Origin: a virus | Taxonomy: Duplodnaviria; Caudoviricetes | Reading direction: 5' to 3' (one strand) | IMG/VR virus record: IMGVR_UViG_3300032277_000042 | Location: 1-33,903 of that record | DNA: 33,903 bases | In this document: positions 1-33,903 of the stretch, piece after piece | Layout of the letters: every line of letters begins with the position of its first letter | Position numbering within the stretch: position 1 is the stretch's first letter | The notes under the pieces: generated by a model | What the model was told of the DNA's origin: nothing | The model's input: the letters and a program-made list of their open reading frames with translations, nothing else | Database searches by the model: none | Program-made: the position numbers and the translations under genes

Positions 1-24
1 GTAGGTGCCTTTTCCGCTGGGCAT
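1..24 (-). CDS. 5' fragment of a small protein (MPSGKGTY...), truncated by the window edge
   Basis: ATG at 24-22 with GGAG Shine-Dalgarno at 35-32, downstream of a promoter-like element; not in the ORF track. Confidence 0.55.
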
Positions 25-55
25 GGCTCGTCTCCGCAAAAATAAATTCCACAAA

Positions 56-105
56 ATATTACCATATGTTGTGTATGAGGGCTATTTTTGGCGTAGATGT
101 TGTGT
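56..105 (-). promoter_or_regulatory. sigma70-like promoter with tandem NrdR-box-like palindromes
   Basis: Minus strand TAGCCC-N17-TAATAT (84-79, 61-56) with extended -10 TG; boxes TTACCATATGTTGTGT (59-74) and GGCGTAGATGTTGTGT (90-105), 31 bp apart. Confidence 0.6.
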
Positions 106-115
106 TAAACGGTGC

Positions 116-185
116 GTGACGGCGGTTTTCACTTCAACGCTCTACCTGCGCTCGACGTGTCTCACACTCCCCTGGCCGCCGTCAC
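116..185 (-). other. Candidate structured RNA element downstream of terL
   Basis: Perfect 10 bp inverted repeat GTGACGGCGG (116-125) / CCGCCGTCAC (176-185) enclosing two small possible hairpins. Confidence 0.35.
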
Positions 186-195
186 TTCATTTATT

Positions 196-1611
196 TTAAG
201 CCACACCCTGCAGATTACGACGTATGGCCCCTCTCCAACGCGAGATGGGGCCAGAAATCATCGTGGCAGCGTCAGAGCTAAAAATTAAACAAATGGCATC
301 GCCAAGATCGGGCGAGGGCAGGCCGCGCTTGCGCATGCTATCCTTGCTCTCCGCCTGTAATTTCCCAGATGAACTAAAACTATACCGAATGCCCGTCAGA
401 TCGGCCAACAGCTCGTCGTTCTGCGGCAAGCGGCAAGAGCGCTCTTCAAGATAAGCTTTCGCCTTAAACCAAAGCTCAGTGCGCAGGTTGTTGTACGTGC
501 CCTTCATAGACGGCGCTTCGGCCACGTTAATGCCGCGCACGGGCACGCCCAGCTCCGACAGGCGGTCCACAATGCCGCCGCCCAGCCCAATGCTGTCCAC
601 CAGAATTTCGCAGGGGCGGCGGGACGGCTCAAGCGCATCCCACTCCGCCATAATGCGCCCCGTGGTCTGCATTAAATCCAAGCCGCGCCAAGATGTAATC
701 TCGGTAATCACGTTGCCCTGCCGTTTCACAAAGGCTGTTTTGTCAGACCCAAATCGAGCGGGGTCACAAGCCCAGTAAATGCGCGCGTTGGGATCAACCT
801 CAACGTCGCGGTGCATGGCACTGTGAACTAAGTCATATCCGATAATCGTGTCAGAGTCCGCCTTAGCGAAATCACCCAGCACGCGGATTGAATAAGCGGC
901 GGACTCCTCGCCGTAGCGCTCTTTCATCTCCTCAATGAACTGGTCGCTCACCAAGGGGCTGTCCAAGCACGACCAGCGGCGGGTCCACCACTTGTGCGCC
1001 ATCCTAGTCTGGCTTTCGTAAAACGTGCCGGACGACCTGGTCGGATTGGAGAGCAACACAGTTTGCGTATTCTTACCCGACATAGATCCGGCGGCTGCCT
1101 CATACACAGCCTCGTCTATGGCACTCGCCTCGTCACAAATCAAGAGTACCACGCCGCTCTCCTGGTGTATCCCAGCGAGCGCCTCCGGCGTTTCCTTGCG
1201 CGACGTGCGCGCCGAAATAAACGCCTCGGACGGGGCGGCAATCAGTTCCACACGGTCAGATTTAACGTTTAACAATTCGCGCAGGGGTGGCGGTAACTCA
1301 TTGATCCACTTGCGTAATTCGTTGTAAAGCGCGTCAAACAACTGGCCCGACGTGGGCGCAGTCACAATGATTTTACACGGGAAACGCATGAGCAACGTGT
1401 GCAGCATGGCCCAGCTCGCGGTGGTGGATTTGCCCGTGCCGTGACCAGATCTGACGCTCAACATGCGCTCGCCACGGCAAATTGCTTCGAGAAACTCAGC
1501 CTGATAATCCAACGGGGTAATGCCAAGCACCTCAGTGACAAACCGGGTGGGCTGGTCGTGGTACGTTCTGACAAAATCCAGCATGGCGTTGGGCGCAGGT
1601 TCACTCGTCAC
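196..1611 (-). CDS. terL: Terminase large subunit
   Basis: Walker A SGHGTGKS, Walker B LLICDEA, motif III SNPT, RNase H-like nuclease (ACDPARFGSD, SPDLGDA); start placed at GTG 1611 overlapping the terS end (ORF track start 1650). Confidence 0.95.
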   Translation of the reverse strand: MTSEPAPNAMLDFVRTYHDQPTRFVTEVLGITPLDYQAEFLEAICRGERMLSVRSGHGTGKSTTASWAMLHTLLMRFPCKIIVTAPTSGQLFDALYNELRKWINELPPPLRELLNVKSDRVELIAAPSEAFISARTSRKETPEALAGIHQESGVVLLICDEASAIDEAVYEAAAGSMSGKNTQTVLLSNPTRSSGTFYESQTRMAHKWWTRRWSCLDSPLVSDQFIEEMKERYGEESAAYSIRVLGDFAKADSDTIIGYDLVHSAMHRDVEVDPNARIYWACDPARFGSDKTAFVKRQGNVITEITSWRGLDLMQTTGRIMAEWDALEPSRRPCEILVDSIGLGGGIVDRLSELGVPVRGINVAEAPSMKGTYNNLRTELWFKAKAYLEERSCRLPQNDELLADLTGIRYSFSSSGKLQAESKDSMRKRGLPSPDLGDAICLIFSSDAATMISGPISRWRGAIRRNLQGVA

Positions 1612-2119
1612 GCGAAAGCCCCACAGCGGTGGGCGTGGTCTGGATCTCATGCACGGTTTTCATCTTGCGCAGCGCATCCAAATGCATCTCGCCAAGATTA
1701 AGCGTAACGTTGGTCTGGCCGCCCTTGTTGGCGTAACGCTGCGACCAGGCCTCCGCGATAAACTTATGCTGCGCGATTTCCTCGCGGGCAATGCTCACGT
1801 CAACTTGGCCAATCTCAGCGGCGCGGGTGCCGGGCGCAGCCGTGGCGCGCTCCGCCTTGCGCTCATCGCGCAGCTCACGGATAATCTCAAACCCCAGCTC
1901 GGCATGCGTGTCAGCGGCAGTCTCGCGCACCTCGTCCAACACGCCAGCATAGGCCGGCATCTTCATCAGGTTGCGCCGAAGAAAGCCGCGCTCAACGCCA
2001 AGCTCGCGCCCAAGCCCGGCAATAGTGCCGCCGCCAAGCAAATGGTCGCGCAGGGCGTCAGGGCCGCCTCGGTCAGTCAGGGCTTTAATAAGGGCGCGTT
2101 TGCGGGGCTGACCTGGCAC
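1601..2119 (-). CDS. terS: Putative terminase small subunit
   Basis: Immediately upstream of and overlapping terL; N-terminal HTH-like segment (TIAGLGRELGVERGFL), helical core, C-terminal TNVTLNLGEMHLDALRK tail. Confidence 0.7.
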   Translation of the reverse strand: MPGQPRKRALIKALTDRGGPDALRDHLLGGGTIAGLGRELGVERGFLRRNLMKMPAYAGVLDEVRETAADTHAELGFEIIRELRDERKAERATAAPGTRAAEIGQVDVSIAREEIAQHKFIAEAWSQRYANKGGQTNVTLNLGEMHLDALRKMKTVHEIQTTPTAVGLSRDE

Positions 2120-2190
2120 GGCAGGGAGATCTCCAGTGATTTGCCCCGCAAAATATCACGGGGGTTGTGCAGGGGCAAATTTGGCTGTGC

Positions 2191-2499
2191 GGGGGGGTGA
2201 GGGCTGCTACATCTGCTACATCTGCTACGCGGGGGGCTTCATGTTTAATTCGGCTGAATTAAATATGATTGACGTTGTGCGGGTCGTTCTTGGTTAAAAA
2301 AAAGAAAAAATCGAGGCGGTGCGGGCTTTCGCTTGCCCTGCATAGGTGGGGGGGGTATGCTTGAGCGTGTGCAATTTGATAGCCCCGGTCGCGAACTCGC
2401 GCCGGGGCTTTCTTTGTCTCGCATAAGGGATTTTGAAGCGGTGCGCGTGTCGGGGTATACCAGCACCCGCCCCCCGCCGGCTACCGGGATGGGGGGGGG
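2191..2499. repeat. G/C-tract-rich non-coding region with a 9 bp tandem repeat and a palindrome
   Basis: G7 2191-2197, CTGCTACAT x~2.8 at 2204-2228, G6 2231-2236, TTTAATTC-GGCT-GAATTAAA 2244-2263, G8 2348-2355, G9 2491-2499. Confidence 0.7.
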
Positions 2500-2520
2500 T
2501 ATTTGCATAATCTGGCAGGT

Positions 2521-2548
2521 TATTCGCATAATCGTGATTATGTTAAAA
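2521..2548 (+). other. dif: XerCD dif-like recombination site
   Basis: TATTCGCATAA-TCGTGA-TTATGTTAAAA versus E. coli dif GGTGCGCATAA-TGTATA-TTATGTTAAAT; 11-6-11 architecture, XerD arm 10/11 identical. Confidence 0.8.
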
Positions 2549-2552
2549 AAAG

Positions 2553-2617
2553 CGTCCATATATTGTACCCATGTCGGCCCAAGGTACGACATGTAGATTT
2601 GGCACAATATGTGGTGT
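2553..2617. promoter_or_regulatory. Cluster of three NrdR-box-like palindromes
   Basis: CGTCCATATATTGTAC (2553-2568), GTACGACATGTAGATT (2584-2599, 31 bp later), GCACAATATGTGGTGT (2602-2617). Confidence 0.55.
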
Positions 2618-2769
2618 TTTTGGGGTGCAAAAAGCGGACCATTATATAGCTCAGGCGCGCGCGGCTGACGCCGTTCCGGTGTGTGTCGCCACGCCCCTGT
2701 CTAGGATGCCCCTCAGAGGCCGCTGAGAGGCCGCACAGAGGCCCATCTCTGACCATTGCCTAGTAACCC

Positions 2770-3045
2770 CTAGTCAGGCCAATCGTCGGCCTCTAATGCG
2801 ACCGCAATTGCAAGGTAGTTTATCTGATCAACTGCGCTGTCTCGGCCCAGTGAATCACCGAGGTCAACGCGCGCCGCTTTTATCTCTGCCAGGCACCGCG
2901 CAACCTGCACCGCCGTGACTTGCTTGCCCAGCACCAGCGACCAGCGCGTGGCGATGTTTGTGTGCAACGGCAGTGCCGAGCCATAGGTTGCCTCTCGGTC
3001 CTCCAAGATGCCCTGCGCTATGTCGAACGTTTTGCTATATTTCAT
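2770..3045 (-). CDS. DUF6378-like phage protein
   Basis: Pattern R..TYG....H..IA..WS..LG......QVA.CL...K.AR........DS.VD...Y typical of this family. Confidence 0.75.
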   Translation of the reverse strand: MKYSKTFDIAQGILEDREATYGSALPLHTNIATRWSLVLGKQVTAVQVARCLAEIKAARVDLGDSLGRDSAVDQINYLAIAVALEADDWPD

Positions 3046-3388
3046 CGCCGTGTATTACTCCATACAATGTTTCGCCGCGCTCGTTGAGCCTTGGCATTGC
3101 GCGGACAAACCCGCGTGTGATGAGCGCCGCCACGTAAATCAGGCTCATCTTTGGGTGCAGATCCAATCCGCCCGTAATATCCCAGTGTGTTGCCGTGCCT
3201 TTATCTCGGATGAACCGCAGCACGGCATGGTGATGCCGCGATAACTTGGGCACGCTTCTGTCGTTCCTGTCAGCCGGGCAGGGCGCGCGCCTGCCGAGCT
3301 GCACTTGCTTGCGCTCGTAGGCAAGCATGGCCGCGCCAAGGTTATGCTCCTGCTCACTCGTCAAGCGGCGTGGCCCTGTATCGCGCAC
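3035..3388 (-). CDS. Hypothetical protein, possible C-terminal winged helix
   Basis: Overlaps both neighbours in a co-oriented operon; LSRHHHAVLRFIRDKG...LITRGFV pattern. Confidence 0.55.
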   Translation of the reverse strand: MRDTGPRRLTSEQEHNLGAAMLAYERKQVQLGRRAPCPADRNDRSVPKLSRHHHAVLRFIRDKGTATHWDITGGLDLHPKMSLIYVAALITRGFVRAMPRLNERGETLYGVIHGDEI

Positions 3389-3722
3389 GAATGCCGGTCA
3401 CCCTTGATTTCTCAACGTGCCCGTGTTGGCAGCATATGCGCAGCCGGTAGCCCGTTTGCCGCGTTGTGCAACCCGCCGCCTCCTTAACCTCGCGCGGCAG
3501 CATGTACCCGCCGTGCTTGCGCAGAATGTCCACGATGAACCAATCCACCGACGTCATGTCGTTGCGCCGGACCAGCGCCTTGGGTGAGTGCAGCGCTGGG
3601 TATTCCTTGTGATACCGAGCCAAATCGATCTGCGCTTGCCGCGCCAGGCGCTTGCCGTACTGGCGCTCCGTAAGTCCGACCCGCACGCCGTCAATGATAA
3701 ACGGAAAGACGTGTTCATCCAT
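3354..3722 (-). CDS. Hypothetical protein, possible winged-helix DNA-binding domain
   Basis: Coupled start; IVDILRKHGGYMLPREVKEAAG...GHVEK pattern. Confidence 0.6.
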   Translation of the reverse strand: MDEHVFPFIIDGVRVGLTERQYGKRLARQAQIDLARYHKEYPALHSPKALVRRNDMTSVDWFIVDILRKHGGYMLPREVKEAAGCTTRQTGYRLRICCQHGHVEKSRVTGIRARYRATPLDE

Positions 3723-4026
3723 TGGCGCGCTCCAACTCGTATTTGCGCGCCTTCATCATGTTGCGCTGTTCGGCGCTCCAACGCGGCAAGTCTGTATTCA
3801 GCACAGTGCGACGATGCCACAGCCCAGCCAGTTCCGGCAGCGTGTGATATTCTTTCAGCATAAGTAAAAAATCATCATTATGTAATTCTGCGTAATCCGC
3901 CGCAAGCCAAGCGGGACACCGGGACACCCCTATAGGGGTGTGTCCCGTCCTGTCCCGCCTTGTCTGGCCTTGCCATTTTGTCGGGACAGAGTGTCCCGCT
4001 TGTTGTCCCGCTATGTCCCGCTTCAT
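3715..4026 (-). CDS. Hypothetical protein; 5' half overlaps the origin-like repeats
   Basis: ATGA overlap with the primase-helicase stop; C-terminal half looks protein-like, true start uncertain. Confidence 0.5.
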   Translation of the reverse strand: MKRDIAGQQAGHSVPTKWQGQTRRDRTGHTPIGVSRCPAWLAADYAELHNDDFLLMLKEYHTLPELAGLWHRRTVLNTDLPRWSAEQRNMMKARKYELERANG

Positions 4027-4181
4027 GCCGAATCCTCGTTAACCATTGATATTACGCCATTTTCCTGCCGGACAAGCCCATCCTCGATTGTCCCGTTCAT
4101 GTCCCGGTTAAACTTTCGCTTGGTGGAATCGCGGTTTCCCGTATCAAAGCGGGACATGTACGTTTTTCGCAGTATGTCCCG
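3912..4181. repeat. Putative replication origin: TGTCCCG/CGGGACA iterons around an 18 bp palindrome
   Basis: 12 heptamer copies counted (3912, 3920, 3941, 3951, 3982, 3992, 4004, 4014, 4089, 4100, 4150, 4175); palindrome ACACCCCTATAGGGGTGT 3924-3941. Confidence 0.7.
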
Positions 4182-5891
4182 CTCTATTTCGCCATTTATG
4201 GCCAATTCTTCTATCAAATTGATAATCTTTCGCGTCCCTGCGCTCATCCCTGCAGCGCCTTGACCCGGCATATCTGCCGTAAATTCCAGCACGATTGAAC
4301 TGACGTGTTCCATGTCGGACGTCATCATCTCGATGGGCAACTTGACGAACGCCTTTGGCGCCGGCATTGCGTCCTCTTTTTGTTTGGTGAACGTCATCGT
4401 CACCAAGTTGTCCTCCACGGCATCAATGCGGAACTCGTGGTCGAGCGCTGCGTTAATCTGCGACGCCCCACGCGCCCGTTCTTTGCTTTGGTGGCCGCTG
4501 TGATGCACGAGCATGACCGTGCATCCGTATTCCTCTTTGATGCTGTCGCACGCCACGATGAACTCGTTGACGTCTTTGCCGTCGTTCTCTGACGCACCGC
4601 CGAGCGACCTTGCCAGCGTGTCAATCACGAGCAACCTTGGCTTGCCCGCCACCTCAACCAGCGTCGCTATTTCGGACTTCAGCACGTCCACCGCATCCGG
4701 GTCAGACATAATTACGGCTCGGTTCGACAGATAAAACTGCGCCTGACCTTTGCCGACCTCGTTGTGCTTTTGCCAAGCTGCCGCGCGGCGGCTCATCCCG
4801 GATAGCCCCTCTCCGGCTATGTAGAACACGCTACCTTGCTGCACGCTGTGCCCGTGGTACGGCGTGCCGCTTGCGATACACAGCGCCATATCCAGCACGG
4901 CAAAGCTTTTGCCGCTCCCTGCAGATCCGAAGCACATGGCCAGAGTGCTGACCTCAATTAGCCCGTCGATGAGCCATTCCGGCTGCCGTATGACCAGATC
5001 GTCCAAGTGGGTGAATAACCTGCGCGGCGTGGTTAGCCTATGCTCGGCTAATCCCGCTTTTACCGCGCTTAGTCCCGCTGATGCGTGAACGTCGTTCCAA
5101 TCCGCACCTGGCAGCGCTGGCACGGCGAATGGCTTGCCGGTGGCTCTAGCTGCGGCCAGACCTTTTTCGTCGTTGTCGGCGGCAATACGTAGGCGCGCCT
5201 CCGGCCATTCCGCCTCAATGGCGTTGCACACCGTACTCATGTTTCCCGCGTCTAGTGCAAATATAACTGGGCGGGACGTTGCCATATGCACCGAGCAGGC
5301 CGTGGCCCACCCTTCCGCAACCCATATGGCCCCGCCTCTCGTTAAACCTTTTCCAACCACGCCGAACACGCCGCCGTCCTTGGATAAACCTGGGTTAAAT
5401 CTCTTTTGCCCGTTCGGCGTTATGCGCTGCCACCCAACCCGGTCGCGCGCCGTGTTAAACAATGGTATAACCACGTCCAACCCGTCGAGCCGCGCGCCCA
5501 GTAGCTCAACGCCTTTGCGGATGTAATACGGCTCAAACGGATCTGGCGCGGGATCTGGCGGGGCAGGCGGGGCCACTGCAAGCGCGGCCCCGTTTAGCTC
5601 TGATGCAAACGGGTTGATTTTCACCACGTTTGATTTGATTGGCCCCAGATCGGGCCATACCCCGTCCGCCGCCAGCGCTTTGATTATCGCTTGGAAATCC
5701 TCGCATTGGCGGCAATGCACTTTGACCAGGCCGTCGCGCTCTGAAATCCAGAACCGCGTACTGGGCGTGTCGTTATACCCGCAGTGCGGGCACGGCCCGT
5801 GCCACTCGCCTTTCGGCCCTTCGCGCAGGTCGTAGCGCTCGATTATCAAGTGGGACCATTCGGCCCAGTATGGCTGCGCGAAATCAGCCAT
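4023..5891 (-). CDS. Primase-helicase (Zn finger, TOPRIM, RecA-like AAA_25 helicase)
   Basis: CPHC...CRQC zinc finger; TOPRIM VAEGWATA, IAADND, DWND; Walker A GSAGSGKS, Walker B LLVIDT, LVHHSG, RGAS; start at ATG 5891 overlapping the upstream stop. Confidence 0.93.
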   Translation of the reverse strand: MADFAQPYWAEWSHLIIERYDLREGPKGEWHGPCPHCGYNDTPSTRFWISERDGLVKVHCRQCEDFQAIIKALAADGVWPDLGPIKSNVVKINPFASELNGAALAVAPPAPPDPAPDPFEPYYIRKGVELLGARLDGLDVVIPLFNTARDRVGWQRITPNGQKRFNPGLSKDGGVFGVVGKGLTRGGAIWVAEGWATACSVHMATSRPVIFALDAGNMSTVCNAIEAEWPEARLRIAADNDEKGLAAARATGKPFAVPALPGADWNDVHASAGLSAVKAGLAEHRLTTPRRLFTHLDDLVIRQPEWLIDGLIEVSTLAMCFGSAGSGKSFAVLDMALCIASGTPYHGHSVQQGSVFYIAGEGLSGMSRRAAAWQKHNEVGKGQAQFYLSNRAVIMSDPDAVDVLKSEIATLVEVAGKPRLLVIDTLARSLGGASENDGKDVNEFIVACDSIKEEYGCTVMLVHHSGHQSKERARGASQINAALDHEFRIDAVEDNLVTMTFTKQKEDAMPAPKAFVKLPIEMMTSDMEHVSSIVLEFTADMPGQGAAGMSAGTRKIINLIEELAINGEIERDILRKTYMSRFDTGNRDSTKRKFNRDMNGTIEDGLVRQENGVISMVNEDSA

Positions 5892-6138
5892 TCTGGCTAT
5901 CAATAAAAGCGCGGTAATGAATTTTGACGTCTTTTACGCCGTGGCCCACAAATTCGCCGCAGTAATCGTAAGACAAGACTGTTGGCCACTCCCATCTGTC
6001 TGCAAGATGACCCCATTCAAGCGCCTCTCGCGGCGGGTAGCGCTGGCAAGTGCCATAATGGTCGCGCTTATGCACCCAAAACTTACACTCTACACAGCTC
6101 ACGCGCGTGCAAGGGCGAAACGTTCTGTTCTTCGTCAT
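5884..6138 (-). CDS. Small Cys-rich hypothetical protein
   Basis: CVECKFW...GTCQRYPP...WP.V...DYCGEF, likely metal binding; AAAGGGG RBS. Confidence 0.75.
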   Translation of the reverse strand: MTKNRTFRPCTRVSCVECKFWVHKRDHYGTCQRYPPREALEWGHLADRWEWPTVLSYDYCGEFVGHGVKDVKIHYRAFIDSQNG

Positions 6139-6164
6139 GCTAGTCCCCTTTTATTTCTCTGCCA

Positions 6165-6192
6165 AAATGGGACGCCCCAACCGGGGCGCTCT
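6165..6192 (-). terminator. Putative intrinsic terminator after SSB
   Basis: Minus strand GCGCCCC-GGTT-GGGGCGT stem followed by CCCATTTT. Confidence 0.5.
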
Positions 6193-6200
6193 GTTGTCCG

Positions 6201-6842
6201 TTAAAACGGGATCTCATCATCCAGGTCGCGCTGCAGGGGCGGCGCTTCTGCCGCTTGCGGGGCTGACGCGGCTCCCGCGGGCGTGGTTTGATTTGGCAGC
6301 CCAAACGGGTTTGACGTTACGGCATCTGCGGCAAACGGGTTGCCCCCACCACCGCCGGTGCTGGCCTCTGCTAGATTGATTACCATAATATCGAGGGGGC
6401 GCATTGCCACGCCGGCTCTGCCGCCCATGTTCCACGCATACATAGCTAATGAAACGTGTATCGTGCTGCCTGACGTAAGCTGAAAATCAGGCGCAGCCGC
6501 ACCGCCGTCTGGCATCCACTGGCGCGGCTTTGAGCCGGGATCGCCATATGTTTTTTTCTTGAGCTTGGCGAGGTAATGGCCCGTTTCATCCTTTTTAAAC
6601 ACGTCGGCCAACGACTGCGGTGCCCAGTCTGACCATCCGGCCTGTTTACCTGCCTCGTACGTCTTGCGCATATCGCCGGCTAAATCCTTGGCTTGATCTT
6701 CCGTCAGCACGAGCGTGACCTCGTATGACCCGTCCGGGTCCGTCGCCTCGGTGGCCACGCTGCGATTTTCGCCAGCGCTGAATTTGTACGCTTTGTCCAA
6801 GCGGCACCACTGGCACAGCACTGATTTCAGCTTCTTTTCCAT
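6201..6842 (-). CDS. ssb: Single-stranded DNA-binding protein (T7 gp2.5-like)
   Basis: Beta-rich core, Gly/Ala/Pro linker, acidic C-terminal tip DLDDEIPF; TAAGGA RBS; between exonuclease and primase. Confidence 0.8.
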   Translation of the reverse strand: MEKKLKSVLCQWCRLDKAYKFSAGENRSVATEATDPDGSYEVTLVLTEDQAKDLAGDMRKTYEAGKQAGWSDWAPQSLADVFKKDETGHYLAKLKKKTYGDPGSKPRQWMPDGGAAAPDFQLTSGSTIHVSLAMYAWNMGGRAGVAMRPLDIMVINLAEASTGGGGGNPFAADAVTSNPFGLPNQTTPAGAASAPQAAEAPPLQRDLDDEIPF

Positions 6843-6858
6843 AGTCTTTCCTTATGTT

Positions 6859-6872
6859 TGGTGAGTGTAAAT
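6859..6872. promoter_or_regulatory. TGGY-N3-TGTAAAT motif copy upstream of ssb
   Basis: TGGTGAGTGTAAAT, intergenic; similar copies at 9797, 9821, 12020, 15801. Confidence 0.5.
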
Positions 6873-6887
6873 TAAGCGCAGCAAAAA

Positions 6888-7700
6888 TTAGTCTTGCTGC
6901 TCCAACCAAGCCGGCAGGTGCATGACGTTGAACGGCCCCCATCGCGTGGTAAATTCTTGCTTGTCTTTTGCCTCGGCAATTTCCATCAGCGCCGCCTCTA
7001 CAATACGGTCGGCGCGAGCGTTGGCCTCATTGCCGAATGTGTGCAGGTGCGCGCAATACGGGTTGCTCTTTTCAACCGCGAGGAACGCGAAATATCGGAC
7101 GTTCCAACCAGCGAGACGCGCGGCAAGGCGGTAGACTGCGCTTTGCAAATCATACCCAAGGTTAAACGCCGCTCTGGTGAAGCCCTTGGGCGATGCGTCC
7201 TGGCACGTTTTCACGTCGCCCATCACGCCGCTGTGCGCGACCCATATGTCTGGCCTGGCCTTTATGACGAGGCCGCTTGGCTCGTGCTTGACGAATAGCG
7301 ACGCTTCGCAGAGCCGGGCTTTATCGCGCAGGATTTTACCGCATTGCGCGTTATCCATGAGCGACTGCGTCATGGCCTCGCACTCGTCGTAATCACCGGC
7401 GGTGAGCAGCGTTTTGCCAGCGGCCTGCGCGGTGGTATACGCGTCTTTCCATTCTTTGCCGCGCCTTGTTTCAGCGCCACGTATGACGTCGCCGCGCTCC
7501 GGCTCCAGCGCCATTGAATGCACAGCCGTGCCAATGTCCGCCACGCTTTGCGTAAGGCTAAACCCGCCACGCTCGGCGTGCAGGGGCGACCTGTTAATCC
7601 ATTGCTTGATGTAGCTCGATGACACGCAATGCGCGCCCTCCAGCTCTTTGAGCGCATGGTATCGCTCGTTTGGTATGGCGGTGTGTATTCCCAGATCCAC
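6888..7700 (-). CDS. RecE/exonuclease VIII-like PD-(D/E)XK nuclease (DUF3799-like)
   Basis: SSSYIK, GTAVHSMALEP, KARPD, DVKT, GYDLQSAVY, FLAVEK motifs. Confidence 0.88.
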   Translation of the reverse strand: MDLGIHTAIPNERYHALKELEGAHCVSSSYIKQWINRSPLHAERGGFSLTQSVADIGTAVHSMALEPERGDVIRGAETRRGKEWKDAYTTAQAAGKTLLTAGDYDECEAMTQSLMDNAQCGKILRDKARLCEASLFVKHEPSGLVIKARPDIWVAHSGVMGDVKTCQDASPKGFTRAAFNLGYDLQSAVYRLAARLAGWNVRYFAFLAVEKSNPYCAHLHTFGNEANARADRIVEAALMEIAEAKDKQEFTTRWGPFNVMHLPAWLEQQD

Positions 7701-7867
7701 TATATATCCCCCTTGGTTAATTGTCGTTCCAACATCAGCAAAAGCGCCAGTGTGCCCTCGCAGCGTTGTTTGGCGGTCAACCTGACCGGCGGGCGGCCAA
7801 GGTCGTATATGAGCGTCTCCAGGTCGTGCCGGATTAAGTGCAGCGTGCGGTTGACATCTTCATTCAT
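7700..7867 (-). CDS. Hypothetical 55 aa protein (MNEDVNRTLHLIRHDLE...LTKGDI)
   Basis: Read manually; AAGGAG RBS; overlaps the upstream stop and downstream GTG start. Confidence 0.65.
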   Translation of the reverse strand: MNEDVNRTLHLIRHDLETLIYDLGRPPVRLTAKQRCEGTLALLLMLERQLTKGDI

Positions 7868-8018
7868 CGTCGCTCTCCTTTATCTTGCCGGTGCCACTGC
7901 AGTCGGGGCACGTCTCAACGCGCTCTTCGATGTAGCCGCTGTCGATGTTGAATGATTGGCGGTGAAACAGCTCAATCAGCACGGTGCCAGTGCCGCTGCA
8001 TTCGGGGCATGTGATCAT
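7860..8018 (-). CDS. 52 aa DnaJ-type zinc finger mini-protein
   Basis: Read manually: MITCPECSGTG...ETCPDCSGTGKIKESDDE, two CxxCxGxG motifs; ATGA overlap with the methyltransferase stop. Confidence 0.8.
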   Translation of the reverse strand: MITCPECSGTGTVLIELFHRQSFNIDSGYIEERVETCPDCSGTGKIKESDDE

Positions 8019-9151
8019 AGCGCGTCCACCATGCTGATCCGCTCACCAATCCAGCGCATGACAGGCACAGCCATGCTGTTGCCCATCGCCTTGTATCGCG
8101 GCCCATCAGGGCAATTCTCGGCTGGCTTGTTGCGCCACGGGATTTGCGTGTAATTGTCGGGGAAGCCTTGCAGCCTTTCGCATTCAACGGGCGTCAGGCG
8201 GCGGACAGATGTAGTCATCACAGTGTTGTCATAAACACCCCCAGAGGCAGCTCTAAGCGCGGCTGCTTTATCTGAGGTTGTCTGGTTGTAAGCGTCAAAC
8301 GCCACCGCAGTCGTGTGCCCTACCGATAGCGTCGGTGACATCTCTGGCGTGGACGCCGCCTGTGTGCCACTCATTTCCGCAGGGAAAGCGATGACCGCTG
8401 CGCTTGTCATGCCATCACGGCCACACGACAGCCCTTTGTATTCGCGGCTAGACAGCGTGGTGACAGACCCGTCTTGCACGTTGCCAATTGGCTGCAAATA
8501 ACCGCTGCAAGCCTCGTCAGTGCCTAGTCCACCGCCGCCAGCGCTTCCAGCGCCTCTTGTAATTGTATCGGCAGTTTCTTGCCGCGCTTTTCTGCTCGGC
8601 GCAGGATGCCCCTGCAAGCTGTGGCGCTCAAATAGAACCGCTGCGGCACGTCTCCAGTCTCCAATATGCCCGACAACGAACACACGTCGGCGTCTTTGTG
8701 GAACTCCCCAATATTGAGCGTCACAAATTCTGTATGCGAACCCATACCCGATTTCCCCCATCGCCCCAAGCAAGGTTCCAAAATCTTTTCCTCGGTTAGA
8801 CGACAAGACGCCGGGGACGTTTTCCCAGACCAGCCATCTGGGGCGATATCGTTCAGCAATTGCAAGGAAGGTGAGCATGAGGTTGCCACGCGGATCGTCC
8901 AATCCTTTTCGCAGCCCCGCCACTGAAAAACTTTGGCAGGGTGTTCCCCCGACCAAAAGGTCAATTGATCTGTCATTCGGCCACTCCTTAAATGCTGTCA
9001 TGTCGCCGTAATTCGGCACGTCAGGATAATGATGCGCCAACACCGCTGACGGGAATTTCTCAATCTCGGAAAACCACTGAGGCTCCCAGCCTAGCGGATG
9101 CCAAGCAACGGTTGCGGCCTCAACGCCGCTGCATACGCTGCCGTACTTCAT
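8015..9151 (-). CDS. DNA (cytosine-5) methyltransferase
   Basis: Motif I variant SVCSGVEA, motif IV GGTPCQSFS, VI ENVPG, VIII PQRRRRVF, IX RRLTPVECERLQGFPD, X YKAMGNSMAVPV; ATGA-coupled start at 9151. Confidence 0.95.
   Translation of the reverse strand: MKYGSVCSGVEAATVAWHPLGWEPQWFSEIEKFPSAVLAHHYPDVPNYGDMTAFKEWPNDRSIDLLVGGTPCQSFSVAGLRKGLDDPRGNLMLTFLAIAERYRPRWLVWENVPGVLSSNRGKDFGTLLGAMGEIGYGFAYRICDAQYWGVPQRRRRVFVVGHIGDWRRAAAVLFERHSLQGHPAPSRKARQETADTITRGAGSAGGGGLGTDEACSGYLQPIGNVQDGSVTTLSSREYKGLSCGRDGMTSAAVIAFPAEMSGTQAASTPEMSPTLSVGHTTAVAFDAYNQTTSDKAAALRAASGGVYDNTVMTTSVRRLTPVECERLQGFPDNYTQIPWRNKPAENCPDGPRYKAMGNSMAVPVMRWIGERISMVDAL
8524..8976 (-). CDS. Nested out-of-frame gene, putative methyltransferase second (beta) subunit
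   Basis: 150 codons on the same strand in another frame; TAAGGAG 7 nt before ATG; C-terminal SLSGILETGDVPQRFYLS. Confidence 0.7.
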   Translation of the reverse strand: MTDQLTFWSGEHPAKVFQWRGCEKDWTIRVATSCSPSLQLLNDIAPDGWSGKTSPASCRLTEEKILEPCLGRWGKSGMGSHTEFVTLNIGEFHKDADVCSLSGILETGDVPQRFYLSATACRGILRRAEKRGKKLPIQLQEALEALAAVD

Positions 9152-9636
9152 ACCCGCCCCGCCATTATCTCGCGGGTCAAATAGCAAAACCCCGGCAATG
9201 ACAGGTCGCACAAAAACGGCTGGTCGGACTTGCCGCCAAATGCCTCGGCCACGGCGTTCCAAGCAGTTGCCCGCTGTGTTGGGGCAGAGCCAAATGCCTC
9301 TGCCACCGCGTTAAAGCTGACCACCGCGCGGGCCTCGTATCGGTCATATTTATAGATGACGCATGGGTGCAGGTTCACGAGTTGGGAGGCCTCGTATGCC
9401 TGCTCCCATGCGCCGGTCGGGATGCCTCGGCCCGACGCTCTGCGCTTGATTTCGATCAGGAAGGGGAACCCGAAATCATCGCAGATTAAATCGCCCTGTT
9501 GGGCGGTCCGCACCTGTTCGAGGTTGCGGACAAATTTCATGCCCAGCTCGCCGTGCAGAATTTCCGCAATCTGGCGCTCTGTTTCAGCGCCTCGCTGCCG
9601 GTTGCGCCGGCCAATCTGGCTTGCTGATTTAGCCAT
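9148..9636 (-). CDS. Hjc-like PD-(D/E)XK Holliday junction resolvase
   Basis: RGAETERQIA...GDL...FLIEIKRR...W.QA...P.VIYK pattern; internal NAVAEAFG duplication. Confidence 0.75.
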   Translation of the reverse strand: MAKSASQIGRRNRQRGAETERQIAEILHGELGMKFVRNLEQVRTAQQGDLICDDFGFPFLIEIKRRASGRGIPTGAWEQAYEASQLVNLHPCVIYKYDRYEARAVVSFNAVAEAFGSAPTQRATAWNAVAEAFGGKSDQPFLCDLSLPGFCYLTREIMAGRV

Positions 9637-9787
9637 TCCGACGCGCCTCGAAATACGCCGTTAGAATGCGGTCAATGAGTTTTGCCACTGACATATCGCG
9701 CGCGGCAGCCTCGCCACCAAGGCGGCGTTTGAGGTCCGGCGCAATGCGGACAAACAGGCCGACCCGTTGTTTCATCGTTGTTTTCAT
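9629..9787 (-). CDS. 52 aa ribbon-helix-helix (Arc/CopG-like) regulator
   Basis: Read manually: MKTTMKQRVGLFVRIAPDLKRRLGGEAAARDMSVAKLIDRILTAYFEARRNG; first gene of the leftward operon, stop overlaps next start. Confidence 0.78.
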   Translation of the reverse strand: MKTTMKQRVGLFVRIAPDLKRRLGGEAAARDMSVAKLIDRILTAYFEARRNG

Positions 9788-9900
9788 TGTGATCTCTGGC
9801 TGGTGTAAATTTATATTGACTGGTCGTTGTAAATAGCGATAGCTTAAAGATAGCGGGAAAAAAAGCGAACACCCCCGCGCAATGCAAAAAGGAAACTAAA
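9788..9900. promoter_or_regulatory. Divergent promoter region with two operator-like motifs
   Basis: AT-rich gap between divergent genes; plus-strand TTGACT (9816-9821)-N18-TAGCTT; TGGCTGGTGTAAAT (9797-9810) and TGGTCGTTGTAAAT (9821-9834). Confidence 0.65.
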
Positions 9901-10407
9901 ATGAGAATTGAAACTAAGGACCAAATTGTCATCACCGGGATGGCAAAAAACGGCGGCGCATTCGGCCTGGTGCTGCCGGATTTAGAAGAGAGCTGCTATA
10001 TCGGGCAGCGCATTTTAGAACAGTCTGGCGCTAAGTTGCTGGACAAGTGTGACGCTGTGCTGACCAACAATCGCCATCCACACAACCATACTATTCCATA
10101 TGTGGCGGCTTACGTGCGGGTGATTGAGGCAGAGCCAGAGGCGGCGCCAGAGCCAACGCCAGAGCCAACGCCAGAGCCAGAGGTCGATGTGTATGAGCTG
10201 GCTTTAGGCCACATACGAGAGGCCGAGTCATACGTTTTGACGCACGAAATGTCAGAGCTGTTGGAAATCCCGTCACGAAAAATGGGTGCGATGCTGGAGA
10301 AAATGTTTATGCAGAACAAAATTGTTCGCGCGCAAGTGCAAGCATCGGCGGGGCAGGGCAAAGCGTCATTCTCAATGTGGGCGGATAGCCCTGAAAAATT
10401 TAGATAG
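9901..10407 (+). CDS. Two-domain hypothetical protein with Pro/Glu linker and possible C-terminal winged helix
   Basis: AAGGA RBS; EAEPEAAPEPTPEPTPEPE linker from a 12 bp tandem repeat at ~10126-10183. Confidence 0.8.
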   Translation: MRIETKDQIVITGMAKNGGAFGLVLPDLEESCYIGQRILEQSGAKLLDKCDAVLTNNRHPHNHTIPYVAAYVRVIEAEPEAAPEPTPEPTPEPEVDVYELALGHIREAESYVLTHEMSELLEIPSRKMGAMLEKMFMQNKIVRAQVQASAGQGKASFSMWADSPEKFR

Positions 10408-10414
10408 GATTGAT

Positions 10415-11107
10415 ATGAAACTTGGAGCATTCTTGTCCGGCTCGGATAAAGACAGCCACCTTAACCAGCGCCGGCAGATTAACACGCTTAACCCTGACCA
10501 TGTTAAATGGTTTACGGAGACACGCGATTTCAGGCGTCCATTTAATGAGCGCAACGCGTTACAACATTGCTTGCAGTATTGCCAAGCCAGTGCATCAACA
10601 TTTGTGTTGGCATCGCTAAACGGCTTTGCAGAAAAAAGATGGCACGGCCTGCGCTACATTGAGACGCAATGCCAAACGCTCGGCATTGATGTTGTGGTCG
10701 CAGACAATCCCGTTGTTTCCAGCGGGTCTATCCAGATTCTTGCCGCTCAGGCAGAATTTGACCGCAACGAGCTGGTCCGTAAATCTAAAGCGGCAATTAA
10801 CGACATCCAGCAGATTATTGCCAAAGAGGGCAGCCACGTTTCAAAATCTGGCCGCCGCATTACGCGCTTAGGGTATCACGGCGCGATGGAAGAGCTGTCA
10901 GCCAAAGCGCAAGTCGCGCGCAACAGCCACGCAGATCAACACTCAACGGATGTATGGCCGCTGGTGGAAAACTTTTTGGCGCGCGGGTTGGGCCTTGCCG
11001 GCACAGCGCGCGAGTTAAACAGGTTGGGCGTGGCCACCGCGAAGGGCGGCAAGTGGCACGCGTCCACCGTGGTAAATGTGCGAAAGAGGATGACGCGTGA
11101 TGAGTGA
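10415..11107 (+). CDS. Serine recombinase (resolvase-family) homolog with degenerate active site
   Basis: Spacing of resolvase motifs retained (ERNALQHCL, VVADNP, ILAAQAEFDR) plus DNA-binding tail ARELNRLGVATAKGGKWHASTV; ATG 10415 with AGGA RBS. Confidence 0.75.
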   Translation: MKLGAFLSGSDKDSHLNQRRQINTLNPDHVKWFTETRDFRRPFNERNALQHCLQYCQASASTFVLASLNGFAEKRWHGLRYIETQCQTLGIDVVVADNPVVSSGSIQILAAQAEFDRNELVRKSKAAINDIQQIIAKEGSHVSKSGRRITRLGYHGAMEELSAKAQVARNSHADQHSTDVWPLVENFLARGLGLAGTARELNRLGVATAKGGKWHASTVVNVRKRMTRDE

Positions 11108-11603
11108 TTTAGATGAGTACGAGACAGCGGTAGAGCGTGAGTTTCTGCAAGCGTACTGCGATTTTACCGTGGCGAATTGGAGCCAGTATAACGGCGGTGG
11201 GGGCAGGGTGCAGCGCTGGGTCAACAGTACGTGGAATAGATGGGTTTTTGCGCGTCTGATGGTTGGCACAACTATTGCCCCCCCCCCCCCAGCAGTCAAA
11301 GGTTTGACAGTCGGAGACATATCGCGCGCGCTTAATCTCTCGCGGCAAGGGGCGCAAAAAATGGTGGATGATTGTCTGGCGCAAGGCTGGATAACGGGGT
11401 CTGAGCGATACTTCGCTGGGTCAAAATTAATTGATTACGTCCATCAAAGCGCAATGCAGGTCCACGAGCTTTTGGTAACTGGGTTGTCAAAAAAGTCTCA
11501 AAATCTAATAAACTACCGCGAAATACGGGCAAAAATGGTAAGTCAGTTGTCATTGACTGGTTCGCCCGTTGTATTGCAGGATGATGCTAAGGAGGCCGGA
11601 TAA
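11100..11603 (+). CDS. HTH (MarR-like winged helix) protein containing a C13 tract
   Basis: LTVGDISRALNLSRQGAQKMVDDCLAQGWI; overlaps the upstream stop. Confidence 0.7.
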   Translation: MSDLDEYETAVEREFLQAYCDFTVANWSQYNGGGGRVQRWVNSTWNRWVFARLMVGTTIAPPPPAVKGLTVGDISRALNLSRQGAQKMVDDCLAQGWITGSERYFAGSKLIDYVHQSAMQVHELLVTGLSKKSQNLINYREIRAKMVSQLSLTGSPVVLQDDAKEAG

Positions 11604-12008
11604 ATGAGAAAAACGCGCAACAAAGCTGCAATCAACCCAACCGTCTTAAAGATGCGCCAGGGTCTTATGAGTTTTCGCAAGCGCGTTGATATCCAATGCT
11701 GGCATCCTGACCACGTCCGCAAAATCCCCGCAATCCTGCGGGAATACGCAGACAAGATCGAGCGCATCAGTCAATCAAATGAGTTGCTCGGTCACGACAA
11801 AGCGGTATACGCTCAACAACAGATCTCATTTATGAATTGGGATTTCGGGCGTATGCTGCCGAAAGATCCGCGCGAAAGAGGCGCGGCGCAAATGGGTCAT
11901 ACCGGCGGTAGAACCTACTATGTGGACGAAAACGGATTGGACGAGTTACAGGCCCGCAAAGATTTAGACGAGCCGCTGCAACGTCCAAAGGATCGGTCAG
12001 ACGGGTAG
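11604..12008 (+). CDS. Hypothetical protein
   Basis: TAAGGAGG RBS, abuts upstream stop. Confidence 0.8.
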   Translation: MRKTRNKAAINPTVLKMRQGLMSFRKRVDIQCWHPDHVRKIPAILREYADKIERISQSNELLGHDKAVYAQQQISFMNWDFGRMLPKDPRERGAAQMGHTGGRTYYVDENGLDELQARKDLDEPLQRPKDRSDG

Positions 12009-12054
12009 AGGCACACGTCTGGTTAGTGTAAATAGTCAAAAACAAGGAAGAGTT

Positions 12055-12264
12055 ATGTTAGATCAAAATGTTACGGGGCAATCTGGAAATCGGATTCTCA
12101 TAATAAGTACATCGGTAGTAGAGACAGGCTTAACAGAAAAACAGCGGAGAAAGATTGAACAGATTAAACTGTTCTGTCTGGACACGCTGGCTTGCCTGTC
12201 AATTTTCATCGCAACAGGCGCGATGCTTTGGATTTTACCCTTGATGCAAGGGGCAAGCCAATGA
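12055..12264 (+). CDS. Small membrane protein
   Basis: AAGGA RBS; C-terminal hydrophobic helix; preceded by TGGTTAGTGTAAAT motif (12020-12033). Confidence 0.65.
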   Translation: MLDQNVTGQSGNRILIISTSVVETGLTEKQRRKIEQIKLFCLDTLACLSIFIATGAMLWILPLMQGASQ

Positions 12265-12500
12265 GCGATAATGTGATCGATTTTCCGACCGACGCGGAAA
12301 TCAAAAACAAGTTGGATGATGTCGCAGAAAACATCACCGAGGCAATGCAGCAATGCGAGCGATGGTTTAGCACGCGTGAAGAGCTGTGTGACTTGCTGGC
12401 CGAGGGGATGCGAACTATCGGCATCACCGAAATGCAAACTGGCGGCGTCACGTACAAACTCGTTGGCGAGGATTTGCACATTGAAAGGGCAGTACATTGA
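12261..12500 (+). CDS. Acidic hypothetical protein (MSDNVIDFPT...)
   Basis: ATGA-coupled start at 12261 with AAGGGG RBS. Confidence 0.7.
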   Translation: MSDNVIDFPTDAEIKNKLDDVAENITEAMQQCERWFSTREELCDLLAEGMRTIGITEMQTGGVTYKLVGEDLHIERAVH

Positions 12501-12745
12501 AAGAGCGCAGCCCATTGACCCGCACTCAGCACGAGATGTTCTGCTTTGTGCGGGACCATTGGAAAGAGCTTGGCCGGTGCCCATCATTGCGTGAAATTTG
12601 CTTAGGCAAAATTGACGGCGAGCAGATGATGAAGCAACGCAGGTCGGTCAGCTCGTCACATAAAGTTTTACAATCGTTGATCCGCAAAGGCTGGCTGGTT
12701 GAAGATTGGGAGTTGAACGTCACGTACTGGCGGGTTGCCCCGTAG
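12497..12745 (+). CDS. LexA-like N-terminal DNA-binding domain protein, no peptidase domain
   Basis: LTRTQHEMFCFVRDHWKELGRCPSLREIC...SVSSSHKVLQSLIRKGWL follows the LexA winged-helix pattern. Confidence 0.72.
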   Translation: MKERSPLTRTQHEMFCFVRDHWKELGRCPSLREICLGKIDGEQMMKQRRSVSSSHKVLQSLIRKGWLVEDWELNVTYWRVAP

Positions 12746-12750
12746 CCAAA

Positions 12751-13125
12751 TTAAAGGCGCTCCACGTTGAGCGCCTTTTTTATTGCCTCGTGCATATTTT
12801 TTTTTGTAAATTTTAACGCCGGAATTTTCTTTGTCACTTGCCCTTTTCGCGGTGGCTCGTACATCAAGAACAATCCAACATCAAGCGCAACATAGCAGTA
12901 CACAGCAGCCGTGATTTCGCTCTTGCTAAACGCGAAGGAATACCTTTTGCTTTTATCAACGGCGCGCGCCGCTTTGACTTGCACAGTGATAAACCCGCTT
13001 GGCAGCTCCACCCACAGGTCAACCCCGTCAACGTCAACCCTTTGCGTGACGAGGTTGTATTGATGCTCCAGCACAGATTGCACCAGAAATTCACCGGCCC
13101 TGCCAGTGTGGTGCGAGTGGTGCAT
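12751..13125 (-). CDS. PD-(D/E)XK endonuclease-like protein
   Basis: GRAGEFLV...DGVDLWV...TVQVKA...Y.F...YCYVALD pattern. Confidence 0.72.
   Translation of the reverse strand: MHHSHHTGRAGEFLVQSVLEHQYNLVTQRVDVDGVDLWVELPSGFITVQVKAARAVDKSKRYSFAFSKSEITAAVYCYVALDVGLFLMYEPPRKGQVTKKIPALKFTKKNMHEAIKKALNVERL
12753..12781 (+). terminator. Intrinsic terminator, likely bidirectional, embedded in the 3' end of the convergent gene
   Basis: AAAGGCGCTC-CACGTT-GAGCGCCTTT then T tract, at the convergence of the two transcription units. Confidence 0.8.
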
Positions 13126-13126
13126 T

Positions 13127-13756
13127 TTAAGCCATCAACCCCAATGCCTGCTCTTTGACCTCTTTGTTGCGCCGCAACCAGCCTTTGATAAACATGTCTT
13201 TATTTAAACTGCGGTAAAATCTGGCGCGCTCGTCGTGCAACCGCTCAACGATTTCCTCTGGATCAAGCGCAGCCACAGCGGCCAATGTTTTAGGCCCGAC
13301 CGCACCGTCTTGTTTGACGCCAACGCATTTCTGCAGCATTTTCTTGGCGCGACTTGGGCCGGAGTTTACGCCGATATCAACCACGCACCAATCGACGCCC
13401 ACCGGCAGATCCTGCGCATTTACCTTTTCGTGATACCATTTTTTATACAACGGTTTGACGTCATCCTTTGTCAGCGCTTTCATCTCGTCAATTGTGGCCT
13501 CGCGCCCAATCCAATCTGACCACGTTTTAATGGTCACACCGAGCATAGTGGCCCCGCCTGGGTCATCCGGGTGGTTTACGAACGTGTCGCCCTCGTGCTT
13601 GATTATCCACTCAAACATCGTATCCCAACTGCTCATTTTTTTTGGCTCCATTATTGATTTATACTGCGCGCGTATCACGTCGCGCTGTTGCTCAAGCGAG
13701 ATGAACTGCCGGTCAATTTCGCTGAGTTGTGGAAATTCCAGAACGGCGGCTGTCAT
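13127..13756 (-). CDS. Endolysin, glycoside hydrolase family 108 with peptidoglycan-binding domain
   Basis: HEG..VNHPDDPGGAT.LGVT, VNSG, DGAVGPKTL, FIKGWLRR; second start at ATG 13636 with GGAG RBS. Confidence 0.92.
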   Translation of the reverse strand: MTAAVLEFPQLSEIDRQFISLEQQRDVIRAQYKSIMEPKKMSSWDTMFEWIIKHEGDTFVNHPDDPGGATMLGVTIKTWSDWIGREATIDEMKALTKDDVKPLYKKWYHEKVNAQDLPVGVDWCVVDIGVNSGPSRAKKMLQKCVGVKQDGAVGPKTLAAVAALDPEEIVERLHDERARFYRSLNKDMFIKGWLRRNKEVKEQALGLMA

Positions 13757-14139
13757 TTTTTACCGCCGAAAAAATGCTTACTGCCGCGTATTCCTATGGC
13801 GGCGCTGCAAACCGTAAAGACCAGCCAAGTGTACCATTCTGGCAGCTCGGCTAAGCGGTCAAACCCGTTTTTCACGGTGTCCTCCATTCCGGGAATAAAA
13901 CACAGCAAAACGGGCGTAAGCACGGCAAAAGTCACCACCTCATCTTTAATCGATGATTGCGTGCCCTCGGCCATGATGCGTTCCCAATCGGCAACTGACG
14001 TCTTTTCACTGAGCATAATTCGAGATTTTGCCTCGGCCTCGGTTAGCTTTAGCTGTGCCTCGGCTTGCCCTTTTGCAGCGCGGTTTTTCAGCGCGCCGCC
14101 GGCCAGCTCAATCAGCGGCCCGATTAACGCGCCGATCAT
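13753..14139 (-). CDS. Putative holin
   Basis: Two C-terminal hydrophobic segments, KDE and LPEWY motifs, basic tail; ATGA-coupled to the endolysin. Confidence 0.65.
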   Translation of the reverse strand: MIGALIGPLIELAGGALKNRAAKGQAEAQLKLTEAEAKSRIMLSEKTSVADWERIMAEGTQSSIKDEVVTFAVLTPVLLCFIPGMEDTVKNGFDRLAELPEWYTWLVFTVCSAAIGIRGSKHFFGGKK

Positions 14140-14336
14140 TTCTCATGCGAAAGCCAAACGGCTATCGTCCCTGTCATTGCGCCGGTCACGACAGAAATTA
14201 GTGAAGCCTGTTGCGTTGAGATATCGGGCATTGAAAGTGCCCATTCAATGCAGCGGACATACATAACCGTCATAACAAACATCATTAAGCGCGGCAAAAT
14301 CTTCCACGCCAACACACGTTCCATTGCGATTGTCAT
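14136..14336 (-). CDS. Small two-TM membrane protein (lysis module)
   Basis: Two hydrophobic helices, ATGA overlaps on both sides. Confidence 0.7.
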   Translation of the reverse strand: MTIAMERVLAWKILPRLMMFVMTVMYVRCIEWALSMPDISTQQASLISVVTGAMTGTIAVWLSHEK

Positions 14337-14587
14337 TCAAATTGCTCCTTTAATGCGTCCATTGTGTCTTTCAACGTTCTGCCTTTATCCTGTGGCGCAT
14401 ACCTGCATTGGTATGTCCGGGGGCATTCACTGAAACTGGTGGTGGGGTAGTGCATTTGCCTGCCGCCGTTTACGTGGACGTACAGACAAATCTTTTCGCC
14501 ATACACGGTGATGCGCCGCGCCAGCTTGCACGTCACATATTCGGGGTTTGCCAACCCAGCGAGCGCCAAGGTTGCCGCCAAAATCAT
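14333..14587 (-). CDS. Secreted Cys-rich small protein
   Basis: Signal-peptide-like MILAATLALAGLA, four Cys; ATGA-coupled start at 14587. Confidence 0.65.
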   Translation of the reverse strand: MILAATLALAGLANPEYVTCKLARRITVYGEKICLYVHVNGGRQMHYPTTSFSECPRTYQCRYAPQDKGRTLKDTMDALKEQFE

Positions 14588-15066
14588 ATCTGGCCATCCT
14601 TCCACAACAACGCGTAAACCAGCGCGATAATCAGCCCAATGCCGACCAGCCCGGCGAGAATGCCGACTGTGGCGCTAATTAGGCTTTGCTTGATTTCTTC
14701 CTTGCGGATGACCGTGGCCTGACGCTGCGCTTTGATCTGGCGCGTCATATCCAGGTATTCTTGCAGGCCCTTGGGGCCGTACCGCCAGCCAATCAGCAAG
14801 TGCAGCTCTTTCTGCATGGCTTGAACGCGCTTCATATTGGCGAATGATTCGGCGGCCTCTTGCTCGGCGCTGCCGGCAAACGTTTTAAACACGCTGGGTT
14901 TTTGCGCGCGCTTATTGCAGTATTGCAGATCCGCAATTGCGCCGGCCCAAGACCCCAGAGTAGACGCGCACTCACCCAATTCCTTGCCCGCCGAAACGGC
15001 AGACTTTAGCGTTTTAAATGCGCTGACGGCGGTGGAAATTGCAACGGCTGCCTCGATAACGGGCAT
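14584..15066 (-). CDS. Coiled-coil protein with C-terminal membrane anchor
   Basis: Helical body and hydrophobic tail ATVGILAGLVGIGLIIALVYALLW. Confidence 0.75.
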   Translation of the reverse strand: MPVIEAAVAISTAVSAFKTLKSAVSAGKELGECASTLGSWAGAIADLQYCNKRAQKPSVFKTFAGSAEQEAAESFANMKRVQAMQKELHLLIGWRYGPKGLQEYLDMTRQIKAQRQATVIRKEEIKQSLISATVGILAGLVGIGLIIALVYALLWKDGQI

Positions 15067-15069
15067 ATA

Positions 15070-15306
15070 TCATTTCCGTTCTATGATGCGGTCTAGTTTG
15101 GCGTCTAGCGCCTCAAGGCGGTCAATCACGCGAGACATATCTGCACGGCTCTCCGCCTTGGTGGTGTATTCTTTTGCCAGCTCTTCGCGGGTGCGATTGA
15201 GCAATATATTTTGGCGGTTTATCTCGTGCCACGCTGTGCGCAGTATCCAACTCACCAGGCCGAGGCCGGCGGTTAGGCAGACGGTCCACAACGTTGCGGT
15301 GGCCAT
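15070..15306 (-). CDS. N-terminal TM plus coiled-coil protein (lysis module)
   Basis: TGATG-coupled start at 15306; ends IDRLEALDAKLDRIIERK. Confidence 0.72.
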   Translation of the reverse strand: MATATLWTVCLTAGLGLVSWILRTAWHEINRQNILLNRTREELAKEYTTKAESRADMSRVIDRLEALDAKLDRIIERK

Positions 15307-15602
15307 CACCACTTGCCGTCCCAAACGCGGAATTTGGCAAACTCGCCATTCTGCAGGTTGCGCTTGATAACCTCTTCGACAGCGTCAGTGTCGGCCCAAG
15401 TTTTACCGGCCTCTTTCAGCCAGTTTGTGACCATTGACGCGTCAATATTGCCGACGTGCTTGTAATCACTGCCAAGCGTGTTCTGGCTGCGCTCGCGCGC
15501 ATACGCAGCGTCTTGCAGCGCCGCCGTAGCATCGAAGGTGTTCTTGACGACCATATCGTCACCCTCGAACGTGATCTTTTGGTCAATGCGCGTACTTAAC
15601 AT
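15306..15602 (-). CDS. Hypothetical phage protein
   Basis: Probable start MLSTRID at 15602; KHVGNI...FAKFRVWDGKW. Confidence 0.7.
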   Translation of the reverse strand: MLSTRIDQKITFEGDDMVVKNTFDATAALQDAAYARERSQNTLGSDYKHVGNIDASMVTNWLKEAGKTWADTDAVEEVIKRNLQNGEFAKFRVWDGKW

Positions 15603-15789
15603 TTGGCTTTTTCCGTACTGTTTTTTTCGGGGCTTCCGGCTCAACATCGCCCAGCACGTCGAATGCGTCGGGTGACATGGCGATAATTGAATTATACTCG
15701 TCGTTGGTCAGTGTGACCTCGTCACCGCGCTCAATGCGGCCCTTGCTGCAAATCACTTTGATGCGTCTTACGCGCAGCCGTTTAAGCAT
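15583..15789 (-). CDS. Small capsid-adjacent hypothetical protein
   Basis: GAGGT RBS before ATG 15789; basic C-terminal tail. Confidence 0.65.
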   Translation of the reverse strand: MLKRLRVRRIKVICSKGRIERGDEVTLTNDEYNSIIAMSPDAFDVLGDVEPEAPKKTVRKKPNVKYAH

Positions 15790-15800
15790 GTGTATACCTC

Positions 15801-15841
15801 TGGTCGTTGTAAATCGGGGGCGCAGCAATGCCACGCCCCCG
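15801..15841 (-). terminator. GC-rich hairpin after the major capsid gene, followed by the ATTTACA-N3-ACCA motif
   Basis: CGGGGGCG...CGCCCCCG stem at 15815-15841; weak U tract. Confidence 0.55.
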
Positions 15842-15848
15842 GTTGGTT

Positions 15849-16808
15849 TTAGCTTGTGGTGTTGTCGTAAATCGCACCAGACGCTTTTTCATTTTTACAA
15901 ATGAGCGTCAGTTCTGTAACGACTTGGCGCTGTGTGTTATCGCCAGTTTTCGCCAAGGCAGTTGACTTGGTTGGACGCAGCACAGCGACGTTCCACATGT
16001 CATCTTGCATAATGAACACGTCACGCGAGCGGTTTTCCCGTGAGGGTTGAAACTTGACCTGTCCCCACGGGGTCAGATATATCGCTAATGAATTGATAAC
16101 ACGCTCATCTGCGCCAGTTACATTCGCCCTCTGGTTGTTGTTACCAGTGAAACTAAGACTTTTGTTCATCTGAAATGCACTTAGATAGCAGGTGTTAGGC
16201 TTTCCACCCTCTTCCCACATTGATTGCATGACGGCATCCATCTTTGCTTGGCTAAACGCTGTTGGCGTGCCATCGTCAGTCCGCGCATCCGTACCGTCGC
16301 CGGTTGGGTTCGCGCCACTATTTCCGCTCTGGAAATTGACGTTGGTTTTTAACCAAGCTGGAGCGCCAGCAAGCTCACGCGCTGTTGTGGAGTTGCCCGC
16401 GACCTTGGCGTTGTTTGCGAACAGAGCCAATTCTATGTCGAGCTTTTGTTCAGCCGCTATTTTCAGCGTTTGTAGTGCCAATTGCTTACGCTTGCCAACC
16501 CGATCTAAGCCAATATCGGTATCGGGAACGACAACGCTATCTTTGAAAATCTGTGTTTGGTTGGACAGTCTTACGCTTGCAACACGCGCAGATCCGGCGG
16601 TTGCATCGCCTTCAACATGAGCGTTTGCACCAGACGAGCGCAGTGTATCAGTCATATGCTCAACGTTTGTATTGCTGGCAGTGACTTTTTTCGTAGCGCT
16701 ATAAAAAGGCGTATCTTCTGGTGAAATCATCACCACGTCATCCATAATATCCTCACGGATGCTGTTGACAGAATCATAGCTGTCAAAGGTGTTGGCCGGT
16801 TGTGCCAT
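15849..16808 (-). CDS. Major capsid protein (DUF5309-like)
   Basis: IREDI.D.V.MISPEDTPF, N.TQIF, TPWG, LAKTGD, ELTL...NEKASG motifs; follows scaffold; AAGGA RBS. Confidence 0.9.
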   Translation of the reverse strand: MAQPANTFDSYDSVNSIREDIMDDVVMISPEDTPFYSATKKVTASNTNVEHMTDTLRSSGANAHVEGDATAGSARVASVRLSNQTQIFKDSVVVPDTDIGLDRVGKRKQLALQTLKIAAEQKLDIELALFANNAKVAGNSTTARELAGAPAWLKTNVNFQSGNSGANPTGDGTDARTDDGTPTAFSQAKMDAVMQSMWEEGGKPNTCYLSAFQMNKSLSFTGNNNQRANVTGADERVINSLAIYLTPWGQVKFQPSRENRSRDVFIMQDDMWNVAVLRPTKSTALAKTGDNTQRQVVTELTLICKNEKASGAIYDNTTS

Positions 16809-16820
16809 ATCGTTGTTCCT

Positions 16821-17798
16821 TTAGAGTAACAAATTCACCGCATCTTCAATGCGGCCAGATTTCGCAAAGCGCTCTCGCGCTTTTTTGCGTGCGGAATTTT
16901 CAGCAGTTTCTGGGCGGCGTTTTGCGCCAGCGCGAACGGTTGGTACGGCGGTAGCCTTGGCCTTGCGTTCTTTTTTCCGGGTTTGCAGCTCGCGCCATTT
17001 TTTGGCATCGTTCAAAACTTGAACGTGCCGAGCGTCCTTAACGGCGGCGACTTCTTCCGGGGCAAACCCGTAATAATCGACGCCAGCTTGGACTAATGCT
17101 GCGCGCTTGGCCTCAGAGTCGGGGCCAACCAATTCCGGCAATCTTTCGCGCAGAATATCGACCTGCGCTGCAATGTATTGCTGGGTTTGTGCTTCTTGCT
17201 GTTCAGATTGTTGACGTTGAAGGTGCTGCACTTGTTGCAGTTTCTCGTTATATTCTGCCTTTGCCGCGTTATACGCTCGTTCCTCTTGCATCGCCCCAAT
17301 CGGGTCTTGCTCAAAGTCGATTTGTGGCGGCTTGGGTGGTGCAAGTCCGTTTTGCGCCTGGTTGTACAGCGCCAGAGTTTGCTGTTGTTGCTGTTGCAGC
17401 GCTTGGAATTGCTCTTTGTATTGCTTTTCAGCGTGCGCAATTTCCTGCATTCTGCGGTTGATGTAACCTTGACCCGACGCAGATTGCTTGAGCTGCTCAA
17501 GTGTCTGTTTCTCCATTTTTCCGTCAATTTTGACGTCATAGAGTACAGGTTCAGCGGCTTGCTCTGGGGGTTCATCGTCATCAATTTCTTCGTCATCCAG
17601 GTCATCGTCATCGACCTCGCTGGACGCCTCGACAGGCTCATCCGCGCTCTCGGCTATGTCGGTGTCAATCTCGGTCTGATCTTCATCAGGTGCCTCTGAT
17701 TGAGCCTCCACGGCTTCGCTCGGATTATCATCTTCAGACGTTATGTCTGGCTCTTGTATGAGTTGCTCGGCAAGAGCCTCAAGGTCAGTCGATTGCAT
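16821..17798 (-). CDS. Capsid scaffolding protein
   Basis: Acidic N terminus, VKIDG...TLEQLK, Gln-rich coiled coil, C-terminal RFAKSGRIEDAVNLL. Confidence 0.85.
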   Translation of the reverse strand: MQSTDLEALAEQLIQEPDITSEDDNPSEAVEAQSEAPDEDQTEIDTDIAESADEPVEASSEVDDDDLDDEEIDDDEPPEQAAEPVLYDVKIDGKMEKQTLEQLKQSASGQGYINRRMQEIAHAEKQYKEQFQALQQQQQQTLALYNQAQNGLAPPKPPQIDFEQDPIGAMQEERAYNAAKAEYNEKLQQVQHLQRQQSEQQEAQTQQYIAAQVDILRERLPELVGPDSEAKRAALVQAGVDYYGFAPEEVAAVKDARHVQVLNDAKKWRELQTRKKERKAKATAVPTVRAGAKRRPETAENSARKKARERFAKSGRIEDAVNLLL

Positions 17799-17804
17799 CG
17801 TTGC

Positions 17805-18047
17805 TTACCTGTTTTTTCTGCGGCTTTTCAGCGTCTCTGCGACAATTGCCGCGTCGAGTTGCGCCTCAACCAGATCCAGCGCTCGCAGGATTGCGTGCGC
17901 ATCTTCGCGCTGCTCGATTTGCTCGGCAGTGCTGGAACGAAATGTCAGGATTTGTGCGTCGCGCACGTCGTTCATAAATTGCAGAAATGCTGTGTCTAAT
18001 TTTAGACGTTTAGCATCTTCCGCTTTAATTTTGACGTCGGTTGACAT
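17805..18047 (-). CDS. Small head-module protein between portal and scaffold
   Basis: Helical ~80 aa ORF, ATG at 18047; typical position. Confidence 0.7.
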   Translation of the reverse strand: MSTDVKIKAEDAKRLKLDTAFLQFMNDVRDAQILTFRSSTAEQIEQREDAHAILRALDLVEAQLDAAIVAETLKSRRKNR

Positions 18048-18050
18048 AGG

Positions 18051-18080
18051 AAATCCCGGCAAATCGCTTCGCCGGGATTT
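18051..18080 (-). other. Hairpin covering the ribosome-binding region of the downstream gene
   Basis: AAATCCCGGCGAA-GCGA-TTTGCCGGGATTT on the minus strand (GNRA loop), 3 nt before ATG. Confidence 0.65.
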
Positions 18081-18134
18081 TAACAGAAATACTATATGTA
18101 GTAAAAATTAGACGCTAAACACTATATGTTGATT
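18077..18134 (-). promoter_or_regulatory. sigma70-like promoter with tandem NrdR-box-like palindromes
   Basis: TTTACT (18105-18100)-N17-TAAAAT (18082-18077) with extended TG; boxes ATACTATATGTAGTAA (18089-18104) and ACACTATATGTTGATT (18119-18134), 30 bp apart. Confidence 0.68.
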
Positions 18135-20239
18135 TATTGGCGTTGTTGGCCTTGCGCTACGCCGGTCAGCGTGCGCAGCTTGTCTTGTTCCGCTTTGACC
18201 CGCGCCACGTCCACGGCAGTGCCATATTTTCCATATGTTTGAGCTGCATCAACCATCAGAGATTGGGCCATTCTATCCCGCGCCAGATCGTCCTGCATGG
18301 CCATTTCTTGCCGTTTGCGCTGTTCCTCGGCCATTGCTTTCTGACCGTCTAGCTGCAGCCTCGCCATGTCGCCCTGCATCTTGGCTTGCGCTTTCATTTG
18401 TTCTGCCTGCAAGAATGCCGCGTTGGGATCTTGTTGACCTTGCTGGGCTTGCGCTTGTTGCTGCATTTGCAACATCTGTTGCTCAATCTCTTCAGTGATT
18501 GGCGCAAAATATCTGTCTGCATTGCGCACGCCTGACGCGGCCAAGGCGTCGGCCAATGTGTTGCGTATGTTGGTCAGGCTGACTAGGCCGTTCATTGGGC
18601 CATACTGCTGATACACCATCGTTTGCATTTGCAGTGCTTGCTGCAGCGCCGCTTGTTTTTCTTTTTCGCGCCCGGTGCCAAGGCCAACGTTCACTTGGAT
18701 GTCCATCGTGCTGTCCCACACGCGGACATCCACCTTCTGGAACCCTCCAGAAATTCGCATCATTTGCTCTTCGTCGCAATTCTTGATCATCAAGCGCAGC
18801 ATAATGCCAAACAGATCTTTTACGCCGTCCGCCAGGTTGCGCGTGTACATTTCAACTTGCGCAGCGGCAGCCTCAACCGTGGCGCTAATGCCAGCGGCGG
18901 CGGTGCTTTGCATTGCGTCCGGGTTCAGCGCCATGTTTTGCGTGACGCCAGTTTTCTGCTCAACCAACCCATCCAGATAGGTGAGGGCGCTTAACGTCTG
19001 CCCCGCCACAAATGGCGTTGTCAGCTCTTGCGCCTGACCCATTTGCTGCATTCTCACCACTGAGCCAATTTCCGAGTTTAGCAAGTCATCAATATTAACA
19101 CCTGGTGTCACAGCTATTCTAGGATTGTTCACCATCGCCACGTTATCCAAGATGCCACGCAGCACGCTCGTAGCCGCATCCTGGTCATTCATAACAATCT
19201 CGGCTAGTGAGCGCCCGAAAAATGAATGCGGTTCTGGGTCAATCTCCAACTTGGCAAACGGCAGCTCGTCGCACGGCTCAAAGTCCAGCAATTTGTACGA
19301 CGTGCCGCCCAGTACAAACTTGTGCAGCACCGGCGTGTCGGTGTCGATGCTGAGGCGCATGTAAGCCTCCGTAATCGTGACCGGCTTCATCTCATCGGCG
19401 TCAGCGTCCTCGGCACTACTGGAATTGCTGTACCCGGTGCGCGCGAAATCTTCCTCTTCATCGCCGTTAACGCCATTATCAAAGCTGTCGAGGTCCATCA
19501 CTTGTTCTGGCAAAAAACCCATCCCCAAGACGTCGCCCATCCGCATTTCCGTTCTGTGCGCGACGATATACGCATCAGACAGGGATCTAGCCGTATCGTT
19601 GACGAAAAATTCCTCTGGCGGGACTGACTCAACGCACAGCTCGCCGCGCGTTGATTGACGGCTGAGTTTCACCGCATGCACCGGCGCTTCCACTGACATG
19701 CCCATCTCGTCAATGGCGGCGGTCATTTCGGTGGTTTGCTCAATGATTTCCACGCCATCTTCGCTGGCCAGCATAGTCAATTCATCGTCGTTTAGGTCGG
19801 TGTACGTGTATATCTCGGCGTGTGGGTAATTCTTGTAATACGCCTTAACAATGCCCTGCTTTTTTACCAGTGCGTCATGAAAAGCATCGCCCAAGATTTT
19901 ATGACCGTTTAGCCGCTCAAATTCGTGATGCATGAAGGCTGTTGCCTGCTCTGCGTGTGCAGTCTGATCAGGCCGGCGCGGCACGTATTCCACTGGGCGT
20001 GACGTGCTTAAAAAGACCCGCATGAGGCTGGGTTTAACCGCTCTCACCACGTCGCGCACTTTGGTTGCCACGACCTTGCTGCGGCCATCCTCGTGGCCGA
20101 TATAAACCTGCCCGTCGTAATAATGCTGCGCCTTTATGCGCTCGTCGCGCAGCTCTGCCTCAACAAATTCTACCGCCTCTTCAACGGCGTTTTGAACAAT
20201 TGCCTCTATTTGCTCGCGGGTCTTTGGTTCTGTTTGCAT
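18134..20239 (-). CDS. Portal protein (P22-like)
   Basis: YYDG...GRSKVV, VPPEEF, FFGRSLAE, TGV, VNVGLGTG, long Gln-rich C-terminal barrel; probable start at 20239. Confidence 0.92.
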   Translation of the reverse strand: MQTEPKTREQIEAIVQNAVEEAVEFVEAELRDERIKAQHYYDGQVYIGHEDGRSKVVATKVRDVVRAVKPSLMRVFLSTSRPVEYVPRRPDQTAHAEQATAFMHHEFERLNGHKILGDAFHDALVKKQGIVKAYYKNYPHAEIYTYTDLNDDELTMLASEDGVEIIEQTTEMTAAIDEMGMSVEAPVHAVKLSRQSTRGELCVESVPPEEFFVNDTARSLSDAYIVAHRTEMRMGDVLGMGFLPEQVMDLDSFDNGVNGDEEEDFARTGYSNSSSAEDADADEMKPVTITEAYMRLSIDTDTPVLHKFVLGGTSYKLLDFEPCDELPFAKLEIDPEPHSFFGRSLAEIVMNDQDAATSVLRGILDNVAMVNNPRIAVTPGVNIDDLLNSEIGSVVRMQQMGQAQELTTPFVAGQTLSALTYLDGLVEQKTGVTQNMALNPDAMQSTAAAGISATVEAAAAQVEMYTRNLADGVKDLFGIMLRLMIKNCDEEQMMRISGGFQKVDVRVWDSTMDIQVNVGLGTGREKEKQAALQQALQMQTMVYQQYGPMNGLVSLTNIRNTLADALAASGVRNADRYFAPITEEIEQQMLQMQQQAQAQQGQQDPNAAFLQAEQMKAQAKMQGDMARLQLDGQKAMAEEQRKRQEMAMQDDLARDRMAQSLMVDAAQTYGKYGTAVDVARVKAEQDKLRTLTGVAQGQQRQ

Positions 20240-20240
20240 T

Positions 20241-22199
20241 TCATTCTCTTCCCACAAGCGGCGCGGCGGTTAACACGCCTGCCGTCGTTAAAAATTGCAG
20301 TAACTTTTGCGACGCCGTTGGATCGTCAATGCGGCGCGCCTCGGCCACCAGTTCGCGCACCAGTTGGTCGCGCTGCGGCCCCTGCATAGATAGCATTTCG
20401 CCCAGCTCGCGGTTGGCCTTGCTTTGGCGCGTGCCGTACACGATTTGATTCATTATTTCGTTGACTGGCCGGTCAAATATAGCGCGCTTCAAACGGGTGC
20501 CAGGTCCGGGCGCTCTGTCGGTGTCCACGTCGCGGAAATCGCCTAACGCGTCAGCCGCCTCGCGGCGCTGCCCAGTTTGCGACCCCTCAATAACCTTGGT
20601 GCGTGTGTTGCTAAATGCTTTTTCTGCGCGCAGCGTTTTCATCACCGCCGCCGCGTCTGCGTCTCCAATAATCATTGCCAGTTTTTCAGCGTTAAAGCCT
20701 TTTTCAAACTGGCCCCAAGCTGCCGCCGCATCATTGCGTGACATACCCATGAGGTTAGTGATATATTCCCGCGCGCCTTTCTTATAGGCGTCGCGTTGGG
20801 CGTCCGACATGCCGTCCAGCATAACGCGCATTTCGGCGGGCCGCAGGGCCGTAGCGGCAGATCCGGTAAACGCCTTACGCCCGTCCTCTATAGCCCGCTC
20901 CATTGCCATGTTGTTTGCGTAACCTGTGCGCGCCGTTGAGTAATTTGGCACCGCATCAAGCATTTCATCAATATCGCCCAAAACTGGCTTTAGGCTGGAA
21001 ACCTTGTTGCCTTTACCGGCGCGTGTGGCCTCGGATAGCGCATCACTTAAAGCGGCGCGGGCGTTGTGCAGCTTGGCCGCTGAAACGTCGCTACTTTTGC
21101 CCAAATCCTTTAACACCGTGCCAAGCGCATTTTTAACGTCGGAAGAAGCATCACCGGCCAGACTTAAAATGCGCTGCCGGATTGGATTGACGTCAAACGT
21201 CATGCCGCTCTTTTTGGCGGCCTCGTACATCGGCCCCAGCACGTCGCTGCGCTCGGCGGCAAGCTCGGTGCGAGCTGTAAACGCCGCGCCTGGCTCGTCA
21301 ACGCGCTTGGTCATTTCTGCATCAATGCGCCCGCCAGCGCCTTGCGCTCGCTTGGTAATTGATTGCTGCAGGATATTGCCGCCTTCGCCCTGCATCGATG
21401 CCAAACCTTGCGCCAATCGCTGGGTTGGCCCTGGCACGTCGGCCAGCGTGCCCTGCGGCCCAATGCTGTCTAAATATGCCTGTATATCCTGCCCACCGGC
21501 CTCGGCGCTGTTTGCACTGCGCGCCATAAGTTGGCTTGATTTTGAGCCGTAATTGCCAACGCCGCGAAACTTGTTTTGAATGCCGCGCCAGCCTGCGCCA
21601 ACGATTTCGCCGGCAACCGGGGCCACTGCGCCAATGCTTGCGCCCACAGCCGTGCCCACGGGTGGAATTTGCTTAACGCTGTCAACAAAGCCATCGCCAG
21701 ACATAAATTCTGGCAGCGCCACGCCGGTGGCACCAAGGCCAGATCCAATGCCCATTTGCGTGACAAGCTGTTTGCCCTGCATGAGTTTTGATACGCCGGC
21801 GGCGGGTATAGCTGCAGACGCAATTGACCCAGCGCTTTGCCCTTTTGCATATTGCTCTGGGGCCAGCACTTGCGCGGCCATATCTCGTTGCCGCACCAGA
21901 TCGCGATACTTGGTGTACGCCTGTTTTGCACCTTCAATATCGCCTTTTTTAAACAAATCGGTGGCAAATTTATACGCGCCGACAATCTCATCAGCGGCGC
22001 TTAGCGATGCGCCGGCCTGCATCCCGCGATAGGACGCAATGGTTTCAATTTCGGCTTGTTTGGCCGTTTTGGTTTTGCCCCGGTATTTGGCAAGCGCCTT
22101 GCGGCCATTCTCGGTGATTGTGCCGTTGGCCTCTTGTCCCTCCAGAACCCTCACCGCCGTCAGGATGCGCTGACTTTCTTCGTATGTCATCTCAGCCAT
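20241..22199 (-). CDS. Putative DNA ejection / internal virion protein
   Basis: 652 aa Ala/Gly-rich helical protein with central hydrophobic segments, last gene of the internal-protein cluster. Confidence 0.7.
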   Translation of the reverse strand: MAEMTYEESQRILTAVRVLEGQEANGTITENGRKALAKYRGKTKTAKQAEIETIASYRGMQAGASLSAADEIVGAYKFATDLFKKGDIEGAKQAYTKYRDLVRQRDMAAQVLAPEQYAKGQSAGSIASAAIPAAGVSKLMQGKQLVTQMGIGSGLGATGVALPEFMSGDGFVDSVKQIPPVGTAVGASIGAVAPVAGEIVGAGWRGIQNKFRGVGNYGSKSSQLMARSANSAEAGGQDIQAYLDSIGPQGTLADVPGPTQRLAQGLASMQGEGGNILQQSITKRAQGAGGRIDAEMTKRVDEPGAAFTARTELAAERSDVLGPMYEAAKKSGMTFDVNPIRQRILSLAGDASSDVKNALGTVLKDLGKSSDVSAAKLHNARAALSDALSEATRAGKGNKVSSLKPVLGDIDEMLDAVPNYSTARTGYANNMAMERAIEDGRKAFTGSAATALRPAEMRVMLDGMSDAQRDAYKKGAREYITNLMGMSRNDAAAAWGQFEKGFNAEKLAMIIGDADAAAVMKTLRAEKAFSNTRTKVIEGSQTGQRREAADALGDFRDVDTDRAPGPGTRLKRAIFDRPVNEIMNQIVYGTRQSKANRELGEMLSMQGPQRDQLVRELVAEARRIDDPTASQKLLQFLTTAGVLTAAPLVGRE

Positions 22200-22201
22200 C
22201 G

Positions 22202-23656
22202 TTAATTTCCATTCAATAGTAAATCTTCAGCCTGTTGGGACGTCATAGGCTCTGCAGCACCGCTGAAACTGTTGAGAATATTTTGCACTGCCTGCGGTAT
22301 AGTTGAAACGCTCTCAACCTGTTCAAGTTGTTCAATCGCCTGCTCAAACGTGATGCCGTTTCTGGAATACTGTCGGATAATTGATTTCTTCTGTATGTTC
22401 ATTTCGGCTTTGGCTTGCATGACTGCAATAATCGCTTGGTTTGCCTCTGGTGTGTTTTTCAAACTGCCCAACGAGTTGAGCATTGCGTTAAATTCAAGGT
22501 CAGACGTAGCGCCAGATCCTTCAACGCGCAGAGTTGGGGCTATGCGGTTAATAATCGACTGCCGCAACGCGGATACGTCGTTAAATTCTGGGAATGCCAT
22601 GGCAAACCGTCCGGCCAGCGGGCCAGTTGGCGCAAGCGGTGCAAGCTCTTGCAGCGTCTGTAAATCTGCAGCCGCATTAGCGGCGGCGCTGCCGGCGTCC
22701 ATCATGTTGTTAAATGACTCGCCCTGTTTTTCCATCATTTTCTTGCGCAAAACAGCGTCAGCGCTCTCAGGGCCTGGCATGTTGATTGAGCTGCCAGACT
22801 TAACCATTGCTCGCGCATCCTCTGGCGATAAGCCTTGCTCAATCCAAAAATCATAATTGTCTTGCTGCACCGGCACTTTAGGCGTGGCCATGCTTTTTTG
22901 CATAATCGCGCCCAGCACCTGGCTCGCCTGCAGTTGACCCGCCTCAATCATGTCGGCGTATTGGCCCATGCCGTTTGCGCGCAGATATTCCACCGTTTTA
23001 TTTCGTGAATTTCTCTGCGCGCGCTCTTGGCGTCGCCCTTCCATCATTCCCGCAAAATTTGGATCTGGCCGCAGCGTCATTGAGTTAAGGCCCACCGCCA
23101 AGCGGCCAGCCAAGTCCTTAAAGCTGTCGCGTTGATAAAATCGTTGCCCCGTTTCGCCAACGGCACCAGGTTGCATTTTCTGCAAGCCGAATTGCTCTAA
23201 TAGGCCGCGAGGCGCTTGCGGTTGTCTTGGCAGCATCGGTGCGGCCTCCTGTTTTTGGTTTGCTGGGCCATAGGCTGGCCCTTTATACCCGGCCCACGCG
23301 CCGGTGCCCTGCGTGTCGTAGATATAGCGGCCAATGCGGTCCTGCAGGGCTGGTGTCATTAGCTCGTCGCCGCGCAGCCCAAGGCCGCGCTTGGCATCGC
23401 GCAGGGTCGTGCCGACCACCTGATATGCGCCCATTGGTGTGGCAACCACGCCCTCCGGGTTGGCCATTTTAACATAGTTGCCATAGCCGGATCTGGGCTG
23501 CGCAAAGTCCAGCGCAGCGTCTACCGTCATGTCAGTAATTTTAACATCGTCAAACAGGCCGCCGGGGCGGTTCTGGTAATTAAAAAGCGCGTTATAATCG
23601 CCACCGCTTTCGCCGCGAAAAATGTATGGTTTGATTGTGTTAAAATCTGGGCGCAT
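22202..23656 (-). CDS. Internal virion protein with N-terminal lysozyme-like domain
   Basis: GESGGDYNA...TPMGAYQVVGTTL...TPALQD...AWAG lysozyme-superfamily pattern; C-terminal GSGATSDLE motif. Confidence 0.78.
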   Translation of the reverse strand: MRPDFNTIKPYIFRGESGGDYNALFNYQNRPGGLFDDVKITDMTVDAALDFAQPRSGYGNYVKMANPEGVVATPMGAYQVVGTTLRDAKRGLGLRGDELMTPALQDRIGRYIYDTQGTGAWAGYKGPAYGPANQKQEAAPMLPRQPQAPRGLLEQFGLQKMQPGAVGETGQRFYQRDSFKDLAGRLAVGLNSMTLRPDPNFAGMMEGRRQERAQRNSRNKTVEYLRANGMGQYADMIEAGQLQASQVLGAIMQKSMATPKVPVQQDNYDFWIEQGLSPEDARAMVKSGSSINMPGPESADAVLRKKMMEKQGESFNNMMDAGSAAANAAADLQTLQELAPLAPTGPLAGRFAMAFPEFNDVSALRQSIINRIAPTLRVEGSGATSDLEFNAMLNSLGSLKNTPEANQAIIAVMQAKAEMNIQKKSIIRQYSRNGITFEQAIEQLEQVESVSTIPQAVQNILNSFSGAAEPMTSQQAEDLLLNGN

Positions 23657-24564
23657 TAGGTGGGCACCAAGCTGGCCGCTAATTTAAGATAGTCAAACAT
23701 GCCAGGCTGATACTCTTCCGTTTGCGTATTCGATACTGGCGCTGGCGTGCTGCCCAAAGCATTATTCACGTATTGCGTTGATGCGCCGGGCGCGCCGGTG
23801 TAGTTGCCAAATTGGCCCCTTGCCGCTTCAATTAGAGCTTGCTGTATTCCCTGATCGATAATGCCATACCGCATCTGGTTGGCCTCAATTGTTTGGCCTG
23901 CGTCAAATGATTGTTGCCCCATAGCCGCGAGCTGATCGGCTGCGCTCAGCATATTTGTATTGGCCGCCGTTTGTTGGTCTACATCAAACTGCGCTGCGCC
24001 GAGCGCGGTGTTAAACCCGTCTTGTCGCAGCCTTGAAACTGCATCATACGCTTTATCCGCGTACAGCCCGCGCGTTTCTGCGCCTTCAATCCCGTGCCTT
24101 GATCCGCCAAACGCGCCAGCGTTAGACGCAGCGAAATCCATGTCATTTAGCGACATGCGTTGACCTTTCATTAGATCGCGCATTGTCGAGTCAACAACAT
24201 TTTGCGTGTAAGGATTGTAGTAAGCATCCATGCCTTGTGAGGCGTTCATCGGCGTATATGTTCCCGCCGCGATTGTGCCCGCCATGCCGAGTTGTAGGGC
24301 GTCTGCAGCGGCTTGGTTTGCGTTAAATCCGCCGGCCACTGGAGCTGCCGTTGTCGCTGGGGCTGCCCCTGTCGCTGGGGCTGCGCTTGCGTTTATGCTT
24401 GTCGCTGGAGCGGCGTTGTAGCCCGTTTCAGCTAACAAATTTACCGGCGTATATTTAACAGGTCCGCCGCCTAATCCGCCTTTATTAGCGCCCGCAGGCG
24501 CGCCGCCTGCGTTGCCTTGTGCTAAAGTTGGCGTGCCGCTTCCGTATCCCGATGCTAAACCCAT
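23656..24564 (-). CDS. Putative DNA ejection protein
   Basis: YYNPYTQNVVD...AGAFGGSRHGI motif, Ala/Gln-rich. Confidence 0.72.
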   Translation of the reverse strand: MGLASGYGSGTPTLAQGNAGGAPAGANKGGLGGGPVKYTPVNLLAETGYNAAPATSINASAAPATGAAPATTAAPVAGGFNANQAAADALQLGMAGTIAAGTYTPMNASQGMDAYYNPYTQNVVDSTMRDLMKGQRMSLNDMDFAASNAGAFGGSRHGIEGAETRGLYADKAYDAVSRLRQDGFNTALGAAQFDVDQQTAANTNMLSAADQLAAMGQQSFDAGQTIEANQMRYGIIDQGIQQALIEAARGQFGNYTGAPGASTQYVNNALGSTPAPVSNTQTEEYQPGMFDYLKLAASLVPT

Positions 24565-25169
24565 TATTTAAACTCCTTTGACGAGTAATCAGACCAGCCG
24601 TCATCAGGGTGACTGCCCCAGCCTCCGTCAGTTGCGCCGGCTGTGTTGCTTGGGTCTAACGTATCAATCGCGTTTAGCGGAGCGTTCCAAACGTGCGTTG
24701 TGTAGCCCTCTCTGTTTGTATAGTTATCTTGCTCTGCGCCCGCCGTGTTTTGCGCTATTCTTTGGGTTTTAACCACTGGCTCGACGTAGGGGGCCACGAC
24801 GTTGCCGAATAGCGCATCATAGCGCGCGGCCTGCTCTGGGTGCCGTGCAATATATTCGGCAAGCGCTTGGTCGAAAATTGGTCCTGATGAATATCCGCGC
24901 ACACCACCGGCGTACTCGGTTGGCGCATCCATCAGCGTGTTGACCGCTGGGGCCGCCATTCCAAACGCGCTAGCGGCGGCGCGGTTATTGTCCATCGCGG
25001 CCAATTGAAACGGCGTTAGCGCGGCTACATCTGGCCCGTAGTAAGGCTGATAGCCAAGCTGCGCCACTTGTGCCGCGCGATGCAAATTTTGCTTTGCGTA
25101 ATGCTCAATGTACGCTGGTATTGTGGATTCTTGCGTAGTTGTGCTTGATCCGCTCTTGCCGCCACTCAT
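24564..25169 (-). CDS. Putative DNA ejection / internal virion protein
   Basis: MSGGKSGSSTTTQ...IPAY...PYYGPDVAALTP.Q N terminus. Confidence 0.7.
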   Translation of the reverse strand: MSGGKSGSSTTTQESTIPAYIEHYAKQNLHRAAQVAQLGYQPYYGPDVAALTPFQLAAMDNNRAAASAFGMAAPAVNTLMDAPTEYAGGVRGYSSGPIFDQALAEYIARHPEQAARYDALFGNVVAPYVEPVVKTQRIAQNTAGAEQDNYTNREGYTTHVWNAPLNAIDTLDPSNTAGATDGGWGSHPDDGWSDYSSKEFK

Positions 25170-25170
25170 C

Positions 25171-25530
25171 TTATATATCCTTCACGTAGCTCTGGTGAAG
25201 CGGCTTCCAGCCGTGTTCCGCCAAAGGTTTTTTCCAGCCAAATCGGCCTGTCATTGTTAGCGCGCTGCAGCCCTGCGCTTTGGCCCAAGCGACCACGTCG
25301 GGGTGCATGCCCATAATTTCATCAAGCGTGCCGCCGCCGAGAAAAACGTTGCACACTTTGGCGCGCGGATAGGTGATAAGCTCAGTCACCAAGCATGAAT
25401 CTTTGGCCGGCCAGAGCTGCATGGTGCCTTTATAAATGCCCTCGCAGACGTCAATCCAATCGTGCGTGCCGCCGCTGTATTTCAGCGCGGCCTCAATCCA
25501 AGGCTTGCAGCGCTCCAGCTCGTCTTTCAC
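25171..25530 (-). CDS. GNAT-like protein of the podovirus tail/ejection module
   Basis: WAKAQGCSALTMTGRFGW motif; GTGA-coupled start at 25530. Confidence 0.7.
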   Translation of the reverse strand: MKDELERCKPWIEAALKYSGGTHDWIDVCEGIYKGTMQLWPAKDSCLVTELITYPRAKVCNVFLGGGTLDEIMGMHPDVVAWAKAQGCSALTMTGRFGWKKPLAEHGWKPLHQSYVKDI

Positions 25531-25883
25531 CAGGCACCCCCAGTTAGCGCAGCGCGCGACCAAATATTTGTTGAGCCGTCATGCGCCGCCGTGCAGACGT
25601 AAATATGCGTTGTGCTGACGGCCACCATGCCAGCGGTATCGCCGGCAGCGCCAACGCTGGACGTTGGCACGGCGCGCTTAATGATTATCTCGCGGAATGC
25701 GTCGCCCACCGAAACAACGGGATAACCAGCGCGCGACCACATTATAATGCCGTCATCCTTGGCGCTTTCGTTGCCGGTTTGTTGTGTCAAATTTGACTTG
25801 TTTTGGCTTAAAAACGCGGTGACGCGGTTGGCCCAAATGCGCCAGTCAGATCCGTAGGGTTGCGGGACACGATATTGCTCCAT
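25527..25883 (-). CDS. Small virion-module protein
   Basis: Coupled to both neighbours; PTSSVGAAGD.AG...HIYVC...W.RAAL..W tail-associated motif. Confidence 0.68.
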   Translation of the reverse strand: MEQYRVPQPYGSDWRIWANRVTAFLSQNKSNLTQQTGNESAKDDGIIMWSRAGYPVVSVGDAFREIIIKRAVPTSSVGAAGDTAGMVAVSTTHIYVCTAAHDGSTNIWSRAALTGGAW

Positions 25884-27364
25884 TAGCGGCGACCCCCGGC
25901 AACAACGTCCAGCCGGTTAATCCCAACGCGCCAATCAGCCAAGCGCGCGCCGGTCAGGCGCATCCGCATTTGACGGCCAGTAAAGCGCATGGACGTGGGG
26001 TTAGACATGCTGTACGGGCCATACGAGCGCTCAGTGCCATTCGGAGCAAATCTGGTTTTAAACGTGGCCGTGACGTCGCCTTGCGTTTTTTCGTCGGGCA
26101 GCATTTCGGTAACGCTGGCCACATTCTCTCCGTTGCCCAGCATAATCGGCCCAGTTTCGGCAAATGGCGTCAGGCCGCTATACGCAAAACTCACCTCATG
26201 CTCGTATATTTTTTTATCCGCAGGATCGCACATAAGTGGCAAGGCAAAAGCTCCGGCGTCCGCGCCGGCAGTGCGGGCAAGCTCGCCAATGTACCAAGTA
26301 TTCTCAACAAAATTGTACACGACGTATCTGTCATTTTCGGTGCTAGCCTCGGAGGGGTAAAACCAAAATATTTCGCCGTAGCCCTGCAGCGGCATGGCAA
26401 ATGTTTTGCCAATTTGGGCGCGGTTGATGTCGGAAAATACATAATCCGAAACATCACAAGGCAGCTCTTGCACGTTGTTCCCGTTAAACGCGTAAAAAGA
26501 ATTTAAGCCCATCCAGAAAACGCCAGCATCAACGCTGGCGTAAGCCAAATGCGCGGCCAATCCGCAAGATTGCCCAACTCGGTCAATGCTGAAAACATAG
26601 GGCGGACCTTGATAAGTTACGCTGTGTGCGTCTGTGCTGGTTAAAATTATCGTTTGGTTTTGCGTTCGCACGCCGGCCATAATTTTGCCGGTTGTCTCTA
26701 GCGTTATGTCGCCCGCTTCGTTCGTGGCGCTTGGTGCCCAAACTGTGTTGTTTTCCCTATCGCACCAAGAAATTTTGCGGCTATTCCCGTCTGCACCCAG
26801 CGCCAGCAAGAAACGTTCCTGCGTGACTACAATGCTTTGATTATTTGTTGGAGCGTTGCTTAACACAGCCGCCGGCACCGAGCCGTTCAATTGCCATTCA
26901 TATATTTTGCCGTCATCACGATTGCACGCAACCAAGTATTCACCCCAAGGTTGCAGCGCCCAGCTTGTGGCCGGCTCAATGCGCGTTGATTCCAATCGCG
27001 GCGTGCCGTAAAATTCTTGACCATATAACCCGCCGCCATAGCCGGTTTGTGCCGCCCCATCTTCACGGCCAGCGACAAGCCCGGCTGGTGTAATATCTGA
27101 TTGGGTGCCAAGCGTGTTATAGGCGTATAATTTATTATATGTTCCAAGGGCAATTCGTCTGTCCAAACTATTGTCCGACCACGCCATCATGCCGCGCACT
27201 TTAGCGGCGGCAGCGGTGGTGGCTCGGATGCGCCACCCGCCAATTGGGCGAATAGTTCCATCCACCCAACGCACCAAATTGGCGTCACGCCAACGGCCCA
27301 CGCTCTGCAAATCTGTACCGTTGCGGTAAACGCCCGGCGGTATTTTAATGTCAATTAAAGCCAT
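25883..27364 (-). CDS. Tail nozzle / P22 gp10-like stabilization protein (tail tubular protein B-like)
   Basis: ~493 aa beta-rich, W-repeat propeller-like; EIFWFYPS...DRYVVYN, RFTGRQ, G.R terminus. Confidence 0.82.
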   Translation of the reverse strand: MALIDIKIPPGVYRNGTDLQSVGRWRDANLVRWVDGTIRPIGGWRIRATTAAAAKVRGMMAWSDNSLDRRIALGTYNKLYAYNTLGTQSDITPAGLVAGREDGAAQTGYGGGLYGQEFYGTPRLESTRIEPATSWALQPWGEYLVACNRDDGKIYEWQLNGSVPAAVLSNAPTNNQSIVVTQERFLLALGADGNSRKISWCDRENNTVWAPSATNEAGDITLETTGKIMAGVRTQNQTIILTSTDAHSVTYQGPPYVFSIDRVGQSCGLAAHLAYASVDAGVFWMGLNSFYAFNGNNVQELPCDVSDYVFSDINRAQIGKTFAMPLQGYGEIFWFYPSEASTENDRYVVYNFVENTWYIGELARTAGADAGAFALPLMCDPADKKIYEHEVSFAYSGLTPFAETGPIMLGNGENVASVTEMLPDEKTQGDVTATFKTRFAPNGTERSYGPYSMSNPTSMRFTGRQMRMRLTGARLADWRVGINRLDVVAGGRR

Positions 27365-27366
27365 AG

Positions 27367-27422
27367 GCACAACATGTTGTTACAGACGTGAAAATATTAC
27401 CACATGTTGTAGTGAATGCCAA
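27367..27422 (-). promoter_or_regulatory. sigma70-like promoter with tandem NrdR-box-like palindromes
   Basis: TTGGCA (27422-27417)-N17-TAATAT (27399-27394) with extended TG; boxes GCACAACATGTTGTTA (27367-27382) and TTACCACATGTTGTAG (27397-27412), 30 bp apart. Confidence 0.72.
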
Positions 27423-27430
27423 AAGTCACG

Positions 27431-27706
27431 CTATTCAGGCGGTGTTGGCCATGTAACCTCGCCCGGCAATTGTTCCGGCACGTCGCGCAATGCTTGCCGA
27501 TAGGTGCGCCACTGGCTTGACAGGGCTACATCGCTTGACGCGCGCCAATCACATGCAGCTAATTTGGCATCCCGCTCCTTACGAACTTTAGCGGCATTCC
27601 TGTCATTTGCACCGTCTTCCCATGCTTGTTCTTCAGCATCACGAGCTATTTCCTCGTCTACTGTGAATTGAACACGCACACCGTTTTTATTGTGAAATCG
27701 TGGCAT
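27431..27706 (-). CDS. Tail fibre assembly chaperone
   Basis: VRKERDAKLAACDW...WRTYRQALRDVP...WPTPP motif; GGAG RBS before ATG 27706. Confidence 0.88.
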   Translation of the reverse strand: MPRFHNKNGVRVQFTVDEEIARDAEEQAWEDGANDRNAAKVRKERDAKLAACDWRASSDVALSSQWRTYRQALRDVPEQLPGEVTWPTPPE

Positions 27707-27716
27707 GTCAGTCTCC

Positions 27717-28799
27717 CTATGTAATTCCATATAATTTAAAGACACCCGACGTTATATTTCCGTTTTGGGCAAAGAAATTAAAACCTGACAACGCTGCTGT
27801 TCCATTAGTATATCCCGCACCGCCACTTATGAATCTTATCCTAGTTAGGTCAGTGTCTTTTGCGCTCCCAAAATAGTCCCAAGTTTTTGTTAGGGTTGTG
27901 GAAGTTGGGTTATAAAACCGCAAAACAAAATTTACTGCTCCGCTCGACGCATTCTCCATATTTTGAACAATATTGAAATATGACACACCACTTCCGCTAG
28001 ACACGCCCGATCCTGTTGTTGAGCCGCTGTGAGTGTTAAATGCAAAAGAGTCATAATAGCCGTGCGTTGTCATAATGCTTCCGCCAATCTCCACTCTGCC
28101 TCTTAATGTTTGAGTATCGTTTGCTGGTATTAAACCTATTACGTGTATCTCATATACTGAATAAGCAGTTGTTATCAAACTTGAATCACCTATCGAAACA
28201 GTCGCGTCATTGTTAGCCGTTACTGTCTGCAGTAGATTATAAGCACCGCCGGCAGCGGGTGCAGTCCAACTCAAATCTGTGCCGTCAGAAGTTAGAACGG
28301 TGTCAGCCCCCCCAGCCGCTAGTCGCGCGGTTGCGCCGCTTGCATCCCCGTAAATAATCGACCCGCGCGTAATTGCGTTTAGTTGGTTAATTTCTGCACC
28401 AGTTGATAAAATCTGCGTGCCGCCCAGCGTCAGCGTGGTCAAGGTCAGCGCACCGCTTGGTAGTAGCGGCTCAGAGCTAAACGTGACAATCCCGCCGTCG
28501 GCAATGGTCATTGCCGCATCCCCGTCAGAAAAACTGATTGCCTCTGTTTGGATGAGCGGCGAGGTCAGGCTAGTTGAGCCTGTCAGCGTGGTGCCAGTCA
28601 TTGCCGCAGGCGTTGCCCCGCCAATGACCGCGCCGTCGATTGTGCCCGAATTTATGTCTATGCCGGTGACGGCTGTGCCGCCGCCCAGGATTGAGTCAAT
28701 GCTGTCTAGCCCAGCGTTGATTTTGGTGCCCCAACTATTTTCTGACGCTCCGACCTCTGGCTTAACCAAGCTGTAATTCGTTGTGTTCGTATCGGCCAT
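27717..28799 (-). CDS. Tail fibre protein
   Basis: N-terminal anchor [23 protein letters not shown]; Gly/Thr/Ser-rich shaft; C-terminal [13 protein letters not shown]; followed by chaperone. Confidence 0.85.
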
Positions 28800-28814
28800 T
28801 TTTTTACCTCAGAT

Positions 28815-30665
28815 TTATGCGGCAGTTTGCCATATGTCCGCCGGCGTCTCAACATTGCCGCCGGACTGCGGGGTCCAGATGTCAGCGTCAGACACGGCAA
28901 CCGCTGCCCACGGGTCAGCCCCATCGGCGGCAACAGGTTCCCAAAGCAACCTGCCGGTGGCCGTGGCTGCGCACGACGCAGTCGTGGCAGCTTGGCCGTC
29001 GCGGAAAAACCCGGCCAGCGTTTCGGCCGAAACCGCGACCTGCGGCGACGCGCCAGCGTCAATGAAATTCCTAGCGACAATTGTTTGCGTCACATCCAGG
29101 CTCGCGCTGATTGACGTGTAACGAGTGATAATTAACGTAATGATGCCAAGCGAAAGCGTCGCAGAAACGCCTGAAGTTACGCCCGTGTTCGCATCACCGC
29201 TGGCGGTAGGAGCGCGCGTGCTTAACGTTGCCGCCAAAGTTGTCGCCACCGCGTTTGATGTGGCGGATTGGCTTGTTACTCCAAGCGTAATTGTTGAGCC
29301 AAGGGAGTCTGATATAATTTCAGCAACGTTGATTTTAACGTCGGCCAGCCCGGTTGAAATTGTTGCCAGCAAGGTCGGCGCGAGCAAAGTATTGTCCGAG
29401 CGTGTTGAGATTTCGTCGCCCAACGAAACAGTAGCGGACACGCCCACCACAGGCACGTCAACGCCGATTGGGCCGGCCAATGTGCCTAGTGATATTGAAA
29501 TGTTAAATTCGTTCTGCAATGGGCCGGTGTCAAACGGGCCGGGCAAATACGGGTAAACTGCGCTATCAGCCGATTGGTTGGCCCGCGCCACCAATTGGAC
29601 GCGAGACGGGTTTAAGTACCAAGGCGGATCTGGCGTTAGCATCGTGCCGATCTGAAAGCCGATCAAAGGCTGCGCAACGTTTGCCTGCGTGCTGCCCAAG
29701 GCCGCAGCAATGCCAAAAGAGGCTGGGGTAAACCCAACGTTTGCTTGAACTGAGCCAATTGATGCAGTCACTAAAAGCGTGTGCTCTTGAGACACCGGCG
29801 TGCCGTCAGCATTGTGCGTTGCGGTGGTTTGTGGCTGCAGTTTGAGGCCGTACAAAACCCACGCCGCACCATTTGTTAGGCTAGTGTTGTCAGTGCCAAA
29901 TGTGCCGACCGATACGGACCCGATTTCAAGGCCCTTGCTCGGTGAACGGTGGAACAGCTCACGCGATTTGTTCTCGCCGGGCAATGTAATATTGCCCACC
30001 GAGGCGTTTATTAAGCTGTCAAAAAATGTGTCGCTGTCTGTTGGGTCAAACGTATTAACCGTTTGGACTTGCCCAACGATTACGCTGAATAAGTTGGGAT
30101 CAGTCGCCGGGAATGTTAAAGTTGCAACCAGCGGGTCAGCAAGCGATGATATTGTTGTCGCACCGTTTGTTATCGTTTCAGGCAAGTGCCGCAAATGCGG
30201 CGGCTGTTGATATTGCGCAAGACCGGCGTCATTGACCGTTGCCGGAAATGTATAATCGCCGTTTGTGAGCGGCGCAAAAGCGCCTTGGTAGGTAATAGGC
30301 CCATCTGTAATTGTGGCCGTTATCCCAAATTTTTCAGCGTGCGGATATGTGCCGTTCCAAGTTGGCTCAATTGAATTTGTGCTCTGCTCTAAATTTGGGT
30401 CAAATCCAAGAATATTATAGTTTTCAAAAAATATTCTGGGGTGCTCGTTGTTCCGAAACTCGCCAACGCCGTCGTTGTTCGGGTCATAGAAAAATGTTGT
30501 ATTTGGTTTTCTAATTGCAATTTCAGATATTTTTGCGTCAGCTTTTGCCGATATCGCCCCAAGAGAAACTGTCGCCGCAACGCCCGATAAGACTTGATTT
30601 ACAATTGGTCGCGCAACGCCTGACCCGCCAAGCGTGGCGGCTGATATTGGGGCAAAACCTAGCAT
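28815..30665 (-). CDS. Virion structural protein, fibre-like
   Basis: MLGFAPISAA N terminus, repeated GVSATVSLG-type beta motifs, C-terminal W-spaced repeats. Confidence 0.65.
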   Translation of the reverse strand: MLGFAPISAATLGGSGVARPIVNQVLSGVAATVSLGAISAKADAKISEIAIRKPNTTFFYDPNNDGVGEFRNNEHPRIFFENYNILGFDPNLEQSTNSIEPTWNGTYPHAEKFGITATITDGPITYQGAFAPLTNGDYTFPATVNDAGLAQYQQPPHLRHLPETITNGATTISSLADPLVATLTFPATDPNLFSVIVGQVQTVNTFDPTDSDTFFDSLINASVGNITLPGENKSRELFHRSPSKGLEIGSVSVGTFGTDNTSLTNGAAWVLYGLKLQPQTTATHNADGTPVSQEHTLLVTASIGSVQANVGFTPASFGIAAALGSTQANVAQPLIGFQIGTMLTPDPPWYLNPSRVQLVARANQSADSAVYPYLPGPFDTGPLQNEFNISISLGTLAGPIGVDVPVVGVSATVSLGDEISTRSDNTLLAPTLLATISTGLADVKINVAEIISDSLGSTITLGVTSQSATSNAVATTLAATLSTRAPTASGDANTGVTSGVSATLSLGIITLIITRYTSISASLDVTQTIVARNFIDAGASPQVAVSAETLAGFFRDGQAATTASCAATATGRLLWEPVAADGADPWAAVAVSDADIWTPQSGGNVETPADIWQTAA

Positions 30666-32144
30666 TTAACCATCCCAAGTCGCCATCTGCGGATATGAAT
30701 TATGTGCGGTTTCCATTTCTGCGTCAGTCAGCGAAACATCCCACATGGCGATAGCTCTTAGCTGTATTGTTTGGTTGTAGCCGGCAGTGGGATACTGGAA
30801 AAAGGTCCATGTGGTGGCAGGATTGTAGTTACGCATGAAAAAGCTGTTAAATTTGTTTTGTTCAAGATGGGCCTGCCCCTGAGTGGGGGTAGGATTAGAA
30901 TTTCCATTTACTAAATATTCAGCCGTAAGCCCAGAGTGCGCATTTACGCCACCAACCATTCCTGACCCAGTGTTGTCAAAGTAACCAGCATAGCTATTTG
31001 GGCCAACTGACAAAAATATTTGTTGAAAATCACTTGCCACGGGGTCAACTAATGGATCAAATATAAACAAGATTGTTTTAACATCAGTAGACAACGCATA
31101 ACTAATTTGGCTTTGGTTATCTCCAGTTTCCCACACTGGCACGTTTAAATTTCCAGATGCTTTATAACCAGCGGTTCCACCCACATTGGTCCAAGTTAAG
31201 TCTCTATTGTTCCCAGACAAATCAGACCAAGTTGTCCCAGTGCCACTATAGCTACTAGAGTTTTCCATATCCCAATGGCCCCATAGAGCGTCAACTTGTG
31301 GGAAAAATCCGAGAGTATATATGGAGCTTCTCGCAGTCGTGTGTAAACCGTCAGTCGCTTTATATCTTAATGTGAACTCTCCAGCATCAGAAACAGTCGT
31401 GGACGGTGTAATAGTAAAAACATTATTGGCCTGAGAAATTGTTGCCTGTGCCTGATTTGACGGGTTGGTGTCATAGGAGTACTCAATAGGAAACCCCTCT
31501 GGGTCAGACGCTACAACAGTTTGAACCGTTGCAGTACCGTCTGAAGCTAAAACACCAGTTGCAGGGGGTGATGTTGTCCACTCTGGTACAGCGTTTGTAT
31601 CAGTGTAAATTCGATCCCACTCAGTACCATCATAAATATAAAGCGATTTTTGGTCGGTCACAAAGGCCAGATCGGTCACGCTGGGCGACCCCGGCAAATT
31701 TGCATAAGTTGAAACGTTTGTAATCCCGCCAGACGGGCTGGCTGGCTTCCAAGTGCTGGCCACCGCGTCCCAAGTCAGCGCCTGACCGGCGCTTGGCGAC
31801 GTGTCCGATACGTTTGCTAAGTCAGCCAAATATTGCGCAACATCATCAGCAATCATCGTAAAAAAGCAAACCGCCGCCGCACCAGCCGAAATCGCAGAAT
31901 TGTCAGAATTTGACGAATTAAGCGGCGTGCGGGTCATCGTGTACGTGCCGCCAGACAGCCCAATTACGCCGGTGCCAACTTCATATTCGTTGTTCTGCTC
32001 AAGTGTATAGCGCAGTTCGTCGCCTGCGCCCACGGATTGATCGGCCAAGCTCTCAAACCCCGCGACGGCATTCGCCCCAAACGTAATTGTGCCCGCCCCG
32101 CCGGACGCGACCGGCATTTTGCATCGGTTGATGAATTTAACCAT
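30666..32144 (-). CDS. Fibre / receptor-binding protein with Ig-like and ConA/LamG-like domains
   Basis: EVGTG N-terminal domain; LADLANV...GQALTWD repeat; ASDPEG Ig-like segment; SYSGTGTTWSDLSGN lectin-domain motif. Confidence 0.78.
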   Translation of the reverse strand: MVKFINRCKMPVASGGAGTITFGANAVAGFESLADQSVGAGDELRYTLEQNNEYEVGTGVIGLSGGTYTMTRTPLNSSNSDNSAISAGAAAVCFFTMIADDVAQYLADLANVSDTSPSAGQALTWDAVASTWKPASPSGGITNVSTYANLPGSPSVTDLAFVTDQKSLYIYDGTEWDRIYTDTNAVPEWTTSPPATGVLASDGTATVQTVVASDPEGFPIEYSYDTNPSNQAQATISQANNVFTITPSTTVSDAGEFTLRYKATDGLHTTARSSIYTLGFFPQVDALWGHWDMENSSSYSGTGTTWSDLSGNNRDLTWTNVGGTAGYKASGNLNVPVWETGDNQSQISYALSTDVKTILFIFDPLVDPVASDFQQIFLSVGPNSYAGYFDNTGSGMVGGVNAHSGLTAEYLVNGNSNPTPTQGQAHLEQNKFNSFFMRNYNPATTWTFFQYPTAGYNQTIQLRAIAMWDVSLTDAEMETAHNSYPQMATWDG

Positions 32145-32159
32145 ATCAAAATACCCGTT

Positions 32160-32645
32160 TTAGTCGAGTCTCAGAATACTTGTACTACTTCCAGGCGCAG
32201 GGAATTGCAGACTGAAATCTCCCGCAGTGGCCGAAACGGTCCCTCCAAATGAAAATACAGCGATAACATCGTTGTTTGGATCGCCGGCATTCGGGTTATA
32301 CAAAATTGCTCCGTCAGACACGACCGTCACATTAGCAAAAACTGCGTCATCAAAATCGATTATAGCCGTGGTGCCGTCCATTTTTGGAAAGGTGTTGGCG
32401 ATTGCTGCCGTAGCCCCGTTGCCTGCGCCTAAAACATTGCGCGAGTATGCAGCGTCATAGGACGCGTGACTGACCTCGTCCGTGCCAACCGCGCCGGAAC
32501 TTACCGTGGCCGCCCCATAATTTGTCGAAAGGGCGCTCTCCTCTTTCAACAGAATAACTTTCATATCTGTGTCGAAATCGTGGCTCCCCTTTAAGAGCTG
32601 CAATTTAAACGCGTTACTCAAAGAAGTGGTGATTGTGCCTGCCAT
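32160..32645 (-). CDS. Small virion structural protein (paralog 3)
   Basis: FKLQLLKGSHDFD...GAILYN...FGGTVSATAGDFSLQFP. Confidence 0.75.
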   Translation of the reverse strand: MAGTITTSLSNAFKLQLLKGSHDFDTDMKVILLKEESALSTNYGAATVSSGAVGTDEVSHASYDAAYSRNVLGAGNGATAAIANTFPKMDGTTAIIDFDDAVFANVTVVSDGAILYNPNAGDPNNDVIAVFSFGGTVSATAGDFSLQFPAPGSSTSILRLD

Positions 32646-32655
32646 GTTATTTCCT

Positions 32656-33048
32656 CTAGTTTGCCGTTAAGGTCAGATCACCAATTTGGATTCTGAGCTG
32701 GTCGTTGGTTGTGATTGTTTTAGCGGCTGTTAGCTCGCCCACGATTAAGCAGTTTCCGCCGGTTGCGGCGTCCATCAATTTGTAATGCGTAACCGCGCCT
32801 TGGGTGCCGGTGGCAACGGGAAACGTAATTTCCGACGTATTGCTGATTTGGCCATTTGCGGCATTAGTGCCAAAAACGACTTGCTGGCGCGCGTAGCCGT
32901 TGCCTGAAATTTCCGCCACCGCCGTGCCGGTGTCAGTGAAGTCGCCGCCACCCAGCGCAATATAAACCGCCGCAGGGGCCGTGAAGTTGGCCCGCCCGGC
33001 AATTGCGTTTAAGACCGCCAATTCTGCGTAGTCCGATAAGGCTGCCAC
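32656..33048 (-). CDS. Small virion structural protein (paralog 2)
   Basis: LSDYAE..VLN...EISGNGYARQ...FPVAT...DAATGGN...K.I...DQLRI..GDLT. Confidence 0.78.
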   Translation of the reverse strand: MAALSDYAELAVLNAIAGRANFTAPAAVYIALGGGDFTDTGTAVAEISGNGYARQQVVFGTNAANGQISNTSEITFPVATGTQGAVTHYKLMDAATGGNCLIVGELTAAKTITTNDQLRIQIGDLTLTAN

Positions 33049-33051
33049 GTT

Positions 33052-33432
33052 TTACTCCAAAGTTATGTCGAGCTGGCCCGACATGATGCGAAAATTATCA
33101 CCGACGCCGACATTCTTAACCACCGTCAGATCTGCGTGCGCGATTTGATTGCCGCTGGTTGCCGCGTCGTACACTGCCACCGACGTAATATCGCCCCACT
33201 CGCTTGTTGCGGTGGGCCACGCTAAAACGCCGGAGTTGGTCGCCAGATTGCCGGTCACAGAAAGCGCAACGCTTTGCCGCGCATAAGCGCCGCCCGAAAT
33301 CTCAGCGCCAGGTGTATCGTCGGTATTGCTGGACGTTTGCAGGCCGACATACCACGCCGTTGGGCGTGTTGCGGCGCTTGCCGTAAACAAATAATTCAGC
33401 ACATTTGTTTCATATGTGTCCGATAGTGACAT
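33052..33432 (-). CDS. Small virion structural protein (paralog 1)
   Basis: LSDTYE..VLN...EISGGAYARQ...WPTAT...DAATSGN...K.V...DNFRI..GQLD; TGATG-coupled start. Confidence 0.78.
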   Translation of the reverse strand: MSLSDTYETNVLNYLFTASAATRPTAWYVGLQTSSNTDDTPGAEISGGAYARQSVALSVTGNLATNSGVLAWPTATSEWGDITSVAVYDAATSGNQIAHADLTVVKNVGVGDNFRIMSGQLDITLE

Positions 33433-33903
33433 CAATACGCCCGCAGTTTTAACCTTCGGCCAGAGCCGCCATATTTAGCGGCCTCGCTAGACGTGTTTAT
33501 ACCAGATATTGCGTTGGCGTACAAAGTTGACCATACAGATAGACGTGCATCGTCCTTCAAGTACGGGGCACTATGCGCGAGTGCGCCATACAAATACGCG
33601 TCAGGAAAGTACGTCAGGATAAAATTTGACGTGTTGCTGTCTGACAGAGCCTCGGCGCGCGCGTTATAATAAAGCTCAACAGTATACTCGCCGTCCGGCG
33701 CTGGGAAAAGCTCAAACCTGCCCGCGACAAACGCGTAATAGGCGGGGCTGCCGGACGTGTTTAAATTGGCCGCCTTGCGGTCCAGCAATTCGGCTTGGCT
33801 GATAATCTCAAGCGGTGCGGTGGTGCCAGACGTGACCTGCAGCCGGATTGTCTCAAGATAATCCGCCGGGATTGGCACGTATTGCGTGGATAACGTCGCC
33901 ACG
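33432..33903 (-). CDS. Head-tail adaptor (tail tubular protein A-like), 5' truncated
   Basis: P.DYLE...G.PAYY...P.PD..Y...YY...LSDSNTSN.IL...PDAYLYGAL..SAPYLKDD.R pattern. Confidence 0.8.
   Translation of the reverse strand, partial: VATLSTQYVPIPADYLETIRLQVTSGTTAPLEIISQAELLDRKAANLNTSGSPAYYAFVAGRFELFPAPDGEYTVELYYNARAEALSDSNTSNFILTYFPDAYLYGALAHSAPYLKDDARLSVWSTLYANAISGINTSSEAAKYGGSGRRLKLRAY

Follow-up and report, generated by a model that had tools for sequence, protein, structure and literature searches.

Positions 2521-2548 of the DNA analysed here, a window of 33,903 nucleotides that makes up one whole virus record (linear, estimated to be 93% complete), are by sequence a XerC/XerD site of the dif type. 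We consider it somewhat probable that XerC and XerD, recombinases of the host, use this site to join its two terminal copies, giving a circle or a head-to-tail concatemer of the phage genome. The grounds for this reading are the sequence and conservation of the site, its location with the replication block on one side and the small terminase gene terS on the other, a neighbouring end motif, and the presence of dif in the terminal repeats of the coliphage HdK5.

Sequence and conservation of the dif-type site

The site reads TATTCGCATAA TCGTGA TTATGTTAAAA on the plus strand and consists of an 11-bp XerC-type arm (2521-2531), a 6-bp spacer (2532-2537) and an 11-bp XerD-type arm (2538-2548), the last assigned from its sequence, its match to bacterial dif arms and the sites of the family. 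The pattern CGCATAA-N6-TTATGTTAAA is matched with 0 mismatches, and shuffled windows gave 0.07 matches even at 3 mismatches. Comparison with bacterial dif sites, which the earlier note had proposed, was run on 201 Pseudomonadota genomes. At one mismatch or less the pattern occurs in 77 of them, mostly in one copy, compared to 1 of 201 for a reversed control, and for this reason we take the arms to be those of bacterial dif; the 11-6-11 layout with conserved arms is thus borne out. The spacer is a different matter, as neither TCGTGA nor any other spacer starting with TCG is found in the 101 bacterial matches sampled. The commonest spacers in that sample, counted by hand, are TGTATA, GATGTA and GATATA. 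The view of the earlier note that the unusual spacer could favour self-recombination is supported. Two variants of the spacer are seen, TAGTGA in the relative L003 and TCGTGG as a minor allele in the sequencing runs X2 and X5.

A side observation of the bacterial survey was an inverted pair of dif-like sites in 13 of the 201 genomes. In the six pairs that were fetched (L354-L359: G083:C30:34027-34111, G039:C55, G127:C1, G091:C203, G079:C3 and G115:C78, with seven further genomes besides) the XerC arms face inward at a distance of 31-61 nt, and one site has the spacer GATGTA or GATATA with the other being equal or different.

Conservation was assessed through the large terminase subunit (TerL). 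The searches gave 80 viral loci (the best 80 of 118) and 80 metagenome loci (the best 80 of 123), two sets that overlap, and one locus identical to the window was left out. With loci from a pattern scan added, 131 loci having at least 1 kb upstream of terL were grouped into 47 clusters at 95% nucleotide identity. The dif detector requires an inner ATAA and TTATG and is biased to proteobacterial arms. The site is present 619-1333 nt upstream of terL in 25 of the 32 clusters fetched by TerL alone, so the absence from relatives that the earlier note had named as counting against it is not what is found. There are 40 dif-bearing clusters in total, 8 of them with the site in the opposite orientation, and the site is kept over TerL identities of 51-100% while its flanks do not align. 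The 44 distinct sites of this family all have C5 and ATAA in the XerC-type arm, ATAA being a requirement of the detector. The spacer ends with A in all 44 and begins with T in 40, and the four positions between vary freely; TGTATA is the spacer in 4 of the 40 dif-bearing clusters.

The association with terminases extends beyond this family. A pattern scan of a viral collection gave 120 stretches from 9 of its 64 parts, or an estimated 890 or so overall, and 80 loci were taken with their flanks. A terminase lies within 3 kb in 42 of these loci, while 20 are inovirus-like and 18 are other. The 42 terminases fall into 8 BLAST clusters (one representative of each was scanned, one of them matching weakly), from which the link between dif and terminase is a general one. 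The spacers behave unlike those of integrating filamentous phages, as TGTATA is found in 1 of the 42 terminase-linked loci, which have 33 distinct spacers, versus 14 of the 20 inovirus-like loci.

Several loci contain more than one element of this kind. A second dif-like site (TGGGCGCATAA TATATA TTATCTTAACT) lies at L013:4098-4125 (G001:C4, near 32897), 5.8 kb upstream of terL. An invertase-like gene precedes it by about 1 kb, and its orientation is opposite to that of the terS-linked site. In L130 the dif is followed, about 30 nt on, by another dif-like copy whose spacer is 9 nt long, and L153 has an extra XerD arm. The window itself has lone XerC-like half-sites at 2500-2510 and 2416-2426, both on the plus strand, to which the earlier note had drawn attention. 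They are present at these positions, but neither has a XerD arm 6 nt away, and the hexamer GCATAA is not enriched in the window (21 observed and 24.8 expected). The 2500 half-site, which is probably a local duplication without function, has changed in 2 of 3 close relatives; the half-site at 2416 is missing from 1 of the 3 and is not conserved either. No extra GCATAA is found within 150 nt in 21 of 33 family loci, and its density near the site is 1.3 versus 0.7 per kb. We therefore rejected the half-sites as accessory or fold-back elements, since they are not conserved and form no second full site.

In cultured phages, the most informative case is HdK5, an rV5-like coliphage. It has GGTGCGCATAA TGGGTA TTATGTTAAAT at 170 and again at 139039, both inside its exact 459-bp terminal repeat, so that E. 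coli dif with an altered spacer is present in both copies of the repeat. Its published description gives the repeat as 458 bp and, in the portion available, mentions neither the dif site nor Xer (PMC6563267). The 459-bp repeat of LL12 was mapped by PhageTerm, and Xer is likewise unmentioned in the available portion of that report (PMC6658697). The rV5-type repeat is present in 120 phage records. A search of 5,426 complete E. coli genomes found nothing that matches the first 900 nt of HdK5, and thus a tailed phage can have a host dif with an altered spacer in its repeat and yet not be found integrated. Among other cultured phages, the Elizabethkingia phage EKP1 has a dif-like site (L337:56-83) with the spacer CGACCA that ends 26 nt before the terminase gene. 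PVP-SE1, GAP31, CR8, KB57 and the Rheinheimera Barba phages also have matches to the dif query, most of which lie outside annotated genes. With a detector that favours proteobacterial arms, no site was found in the whole records of phiM5, MEP301, OANV2, HTVC010P and MW202879, or in the terminase regions of Hodr, Venkman, P26218, MW202711 and MW202496. A BLAST search with the window site against cultured phages gave only short chance matches and a few microviruses.

Evidence for a genome-end module around the site

The window phage is a podovirus of the SU10 type, with an SU10-type portal, capsid and adaptor among the 53 open reading frames scanned. Its best capsid match is to an Octadecabacter phage (60.5%), and DNA of the window was found in marine, aquatic and microbial-mat metagenome runs. 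The site occupies the gap that separates terS (1601-2119) from a DUF6378 gene (2770-3045), upstream of terS and terL (196-1650), all three genes being on the minus strand. TerL is of the phiM5 type, with 48.9% identity to the phiM5 protein. The small subunit is assigned by homology, as it is 30-36% identical to a cluster whose representative matches the terS family PHROG 1482 and has no direct match of its own. The DUF6378 gene closes the replication block on the side of the end module, and members of the same cluster lie beyond dif in the relatives (25 members). No promoter or terminator was found within 2100-2800. On the outer side of dif, at 2603-2615, there is a CACAATATGTGGT motif, which we take to be NrdR-box-like, and a like motif is found within 200 nt in 9 of 40 lineages. 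At 2204-2228, upstream of terS, CTGCTACAT is repeated about 2.8 times in a G-run-rich stretch that has been deleted or duplicated among close relatives.

A C-run/G-run motif (2454-2499, minus strand), whose C-run corresponds to a G-run at 2491-2499 on the plus strand, is found on the terS side of dif. A C-run is present within 100 nt, 13-82 nt after dif, in 36 of the 40 dif-bearing clusters, compared to 0.4% of background windows, and in its strict form in 9 of 24 loci of other terminase clusters. An exact IHF-like motif is found at most 80 nt from dif in 17 of the 40 clusters (background 0.8%) and is absent from the window. The C-run/G-run motif was also considered as a strong hairpin and was rejected (z 0.34). 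The meaning of the motif is suggested by phiM5, the closest TerL relative with annotated ends (48.9%). Its annotated direct terminal repeat of 357 bp lies just upstream of terL, has its IHF-like motif at 181 and, further on, a C-run at 315-323 (the whole motif spanning 315-344), and ends 34 nt after the C-run. By homology of this motif the window repeat would end near 2457, a point that the C-run/G-run likely marks as the inner end, and would include dif. phiM5 itself is without dif and encodes an integrase of its own. In C72C1 (TerL 43%) the order is IHF-like motif, dif-like site, C-run and terL, with the dif-like site (L203:19397-19424) located between terS and terL. The terminal repeat of LUZ24 (L334, 45442-45625) also has a C-run and then G-runs at its terS-side end, and by eye it has no dif.

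Of the seven TerL-fetched clusters, out of 32, in which no site was detected, five keep the C-run without any dif-like site and one, L018, is without the C-run. The remaining one, L019, was counted as having no dif but has a divergent site (GCTTGTCATAA TGCATA TTACACGCCGT) 934 nt upstream of terL, flanked by an IHF-like motif and a C-run, which may mirror the dif of another host. Because 7 of 32 lineages are without a detected site and 5 of these retain the C-run, dif is, on the distribution observed, an optional and dispensable passenger of the end module.

Sequencing depth gives moderate support for a short terminal repeat spanning the site. In assembled contigs, depth rises about 3.5-fold over 2468-2631 in two of seven runs, X2 and X5. 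With its two alleles summed, X2 has a depth of 43.8 over 2468-2582 and of 52 and 54.7 over 2554-2631, compared to 15.1 and 15.7 in the flanks, whose contigs are unbranched for 2175 and 532 nt. In X5 the depth is 19.7 over 2553-2631 versus flanks of 5.9 and 6.1. These two runs share alleles and possibly come from one sampling site, and X2 may be the source of the window. In X4, one contig over 2246-3039 has a depth of 11.9 next to 11.8 and 10.7, where about 1.4-fold was expected, so there is no rise. X3, X6, X7 and X8 were uninformative on depth. In a toy simulation a repeat at 2455-2640 gave a narrow 3-4-fold peak, whereas with a single pac end the shape was a broad shoulder. Of 2080 settings on a grid, 73 fit X2 within 10%, with inner ends at 2320-2520 and outer ends at 2620-2755. 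Since outer ends below 2620 lay outside the grid, the inner bound alone counts as a test, and no fitting setting places the inner end beyond 2520. Since the peak region is less GC-rich (0.45-0.51 versus 0.59) and the block is also conserved among strains, composition bias or summed strains are not fully excluded as a source of the peak.

Taken with the phiM5 homology and the model fits, the depth in X2 and X5 would place dif inside a short direct terminal repeat of about 150-190 bp, roughly 2457-2640 with uncertain bounds, notwithstanding the lack of a rise in X4. The earlier note had overlooked this genome-end module, and its site is likely located within the repeat. Contig ends were also considered as terminus markers. 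Five of the 34 contigs of one sub-lineage end at most 150 nt from dif compared to 1.2 expected (P 0.007), but the offsets are scattered, lie on both sides and are near homopolymers, and we rejected them for this use.

Possible roles of the site

In the model that we favour, the packaged genome would have a short direct terminal repeat spanning dif, so that the injected linear DNA would have two identical copies. XerCD would synapse these two terminal copies to give a unit circle, or two genomes joined head to tail, and the joined product would then be used for replication, for which the phage encodes a primase-helicase. Because both copies derive from one template, the spacer would be free to drift, and such drift would lead to the diversity of spacers and to poor pairing with host dif. 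Recombination between two dif sites normally needs FtsK. There is no polarity toward the site of GGGNAGGG, which we take to be a KOPS-like octamer, as the three copies on the plus strand all lie beyond 3276 and point away, with none on the minus strand. No known Xer activation factor family was found among the 53 reading frames in Pfam or PHROGs, a search that novel activators would escape. One route to XerD activation away from the septum would be for a junction made by XerC to be finished by replication or by the RusA-like Holliday junction resolvase of the phage (9148-9636, minus strand), which might complete a XerC-only junction. Completion of a XerC-made junction by replication or a resolvase is described for VGJphi and cer in the available portions of two reports (PMC5357621; bioRxiv 10.64898/2026.06.12.731946).

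Some findings speak against end joining by XerCD. The placing of the ends comes from assembled contigs, with a peak in 2 of 7 runs and none in X4. In addition, phiM5 has no dif, and the RecE-like and annealing proteins could join the ends without Xer. The window encodes a Gp2.5-like single-stranded DNA binding and annealing protein and an exonuclease VIII (6201-7700, minus strand), which offer a possible homologous end-joining route and a source of dimers. A methylase is recognised besides these and the resolvase. By Pfam and PHROGs, neither a DNA polymerase nor a tyrosine recombinase is found among the 53 reading frames of this genome, estimated at 93% completeness, and no partition or plasmid Rep gene was recognised among them.

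The earlier note had described the phage as lacking an intact integrase. This stands as to tyrosine recombinases, with the caveat of an unbroken serine-recombinase-family reading frame at 10415-11107 on the plus strand. The active-site motifs of serine recombinases are YxRxS and DRxxR, in place of which its product has FLSGS and SLNGFAEK. The catalytic serine is kept and the active-site arginines are absent, six aligned close relatives agree, and the product differs at these motifs from two of three other phage homologues aligned. The protein is thus probably inactive, and we rejected it as an integrase, given the lack of catalytic arginines in the window and the six close relatives and of any match to a solved structure. 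It is 89-94% conserved in 10 relatives despite the missing arginines, and is perhaps a DNA-binding regulator.

The absence of an active integrase would fit the proposal of the earlier note that the site is an attP through which the phage integrates at host dif by XerCD, as mobile elements that exploit Xer to integrate (IMEXs) do. Gokushovirus prophages integrate via XerC/XerD even though the spacers of the phage dif sites vary, according to the available portion of the report, so spacer diversity alone is no bar (PMC7062461), and TGTATA is found in 4 of the 40 lineages. Marine host genomes are also often without the dif region. We nevertheless regard integration as improbable. TCGTGA, or even a TCG start, occurs in 0 of the 101 bacterial matches, and overlap homology is described as governing Xer integration, a rule that makes an unmatched spacer poor for it (bioRxiv 10.64898/2026.06.12.731946, available portion). 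In 185,579 species genomes there was one TerL relative, on a 34.6-kb contig of phage genes only. Of 401 genomes 15 match TerL, 14 of them at just 32-36% and without a site in the loci fetched. In 59 loci with at least 1.5 kb beyond dif, the genes there are primase, SSB, exonuclease, resolvase, methylase or unknown, and no host gene was recognised in the 47 representatives scanned against PHROGs only. No joint or loose end was seen at the site in seven runs, X8 having a hole and contigs in general dropping rare forms, and the rV5-type analogue is absent from the 5,426 E. coli genomes. Related prophages at dif and attL/attR chimeras, which the earlier note had pointed to as evidence, were thus found neither in the genomes and loci searched nor in the seven runs, the coverage being incomplete for uncultured hosts. 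With no prophage or junction and a spacer unlike any sampled bacterial dif, the claim of integration is not supported, and if our reading is right a dif-like site alone would be poor ground for calling a phage temperate.

The other proposal of the earlier note, a circle resolved by XerCD, fares better in one part. Self-recombination of the site agrees with our reading, but plasmid-like upkeep does not, in view of the missing partition and plasmid Rep genes, and the end module has no match among 72,556 plasmids. The location of the site in a genome-end module points to end joining rather than plasmid-like maintenance, as judged from gene and motif order. A related possibility is that the phage's own RecE and annealing proteins close the circles and that XerCD acts on these as they replicate, resolving dimers or unlinking catenanes, the place next to terS being a tolerated non-coding slot or tied to packaging-linked processing. 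Self-recombination of this kind would also account for the free spacer and for either orientation, the exonuclease VIII, Gp2.5-like and RusA-like genes would generate multimers, and plasmid cer and psi provide a precedent (PMC5357621, available portion). It leaves unexplained, however, why at least 8 TerL clusters have the site in the end module and why it lies inside the rV5-type repeat. Concatemers, moreover, are what lytic packaging calls for and no partition or plasmid Rep gene was found, and we consider dimer resolution unlikely. Xer binding is also known to have roles for Topo IV and SMC unloading, and XerC and XerD could simply bind here without strand exchange, protecting or marking the genome end, recruiting Topo IV or FtsK, or unloading SMC-type complexes. 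The site does adjoin packaging signals and IHF-like motifs, and there is no FtsK-orienting skew. Yet the exact 6-nt spacing and the T and A at the spacer ends, beside the cleavage positions, are kept (40/44 and 44/44) as in recombining sites, and we hold a role in binding only to be quite improbable. Chance or a functionless relic would fit the absence from 7 of 32 lineages and from phiM5, but the expectation is far below 0.07 and the site is kept across the whole range of TerL identities while its flanks do not align. This extremely improbable explanation is already refuted by the conservation, except in the case that an unrelated phage protein binds the arms.

Returning to the joining of ends by host XerCD, the same arrangement could be a general one. 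We put forward tentatively, as a possibility somewhat short of probable, that many unrelated lytic tailed phages, abundant aquatic podoviruses and rV5-like coliphages among them, convergently hold a spacer-altered host dif in a terminal repeat and use XerCD without septal FtsK to circularise their genomes, in which case the arms would also point to the host group.

Novelty and comparison with known systems

Our literature search, with subscription papers mostly outside its scope, found no report of a terminal-repeat dif and Xer end joining in tailed phages. Among its results on dif and XerCD in phages were the NO16 phages, which are tailless (PMC9966536). Hijacking of Xer has so far been described where small phages, tailless or filamentous, integrate and where plasmids resolve their dimers. 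If our reading is right, tailed phages would use XerCD during their lytic cycle, a use that would be new and that looks common, with 42 of 80 viral pattern loci near terminases, and XerCD would act away from the division septum. How short-repeat phages without their own polymerase circularise has largely been assumed, and a test of the question is within reach with rV5-like phages on E. coli K-12. What is new from the window is the end motif anchored on phiM5 and the depth signal, by which the site would fall within a short repeat in a large group of aquatic podoviruses.

The site shares with chromosomal dif, as used by XerC, XerD and FtsK, the 11-6-11 layout and arms that match proteobacterial dif, but it is on a phage and not at a terminus, its spacer is unlike those of hosts, and there is no KOPS polarity toward it. 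The IMEXs (CTXphi, VGJphi, TLCphi, the enterobacterial gokushoviruses and the NO16-like tailless phages) likewise have a phage-borne dif-like site and no active integrase of their own, as predicted here. They are, however, filamentous, single-stranded DNA or tailless phages, and the available portions of three reports describe them as prophages at dif (PMC5357621, PMC7062461, PMC9966536), whereas here the site is in the genome-end module of a tailed double-stranded DNA phage for which no prophage was found. The plasmid sites cer and psi would be alike in self-recombination by host XerCD, as proposed here, with a spacer independent of host dif. They differ in that cer has an 8-bp spacer and accessory DNA for PepA and ArgR (PMC5357621, available portion), compared to 6 bp here, and in that no partition or plasmid Rep gene was found in the window. 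In the Vequintavirus (rV5-like) phages, too, a host dif with an altered spacer lies in a terminal repeat that is exact, an arrangement that we infer for the window. Those phages are unrelated 139-kb myoviruses whose 459-bp repeat has been mapped, and the window repeat is a predicted one.

In phage P1, Cre and loxP cyclise terminally redundant DNA, and loxP lies near the packaging start with two copies in the injected DNA. The placement near the packaging start and the presence of the site twice in injected DNA, predicted for the window, are similar. The differences are that the enzyme would be host XerCD, that an exact short repeat would take the place of headful redundancy, and that the phage would be lytic and not a plasmid prophage. 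Cre is a phage-encoded tyrosine recombinase, and none was found in this genome of an estimated 93% completeness. The window site thus lacks the tested marks of chromosomal dif, of an IMEX and of Cre/lox, and by analogy it would work most like a Cre/lox system in which the enzyme is supplied by the host.

Follow-up and report, generated by a model that had tools for sequence, protein, structure and literature searches.

M.EcoHK31I of Escherichia coli (YGGCCR) is an alpha/beta C5 methyltransferase whose beta polypeptide is encoded wholly in another frame of the alpha gene and carries motif IX; according to the available text of the papers, internal initiation was shown for beta, and removal of its internal starts abolished activity (PMC2836561, PMC3404938). 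N-terminal deletions of beta weaken both association and activity, with loss in vitro setting in at 42 residues and deepening between 65 and 70, as described in the available part of PMC2836561. M.AquI (CYCGRG) is a two-polypeptide C5 methyltransferase whose small chain comprises the distal variable region and motifs IX-X (PMC3404938, available text). By this description it is set apart from the window analyzed here, an entire virus record of 33.9 kb, which keeps these parts in the main chain; M.AquI is nevertheless like our reading of the window in occurring naturally as two chains that divide a C5 enzyme within its variable region.

In mycobacteriophage Corndog, as in the window, a second (+1) frame begins inside the catalytic gene of a C5 methyltransferase; in the available text, the authors could not decide between two products (gp7/gp6) and a frameshift, and the products were not detected (PMC4351075). 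Unlike in the window, the Corndog main frame ends after motif VIII and the second frame reaches the C-terminal motifs; the latter holds a weak W-x-x-SG-x-M motif in register, with no significant profile match. Streptococcus phage SpSL1 cds15 is a 5mC methyltransferase, with 102 of the 113 sites on its phage DNA being methylated in vivo, and the word "frame" is absent from the main text of the paper in the form available (PMC6755750). Like the window, SpSL1 cds15 and the Dmt of a P1 isolate (MH445380) combine a complete main chain with a homologous +1 ORF, which in SpSL1 scores 46.8 bits with a profile of the nested family. Both records leave the ORF unannotated, and the SpSL1 activity data, as far as the paper presents them in its available part, do not separate the chains.

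The methyltransferase gene and its nested frame

Genes for an SU10-type capsid and portal, a terminase, and a lysozyme are present in the window, and metagenomes from seawater, marine, and microbial-mat sources contain near-identical DNA; none of the data sets listed as containing it is of RNA. The methyltransferase gene lies in a replication-recombination module, preceded by a gene for a RusA-like nuclease (matching RusA-like/PD-(D/E)XK resolvases) and followed by exonuclease VIII, ssDNA-binding, and primase-helicase genes; at both its start and its stop it shares ATGA overlaps with the adjoining genes. Profile matches of the neighbors revealed no adjoining restriction endonuclease. The main chain matches PF00145 in Pfam (E 4e-53) and scores above the cut-off of TIGR00675. 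PCQ (residue 71), ENV (110), QRRRR (152), motif IX (317-331), and GNS (357) follow one another in a single frame, so numbered by what we take to be general usage in the family. Although motif I is atypical (VCSGVE), the chain bears the hallmarks of a C5 methyltransferase: PCQ, ENV, and QxRxR, motifs IX and X in order, and an HhaI-like fold.

The nested ORF covers host codons 59-210, comprising motifs IV-VIII and ~50 codons of the variable region. The original prediction had placed here, on the same strand, an ORF of 150 codons over motifs IV-VIII, headed by TAAGGAG-N7-ATG, and the sequence confirms it. The features are as follows.

8015..9151, minus strand: main (alpha) chain, an orphan phage C5 cytosine DNA methyltransferase of 378 amino acids with motifs I-X in one frame
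8933..8941, minus strand: catalytic PCQ (motif IV) of the main chain
8684..8698, minus strand: motif VIII (QRRRR) of the main chain
8204..8683, minus strand: variable region of the main chain (160 amino acids), presumed to recognize the target; modeled with low confidence without a partner
8159..8203, minus strand: motif IX (RRLTPVECERLQGFP) of the main chain, the feature distinguishing the window from M.EcoHK31I
8984..8990, minus strand: Shine-Dalgarno sequence TAAGGAG of the nested gene, 7 nt ahead of its ATG and inside the main-frame F-K-E codons
8524..8976, minus strand: nested +1-frame gene for the small (beta) chain; 150 amino acids, ATG start, a homolog of M.EcoHK31I beta minus motif IX
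8740..8760, minus strand: nested residues 73-79 (W-x-x-SGMG), with predicted pairing to main-chain strand 137-144 (motif VII region)
8581..8676, minus strand: nested residues 101-132 (LS-x-ILE...FYLS...RGILRRAEKRG), under the strongest constraint, predicted to be packed against motif IX and resembling the in-frame post-motif-VIII segment of Dcm-like enzymes

The nested tail, LSGILETGDVPQRFYLSATACRGILRRAEKRGK, spans residues 101-133, and the C-terminal helices are basic. The nested protein is matched by phrog_16143 (E 9.5e-7). Sequence searches of Pfam, NCBIfam, and the PDB with the protein or its profile gave no significant match, and a search of the ESM Atlas with the protein returned hypothetical-protein clusters only. 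Assembly error was rejected as the source of the two frames, since the gene is free of indels and long identical pieces occur in four DNA runs.

The distance between motifs VIII and IX ranges from 64 to 324 amino acids across 70 relatives. By eye, T-L-x-A-like units recur in the variable region (8204-8683, minus strand), as they do in multispecific phage methyltransferases, which possess several recognition modules.

Conservation and distribution of the nested frame

Under a synonymous-codon null, the open +1 frame has P=0.004. The window contains two further long +1 ORFs with lower values under the same null (0.0003 and 0.0001), so this test is weak by itself, and the single-gene codon null was rejected as proof of a nested gene. 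These two ORFs therefore served as matched controls.

17093..17641, minus strand: control +1 ORF of 182 amino acids within a structural-region gene, with no Shine-Dalgarno sequence
21470..21991, minus strand: control +1 ORF of 173 amino acids within a structural-region gene, with no Shine-Dalgarno sequence

They are broken in 6 of 9 relatives (84-100% identity), which, together with the missing Shine-Dalgarno sequences, suggests that they probably arose by chance.

Conservation across relatives is the decisive evidence for the nested frame over chance. We took the best 80 of 600 relatives by main protein (51-85% identity), picked without regard to the nested frame, and found that frame open for 136-155 codons beyond the catalytic PCQ in all 80, so the stop-free conservation proposed as a check was borne out. 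As the loci are related to one another, they do not amount to 80 independent events; 75 nested sequences are distinct among the 81 that include the window. The +2 frame reaches at least 100 codons in two of the 80 loci. Motif IX was found in the main chain in 77 of them by motif search.

The Shine-Dalgarno codons and the start codon of the nested gene are under selection. With the candidate of best Shine-Dalgarno sequence taken at each locus, the start codon sits 10-11 codons ahead of PCQ in 77 of 80 loci. AGGA lies upstream of it in 70 of 76 distinct genes, and the Lys codon within the Shine-Dalgarno sequence is AAG in 58 of 59 genes versus 306 of 667 elsewhere. At conserved four-fold sites, the third position has an entropy of 1.74 bits ahead of the overlap (11 sites), 0.61 within it (37 sites), and 1.64 beyond it (12 sites). 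Within the overlap it drops from 1.01 bits (codons 60-100) to 0.24 bits (codons 131-190, under the tail); host codons 60-130, upstream of motif VIII, are also constrained (1.01 and 0.74 bits versus ~1.7). Main-chain amino acids dictate 3 of the 17 invariant nested residues and leave 14 undictated, and the nested motif is retained where host amino acids differ.

An independent control sample of bacterial C5 genes contained 82 loci, of which 74 were distinct and parsed (six were unparsed and two were duplicates; one unpublished-genome locus was left out). No +1 frame open across motif VIII for ~100 codons on each side is present in 70 of the 74. The other four (L294, L314, L316, and L344) have a long +1 frame that in every case contains motif IX, which is the M.EcoHK31I layout; thus, that layout is not rare either. 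Three of these four also contain repeated PTP units. Another control locus, L256, has a closed +1 frame yet scores 15.6 bits, which is unexplained.

Relatives similar in length to the nested protein number 1,404, those among the 120 matches listed being unnamed or "hypothetical," and 5,527 representatives at 50% identity clustering match the nested-family profile at E 0.001 or better. The protein matched 164 phage records, and the frame is present among phages of Firmicutes, actinobacteria, and proteobacteria alike. Twelve annotated records were checked, 11 from the phage and plasmid match lists and SpSL1 from a paper (P1 isolate, Omega, phi1207.3, DMCA, Mm5, C2, Deinococcus plasmid, Javan422, 4268, K453, zjk6, and SpSL1). 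In all 12 the match is the unannotated +1 frame of a methyltransferase gene, in agreement with the expectation that annotation misses it; as the main chain looks complete, nothing prompts annotators to search for a second frame. In the P1 isolate MH445380, the nested frame lies in the C5 half of the bifunctional Dmt (dmt, L161:1915-3933). By tblastn, a match (E 0.1 or better) is present in 537 plasmid records, mostly of Escherichia. In Omega gp127/gp128 (L162:1697-3001) and phage 4268 orf14 (L251), the nested frame is intact and the main frame ends after motif VIII or within the variable region; Omega motifs IX-X sit in the next gene, which makes three pieces.

Relation to M.EcoHK31I beta and to single-chain enzymes

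A near-identical M.EcoHK31I-type locus, L246, was found in E. coli AR_0017 via a published primer (PMC2836561 supplement), which matches 81 of 5,426 complete E. coli genomes. RefSeq lists the alpha gene only at L246:2014-2943, although beta is experimentally established. The main chains of the window and L246 are 40% identical over 178 amino acids. The L246 +1 ORF (176 amino acids) scores 63 bits with the nested-family profile; pairwise, it is 31% identical over 78 residues, nested residues 72-149 aligning with beta residues 36-112. In this alignment LSGILE (101-106) matches LSQVLE of beta (65-70), where the deletion series drops further. Judged by sequence, the nested protein is homologous to M.EcoHK31I beta, not merely analogous.

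The parallel that the original prediction drew with M.EcoHK31I therefore extends to homology and to the same +1 frame, but fails for motif IX. In both cases the +1 frame of the large gene encodes the whole small chain, over motifs VI-VIII and from a start of its own. Beta runs into motif IX, which is missing from alpha, whereas the window has motif IX in the main chain and a small chain that ends earlier, so its layout lacks one defining feature of the type while being otherwise alike. The nested start lies 11 codons before PCQ in the window versus 26 codons after PCQ in the M.EcoHK31I type, and L246 is adjoined by a restriction endonuclease gene, while the window gene is an orphan. The need of M.EcoHK31I for beta is explained, at least in part, by motif IX, which the small chain of the window does not contain. 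In a search of largely open-access literature, we found no account of a nested subunit in enzymes keeping motif IX in the main chain; nor does the available text of PMC3706429, PMC3711429, PMC11855218, PMC3925955, and PMC12707154 contain one.

The tail had also been likened to a segment that follows motif VIII in single-chain enzymes and is absent from the main frame. Among 73 control segments (one more locus was too short), 19 form a Dcm-like cluster, built without reference to the nested protein, with F-x-FP...L-x-x-ILE...V...KY-x-L and a helix directly after motif VIII. This segment aligns to nested residues 100-128 with an hhalign score of 22 (E 0.002, probability 15%), compared with at most 13.4 in 60 column shuffles; main-chain residues 160-316 gave no match (score 8), in keeping with its absence from the main frame. 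The proposed likeness thus appears real, being above the shuffles, but weak. In single-chain Dcm-like enzymes and SPbeta MtbP the segment that the nested chain resembles, L-x-x-ILE...V...KY-x-L and a helix placed after motif VIII and ahead of the recognition region, is in frame, and the +1 frame is closed. SPbeta MtbP was rejected as a profile match; the motif is visible by eye, but the score (-3.6 bits) is not significant.

Longer homologs of the nested protein numbered 417. In 77 of the best 120, the whole nested module stands ahead of a variable region and motifs IX-X, which is the order of single-chain enzymes and resembles Corndog gp7/gp6; in none of these 120 do motifs I-VIII stand in frame ahead of the module as a close single-chain fusion. 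Some proteins with the module and motifs IX-X represent 9-13 members or 19-33 contigs. A stable clade was not confirmed, as DNA bore out the layout at one locus only (L244), so many of these proteins may be sporadic frameshifts or assembly errors. One scan for their DNA found no locus, and the nearest locus of another such protein had the window layout.

Predicted complex and proposed role of the small chain

Modeled alone, the main chain has a confident catalytic core and confident motifs IX-X, but not residues 184-293, and matches M.HhaI, while the nested chain is poor outside about residues 114-147 (pTM 0.28). A complex model of the main chain with nested residues 40-150 scored 0.71 versus 0.01 for the best of three controls, as the two-chain proposal would predict; 116 of 157 solved pairs attained this mark, as did 2 of 215 mismatched pairs. 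At least 80% of the contacts recur between runs, and the pLDDT of the nested chain is at least 71 in the complex versus 38 beside an unrelated protein. The small chain is packed on motifs VII and IX in this model, the tightest predicted contacts being those of nested residues 73-78 with main-chain residues 116, 124, and 139-142, and of nested residues 101-115 with residues 151 and 317-326 (motif IX). Solved single-chain C5 enzymes, if memorized, may lie behind this result; since these could have guided the model, it shows likeness rather than binding.

In the nested +1 frame lies a dual-coded, conserved gene that has its own selected start and is homologous to a proven subunit. Taken with the model, the sequence comparisons suggest that its product, initiated separately, is probably a small subunit which binds to the methyltransferase and completes the fold in trans. 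A single mRNA would yield both chains, the small one through internal initiation at 8976. The small chain would fold on the large one, residues 73-81 being predicted to contribute a strand next to motif VII and residues 101-115 to clamp motif IX, which is predicted to anchor the small domain. It would thereby supply in trans the segment found between motif VIII and the target-recognition region in single-chain C5 enzymes, and the dimer, as is usual to expect of the family, would methylate phage DNA at C5 against host restriction. Against fold completion stand the low probability of the single-chain segment match, the SPbeta MtbP score with the profile, and the lack of a close natural single-chain fusion among the best 120 longer homologs. 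A main chain with all conserved motifs may also work alone, which counts against an obligate subunit.

It is accordingly conceivable, if rather unlikely, that the nested protein, once made, binds an enzyme able to act by itself, as an accessory that stabilizes, times, or inhibits it or relaxes its specificity. The presence of motifs I-X and the confident catalytic core without a partner fit such a role, and conservation and the complex model cannot tell essential from modulatory. However, none of the 80 relatives has lost the frame, which is kept in phages of three host groups (Firmicutes, actinobacteria, and proteobacteria), and the predicted interface covers positions that, by presumed structural equivalence, single-chain enzymes fill in cis. 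A role unconnected with the overlapped enzyme, such as DNA binding or regulation, is very improbable; the basic C-terminal helices and the lack of a Pfam or NCBIfam family or a significant match among solved structures would allow it, but the homology to a proven subunit, the complex model, the longer homologs that fuse the module to methyltransferase C-terminal halves, and the location in the +1 frame of a methyltransferase in every annotated record checked all oppose it.

Programmed ribosomal frameshifting, which the original prediction had kept as an alternative, would join main-frame motifs I-VIII to the +1 tail and leave the rest of the frame unused. The peak of constraint under the tail suits it, and the related Corndog arrangement was left undecided by its authors in the available text (PMC4351075). 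Yet a shift after motif VIII would end at the nested stop without motifs IX-X, and the M.EcoHK31I homolog uses internal initiation, as the available text of PMC2836561 and PMC3404938 describes. The selected start codon and Shine-Dalgarno sequence and the constraint upstream of motif VIII (host codons 60-130) further argue against frameshifting, which we consider highly improbable. It is scarcely credible that the frame is an untranslated by-product of main-protein conservation, codon bias, or RNA structure: chance long +1 ORFs do occur in this genome and the main chain forces three of the invariant residues, but the chance ORFs break in most of their close relatives, nearly all C5 genes of the independent sample have no such +1 frame and the four exceptions carry motif IX in it, and the nested motif is kept despite differing host amino acids.

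We lean slightly toward a wider reading of the separately initiated subunit, in which P1 Dmt, the active SpSL1 enzyme, and others among thousands of C5 methyltransferases of phages and prophages would be obligate two-chain enzymes with an overprinted small chain that contains no canonical motif, the layouts would be interconvertible, and the internal start would provide separate control of activity. With both frames open past motif VIII, single frameshifts could pass the recognition region and motifs IX-X between chains. The M.EcoHK31I, Corndog-like, and window layouts would then be states of one overprinted gene. M.EcoHK31I, cited as a rarity, has a hidden subunit whose homolog is now placed in a large family. 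If the small chain is a subunit, many phage methyltransferases annotated as one protein would in fact be two. If it is needed, codon-optimized or recoded genes would be inactive, and cloning of the native gene would conceal the need. The locus also offers a prokaryotic example of dual coding of ~150 codons over the active-site motifs of an enzyme, useful for the origin and upkeep of overprinted genes.

Word counts over the whole window pointed to no target site for the methyltransferase. Over the same DNA, GAATC/GATTC is strongly avoided (14 versus 46 expected); depletion of GANTC would presumably suit an alphaproteobacterial host with CcrM. GATC is also avoided, and CGGCCG, GGCGCC, CAGCTG, GAGCTC, and CACGTG are near zero, these depleted 6-bp palindromes being consistent with restriction avoidance.

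Follow-up and report, generated by a model that had tools for sequence, protein, structure and literature searches.

The window, by which we mean the whole 33,903-nt stretch analysed here, is a 33.9-kb viral record, 93% complete, of an SU10-like podophage that is present in marine, seawater and mat metagenomes. The minus strand carries nearly all genes, among them those for terminase, for a portal, capsid and adaptor of SU10 type, for fibres and for an endolysin, together with a replication module of primase-helicase, ssDNA-binding protein, exonuclease, methylase and resolvase, and a short plus-strand block carries a serine recombinase and a MarR-like gene. The gene blocks that matter for the present analysis are as follows, where sites A-D are the intergenic sites described below and the names ‘nozzle’ and ‘ejection’ are ones that we infer from synteny.

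196-1650, minus strand, terminase large subunit (terL)
1601-2119, minus strand, probable terminase small subunit (terS), assigned by position, with no family match
12751-18047, minus strand, block behind site C, including small ORFs
13127-13756, minus strand, endolysin, site C block
15849-16808, minus strand, SU10-type major capsid, site C block
16821-17798, minus strand, scaffold, site C block
18134-27364, minus strand, block behind site D: virion gene, ejection-type genes, then portal
18134-20257, minus strand, SU10-type portal, end of the site D block
25883-27364, minus strand, virion structural protein of 493 aa (phrog_3287), the putative nozzle gene
27431-33903, minus strand, adaptor and fibre-type genes, connected with site A through the part of the genome that the record lacks, as seen in the relatives L083, L085 and L087

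Searches for the ribonucleotide reductase (RNR) large subunit, for nrdR and for the NrdR zinc ribbon found none in the 93%-complete record, in agreement with the sequence-only reading that preceded this work, which had noticed no nrd gene in the window. The portal has its best named match, at 44% only, in Octadecabacter phage DB2, a roseobacter-group phage, and a roseobacter-type host is our guess. We found homologues of the nozzle gene, with 28-50% identity, in 7 of the 401 alphaproteobacterial genomes (a tally that includes the unpublished G112), and nrdR was found in all five alphaproteobacterial genomes with a distant nozzle-gene homologue, though the phage's own host may differ from these.

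Nine 16-bp boxes make up four pairs, spaced 30-31 bp start to start, plus one third box. The pairs head four late blocks, namely terminase, adaptor and fibres, nozzle to portal, and capsid to lysis. Their positions, together with the promoter elements predicted beside them, are listed below (matrix ranks refer to the scan described further on).

59-105, no strand, site A box pair: strong box 59-74 and weak box 90-105, 31 bp apart
64-56, minus strand, site A extended -10, under the strong box 59-74; the same extended -10 as at site D
2553-2617, no strand, site B boxes: 2553-2568 and 2584-2599, 31 bp apart, and a third box 2602-2617
18089-18134, no strand, site C box pair: 18089-18104 and 18119-18134, 30 bp apart; matrix ranks 4 and 5
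18077-18105, minus strand, site C predicted sigma-70-type promoter TTTACT-17-TAAAAT, with TG; box 18089 lies over its -35 and spacer
27367-27382, no strand, site D downstream box, separated by 2 bp from the start codon (ATG, 27364) of the 493-aa virion gene; matrix rank 3
27397-27412, no strand, site D upstream box, covering the spacer of the promoter and the first bases of its -10; matrix rank 1
27394-27422, minus strand, site D predicted sigma-70-type promoter TTGGCA-17-TAATAT, with TG before the -10

The spacings are thus 31 bp for 59/90 and 2553/2584 and 30 bp for 18089/18119 and 27367/27397, leaving linkers of 15, 15, 14 and 14 bp at A, B, C and D. The sequence-only reading had described 16-bp palindrome pairs at four loci, and all nine boxes lie where it placed them; its match of 19 out of 20 positions between 53-72 and 27391-27410 was reproduced on recomputation. 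Eight of the nine boxes have C4, A6, A8, T9, T11 and G13 all present, the ninth, box 90, being a weak one with G at position 14 instead of 13. Core sequence CNAYATRTNG occurs nine times in the window, eight times in the four intergenic regions and once inside an ORF at 10096. In 3000 dinucleotide shuffles of the 1,419 bp of intergenic DNA the mean count was 0.089 and the maximum 2, against 8 observed. Because this pattern had been picked after the sites were seen, a leave-one-locus-out test was added, in which the held-out pair ranked 1 of ~33,840 positions at all four loci. A repeat finder run over the whole window did not place the boxes in its 20 largest families. No box was found in the early intergenic regions 6139-6200, 6843-6887, 9788-9900 and 12009-12750, which upholds the earlier assignment of the boxes to packaging and virion genes, the pairs being confined to late blocks. 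One strict box without a partner, at 10093-10108, inside ORF 9901-10407, has matrix rank 12 and is probably due to chance.

The operator of the bacterial repressor NrdR is well defined. As given in the available excerpts of one report, the NrdR box is a 16-bp partial palindrome with conserved C4, A6, A8, T9, T11 and G13 and an AT share of at least 63% between C4 and G13; both boxes are required, the linker is 15-16 bp of free sequence, one box of a pair may have a 9-bp C-G distance, a G at 12 geometry abolished NrdR binding in E. coli nrdEF, and NrdRs bind heterologous boxes across species (PMC13584703). Excerpts of a second report describe binding with linkers of ~14-17 and 24-27 bp and a trough at 19-20 bp, a 14-bp linker weakening the binding of four NrdRs 2- to 17-fold relative to the best spacer (PMC12051234). 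Loaded with dATP and ATP, an NrdR tetramer sits on two boxes at a distance of three helical turns, where it covers the site of RNA polymerase; the ATP-only form does not bind. According to the accessible part of a third report, NrdR binds DNA only with both dATP and ATP (or ADP) (PMC9110341).

Measured against the operators of RNR operons (E. coli nrdAB, nrdHIEF and nrdDG; S. coelicolor nrdAB and nrdRJ) as described in excerpts of the same three reports (PMC13584703, PMC12051234, PMC9110341), the phage sites have the same six positions and palindrome, the same two boxes about three helical turns apart, and the AT content of at least 63%; an overlap with the RNA-polymerase site is predicted at A, C and D. 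Across all nine boxes the AT share between C4 and G13 is 0.625-0.875, against the 63% limit. Box 90, with its G14, corresponds to the 9-bp C-G variant, which a pair tolerates in one of its boxes, and the 14-bp linkers of C and D fall within the bound range, but in its weaker class. Unlike the bacterial operators, these candidate operators precede packaging, virion and lysis genes and not nrd genes, two of their linkers have 14 bp, and there are four sites in 34 kb. A strict definition of the NrdR regulon takes RNR or nrdR as the target gene, whereas the genes downstream here are terminase, virion and lysis genes.

For a scan that did not depend on the phage, we built a matrix from 22 boxes. 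They come from 11 of the 29 nrdJ promoters of alphaproteobacteria, the likely host class, that could be oriented, one of the 30 loci having been left out for want of an orientation. These boxes were picked by a published regular expression, so that they owe nothing to the phage but do depend on the consensus. The matrix ranks the phage boxes 1-6, 9, 10 and 60 in 33.9 kb, rank 60 being box 90, and D and C are the two best matrix pairs at any spacing of 20-60; the B and A pairs rank sixth and seventh, just behind a coding-region pair at 33466. A 30-bp spacing occurs in one of seven alphaproteobacterial nrdJ pairs with both boxes strict (range 30-33). We also scanned bacterial DNA with the 31-bp pattern, which gave ~3,200 stretches; for 80 loci with flanks, 135 ORFs were scanned. 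The direct neighbour was RNR (29) or nrdR (4) at 33 of the 80 loci, one of the RNR calls being an ATP-cone alone, and the other neighbours included alphaproteobacterial parA (5) and a terminase small subunit (1). The sequence-only reading had called the boxes NrdR-like and suggested a weight-matrix scan as a check: six boxes stand at ranks 1-6 of the nrdJ matrix, and the resemblance is borne out, as far as letters can tell, by the conserved positions, the pairing, the bacterial nrd loci and the spacing profile given below. We conclude that the boxes are very probably bound by host NrdR, and that the pairs are likely to be its operators.

The placement of the boxes relative to predicted promoters differs among the four sites: consensus promoters overlap the boxes at C and D, an extended -10 does so at A, and at B a consensus promoter was looked for and none was found. 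At site D, the earlier description of one box overlapping TTGGCA-N17-TAATAT and the other standing beside the start codon proved exact, the latter ending 2 bp before the ATG. This predicted promoter would drive the nozzle gene, the ejection-type genes and then the portal. The second D box occupies the place of a GAGG ribosome site seen in box-less relatives. The nozzle leader (27364-27390) has no Shine-Dalgarno sequence. Site C precedes an 80-aa ORF, the scaffold, the major capsid and lysis genes, and here the box covering the promoter -35 is the downstream box of its pair. Between the site C -10 and the ATG lies a hairpin with a 10-bp stem (18048-18078), and a different hairpin is found at the same place in the relative G015. 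Site A comes after terL and heads a block that runs off the end of the window and that reaches adaptor and fibre genes in relatives. Site B lies ~430-500 bp upstream of the probable terS, its third box being 18 bp away and resembling the interleaved arrays of the viral contigs L217 and L468. Between site B and terS, at 2204-2228, there are three head-to-tail 9-bp units like NrdR half-boxes, among G/C runs, which are possibly part of a packaging start region. The partner box lies upstream of the -10 at site A and downstream of it at site D, so the pair is not mere promoter sequence.

Relatives allowed us to follow the pairs over a range of divergence. At site D we compared 79 nozzle relatives with upstream DNA. 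Both D boxes and the 30-bp spacing are kept in all ten relatives with at least 86% identity, and the promoter -35/-10 is invariant in nine distinct close-relative sequences, in which the DNA upstream of the -35 diverges; among the 69 relatives at 63-69% identity, the D pair was found in none. In G015, a complete syntenic relative (portal 70%, nozzle 56%), pairs are kept at A (31 bp) and at C (30 bp, with a diverged linker), and an extended -10 equivalent to the site C promoter lies in the same place, but there is no pair at the nozzle site, and the region upstream of terS is cut by contig ends. A full-quality pair stands at site A in L087/L088 (G015), and in L082, L083 and L085 the upstream box of this site has decayed, with a G at position 12. 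In the relatives L083, L085 and L087, site A heads genes that lead to the adaptor and fibres, and the site B pair is kept in L081, L082 and L084. Three prophage-like regions in nrdR-bearing alphaproteobacteria have no pair. Conservation of boxes and spacing in related phages, which had been named as a check on the idea, is therefore only partly observed: it holds in ten of ten close relatives and at A and C in G015, and it does not extend to D in G015 or to the 69 distant relatives. Since the pair is missing from the latter and from the three prophage-like regions, such phages can do without it.

These comparisons bear on the possibility that the boxes arose by chance or as a side effect of an extended -10 promoter motif. 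At A and D, the TG.TA of the extended -10 does fall on box positions 11-16, and the distant relatives have similar TGTTATAGT/TGCTATAGT there, without the pair. Such an origin fails to explain the palindromic left half or a partner box on either side of the promoter, the 30-bp spacing kept with a diverged linker in G015, and the results of the shuffles, the leave-one-out test and the spacing profile, and we regard it as most improbable.

The spacing profile was obtained by searching viral contigs for the same pairs. Because in-frame coding repeats inflate spacings that are multiples of three, we used a 37-bp control and counts outside ORFs of at least 100 aa. Viral totals were 490, 500 and 620 at 30, 31 and 32 bp and 350, 66 and 140 at 36, 37 and 41 bp, the 37-bp figure coming from a complete scan and the others being estimates. 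The share of matches outside ORFs was 35/119, 91/123 and 86/121 at 30, 31 and 32 bp and 8/120, 13/66 and 57/121 at 36, 37 and 41 bp, which corresponds to an estimated ~144, ~370, ~441, ~23, ~13 and ~66 matches, respectively. This is a three-turn peak, a trough and a four-turn shoulder, as measured for NrdR itself in the excerpted data of PMC12051234. Additional third boxes near viral pairs are not enriched (25/117, versus 38/120 in the 36-bp control).

In a neighbour survey of 126 outside-ORF matches at 30 and 31 bp, 86 had enough flank, and 102 of 104 neighbouring ORFs were scanned. A named neighbour was obtained at 37 viral loci; two belong to the clade of the present phage, and the other 35 were counted. 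Clear head or packaging genes adjoin 17 of these 35 unrelated loci (terS 6, terL 6, portal 1, capsid 2, scaffold 2), and the rest comprise weak head or packaging matches (5), tail or lysis (2), a piece of nrdD (1) and replication, regulation or other genes (10). The counts are descriptive, as a single family supplies four of the six terL loci, choosing the longest ORF works in favour of terL, and a background of random sites is absent. Among cultured phages, no intergenic pair was found in SpSL1, T7, Octadecabacter phage DB2 or the capsid region of BcepMigl, and upstream of terL there was a pair in none of HTVC023P, HTVC027P, DSL-LC04 and 023Pt_psg01, the last having a single box. The viral contig L237 matched no named phage. 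Arrays of 4 and 6 boxes precede terminase genes in L217 and L468, with spacings of 31/32 and 30/42/32, interleaved by 15-bp steps.

Who binds the boxes was approached from the side of the phage proteins. A phage-coded NrdR was considered and set aside: full-length and zinc-ribbon models were both without a match in the record, and the CxxC proteins of the window are a DnaJ-type finger and the primase instead. The NrdR zinc ribbon (PF22811) was found neither in the record, nor in the complete relative G015, nor in 45 box-bearing viral records, of which 14 are at least 90% complete (zinc ribbon in 0 of 14). With no NrdR-like gene found in the phage or in the other 45, the binder is probably host NrdR, and a host protein would be the simplest reader of a motif common to unrelated phages and bacterial nrd promoters. 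The earlier reading had itself named a phage protein as the alternative binder, and the search of the record turned up no NrdR-like one.

A phage-coded repressor of another kind might nevertheless use the palindromes as a private late operator that merely resembles the NrdR box. Candidates are the RHH protein (9629-9787), the MarR-like protein (11097-11603), a winged-helix ORF and a gene in the missing 7%. That RHH and MarR-like regulators are encoded in the window, that some phages, such as the distant relative G021, encode a zinc-ribbon-only NrdR-like protein and that the 14-bp linkers are suboptimal for NrdR all favour such a binder. Against it, unrelated phages and bacterial nrd genes share both the motif and its helical profile; G015 keeps boxes although its MarR-like protein has no more than 24% identity; the divergent early region beside the RHH gene has no box; the phage with the G021 zinc-ribbon gene has no pair; and the zinc-ribbon match is absent from the 45 box-bearing records. 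This makes a phage-coded binder very doubtful. The G021 protein itself (L524:1501-1788) has 95 aa and an NrdR zinc ribbon, apparently without the ATP-cone, and it could be a nucleotide-blind or dominant-negative mimic of NrdR.

Taking host NrdR as the binder, the boxes are probably real, functional operators on phage late genes, and we hold with moderate confidence that their main purpose would be the gating of these genes by the host repressor. On entry, a single phage genome would be bound by host NrdR and its late genes would be off, and meanwhile the box-free replication genes would be read. Replication would then consume dNTPs, lower dATP and multiply the operators, four pairs per genome, whereupon NrdR would let go and the packaging, virion and lysis genes would come on together with host RNR. 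Late transcription would in this way be coupled to replication through a metabolic sensor of the host, with no late activator of the phage's own, and titration by the four pairs on each new genome is a possible amplifier of the switch. The -35/-10 overlap and the layout of one pair per late block favour gating in this phage. Speaking against it are the C and D linkers of 14 bp, one short of the usual 15-16, the decayed upstream A box in three relatives, the lack of a recognisable promoter at site B, and the pairs of phage KpV767, which lie in terminal repeats and not at host-type late promoters.

The main rival to gating is that the pairs act as decoys, soaking up host NrdR as genomes multiply and so derepressing host RNR for a phage without its own; any effect on late genes would be incidental, and the boxes would be intergenic merely because room is there. 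KpV767 (NC_047772), a T7-like Klebsiella phage, speaks for this. It has strict 32-bp pairs in both terminal repeats (120/152 and 40335/40367) and a third pair (14128/14160) before gp25, at the position of T7 gene 4.7; the pairs extend over 120-167, 14128-14175 and 40335-40382, and six of its eight strict boxes are in pairs. Since this phage has its own RNA polymerase, a repressor at host-type late promoters would be of little use to it, which makes a decoy or roadblock the more plausible role there, and KpV767 is the best laboratory model for the decoy idea. The RNR large subunit scored over the cut-off in only 4 of 39 box-bearing viral records, some viral sites have arrays of 4-6 boxes (L217, L468), and our site B has three boxes and no promoter was found for it, all of which would suit a decoy. 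On the other side, three of the four pairs in the present phage overlap -35/-10 elements, the four early intergenic regions named above are free of boxes, and the place of the relatives' GAGG ribosome site, taken by the second D box, is a poor one for a mere decoy.

Transcription in pneumococcus infected with phage SpSL1 touches both readings. According to excerpts of that study, three operons preceded by NrdR boxes are up from 10 min onwards, and at 50 and 90 min, when SpSL1 late genes peak, no host genes are induced more strongly than the NrdR-controlled operons (PMC6755750). SpSL1 thus turns on the host regulon with no intergenic pair of its own, so host RNR can be derepressed in the absence of phage boxes; this speaks against the decoy, backs what the timing model presupposes and makes titration unnecessary. 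Timing is further favoured by the overlap of boxes and promoters here, and the terminal-repeat pairs of KpV767 fit titration; by sequence, the two are inseparable. As the main purpose of the boxes in the present phage, a decoy seems rather unlikely to us.

Another way to read the operators is as a go/no-go gate on host growth, in which NrdR would keep late genes silent while the phage is a prophage or is stalled in a non-growing host with high dATP or ADP, and would not time the lytic cycle. Excerpts of PMC9110341 propose NrdR as a repressor at low DNA synthesis or when energy is short, this phage and G015 have a serine recombinase and MarR-like or RHH regulators, and 8 of 45 box-bearing records were classed as proviruses. 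The relatives of the recombinase, however, are named as Pin-like invertases, and lysogeny of the phage is putative. Such a gate is compatible with the timing model, and as the principal role of the boxes it seems clearly improbable.

Host repressors have been used by phages before. The temperate phage GIL01 reads host physiology through host LexA operators on its own promoter, as the accessible parts of two reports describe (PMC4551915, PMC6182141). There, LexA reports DNA damage and acts on the early, lysogenic promoter P1 with phage helper proteins, whereas the present phage would have dATP/ATP sensed, and this at its late promoters. What is already known is the NrdR operator itself and, from LexA and GIL01, phage use of a host repressor. 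SpSL1 resembles our proposal in that NrdR-controlled genes are on in lytic growth, most strongly late, and differs in that these are host genes only, the available excerpts of that report proposing no NrdR control of phage genes (PMC6755750). In the literature that we searched, by titles and the beginnings of abstracts and mostly non-subscription, NrdR operators on phage genes are not described; the sequence-only reading, aware of no report of NrdR control of virion genes, had said the same.

Phage T4 ties its late genes to ongoing DNA replication by means of its own late sigma factor, a co-activator and the sliding clamp. By comparison, the present phage would achieve replication-coupled late expression with a host repressor and the nucleotide pool. 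To our knowledge, neither a late sigma factor nor an antiterminator or RNA polymerase can be recognised in many small tailed phages. We lean slightly towards the view that many unrelated phages have been wired independently to host NrdR, as a late-gene switch in some and a terminal-repeat decoy in others: the switch would replace a late sigma factor or activator, and the decoy would serve T7-like przondoviruses in raising the host's DNA-precursor synthesis. If gating is true, a host repressor that reads dATP delays virion genes at the cost of a few base pairs, burst timing is tied to the growth state of the host, and NrdR, known almost only at RNR genes, extends to a phage-host interface seen in viral contigs by the hundred. 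The means for a direct test are at hand: NrdRs bind boxes of other species (PMC13584703), nrdR deletions exist for E. coli and Caulobacter according to excerpts of PMC12186491, and a cultured T7-like phage has perfect pairs.

Several further groups of pairs were seen. Terminal-repeat pairs similar to those of KpV767 occur in L766, L774, L776, L778, L786, L796, L801 and L820, and another T7-like group (L760, L813) has a pair among early genes near a kinase gene. In Streptococcus-type prophages (L170, L171, L186, L188, L229, L272, L793, L823), a conserved pair lies in the repressor/excisionase region and precedes a small gene, and L186 matches 118 Streptococcus phage records in part. On the bacterial side, 31-bp NrdR-type pairs lie upstream of parA in five alphaproteobacterial genomes (L551, L573, L585, L592, L599), and in L569, a 4-kb contig of a Rhodospirillaceae genome bin, a 31-bp pair stands 23-54 bp before a terminase small subunit gene.
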